The notes beneath the pieces were generated by a model that had not been told where the DNA came from, searched no databases, and saw nothing but the letters and a program-made list of their open reading frames with translations. A stretch of DNA of 64,000 nucleotides from Clostridia bacterium. Its GTDB lineage: Bacteria > Bacillota > Clostridia > Oscillospirales > CAG-272. The translations under genes and the position numbers were made by a program. Below are positions 1-64,000 of this stretch, in pieces (within the stretch, counting starts at the first letter, position 1; each line of letters starts with the position of its first letter). The stretch is taken from the NCBI GenBank assembly GCA_017532025.1, contig JAFXJX010000092.1:22642-86641 (forward strand). The letters are read 5' to 3'.

Positions 1-1932
1 AAGCGAATCGGTCACACAGCTCATGGTGCAGCCGGGAGAAGCTTCGGTCTGACCGTAAACCGATACGATTTCTTTCATATTCATCTTGTCAGCCGCTTCG
101 CGCATCAAATCAGCAGGACAGTTTGCGCCCGCCATAATACCGGTGCGGATATACGAGAAATCAGTTTTGGCAAAATCATCGTGACGAAGCATGGCAATGA
201 ACATGGTCGGCACGCCGTTGAAGCAGGTGATATGCTCACGGTTGATGCATTCGAGCGCAGGCTTCGGAGAGAAATACGGCAGCGGATAGAGCGTTGCACC
301 GTGTGTCATCGAAGAAGTCATCGAAAGCACCATGCCAAAGCAATGGAACATCGGCACCTGGATCATCATGCGGTCAGCCGTGGAAAGATCCATTTTATCG
401 CCAATGCACTTACCGTTATTGATGACGTTATAGTGGGTCAGCATAACGCCCTTCGGGAAGCCGGTTGTACCCGATGTGTACTGCATATTGCAAACATCGT
501 CAGGCTTAACAAGCGAAGCCAGGCGTTTCACCTCGTCCATCGGCACGTTCTTGCCGAGCGCAAGAGCTTCCTTCCATGTCAAGCAACCGTTTTGCTTGGA
601 ATCAATGGTAATCACATTACGAAGGAAGGGCAAACGCTTGCAGTGAAGCGGCTCGCCGGGAACGGTATTTTCAAGCTCAGGACAGAGCTCTTTGATGATG
701 CCGATATAGTCGGAATCGCGCCAACCATCAACCAACACAAGGGTATGCGTATCCGACTGACGGAGCAGATATTCCGCTTCGTGACTCTTATACGCGGTAT
801 TCATGGTCACAAGCGCCGCACCAATCTTGGCAACTGCCCAAAAAGCAATATACCACTGCGGCACGTTGGTTGCCCACACGGTCACATGAGAGCCGGGCTT
901 CACACCAAGCGCAATCAAGGCACGGGCAAATTCGTCCACATCGTTACGGAATTCGGTATAAGTTCTGGTATAGTCCAGTGTGGTATAGCGGAACGCAAGC
1001 TGATCGGGAAAAACATCCACAACGCGATCAAGAAGCGAACCGAAAGTTTCGTGCACCAAGCTGTACTTCGGCCAAATGAAGCGGCCTGTACCCGCGCGAT
1101 TCTGATAAAGCGCCACTTCACGGTGCTGTTTGATTTCAAAACGCTCCATGTAGGTCACAAAGTGCGGGAACACAATGGTGGGATCAGCAAGCTCTGCCGC
1201 CCACTGCGGATTCCATTCAAAAGAAAGATATCCATCGTAGGTTACCGAGCGAAGCGCGTTGACAAAGCGTTCAACCGGAAGATCACCCTCGCCCATCAGG
1301 CAGTAGGTTACCGAGTCTCCGCTTCCCTTCAAGTCCTTGATATGCACGTGCTTGATGTACGCGCCGAGGTTTTCCACCGTCTTCTCCGGCTCTTCGTGGA
1401 AGAGTCGGTAAGGATGGGAAATATCCCAAAGTGCCGCAAGCTCATCGCAAGCGAATACGCCGAGAACACTTGCAAGGCGGGCGGTATCAGCATAAATGCC
1501 GGAGCTTTCCACCAAAAGCACAATCTTTTTCTCTTTGGCAAGCGGGATCGCCTTTTCCAAAAAGGCAACAACAGCGGCATCGGCTTCTTCTTTGGTCTGC
1601 CATTCAATTTCCTTGGCATACAAACGCACATACGGCGCGTGAGCGGCTTTGGCAGCAGAAAGATAGCGAGTGAGTGTTTCTAAATTTTCCCCAATCTTTT
1701 CGCTGTCTGCCATATTGAAAACCGTGTCCAGACAAGGAATCGAAAGCCCCATATTGGCAAGCTTTCGAGAAGCGGCAGGAGTGTTTTCCGAAAAGATCGC
1801 ACCGCTTGCTGTAAAAGCAGGTTTATCTATATCATGAATCTCAATACCGGAAAACTGCATCTCCTTAGCAAAAGAACAGTATTCAGCCCAGGAGTACCCT
1901 TTCCAGTAATCGGTAGAAAATGCAAGTTTCAT
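1..1932 (-). CDS. Fusion protein: N-terminal xylose-isomerase-like TIM-barrel (sugar phosphate isomerase/epimerase-type) domain + AMP-dependent synthetase/ligase (acyl-CoA-synthetase-like) domain; C-terminus runs off the window
   Basis: Minus-strand frame is open from ATG (CAT at 1930-1932) to position 1, which is 644 codons. It is missing from the ORF track only because it has no in-window stop. Hand translation starts MKLAFSTDYWKGYSWAEYCSFAKEMQFSGIEIHD and continues without a stop into an adenylating domain. That domain carries the AMP-binding signature MQYTSGTTGFPKGVMLTH. The 181-1683 plus ORF is its antisense shadow. Confidence 0.8.
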   Translation of the reverse strand, partial: MKLAFSTDYWKGYSWAEYCSFAKEMQFSGIEIHDIDKPAFTASGAIFSENTPAASRKLANMGLSIPCLDTVFNMADSEKIGENLETLTRYLSAAKAAHAPYVRLYAKEIEWQTKEEADAAVVAFLEKAIPLAKEKKIVLLVESSGIYADTARLASVLGVFACDELAALWDISHPYRLFHEEPEKTVENLGAYIKHVHIKDLKGSGDSVTYCLMGEGDLPVERFVNALRSVTYDGYLSFEWNPQWAAELADPTIVFPHFVTYMERFEIKQHREVALYQNRAGTGRFIWPKYSLVHETFGSLLDRVVDVFPDQLAFRYTTLDYTRTYTEFRNDVDEFARALIALGVKPGSHVTVWATNVPQWYIAFWAVAKIGAALVTMNTAYKSHEAEYLLRQSDTHTLVLVDGWRDSDYIGIIKELCPELENTVPGEPLHCKRLPFLRNVITIDSKQNGCLTWKEALALGKNVPMDEVKRLASLVKPDDVCNMQYTSGTTGFPKGVMLTHYNVINNGKCIGDKMDLSTADRMMIQVPMFHCFGMVLSMTSSMTHGATLYPLPYFSPKPALECINREHITCFNGVPTMFIAMLRHDDFAKTDFSYIRTGIMAGANCPADLMREAADKMNMKEIVSVYGQTEASPGCTMSCVTDSL

Positions 1933-1952
1933 AGCATTTGTCTTCTTTCTTA

Positions 1953-3344
1953 TTATTGCTCTTCAAATACAATTTTGTTCAGTGCGTTAACATAGGCGCG
2001 GAGCGAAGCACCAATGATGTCAGTCGAAACACCGCTGCCCGAATATACCTTACCCTGACTGCGCAGACGCACAAGCGCTTCACCCATGGCTTCCTGACCG
2101 CGAGTTACCGAGCTGATGCGGAAATCGTCGAGCTCGTAGGTCGAGCCGATCACTTTTTCCACCGCGAGGAATGCCGCGTCAATCGGACCGTTACCAATCG
2201 AAACGCCATGGCGAATCTCGCCGTCTTTTTCAATCTCCACCTGTGCCATCGGCGAAATGCGGTCGCCGCTGTTCACAATATACGAACGCAGAATATAGGT
2301 GGGAGGAACTTCGTCTGCCACATTGGCAACAATGATTTCAAGCTCCTTACCACTGACAGATTTTCTTTCGGCAAGCTTTTCAAACGCTTTATGCACCTTG
2401 GCAAGGTCATCGCTCGAGATCTCATAGCCCATGTGCGCCACAACGTCAGCAATCTGACCGATGGTTGTGCCCTTGGCAAGCAAAATCTCATCCGAATCCT
2501 CAACGCTTTCCACCGCGGTGGCAACGCCTTCGCGCTTTTCACCGTACAGCCAAGGCATTGAAGATGCCACGCGTGTCATCGCCGTGGGGTCAACCGAGGT
2601 GGCAAGTGCCCAATCGTTACCGCGCAGAGCAACCGTGCGAACAAATGCGCTGAGCGCCACAGCTTCATCGCCCACAAGAGAGGTCTTCACCGCCACAGCT
2701 TCGCCCATCACTGCGGCAACACTGTTGGCGCAAGCCATGGAAAGCGAATCGTTGCAACGCACGCCAATCGCCACGTGAGCAAACGCCTCGGAGGAATCAC
2801 GGAAATTTTTGAGGAAAGCTACGAGCTCGGTGGGCGTCGCAACGCCTTCACTATCGCACAAGGTGATGTATTTTGCACCCGATGCAAGGGCAAATTCACA
2901 CGCCCTTGTGAGGAATGCAGGCTCGCTTCTCACCGCATCAGCAGCAGAAAATTCAACCTCTTCGGTCAGTGCGGCGCAAGCCGAAACGCGCGCTTTGATC
3001 ATCTCAAGCACCTTGTCAGGCTTAGCATGACAGAAATACTCCATCTGCACCACCGATGTGGGAATTTCCACAACGAGTCTCTTGTTGGTCAAAGGAGACA
3101 GCGCCTCCCAAGCGGCATTTGCGGCATTATCTTCGTCCGAAACAAGCGCCGAAACCGTGGTGTTGCCCAAAAAAGGAAGCACGGTTTTGATAAAAAGCTT
3201 ATCTTCGCTCGTATTGCGAAGAGCGCCCGCCTCAATCACATCCACACCGAGGGCTGAAAGCTGTCTTGCCAAAATCAGGCGTTCTTTGAAGGAAAGCCCG
3301 CTGACACGGGAAAATGTGGTGTCAATCACTTGAATCTGTTTCAT
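1953..3344 (-). CDS. 2-isopropylmalate synthase/homocitrate synthase-like protein (DRE-TIM fold + C-terminal LeuA-dimer regulatory domain) with degenerate catalytic motifs
   Basis: 463-aa ORF with ATG and an AAGGAG RBS. The N-terminus VIDTTFSRVSG...LGVDVIEAG aligns to the LeuA motif DTTLRDGEQ...GVD.IE.G. The C-terminus (NGPIDAAFLAVEKV...VSTDIIGASLRAYVNALNKI) resembles the LeuA allosteric domain. The RDGEQ and HxH motifs are replaced (see findings). Confidence 0.75.
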   Translation of the reverse strand: MKQIQVIDTTFSRVSGLSFKERLILARQLSALGVDVIEAGALRNTSEDKLFIKTVLPFLGNTTVSALVSDEDNAANAAWEALSPLTNKRLVVEIPTSVVQMEYFCHAKPDKVLEMIKARVSACAALTEEVEFSAADAVRSEPAFLTRACEFALASGAKYITLCDSEGVATPTELVAFLKNFRDSSEAFAHVAIGVRCNDSLSMACANSVAAVMGEAVAVKTSLVGDEAVALSAFVRTVALRGNDWALATSVDPTAMTRVASSMPWLYGEKREGVATAVESVEDSDEILLAKGTTIGQIADVVAHMGYEISSDDLAKVHKAFEKLAERKSVSGKELEIIVANVADEVPPTYILRSYIVNSGDRISPMAQVEIEKDGEIRHGVSIGNGPIDAAFLAVEKVIGSTYELDDFRISSVTRGQEAMGEALVRLRSQGKVYSGSGVSTDIIGASLRAYVNALNKIVFEEQ

Positions 3345-3365
3345 ACATCAATACTCCTTGATTCA

Positions 3366-3626
3366 CAAAATAAAAGCCCCCGAAGCTTACGCTTCGGGGA
3401 CGAAAAAATCGTCGGTACCACCCGAATTGCAGAAAAACTGCCACTCACAAGGCTCTGAATAAAGCCCTTTGCCATGGTAACGGGGCAAACCGAAGTTCTT
3501 TACTACATCCTTCAAGAACCCTGCTCCGGAGCGAGATTGCAACAAGGCTTCCCCACCGACTCGCAGCAACCGTCGGCTCTCTGAAGAGGTTTTGACCCCA
3601 TGCATAACTCCATCTTTGCATTTACG
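3366..3626 (-). promoter_or_regulatory. T-box riboswitch leader with intrinsic terminator, upstream of the LeuA-like gene
   Basis: The minus strand reads in the canonical order. Elements are the AGAGAG (GA/K-turn) motif in stem I, the AGTA box (GTAGTAA), the F-box CCGTTA, and the T-box core AATTCGGGTGGTACCGACG (plus coordinates 3410-3428). The terminator is CCCCGAAGC-GTAA-GCTTCGGGG followed by CTTTTATTTT (3366-3400). Confidence 0.85.
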
Positions 3627-3632
3627 AGAAAC

Positions 3633-3661
3633 ATCTTACCACAACAAATCCGATTTGTCAA
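3633..3661 (-). promoter_or_regulatory. Sigma-A type promoter for the T-box leader (TTGACA-17 nt-TAAGAT)
   Basis: The minus strand has TTGACA at 3656-3661, a 17-nt spacer, and TAAGAT at 3633-3638. Confidence 0.55.
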
Positions 3662-3699
3662 GAGTTTTTTGTCATTTTTTTAATCCATGCGGGCAAATC

Positions 3700-3728
3700 T
3701 TGACTTTTTTCTTTTGTCTGTATATAAT
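3700..3728 (+). promoter_or_regulatory. Sigma-A type promoter (TTGACT-17 nt-TATAAT) for the metallophosphoesterase gene
   Basis: TTGACT lies at 3700-3705 and TATAAT at 3723-3728 with 17-nt spacing, about 30 nt upstream of the ATG at 3757. Confidence 0.6.
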
Positions 3729-3756
3729 AAAAAGGAAGAAAGCCAAGGAGTTTTGT

Positions 3757-4470
3757 ATGAAGATTACCCGATACGAGCTGAAAACCAACAACAAAAAAAC
3801 ATATAAAATCGTCATTCTTGCCGATCTACACTCAACTGTGCCTGAAGGTCTGCTTGAAACCGTCAAGAAAGAAGCCCCCGATCTTATTGCCATTCCCGGA
3901 GACTGCATCGACTATACCGTTTCGCACGCGCTGAATATGCTCCCCTTTCTTCATTCGCTTGCCGAAATTGCTCCCACCTATTACAGCGACGGCAACCACG
4001 AACTTTTCAAAGAAGAAGACGTTAGAGCCGTGGAAGAAACAGGCGTTCGTTTCTTGTTTGATCAAACAGTCACGCACGGCGAACTTGTGATCGGCGGCCT
4101 TGCCTCCGGATTTGGGTTCGGAGAACAAGGCAGATGGAAAACAACACCCGCCCCAAATACCGATTACCTAAACGAGTTTTCACGTGAACCAGGCTTCAAA
4201 ATTCTGCTCTCTCACCATCCCGAATATTATAAACCCTATCTCAAAGCGCTTCCGATCGATCTTATCATCTCAGGTCACGCGCATGGCGGACAGTGGCGTG
4301 TGTTCGGTAGAGGTGTCTTTGCCCCCGGTCAGGGAATCTTTCCCAAATACACATCGGGTGTTCATGAAAACCGCTTTGTCATCAGCCGCGGTCTTGGCAA
4401 CCACACCGTCATCCCCCGCATCTTCAATAGACCCGAAATCGTGGTGCTTACCTTAACGGGAAATCAATAA
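3757..4470 (+). CDS. Metallophosphoesterase (calcineurin-like phosphoesterase family)
   Basis: ATG at 3757 is preceded by AAGGAG. Motifs appear in family order: LADLHS, GDCIDY, GNHE, SHHP, GHAHGGQ. The longer 3592 start in the ORF track has no RBS and overlaps the promoter region. Confidence 0.85.
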   Translation: MKITRYELKTNNKKTYKIVILADLHSTVPEGLLETVKKEAPDLIAIPGDCIDYTVSHALNMLPFLHSLAEIAPTYYSDGNHELFKEEDVRAVEETGVRFLFDQTVTHGELVIGGLASGFGFGEQGRWKTTPAPNTDYLNEFSREPGFKILLSHHPEYYKPYLKALPIDLIISGHAHGGQWRVFGRGVFAPGQGIFPKYTSGVHENRFVISRGLGNHTVIPRIFNRPEIVVLTLTGNQ

Positions 4471-4483
4471 TTCTGTAGTACAA

Positions 4484-4706
4484 TGTTTCATCTAAAACTT
4501 TACATTTGGCAATACCGCGAGATCCGACCCGTCCTGTTTGCAGGCCGAGTCGCCCTGCGCTACGCTTGGGTTTCGACTGCACACCGCCCCGTGTCATCCT
4601 GAGCGACGCGAAGCAAAGTCGAGGCGCAGCCGAAGTGGGATCTCGGGCGGTGTTCCGCTCAAGATGACACGCGGAGTGAAGTGCATGTAAAGTTTTCGTT
4701 GAAACA
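4484..4706. mobile_element. MITE-like non-coding element: 223 bp bounded by 22-bp imperfect terminal inverted repeats, with a GC-rich structured interior
   Basis: TGTTTCAtctAAAACTTTACAT (4484-4505) is the inverted complement of ATGTAAAGTTTTcgtTGAAACA (4685-4706), matching 19 of 22. The interior holds a second inverted pair, GTGTCATCCTGAGCG (4591-4605) with CGCTCAAGATGACAC (4656-4670). A crossing pair also exists, CCGCGAGATCC (4515-4525) with GGGATCTCGGGCGG (4637-4650). There is no ORF. Confidence 0.45.
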
Positions 4707-4740
4707 AGTTACCTTTTTCATCTATCATCTAACCAAAGCA

Positions 4741-4767
4741 CCCCGACAGTTTTTGATTCTGTCGGGG
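4741..4767. terminator. Hairpin between convergent genes (metallophosphoesterase / AraC regulator)
   Basis: CCCCGACAG-9 nt loop-CTGTCGGGG forms a perfect 9-bp stem 12 nt below the AraC stop. The flanking T-runs are weak. Confidence 0.5.
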
Positions 4768-4778
4768 TGATATCATTT

Positions 4779-5573
4779 TTATAGCGTATGCAAATACAAA
4801 CCGCCCTGCTCGCCCTCGGCGCGTTTTTCGGTGGGAGACATCCCGTAACGCTTGCGAAAATCGCGGTAAAAGGTGGAAAAATCGTTATACCCCACCTCGC
4901 GCGAAATCTCCGCCACCGATTTTTCGGTGGTAAGCAAGAGATGCTCGGCAAGCGTCAGGCGTTCTTTTAACAAATACTGATAGGGCGTGATTCCAAACTC
5001 TTTCTTGAACAGACGTATGGTATAATCCTCCGAATAGCCGTAACGCTCTGCGATTTGGGCAAGCGAAAGCTGACTGCGGCACTCAGTGGAAATCATGCGC
5101 TGAATATCCTTGGCAATCATCGTGCGCGTGTTTTCGGGCACAACTTGATGCTCAATTTCGGCAAGAAGCTCATACATCAAGCCATTCAAAGCAAAAAAGC
5201 CACTCTCATGGGCGAGATAGCGTCGATCGTATTCTTCCATCAACGCGCGAATGGCGCTTTTGTTGAACCTGCCGCGAATCGGAATGCCGTCCGCTTCGTT
5301 TTCTGAATAGGTTGCGTGAAAATGCAAATAGAGATACGAAGGACGCTCACTTACCGCCTTTCCGCTTTGGAAAAGCCCTGCACGCTGAATGTAATATTCC
5401 CCCTCAGAAAGCTCCACAAGCACGCCGTCTTCCTCAAAACGCAGCACGCCTTCCATCATAAAGATCAAAACGCTCTCGTCGAACACGCGACTCACGTGAT
5501 GCTCACGCCGTTCAAAGCGTTTAAAGCCGCTGTATATAAATTCGGGAAGCGGTTTTCGGCAAAGATACCACAT
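4779..5573 (-). CDS. AraC family transcriptional regulator (cupin-type N-domain + C-terminal HTH)
   Basis: The C-terminal region (LSLAQIAERYGYSEDYTIRLFKKEFGITPYQYLLKERLTLAEHLL...VGYNDFSTFYRDFRKRYGMSP) is a typical AraC HTH pair. The ATG at 5573 has a GGAG 8 nt upstream. The gene is divergent from a glycoside-hydrolase-like gene. Confidence 0.85.
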   Translation of the reverse strand: MWYLCRKPLPEFIYSGFKRFERREHHVSRVFDESVLIFMMEGVLRFEEDGVLVELSEGEYYIQRAGLFQSGKAVSERPSYLYLHFHATYSENEADGIPIRGRFNKSAIRALMEEYDRRYLAHESGFFALNGLMYELLAEIEHQVVPENTRTMIAKDIQRMISTECRSQLSLAQIAERYGYSEDYTIRLFKKEFGITPYQYLLKERLTLAEHLLLTTEKSVAEISREVGYNDFSTFYRDFRKRYGMSPTEKRAEGEQGGLYLHTL

Positions 5574-5709
5574 ATCAGTTCTCCGTTGTTCACTATATCG
5601 ATTTTTGCAATTAAGTCTTCGGTTATTGTACTTGTACATTGCACGTATTTGTGTTATTATAACAAAAAAGAGAGTCTTTTGTCAACATAATTTGGAAAGG
5701 ATTTTGAAC

Positions 5710-7545
5710 ATGCTACGAAATTTGCAATATACGCCCTTTTCTGCAAATGCCATCAAGCCTGAAGGATGGTTGAAAAAGCAGCTCACAATCCAAGCAAACG
5801 GTCTTGCGGGCAATCTTGACAAAATTTGGCCCGATATTAAGGACAGTATGTGGATCGGCGGTAGCCGCCATGACTGGGAAAGAGTGCCCTATTGGCTCGA
5901 CGGCTTCATTCCGCTTGCCTATCTTTTGGATGATGAAGACATGAAACAGCGAGCCAAAACCTATGTTGACGGCATTGTTGACCGCCAGAGGGAAGACGGT
6001 TGGCTCTGCCCTTGCCGTTCCGAGCAGAGACGGCATTACGACACTTGGGCAGCCCTTCTCCTTTGCAAGGTGCTTGCACTATACTGTGACGTAACAGGCG
6101 ACAGCCGCGTCGAAGACGCGCTTTACAAAGGTCTTAAGCAATTCTCTGACCACATCAATGGTGCCACCCTTCACGACTGGGGTGCAACCCGTTGGTTTGA
6201 AGGCTTGATTCCGATCTTTTGGCTGTATGAAAAACGCCCTGAATCCTGGCTGCTCCTGCTTGCCAAAAAGCTGAATATACAAGGCTTTGACTGGGAAAGG
6301 GTCTTTGCCACCGATATGCTCGATGAGCTTACCGACGGCTGGGATTATATCTCCCACGTTGTCAATCTCGGCATGATGTTAAAATCCCGTGCCTTAATGT
6401 CGCGCATCACGGGCGAAGACCCCGAAGCGTTTGCCCAAAAAGCCTACGCTTGGCTGTATGAAAATCACGGCATGGCGTGCGGGCACTTCACAGGAGATGA
6501 GAATCTCTCCACCACAAGCCCGATTCAAGGCAGCGAGCTTTGCAGTGTCAACGAGGCTATGTTTTCGTTTGAAAATCTCTTTCAGATTTCGGGCAATCCG
6601 TATTGGCTCGATCTTGTCGAAAAAGAAGCCTTTAACGCTCTGCCCGCCACAGTCAGCCCGGATATGTGGACACATCAATACGTGCAAATGACCAATCAGG
6701 TCGAATGCTCGCGCACGCCGCACCGCGTCTTTCGCACCAACAACGAAGAAGCGCACATCTTCGGTCTTGAGCCACATTACGGTTGCTGTACCGCCAATAT
6801 GGGTCAAGGCTTCCCAAAATTCGCGCTTTCCTCGCTTTACAAAACAAAAACAGGCATTGCCTGCGGCATTCCCCTGCCCATGACGCTTGAAAGTGAAATC
6901 AACGGCACTCACCTTACCTGTCAGGTTATCACCGACTATCCCTTCCGAAGTGAGGTGCGCTTTGTCTTCCGTGCCGAAGCCCCTGTTTGCTTTGATTTCA
7001 CTTTACGCATTCCGTCGCACGCATCCTCTGCCAAAGTGAATGGAAAAGATGTTGCTTGCGGTATGTACACCTTGCCGCTTTCTGTAACAGACACAACCGA
7101 AATCACGCTCTCGCTTGATTTTACCACCCGTTTTGAAAGACGTCCGAGCGGTATGCTCGCTCTGTGGCACGGTCCGCTTCTCTATTCTCTCCCGATTGCC
7201 GAGCGCTGGGAAATGCGCGAATATGAGCGTGACGGCGTGGTGAGAAAATTCCCCTACTGCGACTATTACATCTATCCCGAATCAGACTTCAACTACGGTT
7301 TTGCTACGTCGGATATCGAAAAAATTACCGTTTGTGAAGAAGATTTCGATGCACCCTTCACTCCAAAACAGCCGCCGATCAGGTTGAAACTGCCCATGGC
7401 AAAGGTCGCTTGGGAAAAGCCGGACGGCAGATGCGCCCTTCACCCCGTTTCGAACAAAGCGATAAGCAATATTGAAACTGTCACCTTAATTCCCTACGGC
7501 TGCACCAACCTCCGCATGACCGAAATGCCGCTGATTGAAGAATAA
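5710..7545 (+). CDS. GH127/GH146-like glycoside hydrolase (beta-L-arabinofuranosidase/DUF1680-type)
   Basis: ATG at 5710 follows GAAAGGA. The architecture and motifs resemble HypBA1-type enzymes: GSELCSVNEAMFSFENL (compare GETCASVAM) and the Cys-rich HYGCCTANMGQGFPKF (compare WFGCACCPANI). The gene is paired with a divergent AraC regulator. Confidence 0.6.
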   Translation: MLRNLQYTPFSANAIKPEGWLKKQLTIQANGLAGNLDKIWPDIKDSMWIGGSRHDWERVPYWLDGFIPLAYLLDDEDMKQRAKTYVDGIVDRQREDGWLCPCRSEQRRHYDTWAALLLCKVLALYCDVTGDSRVEDALYKGLKQFSDHINGATLHDWGATRWFEGLIPIFWLYEKRPESWLLLLAKKLNIQGFDWERVFATDMLDELTDGWDYISHVVNLGMMLKSRALMSRITGEDPEAFAQKAYAWLYENHGMACGHFTGDENLSTTSPIQGSELCSVNEAMFSFENLFQISGNPYWLDLVEKEAFNALPATVSPDMWTHQYVQMTNQVECSRTPHRVFRTNNEEAHIFGLEPHYGCCTANMGQGFPKFALSSLYKTKTGIACGIPLPMTLESEINGTHLTCQVITDYPFRSEVRFVFRAEAPVCFDFTLRIPSHASSAKVNGKDVACGMYTLPLSVTDTTEITLSLDFTTRFERRPSGMLALWHGPLLYSLPIAERWEMREYERDGVVRKFPYCDYYIYPESDFNYGFATSDIEKITVCEEDFDAPFTPKQPPIRLKLPMAKVAWEKPDGRCALHPVSNKAISNIETVTLIPYGCTNLRMTEMPLIEE

Positions 7546-7589
7546 AACTCCCCCATTGGCGTACCTGCGATAGAGCAGGATTGAAAAAC

Positions 7590-7635
7590 AACAACCGCCG
7601 AGAGAGACCAATCACAGTCTCGCTCGGCGGTTGTT
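7590..7635. terminator. Bidirectional intrinsic terminator between convergent genes
   Basis: AACAACCGCCGAG (7590-7602) pairs with CTCGGCGGTTGTT (7623-7635) in a 13-bp stem. It is flanked by A-rich sequence on the left and T-rich sequence on the right. Confidence 0.7.
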
Positions 7636-7638
7636 AAA

Positions 7639-9276
7639 TTATTTAGGCAATCTGTCACAAAACATCAAAAGGTTTGATGTTACTTTTTCATCCTCTGTAA
7701 GAGGACGAAACGTACCGTTTTCATAAAGAATATCCATAACCATTAGCGCAACTGTTCGTCCGACAAAGCCACCGGTTCTATAAGTTACTACAAGATCCCG
7801 CATCTGCGGCGGATACTCTTTCGCAATCAGCATTGCTCGCTCCAATGCATAGTCTGCTAAAGTTTTCTTAAGTTCTTCATCAAGTGATGGTAACTTGGAG
7901 AAGAACTCATTTTGGTCGCCATACATCACCATAATATTGACCTTGTTATCCTTAGTCAAATATCCACGATCTCTCAGACGGTCAAATTTTTCTTTGTTAG
8001 CAGGGGTATCTTCTATAGCCCCCATCATAAACTCGTACAAATATTCATAATCCGAAGTAAGATTGTTTTCCCAAGCACCCTTGCGCGAACAATAGCGTGT
8101 ATCGATCGACCAAGAATATACAGTGGGATATTTTTCCGACCAACGATTCATATTCCCACAAGCCCAATAAGATGGATAACTTTGGAACGGAACATACTCA
8201 GGATCACTCTGTGTTGCGGGAATAGAAACGTAAGCAATAAAATCACCGCCAGCCAAGGTCTTTATATGGTATTTTGAGAGATCTGTTTTGGGCGTGATAC
8301 TACATTTGTTGGTTATGGCGTAGAATATTGCAGCCGCTTCCAACAATTCTCGATTTCCGGTTGGAATATAAATATTCTTTACGTCAGCAACAGCTGCCCT
8401 TACCTGTGGTACATATTCACGTACCAAAAGCTTGGCGATCTCCATTTGCTTTTGCTTGCATTTGTCCTGCTGTTCAAGTGAGTATGTTTGGGGATTAAAA
8501 TCTACATATGTCGTGTAGCGATTTCCTGCTTGCTCTACCAAAAAACCGTTTGCTACCAGTTCCTTAACGGCATCTTCAATATAAACGGGAGTAACGCCCA
8601 ACTCTTCAGCGATTTCAACCATTGTTCTCGGAGTATGGTAAACGCTATATACAATATTTAGATTTAATTTGTTTTTCAAATAAAACTCGGTTGCCCCATT
8701 CTGCCCCGGATTCCCGCCATGACCAAAGCTTTCTGCTTCAATTGGTTTGATACCAAGTTTTCCGATTTTTCTTTCCATTATAAAACCTTCTTTCAATTCA
8801 TTTCTTGCCTTGTTCAGATGCCATTTGATTGTACCCTCGGGAATTTCTATTTCTTTGGCAATTGTAGAGATAGACTTGTTTTCGTAATAAAATGAATATA
8901 TGATTTTACGACGTATCTGTGTTAAAAAAGCAATTTCGCGCCGTAACAAATCAATCTTCGCTTCGGAATCCTCGTCCGCAATCAATGCCTCGTCCGCAAT
9001 CAATGTATTATCGGAAATACTTATTCCGTCTATCGAAATTCCTTCTCTTTTTTTCTTGTGAGATACAAATTTCGAATAAACATGCTTGGAGATTCTCCAA
9101 ATATATCCGTCTACATTTAGTATTTCATTTGCCGAAAGCAAAGATAAATAAACTTCTGAAACAATATCAGAGCTTAATTCTTCCGCTTCTTCATAAGAAA
9201 ATGATTTTTTCATGGCAAAACCATAAATTTTAGGCAGATACTCAACGATCAACTCGTCTGCTTGTTGTTTTTTCAT
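7639..9276 (-). CDS. Sigma-70 family (ECF-like) RNA polymerase sigma factor fused to a large soluble C-terminal domain containing a second winged-helix-like segment
   Basis: The N-terminal ~170 aa have a sigma region 2-like segment (IVEYLPKIYGFAMKK...DIVSEVYLSLL). They also have a region 4 HTH (KSISTIAKEIEIPEGTIKWHLNKARNELK). About 370 further residues follow with no TM segment. The ATG at 9276 has a GAGG 7 nt upstream. The gene is visibly AT-rich. Confidence 0.7.
   Translation of the reverse strand: MKKQQADELIVEYLPKIYGFAMKKSFSYEEAEELSSDIVSEVYLSLLSANEILNVDGYIWRISKHVYSKFVSHKKKREGISIDGISISDNTLIADEALIADEDSEAKIDLLRREIAFLTQIRRKIIYSFYYENKSISTIAKEIEIPEGTIKWHLNKARNELKEGFIMERKIGKLGIKPIEAESFGHGGNPGQNGATEFYLKNKLNLNIVYSVYHTPRTMVEIAEELGVTPVYIEDAVKELVANGFLVEQAGNRYTTYVDFNPQTYSLEQQDKCKQKQMEIAKLLVREYVPQVRAAVADVKNIYIPTGNRELLEAAAIFYAITNKCSITPKTDLSKYHIKTLAGGDFIAYVSIPATQSDPEYVPFQSYPSYWACGNMNRWSEKYPTVYSWSIDTRYCSRKGAWENNLTSDYEYLYEFMMGAIEDTPANKEKFDRLRDRGYLTKDNKVNIMVMYGDQNEFFSKLPSLDEELKKTLADYALERAMLIAKEYPPQMRDLVVTYRTGGFVGRTVALMVMDILYENGTFRPLTEDEKVTSNLLMFCDRLPK
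8970..9005. repeat. Perfect 18-bp tandem duplication inside the sigma-fusion gene
   Basis: CCTCGTCCGCAATCAATG occurs at 8970-8987 and again, immediately adjacent, at 8988-9005. It is in frame and encodes the duplicated peptide LIADEA/LIADED in the linker between the sigma regions. Confidence 0.9.
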
Positions 9277-9498
9277 TTTATTACCTCGGTACCGTTTGCC
9301 CATATAGTGGAAAGAAATGCAAAAAGGTTGGCAGTTTTGAAATGATTATATCACAAATTTCTAAATTTGTATACGTTTAATTCGCATTTACATCCACAAA
9401 AGCAGTGCTTGTCAGGAAAATTGACAAACTTTCGGAACGCACAAATCAAAGGATCCCTCCCGGAGGAAGGCTATTTTATCCCCCGACAGTATGGAAAA

Positions 9499-9534
9499 GG
9501 AGTACGAACAAATCGTCCGTACTCCTTTTGTTTT
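9499..9534. terminator. Intrinsic-terminator-like hairpin (works on either strand)
   Basis: GGAGTACG-11 nt-CGTACTCC is followed by TTTTGTTTT on the plus strand and by TTTTCC on the minus strand. Confidence 0.5.
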
Positions 9535-9558
9535 GCGGCAGGTAAACCTGCTTTATGG

Positions 9559-9581
9559 AAAACTCCCCCACGGGGAGTTTT
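9559..9581 (-). terminator. Intrinsic terminator of the divIC-like gene
   Basis: AAAACTCCCC-GTG-GGGGAGTTTT starts at the stop codon of the 9581-9874 gene. Confidence 0.6.
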
Positions 9582-9874
9582 TATTCTTCATCCTGATCCT
9601 CGGCAACGATCTGCTCTTCGCCGGGGAAATAATAGCCAAGCTTTCGCATGATGCGAATGATATATTCGTCGGTCACGTCGAGCGAAAGGTCATGCTCGTA
9701 TTTTTCATTTTCGGCAATCAAAGCCTCTTTCTGCGCGCGAAGACGCTCAAGCTCCTCGTCTTTTTCACCGCTGGCAACCTGCGTGGAAATCACCGTCACA
9801 AGCGCCACGGCGGCAACCATCAGACAGATCGCAATGAGATAGACCTTCTTTTTCATCAACAACTGTTTCATCAT
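9581..9874 (-). CDS. divIC: Septum formation initiator family protein (DivIC/FtsB-like)
   Basis: It has a single N-terminal TM segment (VYLIAICLMVAAVALVTVI) and then a coiled coil (EELERLRAQKEALIAENEKYEHDL). It sits after yabQ, as in the Bacillus yabP-yabQ-divIC order. The ATG at 9874 has an AAAGG RBS. Confidence 0.7.
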   Translation of the reverse strand: MMKQLLMKKKVYLIAICLMVAAVALVTVISTQVASGEKDEELERLRAQKEALIAENEKYEHDLSLDVTDEYIIRIMRKLGYYFPGEEQIVAEDQDEE

Positions 9875-9896
9875 GCACAACCTTTTTTCATTAACA

Positions 9897-10388
9897 TTAC
9901 AGTCGGCGAATGCCGACAAGATAACCCTTTTCACCAAGATGCGAGAGCTTTGCAAAAAAGCGCTTGGCTCTTCGCCGTTTTCCAATCAACGCCACACGGT
10001 CAAAAATCCGCTTCATAAAGCGAAAAGCAAACGCAAACGGCAGCTTCACAAGAGACAAAAGCCGCAAAAGAAGCGGATATGTCACCCTCGACAAAGTCAC
10101 GCGGAAGAGACAAAAGCCGAGAATTGCCATCACAAACGCCGAGGGGCGCACCTTGCCGCTGTTGGTGACGTAAAAAAGAATCGACATCACCGCGCCGCTA
10201 AAAGTAAAAAACAAAAAATCCTCAAGCGAGATACAACAAGCGTTCAAAAAACGAAAAACCTTCTTGTTGGGCTTTCGGAGTGTACGCAAAAGGCGAATGC
10301 CGTCGTACACAAATGCCAGCGCAAAGCCGATGACAAACGCCGAGATCAGCAGAATGAGCAGCTTTTTTTGCGAAAGATAAAGCGTCAT
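9897..10388 (-). CDS. yabQ: Spore cortex biosynthesis protein YabQ
   Basis: This is a 163-aa multi-pass membrane protein directly downstream of yabP, overlapping it by 4 nt. Size and position are typical for YabQ. Confidence 0.7.
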   Translation of the reverse strand: MTLYLSQKKLLILLISAFVIGFALAFVYDGIRLLRTLRKPNKKVFRFLNACCISLEDFLFFTFSGAVMSILFYVTNSGKVRPSAFVMAILGFCLFRVTLSRVTYPLLLRLLSLVKLPFAFAFRFMKRIFDRVALIGKRRRAKRFFAKLSHLGEKGYLVGIRRL

Positions 10389-10657
10389 TTACGGCGACCG
10401 AACAACCCTTTTTTGTGCGTGGCGCGCTCATCGGTATAGTAAATGCCGCTGATTTTGCCCTCGAGCGACACGCGCCCTGCTTCCATATCCATTTTCTTCA
10501 CGCGCATTTCCTCCCCCTCCACCACCAAAAGTCCAAGTGACGTGGAAAGCGAGACCAAGCCGTCATCAAACGACAAAACGTCGATCACACCGTCGGCATC
10601 CAAAGCTTTTCTTGCCAGAAGTGTGATATTTCCCGATGCTTCGGTATATTTTTCCAT
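10385..10657 (-). CDS. yabP: Sporulation protein YabP
   Basis: The sequence (GNITLLARKALDADGVIDVLSFDDGLVSLSTSLGLLVVEGEEMRVKKMDMEAGRVSLEGKISGIYY) is a typical YabP-family pattern. The ATG at 10657 has an AAGGGA RBS. An alternative ATG lies at 10681. Confidence 0.75.
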   Translation of the reverse strand: MEKYTEASGNITLLARKALDADGVIDVLSFDDGLVSLSTSLGLLVVEGEEMRVKKMDMEAGRVSLEGKISGIYYTDERATHKKGLFGRRK

Positions 10658-10714
10658 GGTAAGTTCCCTTTCATACAGCATGTCATAGCTATGTGTATGT
10701 GGAAGTGTGTCTGT

Positions 10715-10963
10715 TTATTCCTGTGAGAGTACCTCAAACATCGAGGAGGCTTCGGCTTTGCCGATATGCTCGGTAATCGCCGTTACGCGTACTGTCAAAG
10801 TTCTTTGACCGAATTTGATCTCGATCACGTCGCCAATCTTCACCTGATAGGAAGGCTTAACCACCTTACCGTTCACCGAAATATGCTCGCCGTCACAAGC
10901 GTCACTCGCCACGGTGCGGCGTTTGATCAGACGCGAGACCTTCAAATATTTATCAATTCTCAT
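10715..10963 (-). CDS. yabO: S4-domain RNA-binding protein (YabO/Hsp15-like)
   Basis: MRIDKYLKVSRLIKRRTVASDACDGEHISVNGKVVKPSYQVKIGDVIEI matches the S4 domain signature. Synteny with mazG and yabP supports the call. Confidence 0.85.
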   Translation of the reverse strand: MRIDKYLKVSRLIKRRTVASDACDGEHISVNGKVVKPSYQVKIGDVIEIKFGQRTLTVRVTAITEHIGKAEASSMFEVLSQE

Positions 10964-11613
10964 GACAAAACTTCCTTTTCCTTGGCATCCACCTCGTCAA
11001 TGCGGCGGTTGCAGGCATCAAAAAGTGCCTTTTCGGGGTCAATACCGCTTTCGTTGCAAAGCGCGCAAATATCAAACAGCATATCACCCACAGTCTCTTC
11101 CAAGGGCTTGGCATAGCCGCCCTTCTTTGCCTTTTTGGCAATCTTGGCAGCGCGCATCAAAGACGGCAGCGTGCGCGAAACCGATGAAAGACTTTCGGTT
11201 ACGGTTTCACGCTTTTTGGTCTCTTCCTTGATCTTTTCCCAGTTGACAAGCACCTCGCCCGAATTTTCCACCTGAATGTCGCCAAACACATGAGGATGGC
11301 GCACCACAAGCTTGCGGCAGACCTCGTCAGCCACGTCGTCAAAGCTAAAATCCCCCGCTTCTTCCGAAATGCGGGCATGGAATACCACCTGCAGCAGCAC
11401 GTCGCCAAGCTCCTCGCGAAGCAGCGGTACGTCGGCAGTATCAATGGCTTCCACCACTTCATAGGTCTCTTCAATAAAATTCTGGCGAATCGATTCGTGC
11501 GTCTGCTCCCTATCCCACGGACAGCCGTTTTCCGAACGGAGCACCTCCATAATCGTCAAAAGATCGTTCACCGTATAGCGTTCCTTGTTTTTGAGTTCTT
11601 CAATGCGATTCAT
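10960..11613 (-). CDS. mazG: Nucleoside triphosphate pyrophosphohydrolase MazG
   Basis: The motifs LRSENGCPWDREQTHESIRQNFIEETYEVVEAID and EELGDVLLQVVFHARI are MazG-type. The ATG at 11613 has an AAAGGA RBS. An alternative start lies at 11637. Confidence 0.85.
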   Translation of the reverse strand: MNRIEELKNKERYTVNDLLTIMEVLRSENGCPWDREQTHESIRQNFIEETYEVVEAIDTADVPLLREELGDVLLQVVFHARISEEAGDFSFDDVADEVCRKLVVRHPHVFGDIQVENSGEVLVNWEKIKEETKKRETVTESLSSVSRTLPSLMRAAKIAKKAKKGGYAKPLEETVGDMLFDICALCNESGIDPEKALFDACNRRIDEVDAKEKEVLS

Positions 11614-11644
11614 AATCGAATCCTTTCTTTTTATCATTCAGTCA

Positions 11645-13269
11645 TTATGACAATATATGCAGTTTTTGCAGTTTTTTGGCGAGTTTTTCCGAAAGTCCAA
11701 GTGAAATGGCATCTTCAAGCGTTACCGCTTTCAAACAAGATACCATCAAAAGAAACACAAGCACACCTGCCGCAATGGCAAGTAGCGTAGCAAGCGCTTC
11801 ATAGGGCAAAACATTTGATAATAAGCGATTGGCAAACAGTGACGCAACAGCCATGGGAAGCGATGCCAAAAATGGCTTTACCAAAAGCTTTCCGAGTGAA
11901 ATACCGCCGCACGAGCGGGCAAGATAGCCGAGATTTAAGGCGGCAACCACCGTATAGCAAAGAAAAGTCCCCACAGGGGTTGCGATCATACCAAAGCGAA
12001 GCATACCAAAATAGCTGACCGCGCATTTGGTGAAAATCCCAACACCAATGGCAAAAATCGGAAACCACAGCTTGCCGTACGCCTGCAAGAGCGAGTTTGT
12101 TACGGTTAGCAGTGCAAGCGGAAAAACAGACAGCGCTAACACAGCGAGAAGCGGCGTTGCCATTGCCACGCTTTCCTCGCTCGAAAACAAAAGCGAAAGA
12201 ATCGGCTTGGAGAGAAGCGAAAGCCCAAACGATGCAGGAAGCGCCAAGAGGGATGCCAATGAGAGCGCGCGAAATGCGGCTTTTTGAGCGCAGATCGTGT
12301 CTTTGCGCGTCAATGCGCCCCTCACAAAGGGAGAAACCGAATAGGCAATCGGCAGAATCAAAACGGTTGGCATGTTGAAAAGCGGCACGGCAAGCGCTGT
12401 ATAATTGCCAAAGGCAGCATTCGCCTCTGCCACGCTATACCCGATCTTGCGAAGGGTACGCATCACCAAAAACAAATCGAGCGAGGAAGCAAGCGTCATC
12501 ACCGAAGCGCTGATCGTATGGGGAAGGCAAGCTTTGCTATCTTGCGAAGATTTTCTTTTCTCTCGAAAGAGGAGATCGCGCCGCAACACGCCGCCAGATG
12601 TCCTTCGTCAGAATCAAAGTGCCGTTTGCAAAGGTAAAGCGAGAGGGTGGCAAAAAACGATGCCAAGGTCAAGCCGAAAATGGCATACGCCGCAACCACA
12701 GAACGATTGTAATAGGAGAGCGCCAAAGAAGCAAACAAAAGCCCGAAGATAAACTTTCCGCCCGCCTCCAAAATCTGCGAAAGCGCAATCGGCACCATCC
12801 GCCGCCGTCCTTGAAAATAGCCGCGCAAAGCGCCGGCATAGGTCATAAACAAAAGCGTGGGAGAGACCGCCAAAATGCCTGCAGCAGCCTCCGACGAGCC
12901 CAAAAGACGCGAAAAATGCCGTGCGGGAAGCGCCATCAGGAGCATACCGAAAAAGCCCACGATCAAAAACAGTCGGGCAGCGCTTCTATACAGCTTGCCG
13001 GCTCCTCTCTCATCCCCCTTGGCAACCGATTCCGAAACCAATAAGGAAAGCGCCACGGGAAGACCCGAGGTTGCCAGCACAAAAAAGAGCGTATATACGG
13101 TGTATGCGGCATTGAAATATCCCATGCCCTCATCCCCCAAGAGATTGGTTAGGGGGATTTTATACACCATACCCAAGAATTTAACCAAAAGACCCGAAAC
13201 GGCAAGTGCCACCGTTCCCGAAGAAAAGCGAAGTGCCTTTTCCCTTTTGTTCAAACTGCCCACAGTCAT
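11645..13269 (-). pseudogene. MOP/MurJ-family flippase (SpoVB/YabM-like polysaccharide biosynthesis protein) split by a frameshift into 12499-13269 and 11645-12589
   Basis: Two overlapping ORFs in different frames together make a ~540-aa multi-pass protein. The N-terminal part reads GTVALAVSGLLVKFLGMVYKIPLTNLLGDEGMGYFNAAY. The frames exchange near 12515-12530: frame A reads LRKIAKLAFPI then stops, and frame B continues TISASVMTLASSLDL. The position before mazG matches Bacillus yabM. Confidence 0.65.
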
Positions 13270-13315
13270 GCCCGCCTCCGACAAACAGCCGCGAGCAAAA
13301 AAGTCAGCTTACGGC

Positions 13316-14581
13316 TTAATAATCACACACCCGTTTGAAATCATCCTTAATTCTTTCAATATCAAGCGTTGTGAATTCGCCGTTTTCATATACAATCTTG
13401 CCATCCACCACCGTCATCAAAACATCGCGCGAGGATGCGCTGTAAACGGCGGTGTAAGAGGCATCATAAGTAGGAATGGTATTCAAGGAGTCAAGCGACA
13501 GAAGCACAAGGTCGGCAGCATAGCCCACGCAGAGCTTACCCGCTTTTTCCCTTCGTTGTGCAAAGGCTCCGTTTTCTGTTGCCATTTTGAGAATATCGCC
13601 TGCCTTGCCGAGCGACGGATTTCGTAAGGTACCCTTGGCAAGAAGCGATGCGGTATAAATTTCGCGGAAAAGATCAAGCGAATTGTTAGAGGCGGCACCG
13701 TCTGTGCCAAGCGTAACGTTCACGCCTTTTTCGCACATCTTGGTGATGTTGGCAACACCGCTGCCAAGCTTCAAGTTACTGCAGGGATTGTGCGCCACAC
13801 TTGCGCCTTTTGCCGCCAGAATTTCCATATCGTCATCGGTGAGATACACACCGTGCGCGCAGGTCGCAGGCGCTTCAAACACGCCGCAATCGTCAAGAAA
13901 CGCGGTGGGCGTTTTGCCGTGACGGCCAATACACTCGTTATGCTCTTTTTCGGTTTCCGAAAGATGGATCTGCATCAAAAGCCCCGCATCCTTGGTGTAA
14001 GCCGCCACGTCGCGGATATAACCTTCCACGTTGGTATATTCGGCGTGGAGCGACATATCGATTTTGAGTCTTCCCTCGGCGGCATTGTGATAATTCTTCA
14101 CAAGCGCAACCGATTCAGCAAAGCGAGAATCACCCTTGATGCGTGCGGCAGGGTCAAACGAAACCAGCGAGCGCGAAAGGTTTGCTTTGATGCCCGATTC
14201 AATCACAGCCTCAGCCGTTTCTTCGCAGAAGAAATACATATCCGAAAACGAAACGATGCCGCCGCGAAGCATTTCGGCAATCGCAAGCTGAGACGCCACT
14301 CTCACCTTCTCGGGTGTGAGTCTGTCTTCGGCGGGATAAATGCGCGTGGTCAGCCAGGTATCCAGCGGCATATCCTCGCCGTAGCCGCGAAAGAGAGTCA
14401 TCGCAGCATGGCAATGGGTGTTGTAAAGCCCGGGCATCAAAAGATTGCCGCGGCAATCCACCTCGCGGTCAAACGCCCCTTCGGGGCGCTTAATACCAAT
14501 ATAGGAGATCACGCGCTCAGTAACAGACACAAAAGCCGTTGTGTTATCGAGCAGACGCGCGTTTTTGAACAAAATTGTCAT
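13316..14581 (-). CDS. mtaD: Amidohydrolase, 5-methylthioadenosine/S-adenosylhomocysteine deaminase-like (MtaD)
   Basis: The sequence contains LMPGLYNTHCHAAMTLFRGYGEDMPLDTWL, later HLSET, and a C-terminal GTDGAASNN. These are motifs of the MtaD/chlorohydrolase subgroup. Confidence 0.8.
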   Translation of the reverse strand: MTILFKNARLLDNTTAFVSVTERVISYIGIKRPEGAFDREVDCRGNLLMPGLYNTHCHAAMTLFRGYGEDMPLDTWLTTRIYPAEDRLTPEKVRVASQLAIAEMLRGGIVSFSDMYFFCEETAEAVIESGIKANLSRSLVSFDPAARIKGDSRFAESVALVKNYHNAAEGRLKIDMSLHAEYTNVEGYIRDVAAYTKDAGLLMQIHLSETEKEHNECIGRHGKTPTAFLDDCGVFEAPATCAHGVYLTDDDMEILAAKGASVAHNPCSNLKLGSGVANITKMCEKGVNVTLGTDGAASNNSLDLFREIYTASLLAKGTLRNPSLGKAGDILKMATENGAFAQRREKAGKLCVGYAADLVLLSLDSLNTIPTYDASYTAVYSASSRDVLMTVVDGKIVYENGEFTTLDIERIKDDFKRVCDY

Positions 14582-14596
14582 AAAATTTCCTTTCTG

Positions 14597-15532
14597 TTAG
14601 AAAACAGACTCATCCTTTTGCCCAATAAACTCGCGGAAGATCGAGTGGTCGGGCACGTATTTTGCGGAAATCGAAGGAATCTTTTCATATTCCTTGATCA
14701 AATTCACCGCTTGCTCTTTATATCGGTTATCTTGGGGTACAAGCGAAAGATAATGCATCAGGTAATCGCGGATCACAAACGGCTCATACGCCATGGTGGA
14801 ATCAATCCGAAAATCCACTTGGTCTTCATACGGCATAATGTGACGCTCTTCATTGGCTCTCACACCCTCCCAAAGATAAAAGGTGTATTCGGGCGCAGCG
14901 CTTCGATAGCGGAAATCACGCACCAAACGGCGCGCAAAACGAAGCTCGTGTGAGGAAAAGAGCTCCTCACCGATTTTCAGAGAGGTTGCGGGACGGATCG
15001 AAAGAGAAACCACGCCCTCCTCACCGAGAATTTCGAGCACGTTCGGGTAGATTGCCTGAATGCCCTCAAACAAAAAGAAATCGGCATCTTTTCCGCAAAA
15101 CGGCGTGGTGCTCACGCACTTGCCTTCCACAAAGCTGTAGCGCGGAAGCTCTGCCACTTCGCCAAGGCGCAATTTGTGCACACAGTCGGCAAGAAGTGAA
15201 AGATTGATCGTGGTTGGCGAATCAAAGTCAATCGGCTTACCGCTTGCTTTGGCGCGCTCCAATAAAATGTCACGGTCAATATAAAAATCGTCGATGGATA
15301 TGGTTTTCACACGGATACCGCGTGAAAGAAACGCGTGGCAAATACGATCGGATGCCGTGGTTTTGCCCGAGCAGGTAGGCCCTGACAATGCAATGAATGT
15401 CTTGCCGCTTTGTAATACCGCATCGGCGGCGGCATCCACTTGCGCCAAAAAGCGTTCCTCGCAAGATCTGACGAAATCGAAAGTATCTTGCTCGGTCTTA
15501 AAATCATAAATAACAGATTGGATCTTATCCAT
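14597..15532 (-). CDS. Uridine kinase-family P-loop nucleoside kinase
   Basis: It has a Walker A motif (LSGPTCSGKTT) and a Udk-like core (ISIDDFY, PRYSF, FEGIQA). AAAGGAGG is spaced best for the ATG at 15532. An alternative ATG lies at 15538. Confidence 0.65.
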   Translation of the reverse strand: MDKIQSVIYDFKTEQDTFDFVRSCEERFLAQVDAAADAVLQSGKTFIALSGPTCSGKTTASDRICHAFLSRGIRVKTISIDDFYIDRDILLERAKASGKPIDFDSPTTINLSLLADCVHKLRLGEVAELPRYSFVEGKCVSTTPFCGKDADFFLFEGIQAIYPNVLEILGEEGVVSLSIRPATSLKIGEELFSSHELRFARRLVRDFRYRSAAPEYTFYLWEGVRANEERHIMPYEDQVDFRIDSTMAYEPFVIRDYLMHYLSLVPQDNRYKEQAVNLIKEYEKIPSISAKYVPDHSIFREFIGQKDESVF

Positions 15533-15574
15533 AGTCATCCTCCTTTGGGAGTCGGCTGACCTTCCTTAACCCTT

Positions 15575-17065
15575 TCAAAAATCCCGATAGGTATCAAAGA
15601 AGTGATATATTTTCTCGATGTACTGTGTGCGGATTTCTTCCTCTGTCATCTTGAGATACTCAAAAGGATATTTCGGCATAAAGTATCTTTCAATCTTGGC
15701 GGCAGGACGGGAAACCAGCTTGGTAACCGAACCTGCACCAACGGCAAAAATATGCTGAAGCTCTTCCATGATCAAAACATTATAAATGCCTTCCGCCCCC
15801 GGCAGAGAGAAACCAACGTTTTCAAGGTTACCCACCGTATTCTTCTGACGGTAAATGTAATAGGGCAAATAACCCGCCAGCTTTGCCTTGACCTGCGAAT
15901 AATCCACACTCTTTTGCGCTTCTCCGCCTGAAATGGCATAATTGTCAAGACCGCTTCCCGCGGCAAAATCGGCGGATTTTTTGATGCAGAAGGTGTGAAT
16001 CGTCAAATTATCGGGGCGCATTTTCAAAATGGTATCCACACTTTTGGAGAAAGAACGGTAGCTGTCACCGGGAAGACCTGCGATCAGGTCGGTATTGATA
16101 TATTGTATGCCGGAAGAACGGGCAATATCATATGCCTTGAAAAAATCCTCGCTTGTGTGGCATCTGCCGATACGAAGGAGCACTTCATCGTTTAAGGTCT
16201 GCGGATTGATGCTCATACGGGTAACACCCGCATCCACCATCAGTCTTACCTTTTCTTCGGTGATGGTATCGGGTCTGCCGGCTTCGCAGGTAAATTCGTC
16301 AAGCTTTTTGGGATCAATATGCTCGGCAATCTTATCAAAGATCATACCAAGCTGCCCCGCTGTCAGCGTGGTGGGCGTTCCGCCGCCAATATAGACGGTT
16401 GAAAGCTTCAAGCCCTTTTCGCGTATGATGTCAAACACCATATCAATATCGTTTAAGAGTCTTGCGAGATAATCGGGAATCAAAGCCTGTAGCTTCTTTG
16501 TGGCGTAAGATACAAAGGAACAGTAGGCACAGCGTGTGGGGCAGAACGGAATCGAAATATAAAGACTGCAGGAATTCGGTGTTAAGGATTGAATGATTCT
16601 TTGCTCGTTCACCGTAACGGCGTTGAGAAGCGCCGCTTTTTTGGGATTGAGAAAATACTCGTGGCGAAGCGCTTTTTTTACGTGGAATTCACTGCCGCCA
16701 AGCGATTCATACAGCTGACGCGCAATCTTGGCAGGACGAATGCCTGTGAGAATCCCCCACGCAGGTGTGTAGCCGAAAAAGCTTTCTCCCGCTTTGAAAA
16801 CAGCCTTGCCCACAGCAATCTTCCCCGCACGCTTTTCATCCCCGTCTTTGATCGGCTGGGTAAATTCAGCAGAAGCGGATTGCTCGCCCACCTGAATCTT
16901 GGCATAGGCAAAGATCTTGTCCTCCTCGTTATGCGTGGTTACCGTAACAACAGGAGTCTCATCGGTCACCACTTCATCCTGCGCAAACTTCGCTCCGGGA
17001 AAGAAGATCATACAAAGAGTTTGTATATAATTGACATTGACATCGGTATCGAGTATCAGTTTCAT
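15575..17065 (-). CDS. hemZ: Radical SAM coproporphyrinogen dehydrogenase-like protein HemZ
   Basis: The 496-aa protein has the radical-SAM cluster motif FCPTRCAYCSF and a HemN-like core. Its position after dtd is typical for Firmicutes. Confidence 0.75.
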   Translation of the reverse strand: MKLILDTDVNVNYIQTLCMIFFPGAKFAQDEVVTDETPVVTVTTHNEEDKIFAYAKIQVGEQSASAEFTQPIKDGDEKRAGKIAVGKAVFKAGESFFGYTPAWGILTGIRPAKIARQLYESLGGSEFHVKKALRHEYFLNPKKAALLNAVTVNEQRIIQSLTPNSCSLYISIPFCPTRCAYCSFVSYATKKLQALIPDYLARLLNDIDMVFDIIREKGLKLSTVYIGGGTPTTLTAGQLGMIFDKIAEHIDPKKLDEFTCEAGRPDTITEEKVRLMVDAGVTRMSINPQTLNDEVLLRIGRCHTSEDFFKAYDIARSSGIQYINTDLIAGLPGDSYRSFSKSVDTILKMRPDNLTIHTFCIKKSADFAAGSGLDNYAISGGEAQKSVDYSQVKAKLAGYLPYYIYRQKNTVGNLENVGFSLPGAEGIYNVLIMEELQHIFAVGAGSVTKLVSRPAAKIERYFMPKYPFEYLKMTEEEIRTQYIEKIYHFFDTYRDF

Positions 17066-17088
17066 AGTCTTTGTCCTTTACCGAGCAT

Positions 17089-17550
17089 TTATGCTCTTTT
17101 TTTCAAAACATCACTTTCCATCACAATGGTCACAGGACCGTCGTTGATGATTTCATATTCCATGTGTGCGCCAAACACACCTCTGCCAACGCTCTTGCCG
17201 ATGGCTTCTTCAAACTTTTCAATAAAAAATTCATACAGACGGTTGGCTTCATCGGGAGCTGCCGCAAACAAATAATCGGGGCGGTTTCCTTTTTTGTAAT
17301 TGGCGAGCAGCGTAAACTGCGAAACCACCACAGCACCGCCGTCCACATCAATGACCGAGAGGTTCATTTTGTCATTTTCATCGCAAAAAATACGCATTTT
17401 TGCAATCTTTTGCGCCAAAAGAATCGCATCCTCCTCCGTATCCCCTTGGGCAACACCCAAAAGAATGGCAAGTCCTTTTTCACAAGCACCGGTTATTTTG
17501 CCGTCTACCGTCACCGATGCGCGCTTCACGCGCTGAACAACAGCTTTCAT
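17089..17550 (-). CDS. dtd: D-aminoacyl-tRNA deacylase
   Basis: MKAVVQRVKRASVTVDG...GLAILLGV...SQFTL...GNRP...FGAHM matches the full-length Dtd pattern. Confidence 0.9.
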   Translation of the reverse strand: MKAVVQRVKRASVTVDGKITGACEKGLAILLGVAQGDTEEDAILLAQKIAKMRIFCDENDKMNLSVIDVDGGAVVVSQFTLLANYKKGNRPDYLFAAAPDEANRLYEFFIEKFEEAIGKSVGRGVFGAHMEYEIINDGPVTIVMESDVLKKRA

Positions 17551-17578
17551 CTTTATGTTAACCTTTCTTTTTCAAACA

Positions 17579-19798
17579 TCAGGTGTAGCCGCGCTTCACG
17601 TCAATCACGTGGTTGACCGATTTTAAGCGTGACATGATCGAGCGGAAATGATCAATATCGCGGCAGCCTACCACCATATTCACAATAATGCCCTGCGACT
17701 TCATTTGGGTGTTGATCTGGTGGAGCGATACGCGCATTTCGGCAAGCGCCGCCGTCAAGTCGGCAAGAAGCATCAGATCGTTTTCGGCAAATACCTGCAT
17801 AATGGCTTCAAACATATTGCCGTCACCCGAGGACTTGCTTGCTTCCTTTTCCCAATGCGCGCTGATAAATCTGCCCGCATTGGCAGGATTGCTTTCACCG
17901 AGAATGACGTTGGGGCAGTCGGATTTATGGATCGAAATGCCATAACCTTTGGTAATAAAGCCAACAATCGAATCGCCCGGCAAGGGGTTGCAACAACGCG
18001 CAAACTTCACTTCACAGCCGTCCACACCGTCCACCACAACGCCGCCCTTGTTCTTTTTACCGGGCTTCACGGCAATCTTTTCCACTTCAAGAGCCGTAGG
18101 CTCTTCAGGCGGCAGTGCCACCACGCGGTCAAACTCATCTTTCAGCTTCACCGCAATCTTAGCCACGGCAAGACCGCCGTAGCCGATGGTGTTAAACAAA
18201 TCTTCCACCGATGCCATGCCAATGCGATGACCCAAATTGGCAAGAATCTCATCGCGCTGTGCCGGCGTATAAGGGCGACCGTATTTGCGGAATTCGCGTT
18301 CAATCTCCGCTTTACCCACCATGATATTTTCGGTTTTTCTTTCTTTTTTGAACCACTGGCGAATCTTGCTTCTCGCTTCACCCGTTTTGACCACCTTCAA
18401 CCAGTCTCGCGACGGACCTTTGGAGGAGGAAGACGTGATGATCTGCACAATATCGCCGTTATTCGGAATGCGGTCAATCGGCGCAATGATACCGTTGATC
18501 TTCGCACCCACCATTTTGTTGCCAACCGCCGAGTGAATGGAATACGCAAAGTCAATCAAGGTTGCCCCCTGCGGCAGGGTGATCACATCGCCCTTGGGGG
18601 TAAAGACAAATATTTCATCCTGAACGATATCTACCTTCAAGGCGCGCATGAATTCGTCAGAATCACGCGTACCTTCTTCGCTTTCGATCAGCTTGGAAAT
18701 CCATCTTAACTTCTCATCAAAGCTTTCGTCGCTCTCCTTGATACCCGACTTGTACTTCCAATGCGCGGCAACGCCGTATTCGGCAATCTGATGCATCTTT
18801 TTGGTACGAATCTGCACCTCAAACGGAATGCCGTCGCGTCCAATGACCGTGGTATGCAGCGATTGGTACATATTGGGCTTTGGCGTGGAAATATAGTCCT
18901 TGAATCGACCCGGCATCGACTTGAACGCATCGTGAATAATACCCATAACGGTATAGCATTCGAGTTCAGTTGCGGTAATGATACGAAAGGCGTAAAAGTC
19001 ATAAATCTCATCAAACGACTTGTTTTGCGAGAACATCTTGCGATAGATGCTGTAAACGCTTTTCACGCGTCCGTCAATGTTGAAAGTAAGACCGTTTTCG
19101 CCAAGCTTTTCATACAGAATATCCTTGGTGCGCGCAATAAAATCAATATTGGCGCCGTATTTGTCTTCAATATCGGTTCTGACCTCATCGTAACCGATCG
19201 GGTCAAGATACTGAAGCGAAATATTCTCAAGCTCCTGCTTGATTCTCTGCATACCGAGACGGTGTGCAAGAGGGGCATAGACCTGCATCGTTTCAAGCGC
19301 GGTGATCCTGCGCTTTTTCTCAGGCTTTGCCATCAGTGTACGCATATTGTGCAGACGGTCGCAAAGCTTAATGAAGATCACACGGACGTCCTTTGCCATG
19401 GCAAGAAACATCTTGCGCAAATTCTCCATGTGTTCTTCTTCTTTGTCATCAAAAGGAATCTGCACAAGCTTGGTCAACCCGTCAACCAAAAGCTCAACCG
19501 TCGGACCGAATTCTTTGCGAATGATCTCAATCGAAATCTCATTACCGCAATCCTCGACCGTATCGTGCAAAAGCGCCGCACAAACCGAATCGGTGTCAAG
19601 ACCTAAAGACGCCACAATTTCTGCCACCGCAACAGGATGCATGATATAGGGCTCTCCGCTCGCACGGAATTGCCCATCATGCAAACGGTAAGCATATTTG
19701 TAGGCGCGTTTGATTTTATTCATGTCGTAAGGGCGGTTGTTGTCATCCGAAATCATGACAAGCTTAGCAATCGCTGCGTACATGGCTTTTCCTTTCAT
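17579..19798 (-). CDS. relA: Bifunctional (p)ppGpp synthetase/hydrolase (RelA/SpoT homolog)
   Basis: The 739-aa protein has an HD domain (HDGQFRASGEPYIMHP...LHDTVED). It also has a synthetase domain, a TGS domain (IFVFTPKGDVITLPQGATLIDFAYSIH) and a C-terminal ACT domain. Confidence 0.95.
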   Translation of the reverse strand: MKGKAMYAAIAKLVMISDDNNRPYDMNKIKRAYKYAYRLHDGQFRASGEPYIMHPVAVAEIVASLGLDTDSVCAALLHDTVEDCGNEISIEIIRKEFGPTVELLVDGLTKLVQIPFDDKEEEHMENLRKMFLAMAKDVRVIFIKLCDRLHNMRTLMAKPEKKRRITALETMQVYAPLAHRLGMQRIKQELENISLQYLDPIGYDEVRTDIEDKYGANIDFIARTKDILYEKLGENGLTFNIDGRVKSVYSIYRKMFSQNKSFDEIYDFYAFRIITATELECYTVMGIIHDAFKSMPGRFKDYISTPKPNMYQSLHTTVIGRDGIPFEVQIRTKKMHQIAEYGVAAHWKYKSGIKESDESFDEKLRWISKLIESEEGTRDSDEFMRALKVDIVQDEIFVFTPKGDVITLPQGATLIDFAYSIHSAVGNKMVGAKINGIIAPIDRIPNNGDIVQIITSSSSKGPSRDWLKVVKTGEARSKIRQWFKKERKTENIMVGKAEIEREFRKYGRPYTPAQRDEILANLGHRIGMASVEDLFNTIGYGGLAVAKIAVKLKDEFDRVVALPPEEPTALEVEKIAVKPGKKNKGGVVVDGVDGCEVKFARCCNPLPGDSIVGFITKGYGISIHKSDCPNVILGESNPANAGRFISAHWEKEASKSSGDGNMFEAIMQVFAENDLMLLADLTAALAEMRVSLHQINTQMKSQGIIVNMVVGCRDIDHFRSIMSRLKSVNHVIDVKRGYT

Positions 19799-19823
19799 TG
19801 TTTCGGATTTTTCTTCCGAATTT

Positions 19824-21947
19824 CTATTTTTGAATCTGATTTTTCAATTTGAGGTAGGTGGGCGCACGCTCGGTATCCACCTTGTTTTTCACATAATTCA
19901 CGCTATATCTCAGGTTTTCGCCGTTCTCACCGAGCTGCTCAATGGCAACAATGCCGCACTCGTTCAGAATCTTCAGAATCACACGAAGCTTCGCATAGTG
20001 GATGCGCGAATTGCCCGCAAACTGCGAAAGCAGCTCTCTCACACCGGTAATATCGTCTCTGGTGTTACCGTAGTGACGCTTGAACCAAAGATATACGGGA
20101 GCAATATCGTCACGCGTGGGCAAAACATCCTCACTCTTGTCAAAAGACGCGCCCTGCATGATCTCCTCGTAGCGGCGTCTGTCTGCCTTATCGATATCAA
20201 ATTCACCCTCAGAAAGACGAATGGCTTTGAGGATCAGCTGTACCGAAACCGTACCGCGGAATTCATTGATACCAAGATTGAAAAGCAAATCGATCTTATC
20301 GCCCGCATAGTATTCAAGCTCGGCTCTTGACTTGCCAAAGCGAAGCGCCGTTACCGACACGCCGTCTTTTTCCACAAGCAATTTGGCGTGCTTTTCACCA
20401 AGCTGCATGATCGAGCGTAAAGTCGCACCGCGCATCATAAAGAGCGGTGTGGGATTGGCAATGCCGTAGGGTTCAAGCAAAGAAAGCGATTCTGCCGCCT
20501 CCAGTGAAATGGCATCACCGGAGAGCTCACAGTCCACATCAATGCCTGCGAGTTGCTCGGCATCCTGCAGATGATCTTTCACATATTCGTTGATCCTTTG
20601 GCGAAAAGCGGGAAGCGATTCCCTTGTGACCGAAAGCCCTGCCGCAAGTTCGTGACCGCCGAATTTCACAAGATGCTCTTCGGAATCGGTCAAAGCATCC
20701 ACAAGATTGATGCCCTTGATCGAGCGTCCGCTTCCCTTGCCCATGTCGCCGTCAAACGAAATGAGAATCGAGGGGAGCCCGAATCGCTCGGTAATGCGGC
20801 TTGCCACAATCCCAATCACGCCGTGATGCCAATGATCGTCGGCAAGCACAATGATCTTATCCTGTTCAAGATCGCATTCCTTCTTAATCTTTTCTTCCGC
20901 TTCTTCAATGATGCGGTTTTCTTCCGCTTGCCGTTCGCGATTGATCTCGCAAAGCTCGGCTGCAATGCGCTGCGTTTCACTCGGCGAATCGGAAAGAAAG
21001 AGACCCACCGCGCGCTCGGCACTGTCAATTCTGCCCGCCGCGTTGATGCGGGGCGCAATCACAAAGCTGATCACAGATGCGGTGATCGCCGCTTTTTTCT
21101 TTTCATTTCTGCCTGCCGCGTCGAGAAGGGCTGTTACCCCTGCTCTCGGACGGGAGTTGAGAATTTCAAGACCCAATTTCACGATCAGTCGGTTTTCATC
21201 CACAAGCGGCATAACGTCGGCAACCGTACCCATTGCCACAAGGTCGATAAAATCAGAGGAAAGCTCGTACAGCTTTTCTTTCAGACATCCGCTATTCTGC
21301 CAACGTTTTTTCTCACAAGCCGAAACCAGCTTGAACACAACACCAACACCGGCAAGCTCCTTGAAGGGATATTCGCTGTCGGCACGGCGAGGATTTACCA
21401 CCGCCACAGCCCCGGGAAGACGGGATTGGCATTCGTGGTGGTCGGTCACAATGGTGTCAATGCCAAGTGAGCGGGCATACTCCACTTCCTCAACTGCTGT
21501 CACGCCGGTATCTACCGTAATCATTAACGTCACGCCGTCTGACGCAAACTTGTCAATAGCAAGGTTGTTAATACCATACCCCTCGCCACTTCGGTCAGGT
21601 ATGTAATAAGAAACCGAAAGCCCTCTTTTCTTCAAATAAAGAGACAAAACGCTGACTGAAGTCACGCCGTCCACGTCGTAGTCACCGTAAATGACCACCT
21701 TCTCTTGTTCGGTAATGGCGCGCTCAAGACGCAAAACTGCCTTTTCCATATCGGGAATGAGAAAAGGATCGTGCAATTTCGCTTCGGAAAGCTGAATAAA
21801 CGCATTTGCCTTTTCGGGGGTATCACAGCCGCGCAAGAGCAAAAGAAGGGCTGTCACGGGCGGAATCTTTACCGCCTCGGCAAGAGAGAGCACCTCGGGA
21901 GAGCTTACTGTATATTCACTTTTCAGGTTCCACTTGTTTTTGTTCAT
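19824..21947 (-). CDS. recJ: Single-stranded-DNA-specific exonuclease RecJ
   Basis: The 707-aa protein has DHH motifs (IYGDYDVDGVTS, TVDTG, IVTDHH) and DHHA1 (GGHELAAG). It ends with a TAG stop at 19824-19826. Confidence 0.95.
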   Translation of the reverse strand: MNKNKWNLKSEYTVSSPEVLSLAEAVKIPPVTALLLLLRGCDTPEKANAFIQLSEAKLHDPFLIPDMEKAVLRLERAITEQEKVVIYGDYDVDGVTSVSVLSLYLKKRGLSVSYYIPDRSGEGYGINNLAIDKFASDGVTLMITVDTGVTAVEEVEYARSLGIDTIVTDHHECQSRLPGAVAVVNPRRADSEYPFKELAGVGVVFKLVSACEKKRWQNSGCLKEKLYELSSDFIDLVAMGTVADVMPLVDENRLIVKLGLEILNSRPRAGVTALLDAAGRNEKKKAAITASVISFVIAPRINAAGRIDSAERAVGLFLSDSPSETQRIAAELCEINRERQAEENRIIEEAEEKIKKECDLEQDKIIVLADDHWHHGVIGIVASRITERFGLPSILISFDGDMGKGSGRSIKGINLVDALTDSEEHLVKFGGHELAAGLSVTRESLPAFRQRINEYVKDHLQDAEQLAGIDVDCELSGDAISLEAAESLSLLEPYGIANPTPLFMMRGATLRSIMQLGEKHAKLLVEKDGVSVTALRFGKSRAELEYYAGDKIDLLFNLGINEFRGTVSVQLILKAIRLSEGEFDIDKADRRRYEEIMQGASFDKSEDVLPTRDDIAPVYLWFKRHYGNTRDDITGVRELLSQFAGNSRIHYAKLRVILKILNECGIVAIEQLGENGENLRYSVNYVKNKVDTERAPTYLKLKNQIQK

Positions 21948-22007
21948 AGTAAAGTATTCAACCTTTCGGGTTTGATTGGGTTTGATCGCAAGTCACAGGA
22001 TACCGCA

Positions 22008-22409
22008 TCACGAATGAATATCCACCATCTCCACAGTCAGGGTCTTTTTGCTTTTTCGCACGGCAATCGCAATCACGGCGTACGCAAGGGCAGGCGTGAT
22101 CAGCGCCGCAAGCGTGCGGTAAAGCGTATGCTCTGTCAAAAGTGCAGCAATACCGTATGCAACAAAGGAAAGAATCAGCGGAAGCAAAAAGACAAGCGCC
22201 GCCACGCCGATCACGGTTGCACCCGGCGTTTCAATCGTAACCGAATCGCCAACCGTAGCGTTCAAAGTGTTCTTCACTGTCACTTCAAGCATCTGTGCAC
22301 ATCCGCCACAGCCCGATTCCTTGTGACAGCCGTCACACATCGTCTGCCGCTTGACAAGCAGTATGGCGGAATCTCCCACCACTTCTTTTACAATTGCCGT
22401 TTGTTTCAT
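22008..22409 (-). CDS. RseC/MucC-family (SoxR-reducing system) small membrane protein
   Basis: It has an N-terminal Cys cluster (CDGCHKESGCGGCAQ) followed by two TM helices. This is the RseC family architecture. Confidence 0.65.
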   Translation of the reverse strand: MKQTAIVKEVVGDSAILLVKRQTMCDGCHKESGCGGCAQMLEVTVKNTLNATVGDSVTIETPGATVIGVAALVFLLPLILSFVAYGIAALLTEHTLYRTLAALITPALAYAVIAIAVRKSKKTLTVEMVDIHS

Positions 22410-22413
22410 ACAT

Positions 22414-24039
22414 TTATCCTTTGGTTGATTCGTAAGTCGGACGGTACGCCGCCATCAAATGCGCGGCAATCTTCAAGCCGTCAAGTGCGGCAGAGGTAAT
22501 ACCGCCGGCATAGCCTGCACCCTCGCCGCAGGGATAAAGACGCTTCATCGAAACCGACTCGCCGTTATCCCCTCGCAAAATGCGAAGCGGAGCGGAGGTT
22601 CTGGTTTCCACCGCGGTGAGCAAAGCATCAGGAGCATCAAAGCCCGCAATCTTTTTGCCAAATTGCCAAATTCCCTTTTTCAACATGGATGAAACAAAGG
22701 ACGGCAATACCGCGTTTAAGTCAGCAGGCACAACAAAGCCCGATTCCATATAGGTCGGCATCACGCGCGTCGGCGCACTTCCCACTCGGTCTGAGAGGAA
22801 ATCTCCAACCGTGGCAATCGGTGCGGCATAAGCAGCGCCGCCTTTGGCAAGTGCTTCGCGATAAGCCGCTTTTTCAAGCGACCGTTGAAAGGCAATCGCC
22901 TGCATGGGGTTGTTTCCGTAATCCTCGGGCAAAACCGAAACCGCAAGGGCGGCATTGGAATTTTTGCCGTTTCTCGCATGAATACTCATGCCGTTCGTTA
23001 CCACCGCTTCTTCTTCGGAGATGGCGGCAACCACCGTACCGCCGGGACACATACAGAAGGAATATACCCCTCTTTCTCCTTCGCGGTAGGAAAGCGTGTA
23101 TTCGGCATGGGGGAGTTTTTTGGCAAATCTGCCGTACATCGCCCTGTCAATATCCTCGGCAAGATGCTCAATCCTCACACCCACCGAAAACGCCTTGGGC
23201 TGTAATGCATGGTTGGTTTTGTTCAGATAAGAATAGGTATCTCGTGCAGAATGTCCAATGGCAAGAATCACAGCGCCTGCCATGATCTCGCCGTGTTGCG
23301 TTTTCACCAAAACACCGTCGGAGCGTTCGGTAAAAGCCTCTGCACGGGTGTGATATAAAATTATGCCGCCAAGAGATTCGATTCTTTTGGCAACCGATGC
23401 GACCACTTGTTTCAAAAGGTCTGTGCCGATATGCGGCTTGGCGTTCACAAGAATCTCTTCGGGTGCGCCGAATTCACACAGCTTTTCAAGCACATACGCG
23501 CAAAGCGAATCGTTTTTTCGCGTCACAAGCTTGCCGTCAGAAAACGTACCCGCACCGCCCGCGCCAAACTGAATGTTCGAATCGAGCGATAAAACCCTCT
23601 CGCGGTAAAAGCGCGCCACGTCCTGCTCTCTTTCGGCAATGCTACCGCCGCGCTCAAGCACCACGGGGCAATACCCGTGCTCAGCAAGCGCAAGTGCCGA
23701 AAACATACCGGCAGGGCCAAAGCCCACCACCACAGGCGGATGATACAGCGGCGTTTCTCCAATGACAGGCTCATAGCGGCTTTTTTCCATCGTCACCGCC
23801 GAAAGTGCTGCCAGCTTTGCATCACTCGGCGTTCCCTCAAGCTCTGCCATCACCGAGCAAATGTACACAATGTCACTTCGCTTTCTGGCATCCACCGACT
23901 TTTTCGCCAGTGTAAGCTTATGGGGTAAAAATCCTGCCTGCTTGAGTTTTTTTCGTGCTAAGGAAAGTGCCGCATCTTCATGCGAGTCGATCGGTACTTT
24001 TATATTTTGCAGAAGAATTCTTGTCACAGGCTCTCTCAT
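22414..24039 (-). CDS. NAD(P)/FAD-dependent oxidoreductase (COG2509-type FAD-dependent dehydrogenase)
   Basis: The dinucleotide-binding motif VVVGFGPAGMFSALALAEHG is present in a 541-aa protein. Its start overlaps the cdaR-like stop by 4 nt. Confidence 0.7.
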   Translation of the reverse strand: MREPVTRILLQNIKVPIDSHEDAALSLARKKLKQAGFLPHKLTLAKKSVDARKRSDIVYICSVMAELEGTPSDAKLAALSAVTMEKSRYEPVIGETPLYHPPVVVGFGPAGMFSALALAEHGYCPVVLERGGSIAEREQDVARFYRERVLSLDSNIQFGAGGAGTFSDGKLVTRKNDSLCAYVLEKLCEFGAPEEILVNAKPHIGTDLLKQVVASVAKRIESLGGIILYHTRAEAFTERSDGVLVKTQHGEIMAGAVILAIGHSARDTYSYLNKTNHALQPKAFSVGVRIEHLAEDIDRAMYGRFAKKLPHAEYTLSYREGERGVYSFCMCPGGTVVAAISEEEAVVTNGMSIHARNGKNSNAALAVSVLPEDYGNNPMQAIAFQRSLEKAAYREALAKGGAAYAAPIATVGDFLSDRVGSAPTRVMPTYMESGFVVPADLNAVLPSFVSSMLKKGIWQFGKKIAGFDAPDALLTAVETRTSAPLRILRGDNGESVSMKRLYPCGEGAGYAGGITSAALDGLKIAAHLMAAYRPTYESTKG

Positions 24040-24836
24040 TTTGTAACCTTTTGTACCATAACGGTGTAAGGCGTTCCGTCACTGTTCAGGACCTCATACA
24101 CGTTACCCTTGAAGTTACCCTCAAAGCTGATTGAAATCGGAACCTCCACCTTGAGAGCATTGGCGCTTTCTTCCACGTTGGCAAACACCGTAATCACCGC
24201 ATTTTGCACCTCGGTATTGTTCGGATCAAGATAAGCGTTCAGTTGATTGAACAGCGTGTGGTCATCCTCGGGAGCAAGACTGCGAATGGTCAAAGTGACA
24301 AAATCGCTCGCCAACTCGTAATTGCTGTTGCTGACCTTTACGTAGCTTTTGGGTACGGTAATTTCGTGCGTATGACCAACCTTAATTGTTGCCTTTACCT
24401 TAACCTTGCCACTCGCAAACGAGCTGCCGTTGGCCTTCAAAACCTCGCTGATTCCATCAGGAAGTGTATCTTCCTTGAGAGAAAGCTCAATTTCCGCCAA
24501 GCCGTCACCGTCATCGTCGTTCAGCGTTTTAGCGGAAAAATCCTCGAGCTGAAGCAGCTGCAACGGATCAACAAGAGCCGATGCACCTCTTACAATGAGG
24601 GATTGATATTCAAGTGTCACGCGGTCGGAAAAATCAAGTCCGTTTTTTTCTTTTACGCTAAGCGGCAAGGGTTTTTCCACCACGTTGGTAGCAACCACGT
24701 AAAGCCAAATGGTAATGGCAAGAATCAAGGTTAACACCTTGGCAACATTGTCAAGAGTACGGCTTTTCTTTACGGTAAGATCGCCCGCCACATCGCGGTC
24801 ATTTGTTTCAAACTGTTCGTCATTCATGTATTTCAT
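24036..24836 (-). CDS. cdaR: YbbR-domain protein, probable diadenylate cyclase regulator CdaR
   Basis: It has an N-terminal TM segment (VLTLILAITIWLYVVATNV) and then beta-rich repeats. It lies immediately downstream of cdaA with a 4-nt overlap, which is the canonical cdaA-cdaR arrangement. Confidence 0.6.
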   Translation of the reverse strand: MKYMNDEQFETNDRDVAGDLTVKKSRTLDNVAKVLTLILAITIWLYVVATNVVEKPLPLSVKEKNGLDFSDRVTLEYQSLIVRGASALVDPLQLLQLEDFSAKTLNDDDGDGLAEIELSLKEDTLPDGISEVLKANGSSFASGKVKVKATIKVGHTHEITVPKSYVKVSNSNYELASDFVTLTIRSLAPEDDHTLFNQLNAYLDPNNTEVQNAVITVFANVEESANALKVEVPISISFEGNFKGNVYEVLNSDGTPYTVMVQKVTK

Positions 24837-25717
24837 ACCGTTTCATCCTTTCCGCCGTCATTCTTCTCAGAAGCATCTTTTTTCTTTGCCATACGGAATC
24901 TTTGGCGAATGCCTCTGCCGTTTTCTTCGCCCTCCAGCATCAGCTGCGTGAGTTCCTTATGAAGCTTGGCATAGTCGTAATTTCGCTTCAGCTTGCCGTC
25001 GTGTGCAATCGAGATCACACCGTTTTCTTCGCTTACCACAATCACCGCGGCATCCGAGTTTTCACTCATGCCAATGGCGGCACGGTGTCTTGTACCAAGA
25101 TCCTTGATGATATCGGGATTGGTCGAAAGCGGCAAAAAACAGCCTGCCGCATGAACTCTGGCGTTACGAATAATCACCGCACCGTCGTGAAGCGGCGCTT
25201 TGTTGAAGAAAATGTTTTTGATCAAAAACGAGCTGACATCCGCATTGATCAAAGTTCCTGTTTTGGCGTAATCACCGAGCTTGGTTTCGCGCTCAATCAC
25301 GATCAAAGCACCGGTTTTATCAAGCGACATATCGCAGATCGCCTCGCAAAGGTTATCAATCACATCTCCGTAAAGGGCGCTGTCTTTGGCATCGGTCAGA
25401 CTCTTGATGCCGCGGAAGGGCTCACCGCCCACTTTTTCAAGAGCGGAACGAAGCTCGGGCTGAAAGACCACCACAAGCGCAATCAGTCCAACCTGCAATA
25501 CGTTTTGCAGAATAAAGCGCATGGCAACGAGTTCATAAAAATCGCTGATCACGCGTAAAGCGAGCAGAACGCCCACGCCGATTGCCAGTTTGCTGGCACG
25601 TCTTTCACGGATAAACTTGTAGGCAAGATACAAGAAAAACCATACAAGACAGATATCAATCACGTCAAACACGTCAATTTTGGTGAAAAAGTTAAGAATG
25701 TCCTTCAAAATACTCAT
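24833..25717 (-). CDS. cdaA: Diadenylate cyclase CdaA (DacA)
   Basis: Three N-terminal TM helices are followed by a DAC domain with LHDGAVII and GTRHRAA motifs. The ATG at 25717 has a GGAG 7 nt upstream. The 25735 start in the ORF track is a TTG codon without an RBS. Confidence 0.9.
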   Translation of the reverse strand: MSILKDILNFFTKIDVFDVIDICLVWFFLYLAYKFIRERRASKLAIGVGVLLALRVISDFYELVAMRFILQNVLQVGLIALVVVFQPELRSALEKVGGEPFRGIKSLTDAKDSALYGDVIDNLCEAICDMSLDKTGALIVIERETKLGDYAKTGTLINADVSSFLIKNIFFNKAPLHDGAVIIRNARVHAAGCFLPLSTNPDIIKDLGTRHRAAIGMSENSDAAVIVVSEENGVISIAHDGKLKRNYDYAKLHKELTQLMLEGEENGRGIRQRFRMAKKKDASEKNDGGKDETV

Positions 25718-26639
25718 TGTTTTTCTCCGTTTCAAAACAACTTTTGATCATACTGTTTTCGGGAATAAAAAGCGCTTCATTTTCTGCCAAACGATCCACA
25801 AAATCGGTGATCATCGAAATATCCAAAAGCATTTCGCGCTTCAGGGTACGTCTGTCAACCTGATGAGGCAAGATCGGATCCCATTCTCGCTTGATACCGT
25901 GAATGGCAACGTGAACGGTATCTTTCGAAAAAGCAATCATCAAATCCTTTGAAAGCGCATACTTAACCTCCATGATCTCATCGATCCAAGGCGGTGAAAG
26001 TATGTATCTTGCACACGCTTCATCTTCGGCATACACGCGGAAAAAGCGGTTGAAGTCTTTGTGTTCAAGCATCACAGGGGAAAGCGACCTTCTGTTTTTC
26101 GAAACAGACTGATTGTTTGAAAAATCCTTTTCTTTGATATGGAGTGTTGTTGTAAACTCTCGGTTTAAGTGAAAGGTCATCCAACAGCCGTCAAAGAAGG
26201 TGACACTGTGATGCCCTTTTCCGCTTTGCGTTTTCTGACCGATTGTAACGTCTGCCATTTCAAAACGGACACCGCCGCGCTCACCCGTTACAAGATTAGC
26301 CGACTCGAAGCTGTTGCCCATCATGATCAAGCCGCTCTCGGCAATCTCTTCTTCGGAAAAGCCGTCTTTTTCGCGGTAGCTGACAGAGCCGTAAGAATCT
26401 TCCAAAAGTTCTTTCATCAGATTGTCTTTGCAAAGTCTTTTGTAGCGTGAAACCGTCACCGCAATCAAAAGCACAAACGCCAGCACAAAAACAAGCGCCA
26501 CCGACGCCAGAATGCCAACCGTCTCCAAAGACGGCTTCAAAAACAGCGAGATCGAAAAAGCGATCAAAATCAAAAGCAGTGCCAAAACAAATAAGCGGAT
26601 TCTAAAACGATATCGTCGCAATCGGCGAAATAAATCCAT
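25692..26639 (-). CDS. Hypothetical two-TM membrane protein (DUF3137-like by recollection)
   Basis: Two N-terminal TM helices are followed by a ~240-aa soluble domain. The ATG at 26639 has an AAGGA RBS. The 3' end overlaps the cdaA start by 26 nt. The family assignment is from memory only. Confidence 0.5.
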   Translation of the reverse strand: MDLFRRLRRYRFRIRLFVLALLLILIAFSISLFLKPSLETVGILASVALVFVLAFVLLIAVTVSRYKRLCKDNLMKELLEDSYGSVSYREKDGFSEEEIAESGLIMMGNSFESANLVTGERGGVRFEMADVTIGQKTQSGKGHHSVTFFDGCWMTFHLNREFTTTLHIKEKDFSNNQSVSKNRRSLSPVMLEHKDFNRFFRVYAEDEACARYILSPPWIDEIMEVKYALSKDLMIAFSKDTVHVAIHGIKREWDPILPHQVDRRTLKREMLLDISMITDFVDRLAENEALFIPENSMIKSCFETEKNNEYFEGHS

Positions 26640-26802
26640 TTCCAACCATCCTTCTCGGCGGACAAAACCCCATTATCTACAGTAATGCTATTATAAATAA
26701 TATTATATAATAAATCCCTTCGTCTGTCAACAAAAAAGGGCAAAAAAAAGAAGGCTGGCCTTTGCTTTTTCTTGCTCTTTTTCTCGGTTTTTTACCAAAA
26801 AA

Positions 26803-27477
26803 TCAACTGTTCGCCGTTCTGTCTGAACCAATCATAGCACGGAGTTCATCCAGCGCATCCGAAAGACCGCCAACTCTGTCAATAATTCCCTCTTCAACAG
26901 CCTGCAAGCCGTCAAGCACACTGCCCATATCGGCGGCAAGCTCGTCTGGCACAAGCATGAGTTCCGAAAGACGCGCTTCGCTGATCTGCGAATGCGATGC
27001 CACAAAGCGAACGATCCTTTTTTGCACGCGACTCAGGTAATCATAGGTCTGCGGCGCGCCGATCATCGTGCCACTCATTCTGACAGGATGCACCGTCATG
27101 GAAGCGCTCGGCACAATAAACGAAACCCTTGCCGAAACCGCAAGCGGCACACCGATCGAATGCCCACCCCCAATCACAAGCGAGACCGTCGGCTTTTTCA
27201 TCGAAGCGATCATTTCGGCAATGGCAAGCCCCGCTTCCACATCGCCACCCGCTGTGTTCAGAATCACAAGAAGCCCCTTGGCATCCTCATCTTCTTCGAG
27301 TGAAACAAGCGACGGTATGATATGCTCGTATTTGGTGGTCTTTACCGTCTCGCCGAGGATCGAATGCCCCTCGACCTGACCGATGATGGTCATCGAGCGA
27401 ATGCCGCTTGTGCGGCTCTTTTCTCCCTCCTCGCTCACCTTCTGCCCGTCTTCCTCCGCCAAAACGATTTTTTTCAT
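26803..27477 (-). CDS. tepA: ClpP-family serine protease-like protein (TepA/translocation-enhancing protein type)
   Basis: The ClpP-like core reads ILNTAGGDVEAGLAIAEMI...VIGGGHSIGVPLAV...MTVHPV, with Ser and His positions retained. There is an N-terminal acidic extension. Confidence 0.7.
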   Translation of the reverse strand: MKKIVLAEEDGQKVSEEGEKSRTSGIRSMTIIGQVEGHSILGETVKTTKYEHIIPSLVSLEEDEDAKGLLVILNTAGGDVEAGLAIAEMIASMKKPTVSLVIGGGHSIGVPLAVSARVSFIVPSASMTVHPVRMSGTMIGAPQTYDYLSRVQKRIVRFVASHSQISEARLSELMLVPDELAADMGSVLDGLQAVEEGIIDRVGGLSDALDELRAMIGSDRTANS

Positions 27478-27617
27478 AAAAATTCTCCAATATTCTTTAC
27501 TTTGCCATTATTTTATGTTATACTTAGTTTGTATGGGGTCGCATACAAGGCTTACCTGTTCCTTGTTATTTTTGTCAGATCCCCCAAAATCATACGAATC
27601 GAAAGAGGTATCAAAAA

Positions 27618-28196
27618 ATGGAAACTTTTATCGTTGAAACTTCTGCGCGCCATATCCACCTGTCTCAGGAACACATCGACATTCTCTTTGGTGAAGGCTA
27701 TCAGCTCACCAACAAAAAGGATCTTTCTCAGCCCGGTCAGTTCGCTTGTGCTGAACGTCTTGACGTTGTCGGCCCCAAGAAGACCATTCCCGGTGTCAGC
27801 ATCTTAGGTCCCGCCCGCAAGGCAAGCCAGGTTGAAGTCTCCTTCACCGACGCAAGAACCCTCGGCGTTACCGCACCTGTTCGTGAAAGCGGCGACACTG
27901 CAGGCTCTCCCGGCGTAAAGCTTGTAAACCCCTTGAACGGCGCGTCTGTTGAACTCACCGACGGTGTGATCGTGGCAAAAAGACATATCCACATGACACC
28001 TGCCGATGCCGCACTCCTCGGCGTAGCCGATAAGGAAATTGTTTCGGTTAAGATTGAAACCAACGGCAGAACCACCGTCTTCTGCGACACCGTTGTCCGT
28101 GTCAGCGATACATTTGCGCTCGCAATGCACATCGATACCGACGAAGCCAACGCAGCAGCAGCCACCTGCGGATGCACAGGTTATATCGTAAAGTAA
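27618..28196 (+). CDS. pduL: Phosphate propanoyltransferase / phosphotransacylase PduL
   Basis: Both PduL repeats are present (ETSARHIHLSQEHIDILFG and IVAKRHIHMTPADAALLGV), followed by ALAMHIDTDEANAA. Confidence 0.9.
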   Translation: METFIVETSARHIHLSQEHIDILFGEGYQLTNKKDLSQPGQFACAERLDVVGPKKTIPGVSILGPARKASQVEVSFTDARTLGVTAPVRESGDTAGSPGVKLVNPLNGASVELTDGVIVAKRHIHMTPADAALLGVADKEIVSVKIETNGRTTVFCDTVVRVSDTFALAMHIDTDEANAAAATCGCTGYIVK

Positions 28197-28209
28197 GTAC
28201 ATAACGCAA

Positions 28210-28245
28210 AAAGGAGTTTCGCACAGCGAGACTCCTTTGTTTTTT
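28210..28245 (+). terminator. Intrinsic terminator of pduL
   Basis: AAAGGAGT-13 nt-ACTCCTTT is followed by GTTTTTT. Confidence 0.8.
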
Positions 28246-28306
28246 CGGGAGGATGATATCTCCCGAGGATAAGCAAATTTTGCAAAACAAGAATTGATTA
28301 AAAAGC

Positions 28307-28387
28307 GGGAGGGGAGACCCCTCCCCTACGGCTACGGCGTTTTGTGCGGTTTTGTTGTAGGGGAGGCGTTTCGCCTCCCGTTTTTTT
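28307..28387. repeat. GC-rich hairpin pair built on GGGAGG/CCTCCC motifs with a mutually exclusive middle pairing
   Basis: GGGAGGGG (28307-14) pairs with CCCCTCCC (28318-25). CTCCCCTAC (28321-29) pairs with GTAGGGGAG (28357-65). GGGAGGCG (28361-68) pairs with CGCCTCCC (28372-79), followed by T7. An A-run at 28300-04 gives the first hairpin a U-tail on the minus strand. Confidence 0.6.
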
Positions 28388-28443
28388 CTTTCGTTTTTGG
28401 AAAAACAACCCTTGTTTCGGTATAAAAAAGAAACCACCGGTAG

Positions 28444-28528
28444 GGGTTGGCGCCCTCGACAACCCGTTTTCAATAATCAAATCTTGTTTATCTGCATTTG
28501 ATCGTTCTCGGGTTGTCAAGGCCAACCC
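28444..28528. repeat. Inverted-repeat element (two-part stem around an AT-rich 42-nt core)
   Basis: GGGTTGGC (28444-51) pairs with GCCAACCC (28521-28). GACAACCCG (28458-66) pairs with CGGGTTGTC (28509-17). A nested small hairpin, ATCAAAT...ATTTGAT, lies in the core. Confidence 0.55.
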
Positions 28529-28571
28529 TTGCCAATGAACTGTCATTTATCAAATCAAACACATTCTTACG

Positions 28572-28600
28572 AAAAAAGGCTGAGCATAACACTCAGCCTT
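28572..28600 (-). terminator. Intrinsic terminator of the transketolase genes
   Basis: On the minus strand, AAGGCTGAG-7 nt-CTCAGCCTT is followed by TTTTTTCG, starting 7 nt below the stop at 28607. Confidence 0.8.
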
Positions 28601-28606
28601 TCCTAT

Positions 28607-29536
28607 TTACTTAACAGCCTTTTCTACTTTTTCAGCAATGCCTTCGGCGGTGAGACCGAAGTAAGCCAGCACGTCATTCGAAGGACCGCTGACGCCGAAT
28701 TTGTCGTCAACGCCAACTCTTGTCAGCTTGCAGGGTGCATTCTCGCAAAGCACTTCAGCAACAGCCGAGCCAAGACCACCGATGGTGGAGTGCTCTTCTA
28801 CGGTCACAATGTTGCCGGTCTTCTTGGCGTAGGTCGTGAGAAGCTCACTGTCGATCGGCTTGATGGTGTGAATGTTGATCACAGCGGCATCAATGCCCTT
28901 GGCAAGAAGAATCTCTCTTGCCTGCATAGCCTTTGCTACCATAAGACCGGTTGCCACAATGGTAACGTCCTTGCCGTCAGCAAGCACAACGCCTTTGCCA
29001 AGTTCGAACTTGTAGTCCTCTCGGTTCACAGCAGGTGAGGTGGGGCGAGAAAGGCGCAGATAGACAGGACCTTTTGCTTCAAGAAGTGCCGCCTTGGTTG
29101 CCTGCGTTGCTTCAATGGCATCACAGGGAGAAATCACCGTCATGCCGGGAATCACGCGCATGAGCGCAATATCCTCACAGCACTGGTGGGTCGCGCCATC
29201 TTCACCGACCGAAACACCCGAGTGGGATGCGCCGATCACAACGTGAAGATTGGGATACGCGATCGAGTTGCGGATCTGCTCGTAGGCTCTGCCCGCGGTA
29301 AACATGGCATACGAGGATGCCACAGCGGGAACACCTGTGGAAGCAATACCGGCGGCAACACCCATCATGTTTGCCTCGGCAATGCCGCACTCTATATATC
29401 GTTCGGGAAATGCTTTTTTGAAATAATCCACCTTAACGGAATCAGCAAGGTCAGCAGAGAGCACATAAAACTTATGCTCCTTGCCAAGCTCAACAAGCGC
29501 CTTACCGTAGGCTTCTCTGGTTGCAATATCAGCCAT
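28607..29536 (-). CDS. Transketolase, C-terminal (pyrimidine-binding) subunit
   Basis: MADIATREAYGKALVELGKEH...IAEANMMGVAAGIA is a typical split-transketolase B subunit. The ATG is at 29536. Confidence 0.9.
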   Translation of the reverse strand: MADIATREAYGKALVELGKEHKFYVLSADLADSVKVDYFKKAFPERYIECGIAEANMMGVAAGIASTGVPAVASSYAMFTAGRAYEQIRNSIAYPNLHVVIGASHSGVSVGEDGATHQCCEDIALMRVIPGMTVISPCDAIEATQATKAALLEAKGPVYLRLSRPTSPAVNREDYKFELGKGVVLADGKDVTIVATGLMVAKAMQAREILLAKGIDAAVINIHTIKPIDSELLTTYAKKTGNIVTVEEHSTIGGLGSAVAEVLCENAPCKLTRVGVDDKFGVSGPSNDVLAYFGLTAEGIAEKVEKAVK

Positions 29537-29552
29537 TGTTCTTACCCCTTTC

Positions 29553-30368
29553 TCACTCTGCCGCCAAGATTTCTTTGACAGCGGCTTCGTACTGCTCGGC
29601 ATTCGGCGCGTTGCCGTGCCACTTGGGGTTGCCTTCCATAAAGGAAACACCCTTGCCCTTCACGGTGTTGCACACGATAACAGAAGGACGGTTTTCTGCC
29701 TTGCAGGCGGTGAGTGCCGCTTCGATCTCTTCAAAGTTGTGACCGTCAATTTCAGTGGCAAACCAACCGAAGGTTTCAAACTTCTTGGCAATGTCGCCCG
29801 GCAAGCTGATTTCGTCAACAGGACCGCTGAGCTGTACCTTATTATAGTCAACAAATACGTAAAGATTCGAAAGGTTAAAGTGGTTGGCAAGCATCACAGC
29901 TTCCCAGATCTGACCCTCCTGCAGCTCGCCGTCACCAACAATGCAGTAAACATTAAAGTTATCCTGATTGTCGAACGCCATGCCGCAAGCGGTGGAAAGA
30001 CCCTGACCGAGAGAGCCGGTGGACATATCGATACCGGGGGTCTTCTTGGAATCGGGGTGACCCTGCAAAAACGAGCCGATCTTGCGAAGCGACTTCAGTT
30101 CTTCCTCGGGGAAGAAGCCCTTCTGCGCCAAAGCGGCATAGAGAGCAGGCGCGGCGTGACCCTTGGAAAGCACCAAGCGGTCGCGATTTTGCATTTGGGG
30201 ATCTGCAGGCGAAACCTTCATTTCGCAGTTGTAAAGATAGGTCACAAGCTCGGCAATCGAAAACGATCCGCCGGGATGACCCGATTTGGCAAGGAAAATG
30301 CCTTCAAGGGCAAGAAGTCTGTTCTTCTTTGCTTTTTCTTTTAATATGTTGAGCTGTTCGGTATTCAA
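29553..30368 (-). CDS. Transketolase, N-terminal (TPP-binding) subunit
   Basis: The motifs SGHPGGSFSIAELV, LSKGHAAPALYA and GSLGQGLS...GDGELQEGQIWEA are present. An AGGAG RBS favours the TTG at 30368. The ATG at 30386 is the alternative. Confidence 0.88.
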   Translation of the reverse strand: MNTEQLNILKEKAKKNRLLALEGIFLAKSGHPGGSFSIAELVTYLYNCEMKVSPADPQMQNRDRLVLSKGHAAPALYAALAQKGFFPEEELKSLRKIGSFLQGHPDSKKTPGIDMSTGSLGQGLSTACGMAFDNQDNFNVYCIVGDGELQEGQIWEAVMLANHFNLSNLYVFVDYNKVQLSGPVDEISLPGDIAKKFETFGWFATEIDGHNFEEIEAALTACKAENRPSVIVCNTVKGKGVSFMEGNPKWHGNAPNAEQYEAAVKEILAAE

Positions 30369-30515
30369 GTGAACTCTCCTTTGCATAGAAGCTATGCGGT
30401 TTCATTCATTTTGACACGCCTTGGCATAAAGGCGCATTTACTTTTATATAGTATCATATCTCGCAGATTTTTTCAATAGTTTTTTTCACCAAAGTAAAAC
30501 TTTTTGATATTTTTA

Positions 30516-32060
30516 TCAACCCATCTTGTTTTTTCGCATCAAACGGAAGAAATCATCGGCACGCACAAAAGCAAAGCGTCCCCCTGTCAGCTCTTGCATC
30601 TTCTTTTCCACCGCGGCAAAATCCGAAACACGAAGCTGACCCCATATCGAAAACTGCGCCGCCACAAATTTGGGTGACATTCCGTCCCAAGCGTTCACTT
30701 CGCGTGTTAATACACGCATCAGATGCTCTTCGGTACAGGTATAGCAAGGGGTGAACTGTTTGATCGGCATATCCCCTTCCCAAGAAGAGATCGACTCGCG
30801 ATCGTCGGTAAAGAGCTGTACCGTGATGCCGTAAAGCTCGGGGGCGTTTTCGGCATACAGCCTTCTTTGATTTTCGGTCATGTTATCCCATACCGTCACC
30901 GCGCGAAGACCCGCGCGCTTGCAGTAGCGGTTCGAAAGGGCTGCGTATTTGGCAAAATCCGCGTCATCCCTCACGTAATTCTTCGCCTCAATCTCTTCGG
31001 CAAGCGTATTCACAGGCATGGCGTATCCAAGACCCGACGGTCCCGACACAAAGCAATCCTTCTCAGTCGCCGTATCATAATAATACTGTAATATATCGGG
31101 GGCTGTATCCACAAGCGAGGGGCTGATCGTCCAGTTGATCGGAACTTTTCCGCGATCATCCTTCGTCGCATCCCATAACTTACGCATATAACGCTGTACA
31201 TATTGAATGTTGTCACCGTCGCTGGCAAACAAAGCCACATAAATCTTGTTTTCAAGCAAAGACATCGGCGGCTCGGTGGGGATTTTTACCTCTTTTTCGT
31301 GAGCAAACACGGTAAAATTCGAGAAAAGATCGCCCGGCACGGTCGAAAGCCCATATGCCGTTGCCGTGGTAATGCCCGAACGCTCTTCGGTGTACCAGCC
31401 AATGGCAATCGCATGACCCGGCTCCATATCGGCAAGGAATTTTTCATACACAAGTCTTTCGTTTTCGCGGCGATTCTCGCAAAAAACCACAGCGCATCCC
31501 GCGGCAGCAACAAGATCGCGCAGATGAAACACCTCGTGGGGCGCTTGCGAAACGATCAGGCGGTGGGTGTTCTTTTGCCAATACTTGTTGTAAGCGTAGG
31601 TGTAGATTTCTTCGGCGGTGGTCATGGTAAAGGTGGTCAAATCTTCCACAACGGGAAGGATCACGCCCTCTCCCATCAAGTATCCCCACAGCCTTTCAGT
31701 CATGGGAATCGCGTTTTGTGTCGATGCCGCCGTGCAGGCAAGATTGATATAATGAGGGCTGATTCTCGGATCATATAAAACAGCGCCCGATACCTCGTGG
31801 GCATACTTTTTGAAAACCGAAAGAAAGTCGGTCTTTGTATAGGGGTAGCCCAGCGTTTGGATCCAGGTTTCACTTCCCTCGTCGGTGTGCATATCCGGGA
31901 TCAAAAGACGCACTTCGGTGCGATTCACGATTCCTTGCAGGGTTGCAAGCGCTAACTGCTCGTCTCGCTTCATGGTATTGCTTTCCACCGCGTCAAGCGT
32001 TGCACCTTGATAAGTAAACGCGGGGAAAATTCTGTCTTGGCGCCATGTCATTGTTTGCAT
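30516..32060 (-). CDS. GxGYxYP-family putative glycoside hydrolase
   Basis: The 514-aa protein contains the family-name motif as GPSGLGYAMP, plus LFASDGDNIQY. AAGGAG lies 7 nt upstream of the ATG. It starts 27 nt after the malic enzyme stop. Confidence 0.65.
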   Translation of the reverse strand: MQTMTWRQDRIFPAFTYQGATLDAVESNTMKRDEQLALATLQGIVNRTEVRLLIPDMHTDEGSETWIQTLGYPYTKTDFLSVFKKYAHEVSGAVLYDPRISPHYINLACTAASTQNAIPMTERLWGYLMGEGVILPVVEDLTTFTMTTAEEIYTYAYNKYWQKNTHRLIVSQAPHEVFHLRDLVAAAGCAVVFCENRRENERLVYEKFLADMEPGHAIAIGWYTEERSGITTATAYGLSTVPGDLFSNFTVFAHEKEVKIPTEPPMSLLENKIYVALFASDGDNIQYVQRYMRKLWDATKDDRGKVPINWTISPSLVDTAPDILQYYYDTATEKDCFVSGPSGLGYAMPVNTLAEEIEAKNYVRDDADFAKYAALSNRYCKRAGLRAVTVWDNMTENQRRLYAENAPELYGITVQLFTDDRESISSWEGDMPIKQFTPCYTCTEEHLMRVLTREVNAWDGMSPKFVAAQFSIWGQLRVSDFAAVEKKMQELTGGRFAFVRADDFFRLMRKNKMG

Positions 32061-32087
32061 CGTTGTTCTCCTTTGGCTGATACTGTA

Positions 32088-33260
32088 CTACACTCTTGCC
32101 ACGCCGCTTTGGTAGGCGGCGGCTTTCACCGCCTCGGCAACGGCGGCGGCCACTTTTTTGTCAAGCGGACTCGGAATGATATTCTCGCTCGTCACCTCAT
32201 CATCACGAATGTATGCGGCAAGCGCACGCGATGCCGCCACTTTCATCTCTTCGTTGATCTCTTTGGCGCGGCAATCAAGCGCGCCGCGGAATACGCCGGG
32301 AAAAGCGAGCAGATTGTTGATCTGGTTGGGGTAGTCTGAGCGACCCGTACCCACCACAGCCGCCCCTGCCGCTTTGGCAAGGTCAGGCATGATCTCAGGT
32401 GTCGGATTTGCCATCGGAAAAACAATCGGGTCTTTCGCCATGCTCTTTATCATATCGCCGCTGACAAGATTCGGCGCGGAAACACCAATGAAAACGTCAG
32501 CTCCCACAAGCGCTGCCGCAAGTGTTCCCTTTTGTTTTTCGCGGTTGGTGACGGCGGCGATTTCGGTATGCGCGGGGTTGTCATACACATCTCCCTCGCA
32601 GAGAATGCCCACCCGATCCACCATCGTCAGATGACAAACACCCATGTTCATCAAATGCTTGGCAATGGCAATGCCGGCAGAGCCCGCGCCGTTGATCACC
32701 ACGCGCACCTTGCCGATCTCTTTTTTCACCACCTTCAAGGCGTTGATGAGCGCCGCGGCAACCACAATGGCAGTGCCGTGCTGATCGTCGTGAAAGATCG
32801 GAATGTCGCAGATTTCTTTGAGCTTTCTTTCAATTTCAAAGCAACGCGGCGCGGCAATATCCTCAAGATTCACGCCGCCAAACGAGCCGGAAAGCAAATA
32901 CGCCGTTCTCACGATCTCATCGATCTCCCGGCTCTTGATGCAAAGCGGAAAGGCATCCACGTCGGCGAACTCCTTGAAGAGCACACATTTGCCCTCCATC
33001 ACAGGCATCCCCGCTTCGGGACCGATGTTGCCAAGACCCAAAACCGCCGAGCCGTCGGTCACCACCGCCACCAAGTTCTTGTGGCGGGTCAAGGCGTATG
33101 ATTTTTCAATATCCTTTTGAATCTCAAGGCAAGGAGCGGCAACACCGGGGGTGTATGCCAAGGAAAGATCCTCACGCGTCACAATCGGCGCGCGGCTCTT
33201 TACTTCAATTTTACCCTGCCACTCTTCATGTTTTTCTAAAGATGCTTTGCTGTAATCCAT
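32088..33260 (-). CDS. NAD(P)-dependent malic enzyme (oxaloacetate-decarboxylating malate dehydrogenase)
   Basis: LSLAYTPGVAAPCLEI, VAVVTDGSAVLGLGNIG and NGAGSAGIAIAKHL match the short MaeB/SfcA-type pattern. The ATG at 33260 has an AGAGGA RBS. Confidence 0.9.
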   Translation of the reverse strand: MDYSKASLEKHEEWQGKIEVKSRAPIVTREDLSLAYTPGVAAPCLEIQKDIEKSYALTRHKNLVAVVTDGSAVLGLGNIGPEAGMPVMEGKCVLFKEFADVDAFPLCIKSREIDEIVRTAYLLSGSFGGVNLEDIAAPRCFEIERKLKEICDIPIFHDDQHGTAIVVAAALINALKVVKKEIGKVRVVINGAGSAGIAIAKHLMNMGVCHLTMVDRVGILCEGDVYDNPAHTEIAAVTNREKQKGTLAAALVGADVFIGVSAPNLVSGDMIKSMAKDPIVFPMANPTPEIMPDLAKAAGAAVVGTGRSDYPNQINNLLAFPGVFRGALDCRAKEINEEMKVAASRALAAYIRDDEVTSENIIPSPLDKKVAAAVAEAVKAAAYQSGVARV

Positions 33261-33276
33261 TGTCTTATCCTCTTTG

Positions 33277-34644
33277 TCACACCATTGCTTCGGGGTGAAA
33301 CACGGTGTCAAATTCTTCTTCTGTTAAATAACCGAGCTGTACACACGCTTCTTTGAGCGAAAGATTCTCCGCATAAGCTTTTTTGGCAACCTTGGCGGCG
33401 TTTTCATAGCCAATGTGGGGATTCAGTGCCGTCACAAGCATCAAAGAACGGTTCAGATTCTCCTCCATTTTATCTTTCTTGGCAGAAACACCCACAAGGC
33501 AGTTTTTCACGAAAGAATCAAGTCCGTCGGCAAGCAGTCTTACCGATTGCAAATAATTGTAGGCAATCACGGGCATAAAGACATTGAGCTGAAAATTGCC
33601 TTGCGATGCCGCAACACCGATGGCAGTATCGTTGCCCATCACTTGCACTGCCACCATGGTCAAAGCCTCGCACTGTGTGGGATTCACCTTGCCGGGCATG
33701 ATGGACGAACCCGGTTCATTTTCGGGAATGGCAATTTCTCCCAGTCCCACGCGCGGACCGGAGGCAAGCCAGCGAATATCGTTGGCAAGCTTCATCAAAT
33801 TGGCGGCAAGCGCCTTGAGCGCGCCGTGAGAGAACACAAAAGCATCCTTGGACGAAAGCGCGTGAAACTTGTTCTCGGCACTCACAAAAGGAAGACCTGT
33901 TTTTTCAGAAAGAAGCTCAGCCACTTTGTTGCCAAAGCCTTTGGGGGCGTTGAGTCCCGTACCCACGGCAGTGGCACCGATGGCAAGCGAAAAAAGAGGT
34001 GTCAGGCTGTTTTCAATCATCGTTTTGGCTTCACAAAGAAGGCCGCGCCAGCCGTAAATTTCCTGCGAAAAGGCAATCGGCACAGCATCCTGCAGATGCG
34101 TTCTTGCCGATTTGATAATCCCCTCGTTTTCTGTTTCCAAGCGGCAAAGCACTTGAATTGCCTCGTCAAGTGCAGGCAAAAGCCGCTCTTTCACCGCCAT
34201 CACCGCCGCAATATGCATGGCGGTGGGGAAAGTATCGTTAGAGGATTGCGACATATTCACGTCATCATTCGGGTGAAGCGCCACACCAAAATTGCGCGCC
34301 GCGTAATTGGCAATCACTTCGTTGGCATTCATGTTCGATTGCGTACCGCTTCCGGTCTGCCAGACCGCAAGCGGAAACGAAGTATCCAAATCTCCGCCGC
34401 TCACTCTTGCTGCGGCGTCAGTGATGGCTTTGCATTTTTCCCACGTCATACGCTCGGGCACAAGAGTGTGGTTGGCAAGTGCCGCCGCTCCCTTCAAAAG
34501 ACCAAAGGCGCGAACAATCTCACGCGGCATTTTTTCTTCGCCAATCTTAAAATTTTCAAGTGAGCGCTGTGTCTGCGCGCCCCAAAGCGCATCTTGGGGG
34601 ACTTTGACCTCGCCCATCGAGTCATGTTCGATTCTGTATTCCAT
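33277..34644 (-). CDS. fumC: Class II fumarate hydratase
   Basis: MEYRIEHDSMGEVKVPQDALWGAQTQRSLENF, GSSIMPGKVNPTQCEA (SS loop) and a length of 455 aa fit FumC. The ATG at 34644 is spaced from GAGG better than the upstream Met codons. Confidence 0.92.
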   Translation of the reverse strand: MEYRIEHDSMGEVKVPQDALWGAQTQRSLENFKIGEEKMPREIVRAFGLLKGAAALANHTLVPERMTWEKCKAITDAAARVSGGDLDTSFPLAVWQTGSGTQSNMNANEVIANYAARNFGVALHPNDDVNMSQSSNDTFPTAMHIAAVMAVKERLLPALDEAIQVLCRLETENEGIIKSARTHLQDAVPIAFSQEIYGWRGLLCEAKTMIENSLTPLFSLAIGATAVGTGLNAPKGFGNKVAELLSEKTGLPFVSAENKFHALSSKDAFVFSHGALKALAANLMKLANDIRWLASGPRVGLGEIAIPENEPGSSIMPGKVNPTQCEALTMVAVQVMGNDTAIGVAASQGNFQLNVFMPVIAYNYLQSVRLLADGLDSFVKNCLVGVSAKKDKMEENLNRSLMLVTALNPHIGYENAAKVAKKAYAENLSLKEACVQLGYLTEEEFDTVFHPEAMV

Positions 34645-34850
34645 ACTGATCATTGCCTCATATTGTAATATAGATAGCTTGATTATACCCTCTCGGTCGA
34701 AATTTGTCAAGGAAAACCCACGCTTTTCAATCAACACTCTGATATATTTTATCATTTTCCGAAAAAACTTCACAAGCTTTCTTTTTTTGTATAACTTTTG
34801 ATTTTGCGGCAAGAATAGTATCAGCAAAACAAAAAAAGGATGGAGAGCTT

Positions 34851-35609
34851 ATGAACACAAACAATTCCCAGAATCATAACAACAAAAGCCCGAACAAAAA
34901 CGGCAAGAAGTTCAAAATGAACGAAAAAACCATGACAACCCTTCTGTACGTCGGCGCGGCCATTCTCGTGGTCGTCATCCTCAGCGTTTCAATCTTCGCG
35001 TTTGCCTCGCGCAAAAACGAAACCAAACCGGCACCCGAAAGTAGCGCTGACACAACAAGCCAATCCGATGTGACAACCAAAGCACCCGAAACCACCGCAC
35101 CTCCCACAACCACAGCACCCACAACCACAAAAAAAGTCACCCCCATTGATAAGCCTACCGTTTCCACACCCAGCTATGTTCTTCCTGTGGAAGGCAAGCT
35201 TTTGAAAAACCATGACAGCGAAACACTCGTCTATTCGGTCACCATGAACGACTACCGCGTTCACCTCGGCATTGACGTGGAAGCACCCGTCGGATCGGCG
35301 GTTTACTCGGTAGCGGACGGTAAGATCAAAAGCGTCTATCAGGACTATATGATGGGCACTTGCATCGAAATCGAACACAAAAACGGCATCGTCTCCTGTT
35401 ACAAGAATCTCGGTGAAACACTCCCCGACGGCATTAAGGAAGGCGCCACTGTCACATCCGGTCAGTTGATTGCCGGTGTGGGCACAACTGCCATCGTGGA
35501 GCAATGCGACGAAGCACATCTCCACTTTGAAATGAAGAAAAACGACGAATATGTCAATCCACTTGACTTTGTTTCTTACGGCAAAGACTCGGAAAGCTTA
35601 AAAAAATAA
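34851..35609 (+). CDS. M23 family metallopeptidase with N-terminal TM anchor and Thr/Pro-rich linker
   Basis: The TM segment is TLLYVGAAILVVVILSVSIFAF and the linker is TTAPPTTTAPTTT. The LytM motifs HLGIDV and HLHFEM are intact. Confidence 0.85.
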   Translation: MNTNNSQNHNNKSPNKNGKKFKMNEKTMTTLLYVGAAILVVVILSVSIFAFASRKNETKPAPESSADTTSQSDVTTKAPETTAPPTTTAPTTTKKVTPIDKPTVSTPSYVLPVEGKLLKNHDSETLVYSVTMNDYRVHLGIDVEAPVGSAVYSVADGKIKSVYQDYMMGTCIEIEHKNGIVSCYKNLGETLPDGIKEGATVTSGQLIAGVGTTAIVEQCDEAHLHFEMKKNDEYVNPLDFVSYGKDSESLKK

Positions 35610-35627
35610 ACAAAACACCCAAAGCAG

Positions 35628-35670
35628 ACAAAACACCGTTCGTACGTCAAACGGTGTTTTGTTCGTTTTT
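35628..35670 (+). terminator. Intrinsic terminator of the M23 peptidase gene
   Basis: ACAAAACACCGTT-9 nt-AACGGTGTTTTGT forms a 13-bp stem followed by TCGTTTTT. Confidence 0.85.
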
Positions 35671-35744
35671 GAGTATTTGTTGTTTTTGTAACTTGATTTG
35701 TAACCTGTTTGTTCGACAATCGCAAAAATATTTGATGATTTCTC

Positions 35745-35773
35745 TTGACAGAACAGACAAAACGCAGTATGAT
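35745..35773 (+). promoter_or_regulatory. Sigma-A type promoter (TTGACA-17 nt-TATGAT) for glutamine synthetase
   Basis: TTGACA lies at 35745-50 and TATGAT at 35768-73, 44 nt upstream of the ATG. Confidence 0.6.
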
Positions 35774-35816
35774 ATAGCCATATTCATCATACTAACAGAA
35801 TAAGTGAGGATATGAT

Positions 35817-37898
<2,082 letters not shown>

Positions 37899-37905
37899 AA
37901 CCAAG

Positions 37906-37942
37906 CCCGCAAGCCTATTTTCAAAACGCTTGCGGGTTTTTT
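37906..37942 (+). terminator. Intrinsic terminator of glnN
   Basis: CCCGCAAGC-13 nt-GCTTGCGGG is followed by TTTTTT. Confidence 0.85.
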
Positions 37943-38024
37943 ATAAAAAATTTTCCTACCATGCAACGAAAGAGAGATGTTTCCTGTATAGGAAGGTGAA
38001 GGGATCCAAGAAAGGAGGTCTGTT

Positions 38025-38576
38025 ATGACAGATGAAAAAATCGTAGCCCTGTATTGGGCGCGCTCCGAAGACGCGATCAAAGAGACCGACAAAGCCTACG
38101 GTACATACTGCCGTTACATTGCCTACAATATCCTGCGCGAAAAAGAAGATGCCGACGAAACGGTAAACGACACCTACCTCAAAGCATGGCAAAGTATGCC
38201 GCCACAAAAACCCAATCCCTTAAAAGCCTTTCTCGGCAGAATCACAAGACAGCTCTCGATCAATCGGTTGGAAAAGAAAACTGCACAAAAGCGCGGCGGC
38301 GAGTTTGCTCTCTCGCTCGAAGAATTACAAAACGCCGTTCCCGATACCTCCCCCGACCTTGCCGACCAAGCGGCGCTTGCGGATGCGCTCACCCGTTTTC
38401 TTCACGCTTTGCCAATCATCCAAAGGCGTGTTTTTATCCGCAGGTATTGGTATCTTGAGTCGATCGGTGAGATTGCAAGTGCCTTTTCCATGAGTGAAAG
38501 CAAAGTAAAATCCATGCTCATGCGCTTACGACAAAAACTGAAACAACACTTGACAAAGGAGGGTTTTGGCAGATGA
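38025..38576 (+). CDS. ECF-type sigma-70 family RNA polymerase sigma factor
   Basis: The 183-aa protein has region 2 (DETVNDTYLKAW) and a region 4 HTH (ESIGEIASAFSMSESKVKSMLMRLRQKLK). It has a GGAGG RBS. Its stop overlaps the next ATG (ATGA). Confidence 0.88.
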   Translation: MTDEKIVALYWARSEDAIKETDKAYGTYCRYIAYNILREKEDADETVNDTYLKAWQSMPPQKPNPLKAFLGRITRQLSINRLEKKTAQKRGGEFALSLEELQNAVPDTSPDLADQAALADALTRFLHALPIIQRRVFIRRYWYLESIGEIASAFSMSESKVKSMLMRLRQKLKQHLTKEGFGR

Positions 38577-40012
38577 AAAGCACCGATATTCTTTACGCCC
38601 TGAACGATATCGACCCGCATCTTATCACCGATGCTCTCACAACCGCAAAGCCGAAAGCTGCTTTTCGCAGACTGTTTCCGATTGCCGCCTGTTTTGTTCT
38701 TATCTTGGCACTTCTTCTCTCCCTGTTTCTGTTTATGTGGAAAGATGATTCGCCCCAAGCGCCCACACCTCTTGATACCGTACCGCTCATCGAAGCGGGT
38801 GATACATTGGCTGACGAGGTCGTTCCACCCTACTATCCCACCACAGAGGGTGGCATGGCAAGCTATGCCTATCTCACCTTTGATCTCACCACCGTGATCG
38901 AAGCTGAGGTGATCGAAGTACTCCCCGAGTCCTACATCAGCCTCGACGGCGGCAGATATTATAAAATCGCTCGCCTGCGCGTGATCGACAACGTAAACGG
39001 CAAAAACCTGCCGTAGGAGATCTATCTTCGTTACGATAGCTCTGATCGCGGTGTTCAGCTTGAGGGATACGATTCGTTTCTGTTTTCGCTCGATCAGGTC
39101 GGCATCGAAAACTATCTGATGTTTAACGCAAATACCAAACAGGCAACTTACTTCCCCAATATGTTTATCGGCTCTTGGGCGATCAGCTACGGCTCGGCAA
39201 TTGCCTTTACCGACGGCAAAGTCGATCTTTCTTTCTTCGACAGGATCTTTGACTACTTTGATAATCCCGATCTTGACAGAATGCGCGAATGGGTATTCGA
39301 CGAGCCTGAAAAGTATAGCTTCCCGGTAGGTCGCGAAAGTACGATCGAAGAAGCCAAAGCAAGAATCGCATCCTTTCTCGAACAAGAAACGATCAAGCGC
39401 CCCTGCGATTATCTTACGGCAGAAGACGTCTTCTCATCCGATGAAGCAAAAGCCCTGCAAAGCTATCTTACACCAAGCAAAGGCAGTCTTTTTACGCAAA
39501 ATCTGTCTCGTTCCGCAAAAAGCGCCACAATCACCTACACTCGCGTGATCAACGGTTTTTCCACCAACGAAATCATCACAATTGACATGAACAGTCAAAC
39601 CATCACCGAAAAAGGCGAGAGATTTACCAAAGAAGACCTCTCTGCCCTTCCCGACCTTGTAACTGCCAAAAAGCAGATCACGCTTGATCCCGAACACCCG
39701 CCGCACGTCAAGCTCACGTTCAGTGTAAGCGGCAGTGCTCGTTTCCGAACCTTTGATTATACGCTTGTCTATCGCAAAATTAACGGCCAAGTTTACGGCA
39801 TCATTCGCGCCGAGTGGGTCTTTACCTACAGCAATGATGATCGCGAAGAACCGTTCTCACACGATTTCCGCGACGACGTTTATTTCCTTTACGACCAAGA
39901 CGGAAACGCTTGGCAACACAACCGCGACTCCTTGTCAAAAATCCTCGGAGAAGACTCTATCATCCGCCAAAATCGCTATTTCGACCCCGACAACGGCATC
40001 TGGTGGCACTAA
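38573..40012 (+). pseudogene. Anti-sigma-like single-pass membrane protein gene interrupted by one in-frame TAG (38573-39016 + 39017-40012 in the same frame)
   Basis: It is translationally coupled to the ECF sigma gene. The N-terminus (ILYALNDIDPHLITDA) and TM segment (LFPIAACFVLILALLLSLFLF) match the partner proteins seen after Clostridial ECF sigmas. The frame stays open straight through, apart from the TAG at 39014-39016. Both track ORFs (38573 and 39119) are in the same frame. Confidence 0.6.
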
Positions 40013-40056
40013 AATAATCCGAAGAATCAAACGATTCTTCGGATCAATCTGAAGGC

Positions 40057-40090
40057 AAAGTCACTTTTATGAAAGGTGGCTTTGTTTTTT
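40057..40090 (+). terminator. Intrinsic terminator after the anti-sigma-like gene
   Basis: AAAGTCAC-11 nt-GTGGCTTT is followed by GTTTTTT. It is preceded by a perfect 12-bp hairpin, ATCCGAAGAATC-AAAC-GATTCTTCGGAT (40017-40044), which has no U-tail. Confidence 0.7.
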
Positions 40091-40157
40091 GCGCTTAATT
40101 TTGTCAGTTGCAATCACTTTCGAACACCTCATCCGTCTTTGCCCTATTCTCAAGAAC

Positions 40158-40192
40158 AAAAAAAGATCCCGCCTGTTCGGCGGAATCTTTCC
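40158..40192 (-). terminator. Intrinsic terminator of rubrerythrin
   Basis: The minus strand reads AAAGAUUCCGCC-GAAC-AGGCGGGAUCUUU followed by UUUU. Confidence 0.8.
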
Positions 40193-40206
40193 TTTTATGT
40201 CGAAAA

Positions 40207-40740
40207 TCAATAATTTTCTTTTCTCACTTCGAAGTAGCTCTGAGGATGTGCGCATACGGGGCAGAGCTTGGGGGCAGCGGTGCCAACCACGATGTGACCG
40301 CAGTTGCGGCATTCCCACATAGCTTCGCCGGCTTTGGCGAACACTTCGTTCACTTCTACATTGTGGAGGAGCGCGCGGTATCTTTCTTCGTGGGTCTTTT
40401 CAATAGCGGCAACAGCTCTGAACTGATAAGCAATCTTCGCAAAGCCTTCTTCTTCAGCCACTCTTGCAAACTCATCGTACATATCGGTCCATTCGTAGTT
40501 TTCGCCTTCTGCAGCAGCAAGAAGGTTTTCAGCGGTGGTACCGATGCCGTTCAGATGCTTGAACCACAGTTTTGCGTGTTCCTTTTCGTTATCAGCAGTC
40601 TTCTGGAAGATTTCTGCGATCTGTTCGTAGCCTTCTTTTTTGGCAACGCTTGCAAAGTAAGTATATTTGTTTCTTGCCTGAGATTCGCCTGCAAATGCAG
40701 CAGCGAGATTCGCTTCGGTTCTTGAGCCTTTGAGTTCCAT
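40207..40740 (-). CDS. rbr: Rubrerythrin
   Basis: It has a ferritin-like diiron domain ([17 protein letters not shown]...EKEHAKLW...EGENYEW). It also has a C-terminal rubredoxin-like domain (CRNCGH...CPVCAHP). An alternative ATG lies at 40746. Confidence 0.92.
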
Positions 40741-40801
40741 AATCATGATCTCCTTATAATTAAAAATTTATTTTTTATTGGTAACGGCTTTGCCGTCAAG
40801 T

Positions 40802-41164
40802 TCATGGTATCCGATTGCAGTTTTCACATCTTGCACTCACGGTAAGGCAGTAGTGATAGTCCTTTTCCCCTACCGCGCTTTGCAAGAGCGTATCAAGTCC
40901 TGTGATCATAAGATCTTCCACCGCACCACAGTTAGGACAGATGAGATGCTCGTGCGGTGCGACTGTTTTGTCAAATCGGTCGGGTGCGTTCGGCACTTCG
41001 ATTTTTTTGATGATTCCTGTTTCGGCAAGTTCGTTGAGGTTGCGATAGACCGTGCCAACTGCAATTTTCGGAAGGCTTTTTTTCGCTTCCCGATGCACTT
41101 CGTCAGCCGTAACATGGCCATATCTTGCAACAATGGCAAGAATCAACTGACTTTGCTTGGTCAT
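40802..41164 (-). CDS. Fur family transcriptional regulator (PerR-like by context)
   Basis: It has a winged helix (SQLILAIVARYGHVTADEVHREAKK...GTVYRNLNELAETGII) and metal sites (HEHLICPNCG...CENC). It lies directly upstream of rubrerythrin. Upstream alternative TTG/GTG starts are possible, up to 41194. Confidence 0.8.
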   Translation of the reverse strand: MTKQSQLILAIVARYGHVTADEVHREAKKSLPKIAVGTVYRNLNELAETGIIKKIEVPNAPDRFDKTVAPHEHLICPNCGAVEDLMITGLDTLLQSAVGEKDYHYCLTVSARCENCNRIP

Positions 41165-41382
41165 GTACTTCACAGCTCTCACACTCCCTTCCAAATTTAG
41201 GAACTGTTCTTGAATGCATTATAGCAAACGTAACACCATTTGTCAATACCTTTTTTGATAAAATTTAAGAATTTTTCTCAAATTCATTTTATGCGTTTTG
41301 AAAAAATCGTGCCGTCCGTTGGGTCGTCCCGATTTAGACCGCAGCAAAGTATTAAAATTAAAACCATGTCACCGATTCACAA

Positions 41383-44300
41383 TCATTCTTTTCGTGAACG
41401 CGCTTTCTTGATAACATAATAGCAAACCAAGAAAGCGATAACAGCAAGACACAAGATTGAACCAACAATAATCAAGACGATCACATACGTCGGCAAACCG
41501 TCCTCCGCACTGAGTTTAGGGATAGATTCTGTCTTGGTATGACCACATACCGTACACCTGTAGCTCATAATGCCCTCTTCATCTGTCGTTGCAGGCTTAA
41601 TCACAACACCCTCAGCATATGTATGCGGAATGTTAGGATCATCTTGGCAAGTGAGTTCCGCAATCGTATAGGTAAACCCGACAGTGGCACTAGGAGTCAT
41701 GCCCTCCTTGATTGCATAAGCAATGATTGTCACATCCTCCGTGATCGTAATGGGTCCGTCATACCGAATTCTTGCAGGATTGTTTTCATCGCACGGGCAG
41801 GAAAGATCGAGTGTATAATAAATGGTTGCGCCCTCTGTCTCTGTGCTGAGAGTAATCTGTGTTCCGGCAGGCACCTTACTACCGCTCTCTAGATTCGATG
41901 TAACCTTTTGGCAGGTATTGGCACGAGCCGCTGTCTGCGATATCACAGTTACATCTGCTGTAAGATCTGTACCTTCCACAGTAAGACGTATCTTCCCTGT
42001 CCCGGGAAGTTCACCTTGCAGAGTGATCAAGGCTCTTCCGTTTTTATCTGTTATGACAGACGCCGTTGAAACAGAGATAATATCGGGTGTCAATGAGGTT
42101 ACACAAACAGTTTTGTTTGCACCTGCTTCTTTGGGAAGCAGTTCAACAATGAAGTGTGCGCTATCGCCATAAACCACCGTTGCCGATTGCGGCACAACAA
42201 GGTCTTTCGGTAGGAGATAAACCTTCAACTCCTCTTCATAGCCGTTCGCCATAGCCGTTCCTGCATAATTGATAACACCTTGAATCGAAACTTTCACGCT
42301 ATCGCCCAACTTAGTCTCGGGGATAAATGTGAAAACACTCGCATATTCCACGTTAGGGTCGTCAAAAGATGTCTCCGCATTTATCGGAACAATCTTACCC
42401 TCAACCGTTTTGCCGTCAGCAGTAACCGTTACAGTGTGCGTGTTAATGCTATCAATCCGCATATATTGGCTAAATGCAATGCGCACGCTTTCGGTATAAG
42501 CATTCACCTGCTTCACGGTAGGCGCCATCTTGGAAACCAACGCAATATTCACTTCAGTTTGCGGAGGCGGTACAGGCAAGTAGCCGTTTTCATCGGCGTC
42601 GGGATCATTTCTCGAATCCGCATCATAATAACCGTCTTTCGAGAATTTCACAAGCCACTGTCCCATAGGAACATCCCATGCGTACCGTCCCTCTTTGTCG
42701 GTATAAAGCGGATTGACCTGATCCCATTCTTCGGCATTCCAGAAAACATCGCCCTTTTCGCTATCGTAATAGTAGGCTTCCACCTTTACACCCTCCAAAC
42801 GGTTGGAAGGCACAGCTTCGCACACATAACCGGAGGGGTCGATGAGGAGCGGTACATCGACACCGTCACCCGGCACAGCTTGGTTCCGAGGTTTGTTTTC
42901 AGGTTTACCATCATCGGGATCATCTTCCGGGTCCTCGGGGCATTTCGCCGCGGCATAGATTCTGTCTCTCAGATTATCCAGTTTTTCCATGTATGATTCA
43001 TGCGTTTTCTTGATGGTATAATCAAGCGTTTGGCTTCTCAGCATACCGGCGCCCAGCATTCCAAAGCTGCCCGCCGCCGCAACTGAGTGCAGGCATACGT
43101 ATGAGCTCACCACCGAGCTGGCATGCGGCAAAAGACCGAGCGCTCCGTTAAGCAGCGCGCTGTACATCTGATACGCTTCCACTTCCAGGTACAAACCCTC
43201 GCGCGCGGCATAATAATCCAGAACCAATGCCGTGTACTCTGCATAGAATGCCTGATATTGCGCCGTAGACAACGCATAGCTTCCGTCAGGGCATTTTCTT
43301 TCAAGTGCCAAAGGCAACAGCTCTGCCCATGAAGTAAAGATAATATCGTTGTTTTTAATCAAGTTGTTCAGTCTCGCCACGTCCAAACACAATACAAAGT
43401 TACCTGCCAGTCCCAACGAAGCAAAATCCATGAGCACTGCGGCGATACTGAGCATACCTTGCGCATATTGCATTCCTCCTTGTGGTGACAGATCATACGA
43501 CGCCACACTCGGTACGTTATTGGCATACCAGGTTTCATCTATCACCACCGAACAGCTAACATGCTGCTTGGCACTCGGAATCACAATCTCGTAGGTTTCG
43601 CTGAAGGGCGTGTTGCTCTTTTTCACGTAAACGACCGTGTTTTCACCGTCGATCATCTTGGTGTAGCCGTCTTTCAGCAGAACATCCTCGCTCTTTTGGG
43701 TATAGGTCAGCGTATTCTGAGCCATCCGCATGATCGGTGCGTTATCATTTTGCTTGTCAACCAAAACGTAGGTGATCGAGCTATCAGTTTCTTCGCTAAC
43801 AACGCCGATGTCTTCAGAAAAACCCACACCAAACTTTTCAAGTTCTTCCCCGGTCTGCAAAACGCCGTCATAGAAGTTTTGTTCGTTGATATAAGCTGTA
43901 TCGTTTTCACTTTCCGTAAACACAACGTTATAGCCGCAAGGGAGATCGGTTGAGTCTTTGTAGGTAATACTGCCTACCCAAATATCCGTTCCGGGTTTAT
44001 TCGTCATAGGAATATAAGTTTCTTTTCCGTTGGTTCCCGCAGTCACAACGTAAACGTCACTTAAACGCTTCGCTGAGCCGTTGGAAAAAGCAACGCGAAA
44101 AGAGTATGAACAATTACCCGTCCAAGTATACTGACTTGGATATTCGTTTTCCCGAATATTGAGCGTTATCGTTTTATCGCCGTTGATCACCTCAATGGTT
44201 TCCACGTAACAAAAGTCTTCCCGATAATGCAACCAAGACATTGCCGTTTCGTATTCAATGTCGTTATACTCGCTCTGAATATTGGCGTAGATAGCATAAT

Positions 44301-47300
44301 ACGAATTGTTTTTCGGCTCGTTCAGCCGAATGGTAGCCCGATAGTTTCCCGATGCATTTGCCGTCACCGTTGCCACAACAACGCCGTTGCTAAATACCGT
44401 AACCTTACTTTTGGCAGGCGCTTTTCCGTTTATTATCACGGAATCGGTGCCCGTCTTTTCAGGAATCAGAATTGTTGCATTTGCTATTTTCAGCGAGATC
44501 GTACCAACAGACTGCGTAATGTTGTCACCGCCCATAGAGAAAGCAAGAGACGCATTGACAACACACTCCGAGGAAGCAGTCAGAGGAACAACGTAAACGT
44601 ATAAAATGCCTTCGGATTCATTCGTATAAATCGTCAGCACCTGTTCATCCAGCGTATAGTTCACAGCCGTTTTGTTCCAATATACGCCTTGGGATAACAC
44701 GGTAAAGCCTTCGGGCAATTCAAGAATAACCGTTTCTCCCGATGCCTTGTAAGATGGCTTAAGTTTATATTCACAACGAAGCAGCAACGTTGTTCCCACC
44801 ACACAGCTTGTATGGTTAGCTGTAAAAAGGGTATTTTCTTTTTCGATGTACCAAAAACGTTCTTCTTCAAACACGGGTACTGTGAGATCAGTTATTTCGG
44901 TCACTTTTCCGTTTTGAACCGAAACCCTCCGCAAGACGTAGTCAACATCCTTTGCCATACCACAGGCGTTCAACTTGGAAAGATGGTCCATATTATCAAG
45001 AAGTGAGGAACGACCCATAAGAACAACGTCGTACTCACCTGCAGCAAGCGGCATTGACGCGTAAGTTTCACCAATATTCTCGTAAAGAACTCGATTCCCT
45101 TTGGAATCAAACACCATAACACAATTCTTGGCGTTGCCAAGGTTACGGTAGATGCTCAACCGCCCATTTTCCAAAAGCACAAGATTTGCCTCGGCAAGAC
45201 AATTTTCATCCAATTGCACAACAACCGTCTCGGCAGTCTTCACCCCATAGGTGTCAACCATTTGAATTTCCAATGTATCATACGGAGAAACCGTATCCGC
45301 CGCCGGAATCAGGTACGGATACTGAGCTGTAAAGTCAACAATTTCGTTTTGTGTGGTTTGGTTAAAAAGGCGGAAGGACAAGCCGTCAAAATTCAAAAGC
45401 TCAGACTGCAAAAATTGCTCATCATCCAAAGATGTGCCGATCACAACACCCGAAAGCATTATTCTGCACGTAGGCAGTGGCGTCATTTGTACATCGCCAA
45501 GCGATATATTTTTTGAAAGCTCCTCACCTGAGATAGACACAAGGCGATTGTAATACGTATCCGCGCGGATGCGGAGTTTGGTTGACAGACACAGCGCATC
45601 GAAAGCGAAATATCCGTTTTCATCCACAGATATCGAATAATCCTTTGAAAAACTCTCCGCATACTGTATCACCGTCATAGAAGCACCATTGATCTCGTTG
45701 CCCAGCAAATCGGTGACTCGTCCACTCACCGTAACCGTTTCAAGGCGCGAAAGTGTAAGCGAAACATCAGTAACTTCAGAGGGAACAGCATCCCCCGCGT
45801 GAGCCTGATACACAAACGCCAAATCCTCGCCCAACACAACCCGAAAACGTAAGTCATCCGGTCGTTTTGTCAAAACGATTGTATTGCCCTTACCCAAAAG
45901 AACAGTGCCGTCATACCAAAGCACGTCATAATCTGCCTCCGACACTTGACCGTCATCACCGAAAACCTTTGCCGAAAAAGAAATCTTCGAACCATCCTCA
46001 TGAGTAACGTATTCAAAAGAAACTCCGTGCGCTCTGGCATAGTCTTCGCCACAACTGCCCAAATGAACAAAGAGTACCAGTTCCGGATCAGACGTATTAA
46101 AAGCCGAATCGGCAATACTCGTTATATGAAGAGGGATACGTATAGACATGCCAACAGAACAAAACGCTCTTTCGGCAATACTCGTCACACTTTCATCATC
46201 CGGAATCACACTGTTTTTACACCCAAGGAGCAAAGTTTTGCTTGCTGTTTCAATCAAAGTATTTCCTGCCGAATGGTAAACTTCGTTTCCTTCTTCAACC
46301 GTAATACTGCTAAGACTTTCGCATGATCCAAAAGCTTCAAAGCCAATGCTTGTCACACTATTTGGAATGGTAATTGATGTAACACCCGTGCAGCCATAAA
46401 AGGCCCAGGCACCAATTTCTGTCACACCGCTTGGAATCGTAACAGAAACAAGGTCTTTGCATCCCTTAAACGCGCCGTTACCGATACTCGTTACACTGCC
46501 GTCAGTCGGAATCACACTGTTTTTACATCCAAGGATTAAGGTTTTGGTTGCTGTTTCGATGATCGTATTTGCTGCAGAATGGTAAACCTCGTTTCCTTCT
46601 TCAACCGAAATGCTGCCAAGATTTTCACAAAATTCAAAGACATTTTCGTTAATTCTCGTTACATTGGCAGGAATCGTGATAGATTCAAGAGCCGTGCAAT
46701 CTCTGAAAGCATCGTAACCGATCTGCTCCAATTGCTTGGGAAGCACAACCGAACGAAGCTTTTCACAATAAACAAAGGCATAGGTTCCAATAAAACCAAT
46801 ACCATCCGGAATCACAACCGATTCAAGACTTGTGCAACCATAAAAACAACTTCCCGGAATCGTAGTCAGCCCCTCAGAAAGCGTAACCGATTTAAGGCTC
46901 GTGCACCAATTAAACATCCTTTCGCCTATATAAGTCACGCTATTAGGAATCGTAATTGTCTCAAGACTTTCACAACCATCAAACATAGATTCGCCTATAT
47001 AGGTCACACCGTCGGCAATCGTAACCGAAGTCAGGTTAACGCAGTTTGTAAATACGTTGTCACCAATTTCGGTTACACCTTGGGGAATCGCAACAGAAAC
47101 AAGACCTGCCATTTCCTCAAAAGCGCCGTCGGCAATGCTTATTACGCTTCCGTCATCAGGAATCACGCTGTTATTACAGCCCTGGAGCAGTTCTCCATAC
47201 CAATTTATCAGCGTATTCCCTGCCGAATGGTAATCCTTGTTTTCTTTGGCGACTGAAATGCTGTTCAGCCCTGTACAACGGTTAAACGCCGATACAGCAA

Positions 47301-48117
47301 TACCCGTTACGCTTGCCGGAATCGTAATCGAAGTCAGGCTGATACAACCCTGAAACGCTCTGTAGCCAATACGCTCCAAGCCTTCGGGAAAGGTTATTTC
47401 CGTAAGCTGTGTGCAAGAGCCAAATGCATCGCTGTTTATTGTTTTCAATTGACTGTTTGGAGAAACAGTTACGCTGACAAGACTTTCACAATTCAAAAAA
47501 GTGCTGTCACTGATTTCGGTCAACGCATCCGGAATCACAAACGATTCAAGGCTTGTGCAACCTTGAAAGGCAGACGAATATATCTCCGCAAGCTCGCTGT
47601 TTTCGGAAATATCCACTGAAACCAAACTTTCACAGCCCTCAAACGCATTTCCTTGAATCAATGTCACACTCGCAGGGATTGAAATTTCTCTTAGCGATAC
47701 ACACTGAGAAAAAGCATTCCAACCGATTGTTGTCAATCCGTCGGGCAAAACGACAGACGCAAGATTCGAAAATTCGTAAAAAGCGGAACTTCCAATTTGC
47801 AATATACCGTCTGAAAGAACAAGGGAAACCACCTGTTCTTTGAGGTTGGGATCCAAATTCTCAAATTGAAATTCATCAATTTTGTCGGTATTGCTGATGG
47901 TCAGCTTACCTTCGCTATCAAGCACGGCATCAAAATCATAATCGTCAAACGTAAGCATACCGTTTTCTTCCGTCCCCTGATCGGGCGTGGTGGGAATCCA
48001 TATAACACCCCCGCCACCCTCAACAAAATCAAGTGCCATAATTGGCATTTGAAGCATTCCAAACAAAATGGAAAGCGCTAAAAACAGACTCATAAATCTT
48101 CGAGTAAAACCACGCAT
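41383..48117 (-). CDS. Giant (2244 aa) cell-surface protein: signal peptide, ~600 aa of BspA-type leucine-rich repeats, beta-sandwich/Ig-like and carboxypeptidase-regulatory-like domains, an internal hydrophobic helical module, Big_2-like and chitobiase/FN3-associated-like domains, C-terminal TM anchor
   Basis: ATG follows a GGAGG RBS. The signal peptide is FMSLFLALSILFGMLQMPIMA. LRR units of the IPxxVTxIGxxAFxxCxxLxSV type are repeated about 25 times. Near the C-terminus are the motif GATIYYTLD and the anchor YVIVLIIVGSILCLAVIAFLVCYYVIKKARSRKE. Confidence 0.9.
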   Translation of the reverse strand: MRGFTRRFMSLFLALSILFGMLQMPIMALDFVEGGGGVIWIPTTPDQGTEENGMLTFDDYDFDAVLDSEGKLTISNTDKIDEFQFENLDPNLKEQVVSLVLSDGILQIGSSAFYEFSNLASVVLPDGLTTIGWNAFSQCVSLREISIPASVTLIQGNAFEGCESLVSVDISENSELAEIYSSAFQGCTSLESFVIPDALTEISDSTFLNCESLVSVTVSPNSQLKTINSDAFGSCTQLTEITFPEGLERIGYRAFQGCISLTSITIPASVTGIAVSAFNRCTGLNSISVAKENKDYHSAGNTLINWYGELLQGCNNSVIPDDGSVISIADGAFEEMAGLVSVAIPQGVTEIGDNVFTNCVNLTSVTIADGVTYIGESMFDGCESLETITIPNSVTYIGERMFNWCTSLKSVTLSEGLTTIPGSCFYGCTSLESVVIPDGIGFIGTYAFVYCEKLRSVVLPKQLEQIGYDAFRDCTALESITIPANVTRINENVFEFCENLGSISVEEGNEVYHSAANTIIETATKTLILGCKNSVIPTDGSVTSIGNGAFKGCKDLVSVTIPSGVTEIGAWAFYGCTGVTSITIPNSVTSIGFEAFGSCESLSSITVEEGNEVYHSAGNTLIETASKTLLLGCKNSVIPDDESVTSIAERAFCSVGMSIRIPLHITSIADSAFNTSDPELVLFVHLGSCGEDYARAHGVSFEYVTHEDGSKISFSAKVFGDDGQVSEADYDVLWYDGTVLLGKGNTIVLTKRPDDLRFRVVLGEDLAFVYQAHAGDAVPSEVTDVSLTLSRLETVTVSGRVTDLLGNEINGASMTVIQYAESFSKDYSISVDENGYFAFDALCLSTKLRIRADTYYNRLVSISGEELSKNISLGDVQMTPLPTCRIMLSGVVIGTSLDDEQFLQSELLNFDGLSFRLFNQTTQNEIVDFTAQYPYLIPAADTVSPYDTLEIQMVDTYGVKTAETVVVQLDENCLAEANLVLLENGRLSIYRNLGNAKNCVMVFDSKGNRVLYENIGETYASMPLAAGEYDVVLMGRSSLLDNMDHLSKLNACGMAKDVDYVLRRVSVQNGKVTEITDLTVPVFEEERFWYIEKENTLFTANHTSCVVGTTLLLRCEYKLKPSYKASGETVILELPEGFTVLSQGVYWNKTAVNYTLDEQVLTIYTNESEGILYVYVVPLTASSECVVNASLAFSMGGDNITQSVGTISLKIANATILIPEKTGTDSVIINGKAPAKSKVTVFSNGVVVATVTANASGNYRATIRLNEPKNNSYYAIYANIQSEYNDIEYETAMSWLHYREDFCYVETIEVINGDKTITLNIRENEYPSQYTWTGNCSYSFRVAFSNGSAKRLSDVYVVTAGTNGKETYIPMTNKPGTDIWVGSITYKDSTDLPCGYNVVFTESENDTAYINEQNFYDGVLQTGEELEKFGVGFSEDIGVVSEETDSSITYVLVDKQNDNAPIMRMAQNTLTYTQKSEDVLLKDGYTKMIDGENTVVYVKKSNTPFSETYEIVIPSAKQHVSCSVVIDETWYANNVPSVASYDLSPQGGMQYAQGMLSIAAVLMDFASLGLAGNFVLCLDVARLNNLIKNNDIIFTSWAELLPLALERKCPDGSYALSTAQYQAFYAEYTALVLDYYAAREGLYLEVEAYQMYSALLNGALGLLPHASSVVSSYVCLHSVAAAGSFGMLGAGMLRSQTLDYTIKKTHESYMEKLDNLRDRIYAAAKCPEDPEDDPDDGKPENKPRNQAVPGDGVDVPLLIDPSGYVCEAVPSNRLEGVKVEAYYYDSEKGDVFWNAEEWDQVNPLYTDKEGRYAWDVPMGQWLVKFSKDGYYDADSRNDPDADENGYLPVPPPQTEVNIALVSKMAPTVKQVNAYTESVRIAFSQYMRIDSINTHTVTVTADGKTVEGKIVPINAETSFDDPNVEYASVFTFIPETKLGDSVKVSIQGVINYAGTAMANGYEEELKVYLLPKDLVVPQSATVVYGDSAHFIVELLPKEAGANKTVCVTSLTPDIISVSTASVITDKNGRALITLQGELPGTGKIRLTVEGTDLTADVTVISQTAARANTCQKVTSNLESGSKVPAGTQITLSTETEGATIYYTLDLSCPCDENNPARIRYDGPITITEDVTIIAYAIKEGMTPSATVGFTYTIAELTCQDDPNIPHTYAEGVVIKPATTDEEGIMSYRCTVCGHTKTESIPKLSAEDGLPTYVIVLIIVGSILCLAVIAFLVCYYVIKKARSRKE
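46201..46632. repeat. Intragenic ~306-nt direct duplication within the LRR region
   Basis: CGGAATCACACTGTTTTTACA...GGTAAAC.TCGTTTCCTTCTTCAACCG occurs at 46201 and again at 46507, offset by 306 nt (102 aa). The copies encode SI(T/S)VEEGNEVYHSA(G/A)NT(L/I)IETA(S/T)KTL(L/I)LGCKNSVIP. A third, diverged copy lies upstream in the protein. Confidence 0.85.
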
Positions 48118-48174
48118 AAATGCCTCCTGTTTATTTTTCAGACAACTGTCATACTTCTTTAAGAATACACCCTT

Positions 48175-48203
48175 ATCATATCACATCATCATTAAACTTT
48201 CAA
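48175..48203 (-). promoter_or_regulatory. Sigma-A type promoter with extended -10 (TTGAAA-17 nt-TGATATGAT) for the giant surface protein gene
   Basis: The minus strand has TTGAAA at 48198-48203, a 17-nt spacer ending in TGA, and TATGAT at 48175-48180. It lies about 55 nt upstream of the ATG. Confidence 0.55.
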
Positions 48204-48285
48204 GGCAAAACCACAAAAAAAGCATTCCGATTAGATTTTTTTCAAAAAAATCAAAGAACACCGAATTTTTTCAAAAATCCCTTTC

Positions 48286-48323
48286 AAAAGCGAAAACCGC
48301 CCTTACAAGCGCAAGAGCGGTTT
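48286..48323 (-). terminator. Weak terminator-like hairpin after the dehydratase-like gene
   Basis: AAACCGC-16 nt-GCGGTTT is followed on the minus strand by TCGCTTTT. It begins 5 nt below the stop at 48328. Confidence 0.4.
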
Positions 48324-48327
48324 GTTT

Positions 48328-49602
48328 TTATACGGTTTCTTTTTCCTTCTCGGCAAGGTTTTCTCTTGCCACAGACAGCATCAGCTTGATGCGGTTTTCC
48401 TGATTCACGCGCGTAGCGCCGGGGTCGTAGTCAACTGCCACGATGTTGGCATTCGGATAGACCTCGCGGAGCTTTCGCACCATGCCCTTGCCCACAATGT
48501 GATTGGGCAGACAGCCAAACGGCTGTACGCACACAATGTTTTCGTAGCCCGACTCACAAAGCTCCATCATTTCCGCCGTCAAAAGCCAGCCCTCGCCCAT
48601 TTTGCAACCAAGACCGATCATATCGTCTCCAAGCGCTCTCACATGAGAATGCGGTGCGGGGCAGAACAGATCGCTTCCCTTTGTCACAGCCTTGCGAATC
48701 ACCTTTTCATAACGGGCAAGATACCGGCGAAGAAGCTTGTTGATATAGAGAAAGCTTTTCTTGCCGCCGTACAGCTTGACATCCTGAATGTTGTTGTCAA
48801 ATATGTACTGCAAAAAGCCAAGCAGTCCCGGCACGTTCACTTCACAGCCTTGGCTGTGTAAAAAGGCTTCAAGGTCATTGTTGGCAAGGGGCGAGTATTT
48901 CACATAGATCTCACCCACAATGCCCACCTTGGGCTTTTGTGTTCTGTGAAGCGGGATAGCGGCAAAATCCTTCACCATCGCCTTGACTGTCTTTTTGATC
49001 TTGTGCATCGAAACGAGTTTGCCGCGTCTGAGTGCATCGGATGTCAAGGTCACATAGCGCTCAAGAAGCGCATCGGTCGCGCCGGGGATTGTTTCATAAG
49101 CCCTTGTCTGATTGGCAAGAAGCATGAGCGCATCGCCATAGATCACACCGGCAAGCGCGCGGCGGATCACGGTTAAGTTGATCACAAAGCCCTCGTTTTT
49201 TTCAAGCCCCGCAGGATTCAAAGAAATCACAGGCACTTGGGCAAAGCCCGCCTTGGCAAGCGCTTTGCGCAAAAGGTGAATGTAATTGGAAGCACGGCAG
49301 CCGCCGCCGGTTTGGGTAATCAAAACCGCTGTGCGGTTGAGGTCATACTTTCCGCTTTTTAAGGCATGGATAAACTGCCCGATGACAAGGAGTGCAGGAT
49401 AGCAAGTATCGTTATGCACGTATTTTAAGCCCTCTTCCACGATCTCGCGGTCGCAGGTGGTGAGAAGCTCCATGTCGTAGCCCATCCCGCGGAAAGCTTC
49501 CGAAATGATGGCAAAATGCACCGAAAGCATATTGGGAAGAAGGATCTTGTAAGTTTCCTTCATCTCTTTTGTAAATTCAATCCGTTTGATTTCTTCACTC
49601 AT
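48328..49602 (-). CDS. 2-hydroxyacyl-CoA dehydratase-family / acyl-CoA dehydratase activase-related protein (YjiM-like)
   Basis: The 424-aa protein reads VHNDTCYPALLVIGQFIHALKSGKYD...LITQTGGGCRASNYIHLLRKAL, as in HgdB/DUF2229-type subunits. It starts 3 nt after the activase stop. Confidence 0.65.
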   Translation of the reverse strand: MSEEIKRIEFTKEMKETYKILLPNMLSVHFAIISEAFRGMGYDMELLTTCDREIVEEGLKYVHNDTCYPALLVIGQFIHALKSGKYDLNRTAVLITQTGGGCRASNYIHLLRKALAKAGFAQVPVISLNPAGLEKNEGFVINLTVIRRALAGVIYGDALMLLANQTRAYETIPGATDALLERYVTLTSDALRRGKLVSMHKIKKTVKAMVKDFAAIPLHRTQKPKVGIVGEIYVKYSPLANNDLEAFLHSQGCEVNVPGLLGFLQYIFDNNIQDVKLYGGKKSFLYINKLLRRYLARYEKVIRKAVTKGSDLFCPAPHSHVRALGDDMIGLGCKMGEGWLLTAEMMELCESGYENIVCVQPFGCLPNHIVGKGMVRKLREVYPNANIVAVDYDPGATRVNQENRIKLMLSVARENLAEKEKETV

Positions 49603-49605
49603 GAT

Positions 49606-52524
49606 TTAACCCTCCAGCGCCGCAAACAAACTGCGCAAACGAATCTTCACAGCACCGAGATTGGTGATCTCGTCGATTTTGATCTGCGTGTAAATCTTCC
49701 CTGCACTCTCCAAAATACGGCGAACTTCATCGGTGGTGATGGCATCCACGCCACAGCCAAAGGACACAAGCTGAACAAAGTTGATGTTAAGTTCCGGATG
49801 CTCGGCAACAAAGTGCGCCGCACCGTACAGGCGCGCGTGGTAAGTCCATTGATTGAGCACGGCAAGGCGGCGCTTGGTGTAATAATTGCCGAGCGAATCC
49901 TCCGACAGCACCACAATGCCGCTGTCTTTGATGAAATCGTCAATGCCGTGATTGATCTCTTTATCAAGATGGTAGGGGCGTCCTGTCAGCACGATGATGG
50001 GAAGCTGTTTTTCTTTGGCAAGTGCCAAAAATTCTTCGCCCTTTTCGCGAATCTGTGCCATGTATTTTTCATATTCGGCATACGCCGCATTCACGGCAGT
50101 TCTGGTCTCGGCAAGCGAAATGCCACCAAATTCACGCTCCAGCATCGCATGAAAATGCTTCACAAAATCCTTCGGGCGGTGAATACCGAAATCGTCGTAT
50201 ATCATGCGAACATCCGCAGGAAAAGCAGTATTCGCCGCAATCACTCTGGGGTAATACGCCACCACAGGACAGTTAAAATGGTTATCGCCAAGACCTTCGT
50301 TCATGTTATAGCTGAGACAGGGATAGAAGATGGTTTTCACGCCCTCGTCCACAAGCGCTTGAATATGCCCGTGCGCCAGCTTGGCAGGATAACATACCGT
50401 ATCGGACGGAATGGCATTCTGTCCTGCAAGGTACAACTTTTTGGTGGAGGGCGGTGACAGCTTTACCCCGAAACCGAGGTTTTTGAAAAGCGTATGCCAG
50501 AACGGAAGCAGTTCAAAAAAGTTAAGCACCATCGGAAGACCGATCGTTTCGCGCTCACCTTCAAACGAAGAGTAACCCGAAAGAAGCTCTCTTTTATAAT
50601 CCCAAAGGCTGTAGGTTTCTTTCACGATCTTTTTTTCATTCGGCTTTTCACAGCGGTTACCGCCAATAAAGCGTCTGCCACCGTCAAAGAGATTCACCGT
50701 CAACTTGCAGCGGTTGGTACAGCCTTTACAGGTCACGGCTTGTACAGTATGGGTAAAGCGGCGCACTCCCTCTTTGTCAAGAATCCCGCTTTGTGACAGA
50801 TTCTTGATCTTCGCCTGCTCTTTGGCGTACAGCGCTGCGCCGAACGCACCCATTTTACCTGCCACGGCAGGACGGATCACTTCTTTGCCAAGCTCGTTTT
50901 CAAACGCGCGAAGCACGGCGTCGTTAAGGAACGTACCGCCCTGCACCACAATATGCTCGCCGAGCGATTCACCGGCCGATACGCGAATGACCTTATACAG
51001 CGCATTCTTCACCACGCTGATGCAAAGACCTGCTGAGATGTTCTCCACACTCGCGCCGTCCTTTTGCGCCTGCTTGACCGAGGAATTCATAAATACCGTA
51101 CAGCGCGAACCGAGATCGACAGGCTTGTCGGCAAACAAGGCAAGGCGCGAAAAATCTTCTGCCGAATGCCCAAGCGCCCCCGCAAAGGTCTGCAAAAACG
51201 AGCCGCAGCCCGAAGAGCAAGCTTCGTTCAAGAAAATATTATCGATCACACCGTGACGAATCTGAAAACATTTGATATCCTGACCGCCGATGTCGATGAT
51301 AAAATCCACCTTCGGCTCATATTTTTTGGCAGCGGTAAAATGCGCCATGGTTTCCACCACGCCAAAATCGAGGTGAAAGGCGTTTTTGATCATTTCTTCG
51401 CCGTATCCGGTCGATGCCGCACCCATAATGCGAATATCGGGATAGGTGGTATATACCGTTTCGAGGAATTCTTTCACGATCGGCACGGGGTTGCCGCTGT
51501 TGGTCTGATACGAAGACAGAACGATCTCCTCGTTTTCATTGATCAGAACCGCTTTGATGGTGGTTGAGCCGGAGTCAATGCCTATGTAAGCGCGGCGGTC
51601 TTTGCCGAGCGCGGCAAGCGGAAGGTTGTCCTCTTTGTGGTGGCGCGCATAAAACGCATCGTATTCGTCTTTGCTGGCAAAGAGCGGCGCGCAACCAAGG
51701 TATTCGCCTTTCTTTTCGTAATGTGCAGTCTTTTCAATCAGATCAGCAAGTGAAAAAACCTTGGTGTCTTCCGAATACGCCGCACCCAACGCCACAAAGT
51801 AAAGCGAGTTTTCGGGAAACACGCCCGAAAGACCCAGCGTTTTGTCAAAAGCTTCGCGGAGTGAAGACAAAAAGGTGAGCGGTCCTCCGAGATACACCAC
51901 GTTGCCCTCAATCTTGCGCCCTTGCGCAAGCCCCGAAACCGTCTGGTTCACCACCGCATAAAAAATGCTGGCGGCAATATCTTCTTTCAACGCGCCCTGA
52001 TTGATCAAGGGCTGAATGTCCGTTTTGGCAAACACGCCGCAACGCGAAGCAATGCTGTAAATTTTCGTGTGGCTTTCGGCAAGGGTGTTCATATCGTCAG
52101 GCGTCACGCCGAGAAGAGTTGCCATCTGATCGATAAACGAGCCTGTACCACCCGCGCAGGTGCCGTTCATACGCACCTCGGGAAGCCCCGAAACAAACAG
52201 AATCTTGGCATCCTCGCCGCCAAGTTCAATGATGCAATCGGCATCCGGCACGCGCTGTTTTACCGCAATTTTGGTAGCAAACACCTCTTGCACAAAGGGA
52301 ATGTCAAATTCTTCGGCAAATCCCATACCCGCCGAGCCGGAAATCGCAAAGCTTGCCTTAGCCGCTTCAGGGCAACATGAGAGAATCTCACGAAGCATTT
52401 CACCGATTTTTTCGGTGATCTGCGAAAAATGCCGTCTGTACTGCTTGAAAAGAAGCTTGCCGTTTTCATCCAAAACCACAGCCTTTAGCGTGGTAGAACC
52501 CACGTCCATTCCGATTTTTAACAT
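49606..52524 (-). CDS. CoA-substrate-specific enzyme activase-like protein: tandem BcrAD/BadFG-type ATPase domains + C-terminal dehydratase-related domain
   Basis: Two acetate/sugar-kinase-fold ATPase starts are present (MLKIGMDVGSTTLKAVVLD and YIGIDSGSTTIKAVLIN). Each is followed by ELGGEDAK/DIGGQDIK and CAGGTGSF/CSSGCGSF motifs. A Cys-containing ~330-aa C-terminal domain follows. The ATG is at 52524. Confidence 0.75.
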   Translation of the reverse strand: MLKIGMDVGSTTLKAVVLDENGKLLFKQYRRHFSQITEKIGEMLREILSCCPEAAKASFAISGSAGMGFAEEFDIPFVQEVFATKIAVKQRVPDADCIIELGGEDAKILFVSGLPEVRMNGTCAGGTGSFIDQMATLLGVTPDDMNTLAESHTKIYSIASRCGVFAKTDIQPLINQGALKEDIAASIFYAVVNQTVSGLAQGRKIEGNVVYLGGPLTFLSSLREAFDKTLGLSGVFPENSLYFVALGAAYSEDTKVFSLADLIEKTAHYEKKGEYLGCAPLFASKDEYDAFYARHHKEDNLPLAALGKDRRAYIGIDSGSTTIKAVLINENEEIVLSSYQTNSGNPVPIVKEFLETVYTTYPDIRIMGAASTGYGEEMIKNAFHLDFGVVETMAHFTAAKKYEPKVDFIIDIGGQDIKCFQIRHGVIDNIFLNEACSSGCGSFLQTFAGALGHSAEDFSRLALFADKPVDLGSRCTVFMNSSVKQAQKDGASVENISAGLCISVVKNALYKVIRVSAGESLGEHIVVQGGTFLNDAVLRAFENELGKEVIRPAVAGKMGAFGAALYAKEQAKIKNLSQSGILDKEGVRRFTHTVQAVTCKGCTNRCKLTVNLFDGGRRFIGGNRCEKPNEKKIVKETYSLWDYKRELLSGYSSFEGERETIGLPMVLNFFELLPFWHTLFKNLGFGVKLSPPSTKKLYLAGQNAIPSDTVCYPAKLAHGHIQALVDEGVKTIFYPCLSYNMNEGLGDNHFNCPVVAYYPRVIAANTAFPADVRMIYDDFGIHRPKDFVKHFHAMLEREFGGISLAETRTAVNAAYAEYEKYMAQIREKGEEFLALAKEKQLPIIVLTGRPYHLDKEINHGIDDFIKDSGIVVLSEDSLGNYYTKRRLAVLNQWTYHARLYGAAHFVAEHPELNINFVQLVSFGCGVDAITTDEVRRILESAGKIYTQIKIDEITNLGAVKIRLRSLFAALEG

Positions 52525-52591
52525 AAATCCTTGCGCTTTCCCACGAAAGCATCCTTTCTTGCCACGGTCAAAACCGTAGCAAAATATCCGT

Positions 52592-52633
52592 AAAAACACC
52601 CCGTTTTCTACTGTCGGACACAAGAAAACGGGG
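52592..52633 (-). terminator. Intrinsic terminator after the membrane protein gene
   Basis: The minus strand reads CCCCGTTTTC-15 nt-GAAAACGGGG followed by TGTTTTT. Confidence 0.8.
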
Positions 52634-52746
52634 CATCCCAATCATATCCTGTTTACAATTGTAACACTTTTGAAAAGTTTTGTAAATATCAAAACCTATG
52701 AAGTTTTCTGAAAATTAGCTGAATTTATTGCAAAAACCATCCAAAA

Positions 52747-53343
52747 TCAAAACAAAACAAGACAAAAGAGAAAAGAAAGAAGCGCCGCTGAGCTACCCGC
52801 CACAAGTTCTTTCAAGGTGTGTCGCTTGAGTGCCAAAGAAGAAAGATACACCATCAAAAGACCAAACAGCGAAGGCAGAATCCAAAGCGGATTCACAAAA
52901 TAAGCGGGCAAAAGCAGAGGTCCGGTCACACCGCAGCCGTGTCCGCTTGCGCGGAAAATCGTCAGCTTGTTGATCAGCGTGAGAATCACAACCGATACAA
53001 AATAGGTAAAGAGAATGATGGTTAAGCCGCGGCTGATATCTGCCACAAGCGCATATACCACACCGCCGAGATAGCCGATGATGCTGAAAACAAAGGCAAG
53101 CTTTCTCTGTGAGGCTCTTCCCTTTCTTCTGAGCGAGGGAATCAAAGCCCAAACAAGATAAGAAAGCGCAGGAATCACCGAAAGAAAGGTGATCGAAAGA
53201 ATCAACGAAGACAAAGAGGTAAACACGCCCGAAGGGTAAAAATAAAGAGCCACAAGAAGCGCGCCGATGAGAAGCGGCGGCACGGTGATCACGCGGATCG
53301 CCTTAGCAAGAACTTTGACAAAAGTTTTGTTTTCATTACGCAT
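52747..53343 (-). CDS. Integral membrane protein (5-6 TM; weak PAP2-like SGH motif)
   Basis: The protein is hydrophobic throughout. FRASGHGCGVTGP and KRHTLKE loosely recall PAP2 motifs. Its ATG overlaps the degV stop (ATGCGTAA). An alternative ATG lies at 53352. Confidence 0.55.
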   Translation of the reverse strand: MRNENKTFVKVLAKAIRVITVPPLLIGALLVALYFYPSGVFTSLSSLILSITFLSVIPALSYLVWALIPSLRRKGRASQRKLAFVFSIIGYLGGVVYALVADISRGLTIILFTYFVSVVILTLINKLTIFRASGHGCGVTGPLLLPAYFVNPLWILPSLFGLLMVYLSSLALKRHTLKELVAGSSAALLSFLFCLVLF

Positions 53344-54223
53344 TGCGTTCATCCCCCCAGAAGAAAAGTGCCACTGTGCCGGGTCCTGTGTGACAGCCGA
53401 TGGTCGGACCAATGTTGTTGATCACAACTTTACCGTTCATGTGCGGAAAAGCCGCTTCCACAAGATCGGCAACTGCTCTTGCATCCTCATAGCAATCCGA
53501 ATGCGAAAGGAAGCATTTGCCACTGTAGTTTTCGCGGTCATGCGCAAACTGCTTCATTTTGTTCACAATCTCCTGGCGCACACGCGCTTTGCCGCGAATT
53601 TTAAAGCGCGGCACAAGATGGCCGTCCTTATCCATGTCAAGAAGCGGACAGATTTTAAGCACCGTACCAAACCAACCCGAAAGAGGCGACACTCTGCCAC
53701 CTTTGATAAAGAAGGTAAGGTCGGTGGAGAAAAACCAATGGTGCATTTCTTTTTTGTGTGCTTCCAGCCATGCGTAAAGCTCATCAATCGTCATGCCGCC
53801 ATCGCGAAGCTCGGCAGCTTTGTCGGCAATCAAGCCAAAGCCCGAGGAAGCACCAAGTGTATCCACCACGTAAATTTTACGGTCGGGGTATTTTCCCGAA
53901 AGCATATTGGCAGCCACGTTTGCCGAATTGAACACGCCCGAAAGACCCGACGAAAGCGAGAGGTGAATGAGGTCCTTGCCGGACTCCAAAATCGGTGTAA
54001 AGCGTGCCAAAAATTCATCCACGTTCACCTGCGCAGTCTTGGGCTCTGCCCCATCGGTCAGCGCTTTGTAAAAATCGGAAGGAGAAAGCGACGTGAACAA
54101 GTCGTCATCATACGCGGTTTGATCAAGATAGTAATGAAACGGAATGTACTCAATATTTTTTTCTTTCAGATGCTCCTTCGAAAGATCGACAGTAGAGCAA
54201 CAGGTAATCACATAGCTTGCCAT
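53336..54223 (-). CDS. DegV family fatty-acid-binding protein
   Basis: The 295-aa protein reads SYVITCCSTVDLSKEHL...TAQVNVDEF...HLSLSSGLSGVFNSA...IGCHTGPGTVALFF, a typical DegV pattern. Confidence 0.9.
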   Translation of the reverse strand: MASYVITCCSTVDLSKEHLKEKNIEYIPFHYYLDQTAYDDDLFTSLSPSDFYKALTDGAEPKTAQVNVDEFLARFTPILESGKDLIHLSLSSGLSGVFNSANVAANMLSGKYPDRKIYVVDTLGASSGFGLIADKAAELRDGGMTIDELYAWLEAHKKEMHHWFFSTDLTFFIKGGRVSPLSGWFGTVLKICPLLDMDKDGHLVPRFKIRGKARVRQEIVNKMKQFAHDRENYSGKCFLSHSDCYEDARAVADLVEAAFPHMNGKVVINNIGPTIGCHTGPGTVALFFWGDERNA

Positions 54224-54399
54224 AACAGGTTCCTTTCTTTGCGGTTTTGTACCAACAGTATGCGACGTTTGTTTGCCGCAACTCTATTGTATAGTTTTGC
54301 CATAAAAAAATCCACCTATTTATGGTGAGAGGCGCTCCACAATGCAAAAACAAAAAATGAGAGCCGGTTTTTGCCGACTCTCAGATTTGTAGAGTTCAC

Positions 54400-54426
54400 A
54401 AAAAGCCGCATGAACAGCGGCTTTTT
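54400..54426. terminator. Bidirectional intrinsic terminator below the XRE regulator gene
   Basis: AAAAGCCGC-7 nt-GCGGCTTTTT lies 7 nt below the stop at 54433. Confidence 0.8.
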
Positions 54427-54432
54427 GATATT

Positions 54433-55047
54433 CTATTGTTTTTTGCGAATCCCGAAAGCAATCAAAATAATCAACTGCGCCGGAATACCCAAAAGATAGA
54501 TCATCCAAAAATTCCCAAGTGAAAGCAGCGAAATATGCACCACCAAAAGGATGCTCCAAACCAAAACGGAGACCAAAATCAAAATATGCCGTCTGCTTCC
54601 CCAAATGGAATTCAACACCAAAAGCACAATAGCAGAAACCGGAATTGCGTAAACAAAAATCTGCCAGAACGCCACCCCTGCCGTTGCGGTGATCACAAAC
54701 ACCAAAAGTGAGATTGCCCAAATCGAAAGAATCGTAATCCATGCAATCCGCCTGTGGTTGGGTGAAAAGCGCCTCGGTTGCACTTCTTCAGGCTCAGGCA
54801 AAACCTCAGCTTCGCTTTCTTCCAAGAATTCTTCTGAATGTTCCTTCAAAAGATAATCCACCGTCACGCCAAAGATGTCAGCCATCATCAGAAGCACGTA
54901 CGCATCGGGAATTGCTTCCCCTCTTTCCCAACGGGAAACGGCTTTATCGGAATAGTTCAGCTTTTCACCAAGCTCAAACTGTGTGAGATGCGCGCGGCTT
55001 CGCAGCGTGGCAATGTTGTGCGCCACAGTTTTTTTCAGTTCATCCAT
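54433..55047 (-). CDS. XRE-family HTH transcriptional regulator fused to a 4-TM membrane domain
   Basis: The N-terminus (IATLRSRAHLTQFELGEKLNYSDKAVSRWERGEAIPD) is an HTH_3 motif. The C-terminal 100 aa are hydrophobic helices. Confidence 0.85.
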   Translation of the reverse strand: MDELKKTVAHNIATLRSRAHLTQFELGEKLNYSDKAVSRWERGEAIPDAYVLLMMADIFGVTVDYLLKEHSEEFLEESEAEVLPEPEEVQPRRFSPNHRRIAWITILSIWAISLLVFVITATAGVAFWQIFVYAIPVSAIVLLVLNSIWGSRRHILILVSVLVWSILLVVHISLLSLGNFWMIYLLGIPAQLIILIAFGIRKKQ

Positions 55048-55212
55048 TCATTGCCACCCCTTTCGGCTTAATTTGTTGTTTTAGTATAACATATTTGAGA
55101 TGCAATTTCAAGAGTTTTTTCGCAAGAAACCAAACACGCACCCATTTTGAATCGCATGGTCATATAATAGGATGGAAAAGTCTTCTTGCTTTGAATATTC
55201 ACCCACAAATCT

Positions 55213-55236
55213 TGCATATATTTGCATAATTATGCA
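55213..55236. promoter_or_regulatory. Candidate ArgR/AhrC operators (overlapping ARG-box-like palindromes)
   Basis: TGCATATATTTGCA (55213-26) is a near-palindrome and TGCATAATTATGCA (55223-36) is a perfect 14-bp palindrome. TGAATATTCA lies at 55192-55201. All are in the XRE/argG divergent region. Confidence 0.45.
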
Positions 55237-55314
55237 ATAATTCACGCATAACTGCAAAAAGTTGCAAAAGCAAAGCAGAATCAAAAAAATATTGAAAAAT
55301 CTTCAAAAAAGCTA

Positions 55315-55343
55315 TTGACAAAGCGAATGTTATTGGCTATAAT
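55315..55343 (+). promoter_or_regulatory. Consensus sigma-A promoter (TTGACA-17 nt-TATAAT) of the arg operon
   Basis: TTGACA lies at 55315-20 and TATAAT at 55338-43, both exact consensus, 49 nt upstream of the argG ATG. Confidence 0.75.
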
Positions 55344-55356
55344 GGGATTCGTGATT

Positions 55357-55380
55357 TGCAAATATCAGAATATTTATGCA
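55357..55380. promoter_or_regulatory. Candidate ArgR operator overlapping the arg transcript start region
   Basis: TGCAAATATCAGAATATTTATGCA has TGCA-AT-rich-TGCA symmetry, as in the upstream boxes. It lies between the -10 element and the RBS. Confidence 0.4.
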
Positions 55381-55391
55381 TGGAGGCTAAC

Positions 55392-56615
55392 ATGAATAAA
55401 GAAAATATCAAAAAAGTCGTACTCGCCTACTCGGGCGGTCTGGATACATCCATCATCATTCCGTGGCTCAAGGAAAACTACAACAACTGCGAAGTGATTG
55501 CCGTTTCGGGCAACGTCGGTCAGGCTGACGAGCTTGAAGGTCTTGAAGAAAAGGCACTCAAAACAGGTGCATCCAAGCTCTACGTTCTCGATCTTACCGA
55601 AGAATACGTAAACGAATACATCATCCCCACCATGAAGGCAGGCGCTATCTACGAAGAATACCTTCTCGGCACCAGCCACGCACGTCCCTGCATTGCCAAG
55701 GGTCTTGCTGAAATCGCCATCAAAGAAGGCGCTGACGCGATCTGCCACGGCTGCACCGGCAAGGGCAACGACCAGGTTCGTTTTGAGCTTACCCTCAAGC
55801 ACTTCTGCCCCGATATGCCCATCATCGCTCCTTGGCGCGAATGGGATATCAAGAGCCGTGAAGAAGAGATCGAATACGCAGAGGCGCACAATGTACCGCT
55901 GAAGATCAACCGCGAAACCAACTATTCCAAAGATAAAAACCTCTGGCACCTTTCCCACGAAGGTCTTGACCTCGAAGACACCGGCAATGAGCCGCTTTAC
56001 GATAAGCCCGGCTTCCTTGAAATGGGTGTTTCCCCCATCATGGCACCCGATAAGCCCACCTACATCACCCTTGATTTTGAACAAGGTGTTCCGGTTGCCT
56101 TCAACGGCGAAAAGATGAGCGCCAAGGAAATCATCCTTGCTCTTAACAAGGTTGGCGGCGAAAACGGCATCGGTCTTCTTGACATCGTGGAAAACCGTCT
56201 TGTCGGCATGAAGTGCCGCGGCGTTTATGAAACCCCCGGCGGAGCTATCCTTTACAAAGCTCACTCGGTTCTTGAATCGATCTGCCTTGATAAAATGACA
56301 CTCCACGAAAAGCAGAAGCTTTCCATCACCTATGCCGAGCTCGTTTACAACGGTCAGTGGTTCACTCCCCTTCGCGAAGCGCTTGCCGCATTTGTTGACA
56401 AAACTCAGGAAAAAGTGACCGGTAAGGTGCGCCTGAAGCTCTACAAGGGCAACATGATCAATGCAGGTGTATGGAGCGATTACTCGCTGTACAGCGAAGA
56501 GATCGCAACCTTCGGCGAAAGCGACTACGATCAGAAGGATTCCGCAGGCTTCATCAACCTCTACGGTCTGCCGATCAAGGTGCAGGCTATGGTGGACGCC
56601 AAGAACAAGAAGTAA
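55392..56615 (+). CDS. argG: Argininosuccinate synthase
   Basis: [12 protein letters not shown] is the P-loop-like motif, and [12 protein letters not shown] and SHEGL are also present. A GGAGG RBS precedes the ATG at 55392. Confidence 0.95.
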
Positions 56616-56627
56616 GATTTTCCGAAT

Positions 56628-56670
56628 AGGCACCGTTCGCTTTTTGCCGCGGTGCCTTCTCGTGTTTTTT
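56628..56670 (+). terminator. Intra-operon hairpin with U-tract between argG and argH (possible partial terminator)
   Basis: AGGCACCG (56628-35) pairs with CGGTGCCT (56650-57). It is followed by TCTCGTGTTTTTT. Confidence 0.45.
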
Positions 56671-56724
56671 GAAATATCAAAATTTATGACAATTTGACCC
56701 CCAAAAGAAAGGATCATCACCATT

Positions 56725-58101
56725 ATGAGCAAAATGTGGGCAGGACGCACAGCAGGCGAAACCGACAAGCTTGCCGACGATTTTAACTCGTCGATCGCGT
56801 TCGATTCGAGAATGTACCGCCAGGATATCACAGGCAGTATGGCACACGCCGCCATGCTTGGCAAGCAAGGCATCATCACGGATGGCGAAGCAGAACAACC
56901 CATTAACGGTCTTGCTGAAATTCTCGCCGATCTTGAAAGCGGCGCACTTTCGATCGATATGACAGCCGAGGACATCCATATGTTCGTGGAAAGCGAACTC
57001 ACACGCCGTCTTGGCGACCTTGGCAAAAAGCTTCACACCGCAAGAAGCCGCAACGACCAGGTGGCACTTGATCTGCGCCTGTACCTGCGCGATGAGATCA
57101 AAGTCATCATGTCCGAGATCAAAGCACTCATTGCCGCCCTTTGTGAAAAGGCGGAAGAAAACAAAGACGCGATCATGCCGGGCTACACCCATCTGCAAAG
57201 AGCACAGCCGATCCTGTTCGCTCACCACTTGCTTGCCTACTGCATGATGCTGATGCGCGATATCGGCCGTTTTGAAGATACCGCCCGCCGCATGAACGCA
57301 TCCCCCCTCGGCTGCTGTGCCCTTGCCGGCACAACTTATGATACCGACCGTCACTTTGAAGCCGAAAGGCTCGGCTTTGGAGAAGTGATGCAAAACTCGC
57401 TCGACGGCGTTTCAGACCGCGATTTCGGTGTGGAATTGATGTCCGCCTGCTCGCTTTTAATGATGCACCTTTCCCGCCTTTCGGAGGAAATCATTCTGTG
57501 GGCAAGCTGGGAATTCAAATTCATCGAGCTCTCCGACGCTTACACCACAGGCTCTTCGATCATGCCGCAGAAGAAAAATCCCGACATGGCAGAGCTGATC
57601 CGCGGCAAAACAGGCAGAGTGTACGGCGACCTCATGGCGCTCCTCACCACCTTGAAGGGTCTGCCGCTCGCTTATAACAAAGATATGCAGGAAGACAAAG
57701 AAGCCATCTTCGATGCTCTTGACACGGTCAAGCTTTGCCTTTCGGTCATGACACCCATGATTGCCACCATGACCTCCCTCAAAGCCAACATGAAAAAAGC
57801 CGCACAAAAAGGCTTTATCAATGCTACCGACCTTGCCGATTATCTTGTTAAAAAAGGATTGCCCTTCCGCGCGGCATACAAGATCGCAGGCTCGCTTGTG
57901 GCAAAATGCATTGCCGAAAACACAGTTCTTGAAGACCTCCCTCTTTCGGTGTATCAAGACTACAGCGAACTTTTTGACAACGACCTGTACGGTGAGATCT
58001 CGCTCGAAACCTGCGTGGAAAAACGCAGCTCCGAAGGTGGCACGTCACCCGCATCGGTTGAAAAACAAATCACGCTCGTGAAGGAGTATCTGGCAAAATG
58101 A
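56725..58101 (+). CDS. argH: Argininosuccinate lyase
   Basis: WAGRT, TARSRNDQVA, PGYTHLQRAQP and GSSIMPQKKNPD (the fumarate-lyase signature) are present. Confidence 0.95.
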   Translation: MSKMWAGRTAGETDKLADDFNSSIAFDSRMYRQDITGSMAHAAMLGKQGIITDGEAEQPINGLAEILADLESGALSIDMTAEDIHMFVESELTRRLGDLGKKLHTARSRNDQVALDLRLYLRDEIKVIMSEIKALIAALCEKAEENKDAIMPGYTHLQRAQPILFAHHLLAYCMMLMRDIGRFEDTARRMNASPLGCCALAGTTYDTDRHFEAERLGFGEVMQNSLDGVSDRDFGVELMSACSLLMMHLSRLSEEIILWASWEFKFIELSDAYTTGSSIMPQKKNPDMAELIRGKTGRVYGDLMALLTTLKGLPLAYNKDMQEDKEAIFDALDTVKLCLSVMTPMIATMTSLKANMKKAAQKGFINATDLADYLVKKGLPFRAAYKIAGSLVAKCIAENTVLEDLPLSVYQDYSELFDNDLYGEISLETCVEKRSSEGGTSPASVEKQITLVKEYLAK

Positions 58102-59033
58102 CAAAAGTATTCATAGACGGAAGCGCAGGCACCACTGGTCTTCGCATTGTGGAGCGTCTTTCTACCCGCCGCGACCTTTCTCTCATTATCCTTCCCGACG
58201 ATAAAAGAAAAGACCCCCAAGCAAGAAAAGAAGCACTTCATTCTGCCGACATTGCCTTTCTCTGCCTACCCGATGCCGCCGCTGTTGAAGCGGTCGCACT
58301 CGCCGAAGGCTCAGACTGTGTGATCATCGACACCTCCACAGCCCACAGAACCAACGAAGCATGGGCATACGGCTTTCCCGAGCTTTCGGGAAGAAAAGAA
58401 AAAATCCTCGCGTCCAAGAGAATTGCCAATCCCGGTTGCCACGCCTCCGGCTTTGTGGCACTCGTTGAGCCGCTTGTCAGCGCGGGACTTCTTCCCGCCG
58501 ATGCCGAGCTTTGCTGTTTTTCCTTAACAGGCTATTCGGGCGGCGGCAAGAACATGATTGCCGAATACGAAGGAGAAAAAAGAGATCCGCTTCTCGCAGC
58601 ACCCCGTCAGTACGGGCTCACCCAACAACACAAGCACTTAAAAGAAATGGCAAAGATTGCCTCTCTTGAAAAGCTCCCTGCCTTTTCCCCCATCGTTGCG
58701 CCCTTTTACAGCGGCATGGAAGTGACAATTCCGCTTTTCACACACCACTTGAACTGTGAAGCCAAAAACGCCATTTCTGAAATCACCGAAATTTACAAAA
58801 AAACCTTCCGCGGTCCGATCGTTTCCTGTATCGAGAGCACTTCCGAAAACGGCTTTCTTTCGGCAGGCGCGCTCTCAGGCAAAGACACCATGGAAGTTTC
58901 GGTTTACGGCAACGAAGACCGCATCATTTTGGTTTCCCGTTTTGACAACCTCGGCAAAGGCGCATCGGGTGCTGCCATTCAGAATATGAATCTGATTTTG
59001 GGGCTTGACGAAACCACCGGACTTGCGGTATAA
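58098..59033 (+). CDS. argC: N-acetyl-gamma-glutamyl-phosphate reductase (short type-2 form)
   Basis: The 311-aa protein has VFIDGSAGTTGLRI and the active-site motif ANPGCHASG. Its ATG overlaps the argH stop. Confidence 0.9.
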   Translation: MTKVFIDGSAGTTGLRIVERLSTRRDLSLIILPDDKRKDPQARKEALHSADIAFLCLPDAAAVEAVALAEGSDCVIIDTSTAHRTNEAWAYGFPELSGRKEKILASKRIANPGCHASGFVALVEPLVSAGLLPADAELCCFSLTGYSGGGKNMIAEYEGEKRDPLLAAPRQYGLTQQHKHLKEMAKIASLEKLPAFSPIVAPFYSGMEVTIPLFTHHLNCEAKNAISEITEIYKKTFRGPIVSCIESTSENGFLSAGALSGKDTMEVSVYGNEDRIILVSRFDNLGKGASGAAIQNMNLILGLDETTGLAV

Positions 59034-59069
59034 TAACAAGGTTAACGCTAAACATAAAGGTTTGAAAAT

Positions 59070-60293
59070 ATGAAAGATATGAAATTGATCAACGGCGGCG
59101 TGACCGCCGCCAAAGGATTTACGGCAAACGGCATTCATTGCGGCATCCGCAAGAATCGCACCAAGCGCGACCTTTCGCTGATTGTCAGTGAAAAGGTAGC
59201 TTCTGCCGCATCGGTATATACCACCAATCTCGTGAAAGGCGCGCCCCTTCTTGTGACCAAGGAGCACCTGAAAAACGGAAAGGCGCAAGCCATCATTTGC
59301 AACAGCGGCAACGCCAACACCTGTAATGCAAACGGCATCGAAATTGCCGAAGCCATGAGTGAACTCACCGCAAAAGCACTCGGCATTGCGGCAGACGACG
59401 TGGTCGTTGCCTCCACAGGCGTGATCGGTCAACCGCTTGACATTGAACCCATTGCCAACGGTATGGACTCACTTGTCAAAGGTCTTTGCGAAAACGGCAG
59501 TGATGCCGCCGCAGAAGGCATTATGACAACCGACACGGTGAAAAAAGAAGTCGCCGTGGAATTTGCCCTCGGCGGCAAGACCTGCCGTCTTGGCGGCATT
59601 GCCAAGGGCAGCGGCATGATTCACCCCAACATGGCAACCATGCTTGTGTTCATCACCACCGACGCCGCCATCTCCCCCGAAATACTTGGGAAGGCGCTTT
59701 CCAGCGACATTGCGAACACCTTTAACATGGTATCGGTTGACGGCGATACCTCCACCAACGACATGGTCACCGTGCTTGCCAACGGCATGGCAGGCAATCG
59801 CGAAATCACAGAAGAAGGCGAAGATTTTGCCATCTTCATGAAAGCGCTCAACACCGTTACCGTTTCGCTCTGCCGCATGATTGCTGGCGACGGCGAAGGT
59901 GCCACCAAGCTTCTTGAATGCTCGGTCACAGGCGCGCTTGACGAACAAAATGCCAAAACCGTTGCCAAGAGCGTGATCTGCTCTTCCCGGTTGAAAGCCG
60001 CCATGTTCGGCGCGGATGCCAACTGGGGCAGAGTTCTTTGTGCCATCGGCTATTCGGGTGCTACGGTTGACGTTTCCAAGGTTGGCGTTTCGTTCATCAG
60101 CCAAAAGGGCAAGATCACAGTTTGCGAAAACGGTGCGGGCATCGATTTTTCCGAAGAAATCGCCAAAGAAATCTTGCTTGAAAAAGAAATTGAAATCGCC
60201 ATCACGCTCGGCGACGGCTCGTCTTGTGCGAAAGCATGGGGATGCGACCTCACCTACGATTACGTGAAGATCAACGGCGACTACCGCACATAA
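59070..60293 (+). CDS. argJ: Bifunctional glutamate N-acetyltransferase / amino-acid acetyltransferase
   Basis: It has GFTANGIHCGIRK and the autoprocessing site PNMATMLVFITTDA. The length is 407 aa. Confidence 0.95.
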   Translation: MKDMKLINGGVTAAKGFTANGIHCGIRKNRTKRDLSLIVSEKVASAASVYTTNLVKGAPLLVTKEHLKNGKAQAIICNSGNANTCNANGIEIAEAMSELTAKALGIAADDVVVASTGVIGQPLDIEPIANGMDSLVKGLCENGSDAAAEGIMTTDTVKKEVAVEFALGGKTCRLGGIAKGSGMIHPNMATMLVFITTDAAISPEILGKALSSDIANTFNMVSVDGDTSTNDMVTVLANGMAGNREITEEGEDFAIFMKALNTVTVSLCRMIAGDGEGATKLLECSVTGALDEQNAKTVAKSVICSSRLKAAMFGADANWGRVLCAIGYSGATVDVSKVGVSFISQKGKITVCENGAGIDFSEEIAKEILLEKEIEIAITLGDGSSCAKAWGCDLTYDYVKINGDYRT

Positions 60294-60318
60294 AAGGCAA
60301 AGAGGACAGAGAGTAATC

Positions 60319-61200
60319 ATGGACAATCATCTTTTTTCCAATCATGAGCGCGCAGAGGTTTTGACACAAGCGCTCCCCTATATCAAACGCTACAACGGCA
60401 AGATCGTTGTGGTCAAATACGGCGGCAACGCCATGATCAATGAGCAGTTAAAACAGCAGGTCATGGAAGACATCGTGCTTCTTTGGCTGATCGGTGTCAA
60501 GATCGTTCTGGTACACGGTGGCGGCCCCGAAATCAGCGAAATGATGGATAAGCTCGGCAAAAAGCCCACTTGGGTGAACGGTCTGCGCGTTACCGATAAA
60601 GAAACGGTGGATATCGTGCAGATGGTGCTGGCAGGCAAGGTCAACAAGACCCTTGTCAACCTGCTCGAAATGAAGGGCGGCAAAGCCATGGGTATTTCGG
60701 GTATGGACGGCAGACTCATCGAAGCCAAAATGAAAAATCCCGAGCTCGGCTACGTTGGCGAGATCACCAAAATTCACATCAACCCCGTGCTTGACCTGCT
60801 GGAAAAAGGCTACATCCCTGTGATTTCCACCTTGGGTTGCGACAAGCAAGGCAACGCCTACAACATCAACGGCGACACCGCAGCGGCATATATCGCAGGC
60901 GCGATGAATGCCGAGCGTCTCATCATGATGACCGATATCGACGGCATCTTGCGTGACAGAAACGACCCCACCACGCTGATTCGCGAGCTCACCACCGCCG
61001 AAGCCAAGCAGCTGGAAGCCGACGGTATTATTTCAGGCGGCATGATTCCCAAGGTCGAATGCTGTATCAAAGCCATTGATGAAGGCGTGAAAAACGTAAC
61101 CATCATGGACGGCAGAGTGTCCCACGCCATTCTGATGGAACTGCTCACCAACGAAGGTGCAGGTACCATGGTTACCAACGAAACGAAAAAGAGAAAATAA
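60319..61200 (+). CDS. argB: Acetylglutamate kinase
   Basis: IVVVKYGGNAM, VLVHGGGP, NINGDTAA and GGMIPK motifs are present. Confidence 0.95.
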   Translation: MDNHLFSNHERAEVLTQALPYIKRYNGKIVVVKYGGNAMINEQLKQQVMEDIVLLWLIGVKIVLVHGGGPEISEMMDKLGKKPTWVNGLRVTDKETVDIVQMVLAGKVNKTLVNLLEMKGGKAMGISGMDGRLIEAKMKNPELGYVGEITKIHINPVLDLLEKGYIPVISTLGCDKQGNAYNINGDTAAAYIAGAMNAERLIMMTDIDGILRDRNDPTTLIRELTTAEAKQLEADGIISGGMIPKVECCIKAIDEGVKNVTIMDGRVSHAILMELLTNEGAGTMVTNETKKRK

Positions 61201-62364
61201 ATGAAAACGATCAAACAACTTGACGACGAATACGTCGCACATACATACAAGCGCTTCCCTGTTGAAGTGGTGTCCGGCAAAGGCTCGATCCTTTATGACG
61301 CAAACGGCAAACGCTATATTGACCTTGGCTCAGGCATCGGCGTGACCGCCTTCGGCATTGCCGATGAGGTTTGGAACAACGCCGTGATCGAACAGCTTGG
61401 TAAGGTTCAGCATACCTCGAACCTCTACTACACCGAGCCTTGCGCCCGTCTTGCTATGATGCTTTGCGAAAGATGCGGCATGAAGCGCGTCTTCTTCTCA
61501 AACTCGGGTGCCGAAGCCAACGAATGCGCCATCAAGGTCGCAAGAAAGTATGCTTCTGACAAAAAAGGCATCACCGAGCCTGTCATTTTAACACTTGTCA
61601 ACAGCTTCCACGGCAGAACACACACCACACTTGCCGCCACGGGTCAGGAAGTCTTCCATAAGCATTTTCAGCCCTTAACCCCCGGCTTTGTGCATCTGCC
61701 CGTAGGCGATACCGAAGCCCTCAAAGAAGCGGTCAAAACCCATACCGTTGCCGGCATCCTCATTGAATGCGTGCAGGGTGAGGGCGGCGTCAACAAGCTT
61801 CCCGAGGATTATGTAGAAGCCATCAAGCAGATTTGTGAGAGCGAAGATATCCTTTTGATGGTGGATGAAGTGCAAACCGGCAACGGCAGATGCGGCAGTC
61901 TGTACGCCTATATGCAGTACGGCATCACCCCTGACGTGGTCTCCACTGCCAAAGGTCTTGGCGGCGGCTTGCCGATCGGCGCAACGCTTCTTGCCGATAA
62001 GGTCAAGGATGTGCTGGGCTACAGCGATCACGGCTCCACCTTTGGCGGCAACCCCATCGCCGCGGCGGGTGCTTGCAGCATCATCGAGCGCCTTGACGAG
62101 AACTTCCTTGCCGAGGTCAGACAAAAGAGTGACTACCTCTTTGAAGCCTTCCAAAACGCCAAGGGCATCAAGAATGTTTCGGGTATGGGACTTATGATCG
62201 GTCTTGAAACCGAAAAGCCCGCGTCCGAAGTGCTTTCCGCCTGCATGGAAAAAGGCGTGCTTTGCCTCACTGCCAAAACCAAGCTTCGCTTGTTGCCCGC
62301 GCTCAACATTCCCATGGACACCCTCAAAGAAGCGGTAAGCGTGATTCTTGACGCTTGCCAATAA
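61201..62364 (+). CDS. argD: Acetylornithine aminotransferase
   Basis: This class III aminotransferase has [22 protein letters not shown] and [10 protein letters not shown] (PLP lysine). It starts directly after the argB stop. Confidence 0.92.
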
Positions 62365-62383
62365 CCCGAAAGGAAGAACCAAA

Positions 62384-63376
62384 ATGAAAAACAGAAGCTT
62401 TTTGAAACTTCTCGACTATACCCCCGAAGAGATCACCGCTCTTCTCGACTTTGCCGACAAGCTGAAGGCAAAGAAAAAGGCAGGCATTCCCCACCGCCTG
62501 TGCGAGGGCAAGAACATTGCGCTCGTTTTTGAAAAGACCTCCACCCGTACCCGTTGCGCCTTTGAAGTGGCGGCTGCTGACCTCGGTATGCATCCGGTTT
62601 ATCTCGACCCGCAGGGCTCGCAGATTGGCAAAAAGGAATCGATTGCCGATACCGCACGCGTGCTTGGCAGAATGTTCGACGGCATTGAATACCGCGGCTT
62701 CGGTCAGGAGATCGTGGAAGAGCTTGCCAAATACGCAGGCGTTCCGGTTTGGAATGGGCTTACCAACGAATATCACCCCACACAGATCCTTGCCGACTTT
62801 ATGACCATCCGTGAAAAGTTCGGTACGCTTTCGGGCATCAAGCTTGTCTATATGGGTGACGCCCGCTATAACATGGGTAACTCCTTGATGGTAGGTTGCG
62901 CCAAAATGGGTATGCACTTTGTGGCTTGCGCGCCCAAGGCGTATTTCCCGAATGCAGACCTGGTTGCCGCTTGCGAAGAGATCGCCAAGGAAACAGGTGC
63001 CGTTCTTGAATTCATCGAAGACCCCATGCTTGCCACCAAAGATGCGCACGTTATCTACACCGACGTGTGGGTGTCGATGGGCGAGCCTGCTGAGGTATGG
63101 CAAGAAAGAATCGAAGCCCTCTCGCCTTACGCCGTAACCAAAGAGCTCATGGAAAACGCAGGAAAGCAGTGCCGCTTCATGCACTGTCTGCCCGCATTCC
63201 ACGACTTGAAGACAGTTATCGGTCTTGACATTTACAAAAAATTCGGTCTCACCTCGATGGAAGTCACCGACGAGGTGTTCGAAAGCGAAGCATCGATCGT
63301 CTTCGACGAAGCCGAAAACCGTATGCACACCATCAAAGCCGTTATGGCAGCAACCCTCGTGGGCATTCAGGAATAA
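62384..63376 (+). CDS. argF: Ornithine carbamoyltransferase
   Basis: [21 protein letters not shown] and HCLPA motifs are present. The ATG at 62384 follows AAAGGAAG. Confidence 0.95.
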
Positions 63377-63394
63377 AAAATAAAGGAGAAAACC

Positions 63395-64000
63395 ATGAAA
63401 AGAACCAAACTCTGTGCACTTGTTGCCCTGCTTTTGATCTGCGCCATGTTGCTCGCTTCTTGCGGCGATGACGAAAAAGGTATTTCCAAAGCATCCTCGT
63501 TCAACGCCATTCTGAACCCTGATTACAACCCCAACGCGGACAAAATGACGACAGCCTCCACCCTCGACGGTCTCGACGGCTACACCGTTGCGGAATTCAA
63601 CGACGATTTTGCCGTATTCACAAAAGAATCTTTTGATACCAAAGAACAAACCATCAAAATCGTTTCCCTGCGTCAAGGAACTATCGTTCTCAGCGTCACC
63701 TCTTCTGAGGATGCGCAGTATTCCGTGACTCTCAACAACAACACTCCCACCTTCACAGTTCACAAGCGTTACGGCGAAAATCTCGGCAAAGACCGCTACA
63801 CCCTTTACGACGCTGCCGGTAACTCCATAGCTTCCCAGCTCTACAAGCTCCCCACACCTTCCACCTTTGCCGATCTGATTCTCTTCGATTCCACACTCTA
63901 CGAAGAAGATGAAACCGGCAAACTCAACGAAGTGGTCACCATCGCTGAAAACTTCAAGATCAGCGAACCCGACGCTTACAGCGAAAAGTATTTCTATTTC
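63395..64000 (+). CDS. Putative lipoprotein (partial; runs off window)
   Basis: ATG at 63395 follows AAAGGAG. The signal peptide with lipobox is MKRTKLCALVALLLICAMLLASC. The frame is open for 202 codons to the window edge. The antisense ORF 62324-63763 is a shadow. Confidence 0.75.
   Translation, partial: MKRTKLCALVALLLICAMLLASCGDDEKGISKASSFNAILNPDYNPNADKMTTASTLDGLDGYTVAEFNDDFAVFTKESFDTKEQTIKIVSLRQGTIVLSVTSSEDAQYSVTLNNNTPTFTVHKRYGENLGKDRYTLYDAAGNSIASQLYKLPTPSTFADLILFDSTLYEEDETGKLNEVVTIAENFKISEPDAYSEKYFYF

Follow-up and report, generated by a model that had tools for sequence, protein, structure and literature searches.

A giant LRR-headed surface protein of a Clostridia bacterium with a conserved core found in several gut phyla and a recombined N-terminal part

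Few genes of gut and rumen anaerobes are as poorly understood as those for giant surface proteins, which are usually dismissed as idiosyncratic strings of "LRR" or "Ig-like" domains. A 64,000-nucleotide stretch of DNA from a Clostridia bacterium (the window) encodes one of them, and this raises the question of whether its product is one more such string or a member of a definable family, and what it could do at the cell surface. The open reading frame encodes a protein of 2,244 residues, and the public protein collection contains a sequence identical to it (P0001). The features of the gene, its product, and its neighbors are listed in Table 1.

The giant gene probably forms a monocistronic unit flanked by genes unrelated to it, because a terminator-like hairpin and a promoter-like site lie upstream and the PerR-like gene downstream has a separate promoter. 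This agrees with the stand-alone locus with its own promoter proposed in the earlier note, the promoter-like site being a consensus match at chance frequency. The PerR-rubrerythrin and CoA-activase genes were both found at the flanks, as described there, and the GC content is indeed somewhat lower than that of the neighbors (45.6% in the gene and 49.4% in the rest of the window); a value this low occurs in just 3 of 115 sliding windows of 6.7 kb. The absence of partner genes holds within the window, but some relatives differ: in Bacteroidota the gene is directly preceded by a conserved LRR_5 gene, and in a subgroup of Oscillospiraceae a two-component system lies upstream. No invertible promoter or phase-variation repeats were found upstream of the gene, and the 64-kb window contains no paralogue or silent cassette. 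An assembly artefact by collapse of repeats, an error considered in the earlier note, is unlikely, since Tandem Repeats Finder detected no DNA tandem repeats in positions 41300-48400 and the protein is collinear with dozens of relatives without large gaps.

Table 1. Positions in the window of the gene, its protein domains, and the neighboring features
Feature	Position	Strand	Basis or remark
Rubrerythrin gene, beyond the Fur-family gene and on the same strand	40207-40746		Downstream
Fur-family (PerR-like) gene	40802-41194	- (same strand)	Downstream; own perfect TTGACA-17-TATAAT promoter
CDS, 2,244 aa plus stop, ATG start	41383..48117	-	ORF translation
C-terminal TM helix (aa 2211-2236) and basic tail KKARSRKE (aa 2237-2244), predicted cytoplasmic	41386..41487	-	Hydropathy peak 3.27
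Cys/His mini-motif C-x7-H ... C-x2-C-x-H, aa 2157-2197	41527..41649	-	Sequence inspection
CHB_HEX_C_1 (aa 2079-2146) / Fn3_assoc (aa 2088-2150), end of core	41668..41883	-	Pfam, E = 1.3e-13 and 1.4e-09
Ig-like domain, aa ~1970-2065	41923..42210	-	Pfam Big_1 (aa 2000-2059), E = 5e-4, below the curated cut-off
Second conserved beta-sandwich ("FSQYM" domain), aa 1869-1965	42223..42513	-	Alignment and AlphaFold
"IDPSGYV" beta-sandwich, aa 1758-1868, most conserved block of the family	42514..42846	-	pLDDT >90
Recombination junction between divergent N-terminal cassette and lineage-conserved C-terminal part, aa ~1755-1760	42838..42855	-	DNA identity to L004 passes from 51-82% to 89-100%
Invariant Cys1726, then acidic Pro-rich disordered linker, aa 1726-1757	42847..42942	-	pLDDT <50
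Hypervariable four-helix module, aa 1545-1723	42949..43485	-	AlphaFold, pLDDT 36-82
Small alpha/beta domain in a poorly conserved stretch, aa 1437-1526	43540..43809	-	AlphaFold, pLDDT 65-81; conservation profile
Beta-sandwich body, ~9 different Ig-like/prealbumin-like domains, aa 712-1403	43909..45984	-	AlphaFold, mostly pLDDT 80-95; Pfam
BspA-type LRR_5 head, aa ~95-690	46048..47835	-	Pfam PF13306, E = 8e-126, 5 stretches; limits read from translation
Signal peptide, aa 1-28	48034..48117	-	Inspection: basic n-region and hydrophobic core, hydropathy 2.13; putative cleavage after IMA
RBS AGGAGG, 5 nt 5' of ATG	48123..48128	-	Sequence inspection
Sigma-70-like promoter candidate TTGAAA-17-TATGAT, extended -10 TG, ~58 nt 5' of ATG	48175..48203	-	10/12 consensus matches; such sites are as many in the region as expected from shuffling
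Intrinsic-terminator-like hairpin, 13-pair stem with 6 GC pairs, then T-rich tail; ends the upstream DUF2229/CoA-activase unit	48294..48323	-
DUF2229 gene	48328-49602		Upstream neighbor
BcrAD_BadFG/DUF2229 CoA-enzyme activase	49606-52641		Upstream

From its sequence, the gene product is predicted to be a secreted, membrane-anchored, LRR-headed, beta-rich surface protein. The signal peptide reported previously was recovered by inspection (MRGFTRRFMSLFLALSILFGMLQMPIMA, the cleavage mark being followed by LD). The approximately 600 residues of BspA-like LRRs were equally clear, with an LRR_5 score of 414 bits, far above the Pfam gathering cut-off of 27.7, which places the head in PF13306. At the other end, the transmembrane helix and basic tail described in the note are present and are not accompanied by an LPXTG or S-layer anchor: the helix is directly preceded by EDGLPTY, no LPXTG-type sorting signal occurs within the 170 residues before it, and no SLH domain (PF00395) was matched by Pfam in the whole protein. 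The sole LPxTG string, LPGTG at aa 2037, belongs to a conserved Ig-like domain and is some 170 residues away from the helix, on its N-terminal side. Since it does not directly precede the hydrophobic segment and basic tail, the protein was not classified as sortase anchored. Between the core and the helix, a Cys/His mini-motif with no Pfam match is possibly a small zinc-ribbon-like module. Similar Cys/His motifs were seen at the N terminus of the relative P0003 and at the C terminus of a relative at locus L013.

The core that follows the head (aa ~720-2150, about 1,450 residues) consists of about nine beta-sandwiches, an alpha/beta domain, a four-helix module, an acidic linker, a "IDPSGYVYEAVPSNR...LPVPPPQxEVN" sandwich, Ig-like domains, and CHB_HEX_C. 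About 900 residues of this core have no Pfam or NCBIfam match. The sandwich body, with an occupancy of 0.9 to 1.0 across 36 family members, includes a CarboxypepD_reg domain (aa 796-858, E = 1e-10) and a sub-threshold Big_6 match (aa 1224-1266). A carboxypeptidase-regulatory-like segment, as described in the earlier note, is thus present at aa 796-858. The example that the note gave is a different stretch (aa 1758-1830), for which Pfam returned nothing at E ≤ 0.1, although a beta-sandwich is predicted there by AlphaFold (pLDDT 92). Its Big_2-like repeats were not recovered by Pfam, which gave only sub-threshold Big_6 and Big_1 matches and no Big_2, even though AlphaFold does show a string of Ig-like sandwiches. 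The chitobiase/FN3-associated-like domain recognized by GATIYYTLD corresponds to CHB_HEX_C_1/Fn3_assoc, which is found in 14 of 19 full-length relatives.

Conservation is very uneven along the core. No part of the protein is less conserved than the four-helix module (predicted helices at aa 1545-1566, 1570-1598, 1618-1660, and 1673-1723), which differs strongly in sequence and length among relatives. This module carries a hydrophobic, small-residue-rich helix (aa 1554-1580, hydropathy 1.8), a Gly/Ala/Ser-rich segment (aa 1656-1683), and a semi-conserved Cys1609 ("KCPDG"). Cys1726, located right after this module, is shared by 35 of 36 relatives in one alignment and by all 49 in another. The "IDPSGYV" sandwich that comes next has more than 25 invariant residues (30 to 49 relatives), among them D1760, E1767, N1772, N1802, and K1827, with N1857 near-invariant (30/36); it showed no Pfam match (E ≤ 0.1), and Foldseek returned only generic Ig-like matches. 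The Ig-like domain that precedes CHB_HEX_C has a conserved internal "LPGxG," of which L2037, P2038, and G2039 are invariant in the family.

The earlier note regarded the domain order of such proteins as highly idiosyncratic. The searches refuted this, because the 1,450 residues after the LRRs are fixed and collinear in other genomes. By tblastn, the core is collinear with 80 to 82 loci in GTDB species genomes of at least three phyla, the matches spanning core query residues ~10-1447 in dozens of genomes. A HMMER profile of aa 860-1900 retrieved 1,768 protein clusters (50% identity) at E ≤ 1e-30, and most of the top 150 representatives matched it in a single stretch over positions 1-1060. An alignment of 36 sequences had an occupancy of 0.9 to 1.0 along aa 720-2150. 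The family signature, DPSG[YF]V.EAV.SNR ... W.A..Y.Q.NP..T...G.Y.W.VP.G.W.V.F.K.GY ... LPVPPPQ.EVN, preceded by the invariant Cys and the linker, is present at aa 1726-1857. Full-length cores were found in Clostridia, Bacteroidota, Coriobacteriia, and Erysipelotrichaceae; the closest GTDB loci belong to ruminant "Clostridia bacterium" MAGs (≤51% identity), and the carriers are mostly fibre-associated taxa of the rumen or gut. Together, the alignments indicate that the core is a fixed domain series of about 1,450 residues, common to well over 1,000 giant surface proteins that bear no family name and come from several phyla of gut and rumen bacteria. The note had also considered an end-to-end match to a characterized adhesin family: a family match was indeed obtained, but the family is uncharacterized and its members bear only generic names. 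Literature searches found no account of this architecture of LRR head and 1,450-residue core, and no ligand, binding assay, or expression data for any family member. Membership of the Ruminococcus gnavus IgA-binding superantigens IbpA and IbpB was unsupported: PDB sequence searches gave no immunoglobulin-binding protein, and M. gnavus is absent from the 80 to 82 GTDB loci.

Heads and anchors both vary. The head is of the LRR_5 type in 13 of 19 full-length relatives, and it is a C-type lectin or Flg_new_2 (divergent InlB B-repeat) domain in others. The anchors differ with the envelope: the T9SS CTD in Prevotella, SLH in Oscillospiraceae, and also dockerin (one relative, P0003), a sortase-like PxTG with a TM helix, or a TM helix alone. 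Across the family, heads and anchors have been exchanged to match the type of envelope. SLH domains occur in 4 of the 19 full-length relatives, and carriers include P0004, P0016-P0031, P0047, L032, and L039. They could mean that the protein is an S-layer-like component of the envelope. Its conserved body, by self-assembly or by packing with neighboring molecules, would then build a surface layer or a coat of fibrils, and alleles would be exchanged under phage or immune pressure on this coat and not for ligand specificity. Distinct domains in a fixed order are typical of lattice-forming proteins, and the structural matches of the model include the S-layer proteins 7ptp and SbsC (2ra1/4uj6). We nevertheless consider this unlikely, given that the 2,244-residue protein is anchored by a TM helix and not by SLH, that relatives with dockerin or T9SS anchors, like the variation between LRR and lectin heads, point to a displayed binding module, and that the Foldseek TM-scores are low (0.1 to 0.34) with generic Ig-like matches.

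Domain composition also brings glycans into consideration. Domains of the CHB_HEX_C and CarboxypepD_reg types occur in glycosidases, and here they might bind polysaccharide and tether cells to dietary fibre or mucin glycans, making the protein a carbohydrate-active or glycan-binding accessory factor. The presence of CHB_HEX_C_1/Fn3_assoc and CarboxypepD_reg in the protein, the dockerin of P0003, the CBM_X2 and GH85_C domains in single relatives each (19 scanned), the GH25 domain of the partial-core relative P0010, and the fibre-associated habitat of most carriers are consistent with such a role. It is rather unlikely in this specific form, since no catalytic domain occurs in the protein or in most relatives and such beta-sandwich domains are common structural fillers; moreover, it amounts to a sub-case of adhesion in which the ligand is specified.

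Structure predictions were made with an input alignment of proteins from the representative-sequence search. The AlphaFold model of aa 704-1900 (m40ed79dacf73, 1,197 residues, pLDDT 78) is a string of beta-sandwiches with four long helices, and that of aa 1745-1970 (226 residues, pLDDT 92) shows two tandem sandwiches. Foldseek matched them to multi-Ig surface and stalk proteins, i.e., S-layer proteins, PrgB Ig domains, pilins, the Bacillus anthracis TIE protein, and a mastigoneme. All matches in PDB and BFVD (1,197-residue model) and in PDB (226-residue model) were generic multi-Ig matches with low TM-scores, those in BFVD being Ig-rich proteins with TM-scores of ≤0.12. Sequence searches of PDB, started either from the protein itself or from a profile of 30 sequences, gave only CarboxypepD_reg/CHB_HEX_C-type matches and chance-level helical ones. 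No catalytic, phage, or toxin family was detected using Pfam, NCBIfam, PHROGs, or the PDB sequence profile. A phage tail fibre or receptor-binding protein of phage origin was rejected, as there was no PHROGs family and no tblastn match among 50,697 phage records.

The matches of the 1,197-residue model also list A2ML1, CD109, C3, C5, Escherichia coli alpha-2-macroglobulin, and the TIE protein of B. anthracis (E = 1e-11 to 1e-8), which would make the protein a protease trap or a covalent adhesin of the thioester type. Such a function is extremely improbable and already largely refuted. TM-scores are 0.07 to 0.12 with rmsd of 20 to 60 Å, and only runs of beta-sandwiches were matched. The CxEQ thioester motif is absent from the whole protein, no A2M or thioester Pfam family was matched, and the helical part is predicted as four long helices instead of the alpha/alpha toroid of a TED.

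A different kind of activity could be read from the helical module. Pore-forming colicins, Bcl-2, and fusion proteins have helical domains that bury a hydrophobic helix rich in small residues, and the present module has both such a helix and a Gly/Ala/Ser-rich segment. A segment of the module reaches a hydropathy of at least 1.6 in 40 of 137 relatives and of at least 2.0 in 17, and the value of 1.6 is reached by only 7 of the 137 in the three-times-longer beta body. The protein might then be a contact-dependent, membrane-active device: its head would attach to a target cell, its helical module would become exposed and enter the target membrane, and the invariant Cys1726 with its disordered acidic linker would serve as a hinge or release point. 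Weak profile matches of the helical region, to influenza HA2 (E = 0.011, a value without significance) and to helical proteins of designed or coiled-coil type, are all PDB matches at chance level. Given that the hydrophobic helix is absent in ~70% of relatives and is thus not family-defining, that buried hydrophobic helices are normal in helical bundles, that this least conserved module is modeled with low confidence, and that the locus has no immunity gene, toxin domain, or conserved partner, we regard this function as very improbable. A broader version, in which the core is no passive stalk but an unrecognized extracellular machine of gut Bacillota, Bacteroidota, and Actinomycetota, is quite improbable as well. 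Its swappable head (LRR, lectin, or InlB-like) would be combined with the hypervariable, possibly Cys-stapled helical module exposing a hydrophobic helix for insertion, fusion, or contact-dependent action, and the "IDPSGYV" sandwich would be a pivot for cross-linking, release, or partner docking. If so, recombination at the "IDPSGYV" block would shuffle whole effector cassettes between strains.

The alleles of this locus form a mosaic. In the one available fragment of a related genome (L004/L005), the gene is at the same place and adjoins the same Fur and rubrerythrin genes. From aa ~1760 to ~2150, the protein is ~95% identical to this syntenic allele, and the corresponding ~1.2 kb of the gene (window positions 42778-41578) have 88 to 96% DNA identity, with 80 to 95% in the flanks. 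The 5' three quarters of the gene are only 56 to 73% identical in DNA. On the N-terminal side of the junction, dS is 1.4 to 2.0 (dN/dS of 0.17 to 0.32), and from the junction to aa 2150 it is 0.19 to 0.26 (dN/dS of 0.11 to 0.12). Because dS is saturated upstream of the junction, the N-terminal ~1,750 residues were replaced by recombination at the conserved block between related strains. The L004 contig stops within the gene and so does not show the 5' recombination junction. The term "accessory-type locus" used in the earlier note therefore fits only in part: the locus occupies the same position beside the same neighbors, and it is its allele that varies.

The adhesion-type role suggested for such proteins remains the best reading, and we consider it probable that the protein is a head-body-anchor adhesin with a swappable head, a spacer body, and exchangeable alleles. 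The protein would be exported by Sec to the cell surface and held by its single C-terminal helix in the cytoplasmic membrane, with the short basic tail inside the cell. The LRR_5 solenoid would be the ligand-binding head, recognizing a protein or glycan on the host, a feed particle, or another microbe. The non-repetitive body, with ~14 beta-sandwich domains interrupted by the alpha/beta domain and the hypervariable helical module, would most likely be a long, defined spacer carrying the head through and past the cell wall. The gene would be transcribed alone, and head, body, and helical module would be exchanged between strains by homologous recombination, with one crossover within the near-invariant "IDPSGYVYEAVPSNR" block. 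We infer that the exchange alters binding specificity and surface epitopes and keeps the membrane-proximal pedestal. The signal peptide, LRR_5, CHB_HEX_C_1, TM helix, and basic tail argue for this adhesin, as do the sandwich-string models with multi-Ig surface and stalk proteins as matches, the lack of any other function detected by Pfam, NCBIfam, PHROGs, or the PDB profile, the family-wide modularity with variable heads and envelope-matched anchors, the separate transcription unit indicated by the terminator and promoter-like site upstream and the PerR promoter downstream, and the allelic replacement at aa 1755-1760 beside the same Fur and rubrerythrin genes. Some features fit less well. Spacers are usually repeated and copy-number variable, but here more than 12 different domains keep their order across phyla, and one sandwich is conserved far beyond the needs of a passive spacer. 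Adhesion leaves the helical module unexplained, both its invariant Cys and the TM-like hydrophobic helix that 40 of 137 relatives have there. Anchoring by just one TM helix is also unusual for a Gram-positive protein of this length that has to cross the wall.

The most likely answer on function is a putative adhesin role, which is a familiar one. A very large multi-phylum family with a fixed 14-domain core is definable for modeling and annotation, and cultured carriers are available for functional tests: Segatella copri HDE06 (locus KUA49_RS17550/17555), Intestinimonas massiliensis Marseille-P3064, Pseudoflavonifractor intestinihominis CLA-AP-H29, and Sarcina sp. DSM 11001. The locus is also a concrete case in which a cassette was replaced at a conserved recombination joint, and as such it bears on how strains differ in adhesion and in phage or immune recognition.

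Several known systems resemble parts of this protein. BspA of Tannerella forsythia and BspA-like LRR_5 proteins are secreted and surface anchored and have an N-terminal LRR_5 solenoid followed by Ig-like domains, and the Prevotella and Segatella relatives of our protein use the same T9SS C-terminal sorting domain. BspA, composed of LRRs, a few Big_2 domains, and the CTD, is about half the size; it has no counterpart to the 1,450-residue core, its helical module, or the "IDPSGYV" sandwich, and Big_2 is missing from the 2,244-residue protein. The internalins InlA/InlB and the streptococcal LRR adhesin HupY/LrrG follow the same plan, in which a spacer of Ig-like domains or B-repeats separates an LRR head from its anchor in the wall or membrane, and some family members have Flg_new_2 domains (divergent InlB B-repeats). 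Their LRR subtype differs, their body is unrelated, and the present protein has no LPXTG or GW anchor. The HupY/LrrG equivalog model (NF047961) scored 127 bits (cut-off, 1,250), in the LRR region only, and was rejected, as was the gliding protein Gli349 (NF045861; 110 bits, cut-off 1,750).

The likeness to alpha-2-macroglobulin and complement C3 lies in many beta-sandwiches with one helical domain (lowest Foldseek E value, 5e-11), but TM-scores of ≤0.12 and the missing thioester motif, TED-like toroid, and Pfam A2M families separate them. SLH-anchored S-layer and associated proteins such as SbsC resemble the relatives with three SLH repeats; the protein itself has no SLH, and the match to an SbsC domain (TM-score of 0.34 over 110 columns) involves one generic sandwich. 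Gram-positive stalk adhesins (PrgB, the pilins SpaD/SpaA, and TIE proteins, e.g., B. anthracis 6fwv and Cpe0147) have a comparably long string of Ig-like or prealbumin-like domains. These are repetitive and sortase anchored, and several carry thioester, isopeptide, or ester bonds, whereas the 2,244-residue protein has no thioester motif, is anchored by a TM helix, and is built of domains that are all different and stand in a fixed order.

Taken alone, the giant gene is ordinary. As the earlier note had described, it is the longest gene of the window, is followed downstream by a Fur-family (PerR-like) gene and then by rubrerythrin, and is somewhat poorer in GC (45.6%) than the remaining window (49.4%). 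The repeat-driven assembly artefact against which the note had cautioned is unlikely, the gene containing no DNA tandem repeats; no paralogue occurs elsewhere within the window. AGGAGG lies 5 nt ahead of its ATG. The proposal that it has its own promoter is plausible: a promoter-like site is present, but the scan as a whole performed at chance level (12 sites for 11.8 expected). The Fur-family gene downstream has a perfect TTGACA-17-TATAAT promoter of its own. Elsewhere in the window, the lowest-GC stretch (8001-10000, 40.7%) contains most of a 554-aa ORF, and an ECF-type sigma factor gene, convergent with the rubrerythrin gene and with no visible link to the giant gene, is followed by two ORFs without Pfam match, which may encode an anti-sigma factor and a partner for it.

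Features of the window and of the giant protein (aa numbering of the 2244-aa product)
Feature	Position	Strand	Remarks
Giant ORF	41383..48117	-	2244 aa, longest of the region
Terminator	48323-48294		13-bp stem; ends upstream DUF2229 / BcrAD_BadFG CoA-activase genes
Promoter-like site	48203-48175		TTGAAA-17-TATGAT, extended -10 TG; upstream of the giant gene
LRR_5 repeats	~aa 95-690		Pfam, E 8e-126, five stretches
CarboxypepD_reg	aa 796-858		Pfam, single domain
Beta-sandwich domains, about nine	aa 712-1403		AlphaFold, pLDDT mostly 80-95
Small alpha/beta domain	aa 1437-1526		AlphaFold
Four long helices (helical module)	aa 1545-1566, 1570-1598, 1618-1660, 1673-1723		AlphaFold, low to moderate confidence
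Hydrophobic, Gly/Ala/Ser-rich helices	aa 1554-1580 (nt ~43378-43458), aa 1656-1683 (nt ~43069-43149)		
Disordered acidic linker, then a further sandwich	after the helices		AlphaFold
Ig-like domain	41923-42210		contains LPGTG at aa 2037
CHB_HEX_C_1/Fn3_assoc	aa 2079-2150		Pfam
Cys/His mini-motif	41527-41649 (aa 2157-2197)		C-x7-H...C-x2-C-x-H; HTY..G.V.KPAT..EEG...Y.C..CGH.KTE
554-aa ORF	7639-9303	-	sigma-70 region 4 / HTH matches, no further recognised domain
ECF-type sigma factor gene and two ORFs	38025-40012	+	sigma gene 38025-38576 overlaps start of 147-aa ORF, then 297-aa ORF

The gene product is a genuine LRR_5 (BspA-type) protein with export and anchor signals. Pfam recovered the BspA-like LRR part of ~600 aa and the chitobiase/FN3-associated-like domain that had been noticed from the sequence, and the C-terminus is indeed a 26-residue TM helix followed by KKARSRKE, not an LPXTG anchor. 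Only one of the carboxypeptidase-regulatory-like segments was found, and not at the segment quoted; the supposed Big_2 repeats gave no Big_2 match, just sub-threshold Big_6 and Big_1 matches. About 900 residues (aa 860-1780) have no Pfam or NCBIfam match. The sole LPxTG string is a conserved motif internal to an Ig-like domain and was rejected as a sortase signal; L2037, P2038 and G2039 are kept family-wide, and motif scanners could misread the string. A Cys/His mini-motif without Pfam match separates the last core domain from the TM helix. A dockerin-bearing relative, P0003, has two such motifs at its N-terminus (aa ~43-100), and another relative's ORF (L013) has one like it at the C-terminus; clostridial surface proteins may thus share a mobile, zinc-ribbon-like mini-module.

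The tail, which had been thought highly idiosyncratic in domain order, turned out to be a conserved collinear core. The window protein and three relatives (P0002, P0003, and P0004) are collinear from the LRR end to the CHB_HEX_C domain, yet differ in anchor: a TM helix in the window protein and P0002, a dockerin in P0003, and Flg_new_2 plus three SLH repeats in P0004. Scanning one GTDB genome per species with patterns from the conserved block and a 1447-aa core query revealed 82 family loci, many spanning query residues ~10-1447. Carriers, almost all gut or rumen MAGs, belong to Clostridia (Blautia, Lachnospiraceae, Oscillospiraceae, Intestinimonas massiliensis, Pseudoflavonifractor intestinihominis, Sarcina sp. 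DSM 11001), Bacteroidota (Prevotella, Prevotellaceae, Paludibacteraceae, Bacteroidaceae), Coriobacteriales and Atopobiaceae, Erysipelotrichaceae, and, as partial matches, Paenibacillus. A HMMER profile of aa 860-1900 run against 1.84 billion cluster representatives gave 4099 matches at E<=1e-3, of which 1768 reach E<=1e-30; the top 150 each exceed 470 bits and have lengths of 1140-4647 aa. Their source names are generic (“leucine-rich repeat protein,” “S-layer homology domain-containing protein,” [quoted passage not shown]).

Heads and anchors are exchanged in a modular fashion around this core. Among 19 full-length relatives, CarboxypepD_reg was found in 17, CHB_HEX_C_1 in 14, and LRR_5 in 13; anchors included SLH (4/19), dockerin (2/19), and T9SS sorting domains (2/19). 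By their C-terminal sequences, Bacteroidota members carry T9SS tails and those of the Intestinimonas group SLH; some Oscillospiraceae have a sortase-like PxTG plus TM, and Blautia, Lachnospiraceae, and Sarcina end in a basic fn3-like tail. That the window protein forms an S-layer-like coat is rather unlikely. Prevotella and Segatella members carry a head of Flg_new_2 and a short LRR_5, and one Coriobacteriales member a C-type lectin. None of the 19 has a recognised catalytic domain, the one weak match being to the non-catalytic C-terminal domain of GH85 enzymes; that the window protein is a glycan-binding tether, which would be a sub-case of an adhesin, is unlikely. In a rough neighbour-joining tree without support values, six Bacteroidota members cluster with one Lachnospiraceae sequence among them, and the two Coriobacteriia members nest within a Blautia/Lachnospiraceae group; these mixed groupings suggest a few cross-phylum transfers.

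Column identity among 36 members is even (~40-50%) over aa 720-1400, lower over aa 1400-1750, and highest at aa 1755-1870. For aa 704-1900, the AlphaFold model (49-sequence alignment, pLDDT 78, pTM 0.53) resembled multi-Ig proteins in Foldseek, at TM-scores <=0.12: mastigoneme, A2ML1/CD109/C3/C5/ECAM, the B. anthracis TIE protein, an S-layer protein, and PrgB. A viral structure library gave matches of the same kind, the window protein has no PHROGs family, and no match turned up in the phage records searched. The window protein has no thioester motif, and an A2M/thioester-like trap is highly improbable. A focused model of aa 1745-1970 (pLDDT 92, pTM 0.82) shows two tandem sandwiches, the first being the “IDPSGYV” domain, with more than 25 invariant residues (among them D1760, E1767, N1772, W1793, Q1800, N1802, T1806, W1814, W1821, and K1827) and a near-invariant LPVPPPQ motif. 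This conservation far exceeds the need of a spacer domain. Foldseek returned only generic Ig-like pairs for the region (LdtMt2 domains A/B, E 4e-6; an SbsC domain; Fabs). The domain also occurs, with 41% identity over 104 aa, in a “leucine-rich repeat protein” of Streptococcus salivarius encoded on a 126-kb plasmid (NZ_CP015284.1, 25533-25817), so that its range extends to oral streptococci and to extrachromosomal replicons.

Relatives differ widely in the sequence and length of their helical module. An invariant Cys closes it (35/36 and 49/49 sequences) and a “KCxDG” Cys (C1609) often lies near its start; a disulfide staple is possible. Two helices of the window protein are hydrophobic and could be either buried core helices or membrane-active elements. 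A membrane-active contact device built on this module would agree with the hydrophobic, small-residue-rich helix (hydropathy >=1.6) seen there in 40 of 137 relatives, compared with just 7 of 137 in the three times longer beta body; nevertheless, not all relatives have the helix, and no part of the protein is less conserved than this module, which makes such a device improbable.

The locus is an allelic mosaic. P0002, found on two contigs from independent samples (L004 and L005), has the Fur and rubrerythrin genes of the window behind it and therefore stands at the corresponding locus of a related organism. At the DNA level, identity to the window is 80-95% in the flanks and 88-96% in gene segment 41578-42778 but only 56-73% everywhere 5' of ~42840, the switch occurring within ~45 nt at aa 1755-1760. 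Nei-Gojobori estimates gave dS of 1.4-2.0 (saturated) and dN/dS of 0.17-0.32 for aa 450-1755, and dS of 0.19-0.26 and dN/dS of 0.11-0.12 for aa 1760-2150. Such a pattern is expected if recombination swapped the N-terminal ~1750 aa for an old, purified allele, and is not that of local positive selection. The family's most conserved block begins at this junction and would provide homology between otherwise diverged alleles. The comparison ends with the contig, and the 5' junction lies outside it.

The notion of a gene without partners stands for the window, since comparing the flanking ORFs of all retrieved loci with one another revealed none shared with relatives, but lineage-specific upstream genes exist. 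Fourteen Bacteroidota loci have a conserved gene directly upstream on the same strand, which in Prevotella (L030, 4596-6431) encodes 612 aa with a weak LRR_5 match. Segatella copri HDE06 carries the family gene on a circular 93-kb replicon (NZ_CP137558.1), where a gene likened to the former by position alone (L088, 1190-4144) encodes 984 aa with strong LRR_5 (E 2e-75). This protein matches the window LRR head (26-30% identity, E 4e-41), and the downstream one the window core (40% over the C-terminal 425 aa, 23% over 670 aa of body); LRR_5 modules and core are therefore repeatedly associated, fused or adjacent. Clostridia usually have the LRR_5 head and the core fused in one protein. Five Oscillospiraceae loci have an upstream response regulator, in four accompanied by a second conserved gene, presumably a histidine kinase. 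They belong to the Intestinimonas/Pseudoflavonifractor group (L006, L028, L032, L038, and L039; Pfam Response_reg in L006), and the conserved regulator preceding the family gene suggests regulated expression in this lineage. The surroundings of P0003 (L001, 1223-7367 and 16768-17142) are a mobile or defence island, unlike the window, and encode ATPase_2/DUF234, a defence-like 1138-aa SIR2_2 plus AAA protein, a DUF4368 serine recombinase, and TnpV.

The best-supported reading, which we consider probable, is a surface adhesin of head, body, and anchor. The protein would be exported by Sec and held by its TM helix, the LRR_5 head would do the binding, the conserved core would form a long, defined spacer, and the head-plus-body cassette would be exchanged through recombination; of this, we infer adhesion, the function as a spacer, and the selective driver. 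The family constitutes a large unannotated part of the surface biology of the gut microbiome, in which both a highly conserved domain and the helical module are unexplained. Neither the fixed 1450-aa core nor its cross-phylum spread is described in Pfam 2025, NCBIfam 2026, the PDB, or the full-text literature searched. Membership in HupY/LrrG, Gli349, LPXTG, SLH, or A2M proteins was rejected, as the window protein lacks their defining features. Its nearest working likeness is to the internalin- and BspA-type LRR adhesins borne on an Ig-like stalk.

What the first reader, a model, noticed from the sequence alone, without database searches (positions are those of the whole stretch)
42950..43520. 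Hydrophobic alpha-helical module embedded in the middle of the otherwise beta-rich giant protein
Residues ~1533-1723 switch abruptly from beta-type sequence to long hydrophobic or amphipathic helices. Examples are GMLSIAAVLMDFASLGLAGNFVLCLDVARL, YQAFYAEYTALVLDYYAAREGLYLEVEAYQMYSALLNGALGLL and VVSSYVCLHSVAAAGSFGMLGAGML. A highly acidic Pro-rich linker (CPEDPEDDPDDGKPENKP) and the IDPSGYV domain follow. A membrane-active or helical-bundle insert in a secreted adhesin-like protein is unexpected. It could be a pore-forming or membrane-insertion unit, a cleavage/assembly module or a lipid-binding domain. I do not recognise the family.
Basis: partly seen in the sequence, partly recalled or inferred. 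Interest (0 to 1): 0.55.

Follow-up and report, generated by a model that had tools for sequence, protein, structure and literature searches.

The report
Variable helical cassette in surface protein
The flagged stretch is a real, roughly 190-residue helical domain with two conserved cysteines, sitting at a fixed spot in a 2244-residue bacterial surface protein; it belongs to an unnamed, highly variable family of such inserts in giant surface proteins of gut bacteria, and in this protein it looks like a soluble bundle rather than a membrane-spanning or pore-forming unit.

Summary
Residues 1533-1726 of the 2244-aa ORF (41383..48117, minus strand) switch to Ala/Leu/Met-rich sequence (z=8.3 against shuffles). 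AlphaFold2 models them as helices, but with low to moderate confidence. An acidic/Pro linker and an "IDPSGYV" transthyretin-like domain follow.

The pore or membrane-insertion reading is not supported for this protein. The most apolar 19-residue windows score about +4 kcal/mol on a simplified Hessa scale, against -5.1 for the protein's own C-terminal anchor.

The module has no Pfam, NCBIfam, PDB-sequence or Foldseek match. In 1.84 billion representative proteins it has one real relative, a 59%-identical orthologue. Relatives found through the downstream domain place it in a family of at least 17 divergent modules. In that family the only invariant columns are two cysteines, C1609 and C1726, probably a disulfide staple.

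The same layout (helical insert, Cys, low-complexity linker, DPSG domain) recurs in more than 565 giant secreted proteins of Clostridia and Bacteroidales. In 18 of 26 near-identical scaffold pairs the insert region is only 17-34% identical.

My best reading is a soluble, stapled, variable surface-exposed helical bundle, probably an interaction or antigenic module. Its function is inferred, not shown.

The parts
41383..48117 (-). Host gene: 2244-aa secreted surface protein. It has an N-terminal signal peptide, BspA-type LRR_5 repeats, CarboxypepD_reg/Ig-like domains, the insert, a DPSG transthyretin-like domain, Big and CHB_HEX_C domains, a Cys-rich segment and a C-terminal TM anchor (2212-2230).
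43522..43911 (-). Residues 1403-1532: the mixed, poorly modelled first half of the optional insert. It is absent together with the helical module in homologues P0008 and P0002.
   Evidence: P0008 and P0002 join 1400 to 1758 with about 26 residues; pLDDT below 50
42940..43521 (-). Residues 1533-1726: the two-Cys helical module that is the subject of the finding.
   Evidence: helices; family; composition
43384..43458 (-). Residues 1554-1578: first apolar stretch, within helix 1. It contains D1564 and N1573. KD19 is 1.80 and the simplified dG is +3.95.
43291..43293 (-). Cys1609 (C1), in the motif LALERKCPDGSYALS. This column is invariant in the 17-sequence family alignment.
43135..43266 (-). Residues 1618-1661: long Tyr/Ala/Glu-rich helix 3.
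43039..43134 (-). Residues 1662-1693: second apolar, Gly/Ala/Ser-rich stretch (the tip and the start of helix 4). It carries a small-xxx-small zipper, SVAAAGSFGMLGA. pLDDT is below 50 and the simplified dG is +4.5.
42949..43098 (-). Residues 1674-1723: long helix 4. Its C-terminal half is amphipathic and carries the family motif Y..L...I..L...I.
42940..42942 (-). Cys1726 (C2), directly after helix 4. This column is invariant in the family alignment.
42847..42939 (-). Residues 1727-1757: acidic/Pro-rich low-complexity linker. The divergence breakpoint with the orthologue lies at its end.
42448..42846 (-). Residues 1758-1890: highly conserved DPSGYV domain with a transthyretin/CarboxypepD_reg-like beta sandwich. 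It is the anchor point of the whole architecture.

Best explanation
Residues 1533-1726 form a soluble, extracellular bundle of three long helices (about 45-50 residues each) and two short ones. It is probably stapled at one end by a disulfide between the two family-invariant cysteines, C1609 and C1726.

The module is one member ('cluster I') of an undescribed set of optional, highly variable helical cassettes. These cassettes occupy one fixed position in a widespread family of giant secreted surface proteins of gut Clostridia and Bacteroidales. That position is directly upstream of a low-complexity linker and a strongly conserved transthyretin-like 'DPSG' domain.

The Gly/Ala/Ser-rich apolar stretches are helix-packing or tip segments of the bundle, not transmembrane helices.

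Inferred function: an exposed variable interaction or antigenic module displayed on a conserved stalk and anchor. The linker/DPSG boundary acts as a recombination junction.

Shown: the helical character, the family membership, the invariant Cys pair, the lack of TM-grade hydrophobicity, the cassette variability and the recombination breakpoint. Inferred: the disulfide, the burial of the apolar segments, and the binding or antigenic role.
For: Structure
- Helices are predicted in two AF2 runs.
- By helix order, C1609 (after helix 2) and C1726 (after helix 4) fall at the same end of an antiparallel bundle. This is an inference from topology.
- Helix 4 has a small-xxx-small zipper.

Not a TM segment
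- KD19 is at most 1.80 and the simplified Hessa sum is +3.95 to +4.5, against -5.1 for the protein's own anchor.
- Eisenberg <H> is 0.38-0.56, against 0.97 for the anchor.

Family
- jackhmmer over 85 regions upstream of DPSG domains converges on 16 sequences.
- They share the motifs ..C.DG..(R/K)LS..D and Y..L...I..L...I..YK.C.
- In the MAFFT alignment A4 the only invariant columns are the two Cys.
- Cysteines are co-present or co-absent. 60 of 64 sequences with C2 have at least 2 Cys in the last 200 aa, mean 3.66. Sequences lacking C2 have a mean of 0.75.

Architecture and secretion
- More than 565 GTDB loci carry the DPSG domain.
- 63 of 69 analysable ORFs have a Cys plus linker upstream of it.
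- All carry a signal peptide and a surface-anchoring C-terminus: SLH, dockerin, a TM anchor, or a T9SS CTD.
- T9SS cargo must be released soluble into the periplasm (PMC5445135). So even the hydrophobic cassettes cannot be permanent TM anchors.

Variability
- In 18 of 26 pairs with at least 80% identical DPSG domains, region -400..-40 is only 17-34% identical. Region -900..-400 is 33-67% and the downstream region is 51-88% identical.
- L057 (cluster I) and L063, L067, L071, L072 and L079 (cluster II) carry different cassette types on scaffolds whose DPSG domains are 91-94% identical.
- The insert is optional: P0008 and P0002 lack it.

Constraint and mosaicism against orthologue L081
- The module has dN/dS of about 0.24, like the neighbouring beta domains.
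- dS drops from 1.4-2.3 upstream of residue 1757 to 0.26-0.32 downstream.
Against: - Model confidence is low to moderate (mean pLDDT 64, pTM 0.51), and the apolar tip is below 50.
- No ligand or binding function is demonstrated.
- Against its only close relative, the module is no more variable than the upstream beta domains. Hypervariability is therefore shown for the family, not for this lineage.
- The two apolar stretches are the least conserved 50-residue blocks from 1341 to the linker (46% and 50%). That is unusual for a tightly packed core.
- Whether strict anaerobes form extracellular disulfides is uncertain (own knowledge).
- Homology between cluster I and the hydrophobic cluster II is not demonstrable (hhalign probability 0.5%).
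- The jackhmmer E-values refer to a database of only 85 sequences.
Confidence: 0.5

Rival explanations
1. Latent membrane-active module. The apolar hairpin is shielded inside or at the tip of the helical bundle, as in colicin pore domains, Bcl-2 proteins or ClyA/Ahl-type alpha pore-forming toxins. After a trigger it inserts into a target (host or competitor) membrane.
For: - Long antiparallel helices carry apolar Gly/Ala/Ser-rich stretches.
- The top, but non-significant, Foldseek hits are the ClyA pore protomer and AhlC.
- Sister cassettes (cluster II) have strongly hydrophobic hairpins of about 40 residues (KD up to 2.46, simplified dG down to -0.2) with a conserved P.TGG(S/T)S turn. They occur even in T9SS cargo, which must stay soluble.
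- The cassettes are polymorphic, like toxin modules.
Against: - In this protein the best windows score +4 kcal/mol and contain Asp, Asn, His and Ser.
- Most cluster I relatives are not hydrophobic (KD 1.1-1.4).
- Foldseek gives E=0.42 and TM 0.22, which is noise.
- There is no match to any HlyE, HBL or colicin model in Pfam or PDB.
- No immunity-like or partner gene is conserved nearby.
- The protein is tethered by its own TM anchor.
Confidence: 0.12
2. Purely architectural element: a rigid coiled-coil spacer or hinge, or an oligomerisation bundle, that separates the N-terminal LRR/Ig array from the C-terminal stalk. It has no ligand of its own.
For: - Three helices of about 45-50 residues would make a 6-7 nm rod.
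- A flexible low-complexity linker follows it.
- It is under purifying selection like the structural beta domains.
- Helical bundles act as spacers in other giant adhesins (own knowledge: Ebh).
Against: - A mere spacer would not be expected to be replaced by unrelated cassettes on near-identical scaffolds.
- Nor would it keep family-specific motifs and an invariant Cys pair.
- Some homologues do without it entirely.
Confidence: 0.2
3. True transmembrane hairpin. The stretches 1554-1578 and 1666-1693 span the cytoplasmic membrane, leaving both large flanks outside and about 90 residues in the cytoplasm.
For: - There are two apolar stretches, and an even number of spans would keep both flanks extracellular.
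- Some family members have TM-grade hairpins.
Against: - The simplified dG is +4 kcal/mol for both stretches, against -5.1 for the real anchor.
- There are charged or polar residues in mid-stretch.
- Conserved cysteines flank the segment that would then lie in the reducing cytoplasm (C1609) and outside (C1726).
- Bacteroidales relatives with the same layout are T9SS cargo that must leave the inner membrane.
Confidence: 0.04
4. Processing or assembly module. The helical domain works with the invariant Asp-Pro at the start of the DPSG domain (D1760-P1761), for example by autocatalytic or acid-labile cleavage that releases or re-links the N-terminal 190 kDa part.
For: - D, P, S, G and Y are invariant across phyla at the domain start.
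- The junction is a recombination boundary.
- Asp-Pro self-cleavage is known in FrpC-type self-processing modules and in GDPH motifs (own knowledge).
Against: - Homologues without any helical insert keep the DPSG motif, so the motif does not depend on the module.
- The DPSG domain has no similarity to known self-processing modules.
- There is no evidence of cleavage.
Confidence: 0.08

Closest known systems
Hypervariable alpha-helical domains of Gram-positive surface proteins (pneumococcal PspA/PspC, streptococcal M proteins; own knowledge)
   Same: A helical, sequence-variable exposed domain is followed by a Pro-rich or charged low-complexity linker and a conserved cell-anchoring part. Alleles are mosaic and recombining.
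   Different: Here the module is internal, between beta-sandwich arrays, rather than N-terminal. It has an invariant Cys pair and apolar small-residue stretches. It has no sequence similarity to those proteins, and it also occurs in Gram-negative T9SS cargo.
ClyA / Hbl / AhlC-type alpha-helical pore-forming toxins
   Same: Long antiparallel helices with an apolar hairpin at one end. These are the nominal top Foldseek hits.
   Different: The hits are not significant (E=0.42-2.6, TM 0.14-0.24), and no Pfam match exists. Hydrophobicity in this protein is too low. The module is embedded in an anchored 2244-aa protein rather than being a free toxin of about 300-400 aa.
Colicin / Bcl-2 / diphtheria T-domain 'buried hydrophobic hairpin' bundles
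   Same: The concept of apolar helices shielded by amphipathic ones in a soluble state.
   Different: The colicin Ib match is only noise-level (E=0.31). There are too few helices for that fold, and nothing here indicates a trigger or a translocation function.
Helical-bundle repeats in giant adhesins (Ebh FIVAR-GA, protein A/G modules; own knowledge)
   Same: Helical bundles embedded in very large Gram-positive surface proteins. They act as binding units or spacers.
   Different: Those are short bundles of about 50-130 aa in tandem arrays. This is a single-copy module of about 190 aa with 45-50-residue helices and a Cys pair.
Thioester domain (TED) of alpha-2-macroglobulin-like proteins
   Same: A helical domain inserted into a chain of beta-sandwich domains, including CarboxypepD_reg/MG-like ones.
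   Different: There is no CxEQ thioester motif anywhere in the protein. The module has about 190 aa, not about 300. There is no PDB or Pfam match.

Membership tests
Cluster I two-Cys helical cassette (defined here; unnamed) | Sequence similarity to other members by iterative profile search | tested here: met
   jackhmmer from residues 1533-1745 converges on 16 sequences with 15.6-335 bits (11 of them above 50), but the database holds only 85 sequences. The first-pass phmmer hit to L005 scores only 24.8 bits.
Cluster I two-Cys helical cassette (defined here; unnamed) | C1 motif (..a+C.DG..+LS..D) and C2 motif (Y..L...I..L...I..YK.C) with both Cys present | tested here: met
   The giant has LALERKC1609PDGSYALSTAQ and YMEKLDNLRDRIYAAAKC1726. 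The two Cys are the only invariant columns of A4.
Cluster I two-Cys helical cassette (defined here; unnamed) | Position directly upstream of a low-complexity linker and the DPSG transthyretin-like domain in a secreted giant protein | tested here: met
Cluster I two-Cys helical cassette (defined here; unnamed) | C1-C2 disulfide | not testable with these tools
Only the helix order supports proximity.
Transmembrane helical hairpin | Two segments of about 19-23 residues with membrane-insertion free energy near or below 0 kcal/mol | tested here: not met
   The simplified Hessa sum is +3.95 and +4.53, against -5.09 for the C-terminal anchor and +0.95 for the signal peptide. Position-dependent predictors were not available.
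ClyA/HBL/Ahl alpha-pore-forming toxins | Match to HlyE or Bacillus_HBL-type profiles, or a significant structural match | tested here: not met
   No Pfam or NCBIfam hit. The best Foldseek hit is 6mrt_A with E=0.42 and TMq 0.22.
Any Pfam-A / NCBIfam family | Profile hit above or near the curated threshold on residues 1473-1783 or on any cluster I member | tested here: not met
   Zero families for the segment. No family matched more than 1 of 17 members, with best E=0.044.
Alpha-2-macroglobulin thioester domain | CxEQ thioester motif in a helical insert | tested here: not met
   No C.EQ anywhere in the 2244 aa.
Transthyretin / CarboxypepD_reg-like fold (for the downstream DPSG domain) | Structural similarity to the prealbumin-like beta sandwich | tested here: inconclusive
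   Foldseek 5aq0_B gives E=4.7e-3, TMt 0.71 and probability 1.00, from a model with pLDDT of about 63-87 in that region. Pfam CarboxypepD_reg matches only weakly, in relative L037 (E=0.003).

The most novel reading that the evidence does not exclude
The cassettes at this position may be a polymorphic set of latent membrane-active helical hairpins, alpha-pore-former-like. They would be displayed on a conserved surface scaffold shared by Clostridia and Bacteroidales and exchanged by recombination at the linker/DPSG junction. They could be released or armed by cleavage at the invariant Asp-Pro of the DPSG motif. That would amount to a contact-dependent membrane-attack or fusion device of gut commensals. 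The window's module would then be a weakly hydrophobic member of that set.
Probability: 0.07. Interest if true: 0.8.

Novelty: new variant of a known kind. Interest (0 to 1): 0.42.

Why it matters
Giant BspA-LRR-type surface proteins are abundant in gut Clostridia and Bacteroidales, but their central regions are unannotated. This work identifies three things:
- a fixed insertion site that carries interchangeable helical cassettes;
- an invariant Cys pair within the family this module belongs to;
- an exceptionally conserved, cross-phylum transthyretin-like 'DPSG' domain that also marks a recombination junction.

If the cassettes are interaction or antigenic modules, they would be a handle for strain typing and for finding host, phage or IgA targets of gut commensals. 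The strongly hydrophobic cassette types in soluble T9SS cargo raise a concrete, testable biophysical question. For this particular protein the practical result is more modest: an unnamed soluble helical domain, not a pore former.

Tried and rejected
- **Direct homology of the module.** The word-index search found nothing. Exhaustive phmmer over 1.84 billion representatives found only the orthologue P0014 and a spurious repeat protein, P0015, which matched on low-complexity 'TASGGLG' repeats.
- **PDB sequence searches.** Searches with the single sequence and with the family profile gave only noise.
- **Foldseek.** The module-only model had no hit with E<0.2 against PDB or BFVD. The 488-residue model hit only transthyretin-like folds, through the downstream domain.
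- **Uniting cluster I and cluster II.** jackhmmer cross-hits occurred, but hhalign without the linkers gave probability 0.5%. I therefore treat the two as architecturally analogous, with homology not shown.
- **Chou-Fasman helix-minus-strand windowing.** It did not single out the segment and was replaced by a composition statistic.
- **Phage origin.** There is no DPSG domain in IMG/VR.
- **Conserved partner, immunity or secretion genes.** Neighbours are only other LRR_5 or Flg_new surface proteins. Window neighbours are housekeeping genes.
- **Alpha-2-macroglobulin TED idea.** There is no CxEQ motif, and the core 701-1402 has no PDB relative.
- **Antisense ORFs** 42280-42996 and 43561-43953 have no family match and are by-products of the conserved sense frame.
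- **Source genome.** Neither the giant protein nor the neighbouring GlnIII is on record by exact look-up.
Full report
**What is at the coordinates**

The finding lies inside one ORF, 41383..48117 on the minus strand, which encodes 2244 aa. Residue r starts at 48117-3(r-1), so 42950-43520 corresponds to residues about 1533-1723.

The protein has the following parts:
- a signal peptide;
- six BspA-type LRR_5 stretches;
- CarboxypepD_reg, Big_6 and Big_1 domains;
- a CHB_HEX_C/Fn3_assoc domain;
- a C-terminal hydrophobic anchor at 2212-2230, followed by KKARSRKE.

The neighbouring genes are housekeeping: glutamine synthetase III, an ECF sigma factor, CoA-enzyme activase (BcrAD_BadFG/DUF2229)-type proteins and DegV. 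This is a chromosomal surface-protein gene, probably from a Clostridia-type gut bacterium. The exact genome is not in the look-up collection. Antisense ORFs under the region have no family match.

**Is the switch real?**

Yes. Ala, Leu and Met are doubled and Thr, Val and Ile are halved relative to the rest of the protein. The best 190-aa window for (A+L+M) minus (T+V+I) is 1539-1728, with z=8.3; 0 of 5000 shuffles reach it. That statistic was chosen post hoc, and a Chou-Fasman score was uninformative.

Two AlphaFold2 runs predict helices at 1545-1563, 1568-1589, 1597-1608, 1618-1661 and 1674-1723. The only strands predicted lie in the flanks; those upstream have pLDDT below 50. Confidence is moderate in the helices (pLDDT 61-90) and low at the apolar tip 1661-1687.

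**Is it a membrane segment?**

Probably not, on three measures.
- KD19 peaks at 1.80 (1560-1578). The real anchor scores 3.27 and the signal peptide 2.13.
- A simplified sum of the Hessa biological scale gives +3.95 and +4.53 kcal/mol for the two apolar stretches. The anchor gives -5.09 and the signal peptide +0.95.
- Eisenberg mean hydrophobicity is 0.38-0.56, against 0.97 for the anchor.

The stretches contain Asp, Asn, His and many Ser. One carries a small-xxx-small zipper, S1678-A1682-G1686-A1690, which is typical of tight helix packing.

**Homology**

The module alone has no match in Pfam, NCBIfam or PDB sequences. The word-index protein search found nothing.

Exhaustive phmmer over 1.84 billion cluster representatives returned one true hit, P0014. 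It is 59% identical in the module and is a partial 1797-aa orthologue. The other hit, P0015, is a repeat protein and an artefact.

A wider query (residues 1340-1923) returned 13 proteins. All are anchored on the domain that begins at IDPSGYV.

**A recurrent plan upstream of the DPSG domain**

Reading what lies upstream of that domain in those hits, and in the fragments and the 80 genomic loci, revealed a recurrent plan:
- a helical region;
- often a Gly/Ala/Ser-rich apolar hairpin;
- an amphipathic helix ending in Cys;
- an acidic, Pro-rich or Gly-rich linker;
- then xIDPSGYVYE.

63 of 69 analysable ORFs have the Cys and linker. Six instead have a hydrophobic hairpin joined directly through F.IRW.IDPSG.

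Hydrophobicity varies widely. KD19 is at least 1.6 in 25 of 69 ORFs. The simplified dG is below 1.5 in 9 and above 6 in 34.

**The family this module belongs to**

jackhmmer from the module, run against 85 upstream regions, converged on 16 sequences, which I call cluster I. Members come from Oscillospiraceae, Eubacterium, Pseudoflavonifractor and Oribacterium, plus one Porphyromonadaceae locus.

They share the motif L..L.a(R/K)C.DG..(R/K)LS..D around the first Cys. They share Y..L...I..L...I..YK.C before the linker.

In a MAFFT alignment of 17 members the only invariant columns are the two cysteines, C1609 and C1726 in the giant.

Cysteines are co-present or co-absent across the wider set. By helix order, both Cys fall at the same end of an antiparallel bundle. 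A disulfide staple is therefore the simplest reading.

Most cluster I relatives are not hydrophobic (KD 1.1-1.4). The giant and P0014 are a short variant in which the tip is replaced by Gly/Ala/Ser-rich sequence.

The family profile has no PDB-sequence match (best E=0.11) and no recurrent Pfam match. The module model has no significant Foldseek match. The best PDB hit is the ClyA protomer at E=0.42 and TM 0.22. The best BFVD hit has E=0.21.

A second group, cluster II, has IPDPC, a helix, a strongly hydrophobic hairpin with a P.TGG(S/T)S turn, another helix and then L(K/D)C. hhalign between the two clusters is not significant. I treat them as analogous occupants of one site.

**The scaffold**

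The DPSG domain has 36 invariant positions among 10 divergent sequences. It models as a transthyretin/CarboxypepD_reg-like sandwich. It is present in at least 565 loci of GTDB species genomes from Clostridia, Bacteroidales and Neobacillus. It is absent from IMG/VR.

The host proteins are 1000-3600 aa, with signal peptides and surface-anchoring C-termini. In Firmicutes these are SLH domains, dockerins or TM anchors. In Bacteroidales they are T9SS type A sorting domains; 6 of 6 tested score above the TIGR04183 cut-off.

T9SS cargo is released by Sec into the periplasm and folds there before crossing the outer membrane (PMC5445135). So even the strongly hydrophobic cassettes in L030, L054, L064 and L079 cannot be permanent inner-membrane hairpins. 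They must be shielded in a soluble fold.

Neighbouring genes are other LRR_5 or Flg_new surface proteins. There is no secretion or immunity system.

**Optional and variable**

P0008 and P0002 align to residues up to about 1400 and again from 1758, with only about 26 residues in between. L040, L050 and L052 also lack a helical region. The whole 1403-1757 segment is therefore an optional insert.

Among 26 protein pairs whose DPSG domains are at least 80% identical, 18 have only 17-34% identity in region -400..-40. That is the background level. In the same pairs, region -900..-400 is 33-67% identical and the 300 residues downstream are 51-88% identical.

L057 carries a cluster I cassette, while L063, L067, L071, L072 and L079 carry cluster II cassettes. 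Their DPSG domains are 91-94% identical. The site thus holds exchangeable cassettes.

**The window's gene against its orthologue**

The comparison uses the orthologue DNA in L081. Everything upstream of residue 1757 has saturated synonymous divergence (dS 1.4-2.3) and 46-74% protein identity. Everything from the DPSG domain onward has dS 0.26-0.32 and 80-100% identity. That is a sharp recombination breakpoint at the linker/DPSG junction.

The module's dN/dS of about 0.24 equals that of the neighbouring beta domains. It is a constrained, folded domain, but in this pair it shows no special diversification.

**Interpretation**

The best-supported reading, at about 0.5, is a soluble, Cys-stapled helical bundle. 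It is one of a family of variable cassettes displayed at a fixed site on a conserved surface scaffold. It most likely serves as an exposed interaction or antigenic module.

In design it resembles the variable helical domain plus Pro-rich linker plus anchor of PspA, PspC and M proteins (own knowledge). It is not related to them in sequence.

The rivals, with my estimates:
- a purely architectural spacer or oligomerisation rod, 0.2;
- a latent membrane-active hairpin, 0.12, more plausible for cluster II;
- a processing module acting with the invariant Asp-Pro, 0.08;
- a true TM hairpin, 0.04.

**Novelty and score**

The domain family and the cassette-site architecture are not described in Pfam, NCBIfam or PDB. 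Three library searches found no description of them. The general kind, a variable helical surface domain, is known. I therefore rate it a new variant of a known kind, with interest 0.42.

Noticed in passing
window 42448-42846 (residues 1758-1890); alignment A1; loci L001-L080: The 'DPSGYVYEAVPSNRL...WDAxEWDQVNP...GRYAWDVPEGxWQVK...LPVPPPQTEVN' domain is extraordinarily conserved. It is about 45-68% identical between Clostridia, Bacteroidales and Neobacillus, with 36 invariant positions including D-P-S-G-Y at its first strand. No Pfam model reaches its threshold. At least 565 genomic loci carry it. Its own function, and the reason for the invariant Asp-Pro, are unknown.
   Followed up: partly
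window about 42847-42939 (linker) against L081: There is a sharp mosaic breakpoint between the window gene and its metagenomic orthologue. dS is 1.4-2.3 upstream of residue 1757 and 0.26-0.32 downstream. The conserved C-terminal stalk and anchor appear to be shared by recent recombination, while the N-terminal 1750 residues are old alleles.
   Followed up: yes
L006, L018, L030, L054, L067, L072, L079, P0001, P0035 (about 60-130 aa upstream of DPSG): Cluster II cassettes consist of IPDPC, a helix, a hydrophobic hairpin of about 40 residues with a conserved P.TGG(S/T)S turn (KD19 up to about 2.4; simplified dG about 0.4-3.7 kcal/mol), another helix and a Cys. They occur even in Bacteroidales proteins with T9SS sorting domains, which must stay soluble in the periplasm.
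   Followed up: partly
L027, L028, L037, L041, L043, P0004, P0005, P0012, P0043: A third, Cys-free arrangement ('type B'). A helix with an ..N(S/L)xMSxxEK.. motif and a hydrophobic hairpin are joined directly to the DPSG domain through F.(I/L)(R/K)W.IDPSG, with no linker.
   Followed up: no
window 41383-41560 (residues about 2185-2244); also L012, L058, L073 C-termini: A CxxC-containing segment (RCTVCGHTKTE) precedes the TM anchor in the giant. Relatives L012, L058 and L073 instead end in an odd Phe-rich amphipathic tail (GFFxxIIxFFKNLFG). In L012 and L058 this tail sits after or among Cys-rich motifs (CxxC in L012), possibly an alternative membrane or wall anchor.
   Followed up: no
window 38025-40725 (+ strand): An ECF sigma factor gene (38025-38576) is followed by three ORFs with no Pfam hits (38573-39016, 39119-40012, 40108-40725). 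They are convergent with the 3' end of the giant gene. They may form an anti-sigma or regulatory unit; any link to the surface protein is unknown.
   Followed up: no
window 43912-46017 (residues 701-1402): About 700 residues of beta-rich core are conserved in relatives (P0008, P0013). They have only weak Pfam coverage (CarboxypepD_reg, Big_6) and no PDB sequence relative. This is a large unannotated part of a widespread protein family.
   Followed up: partly
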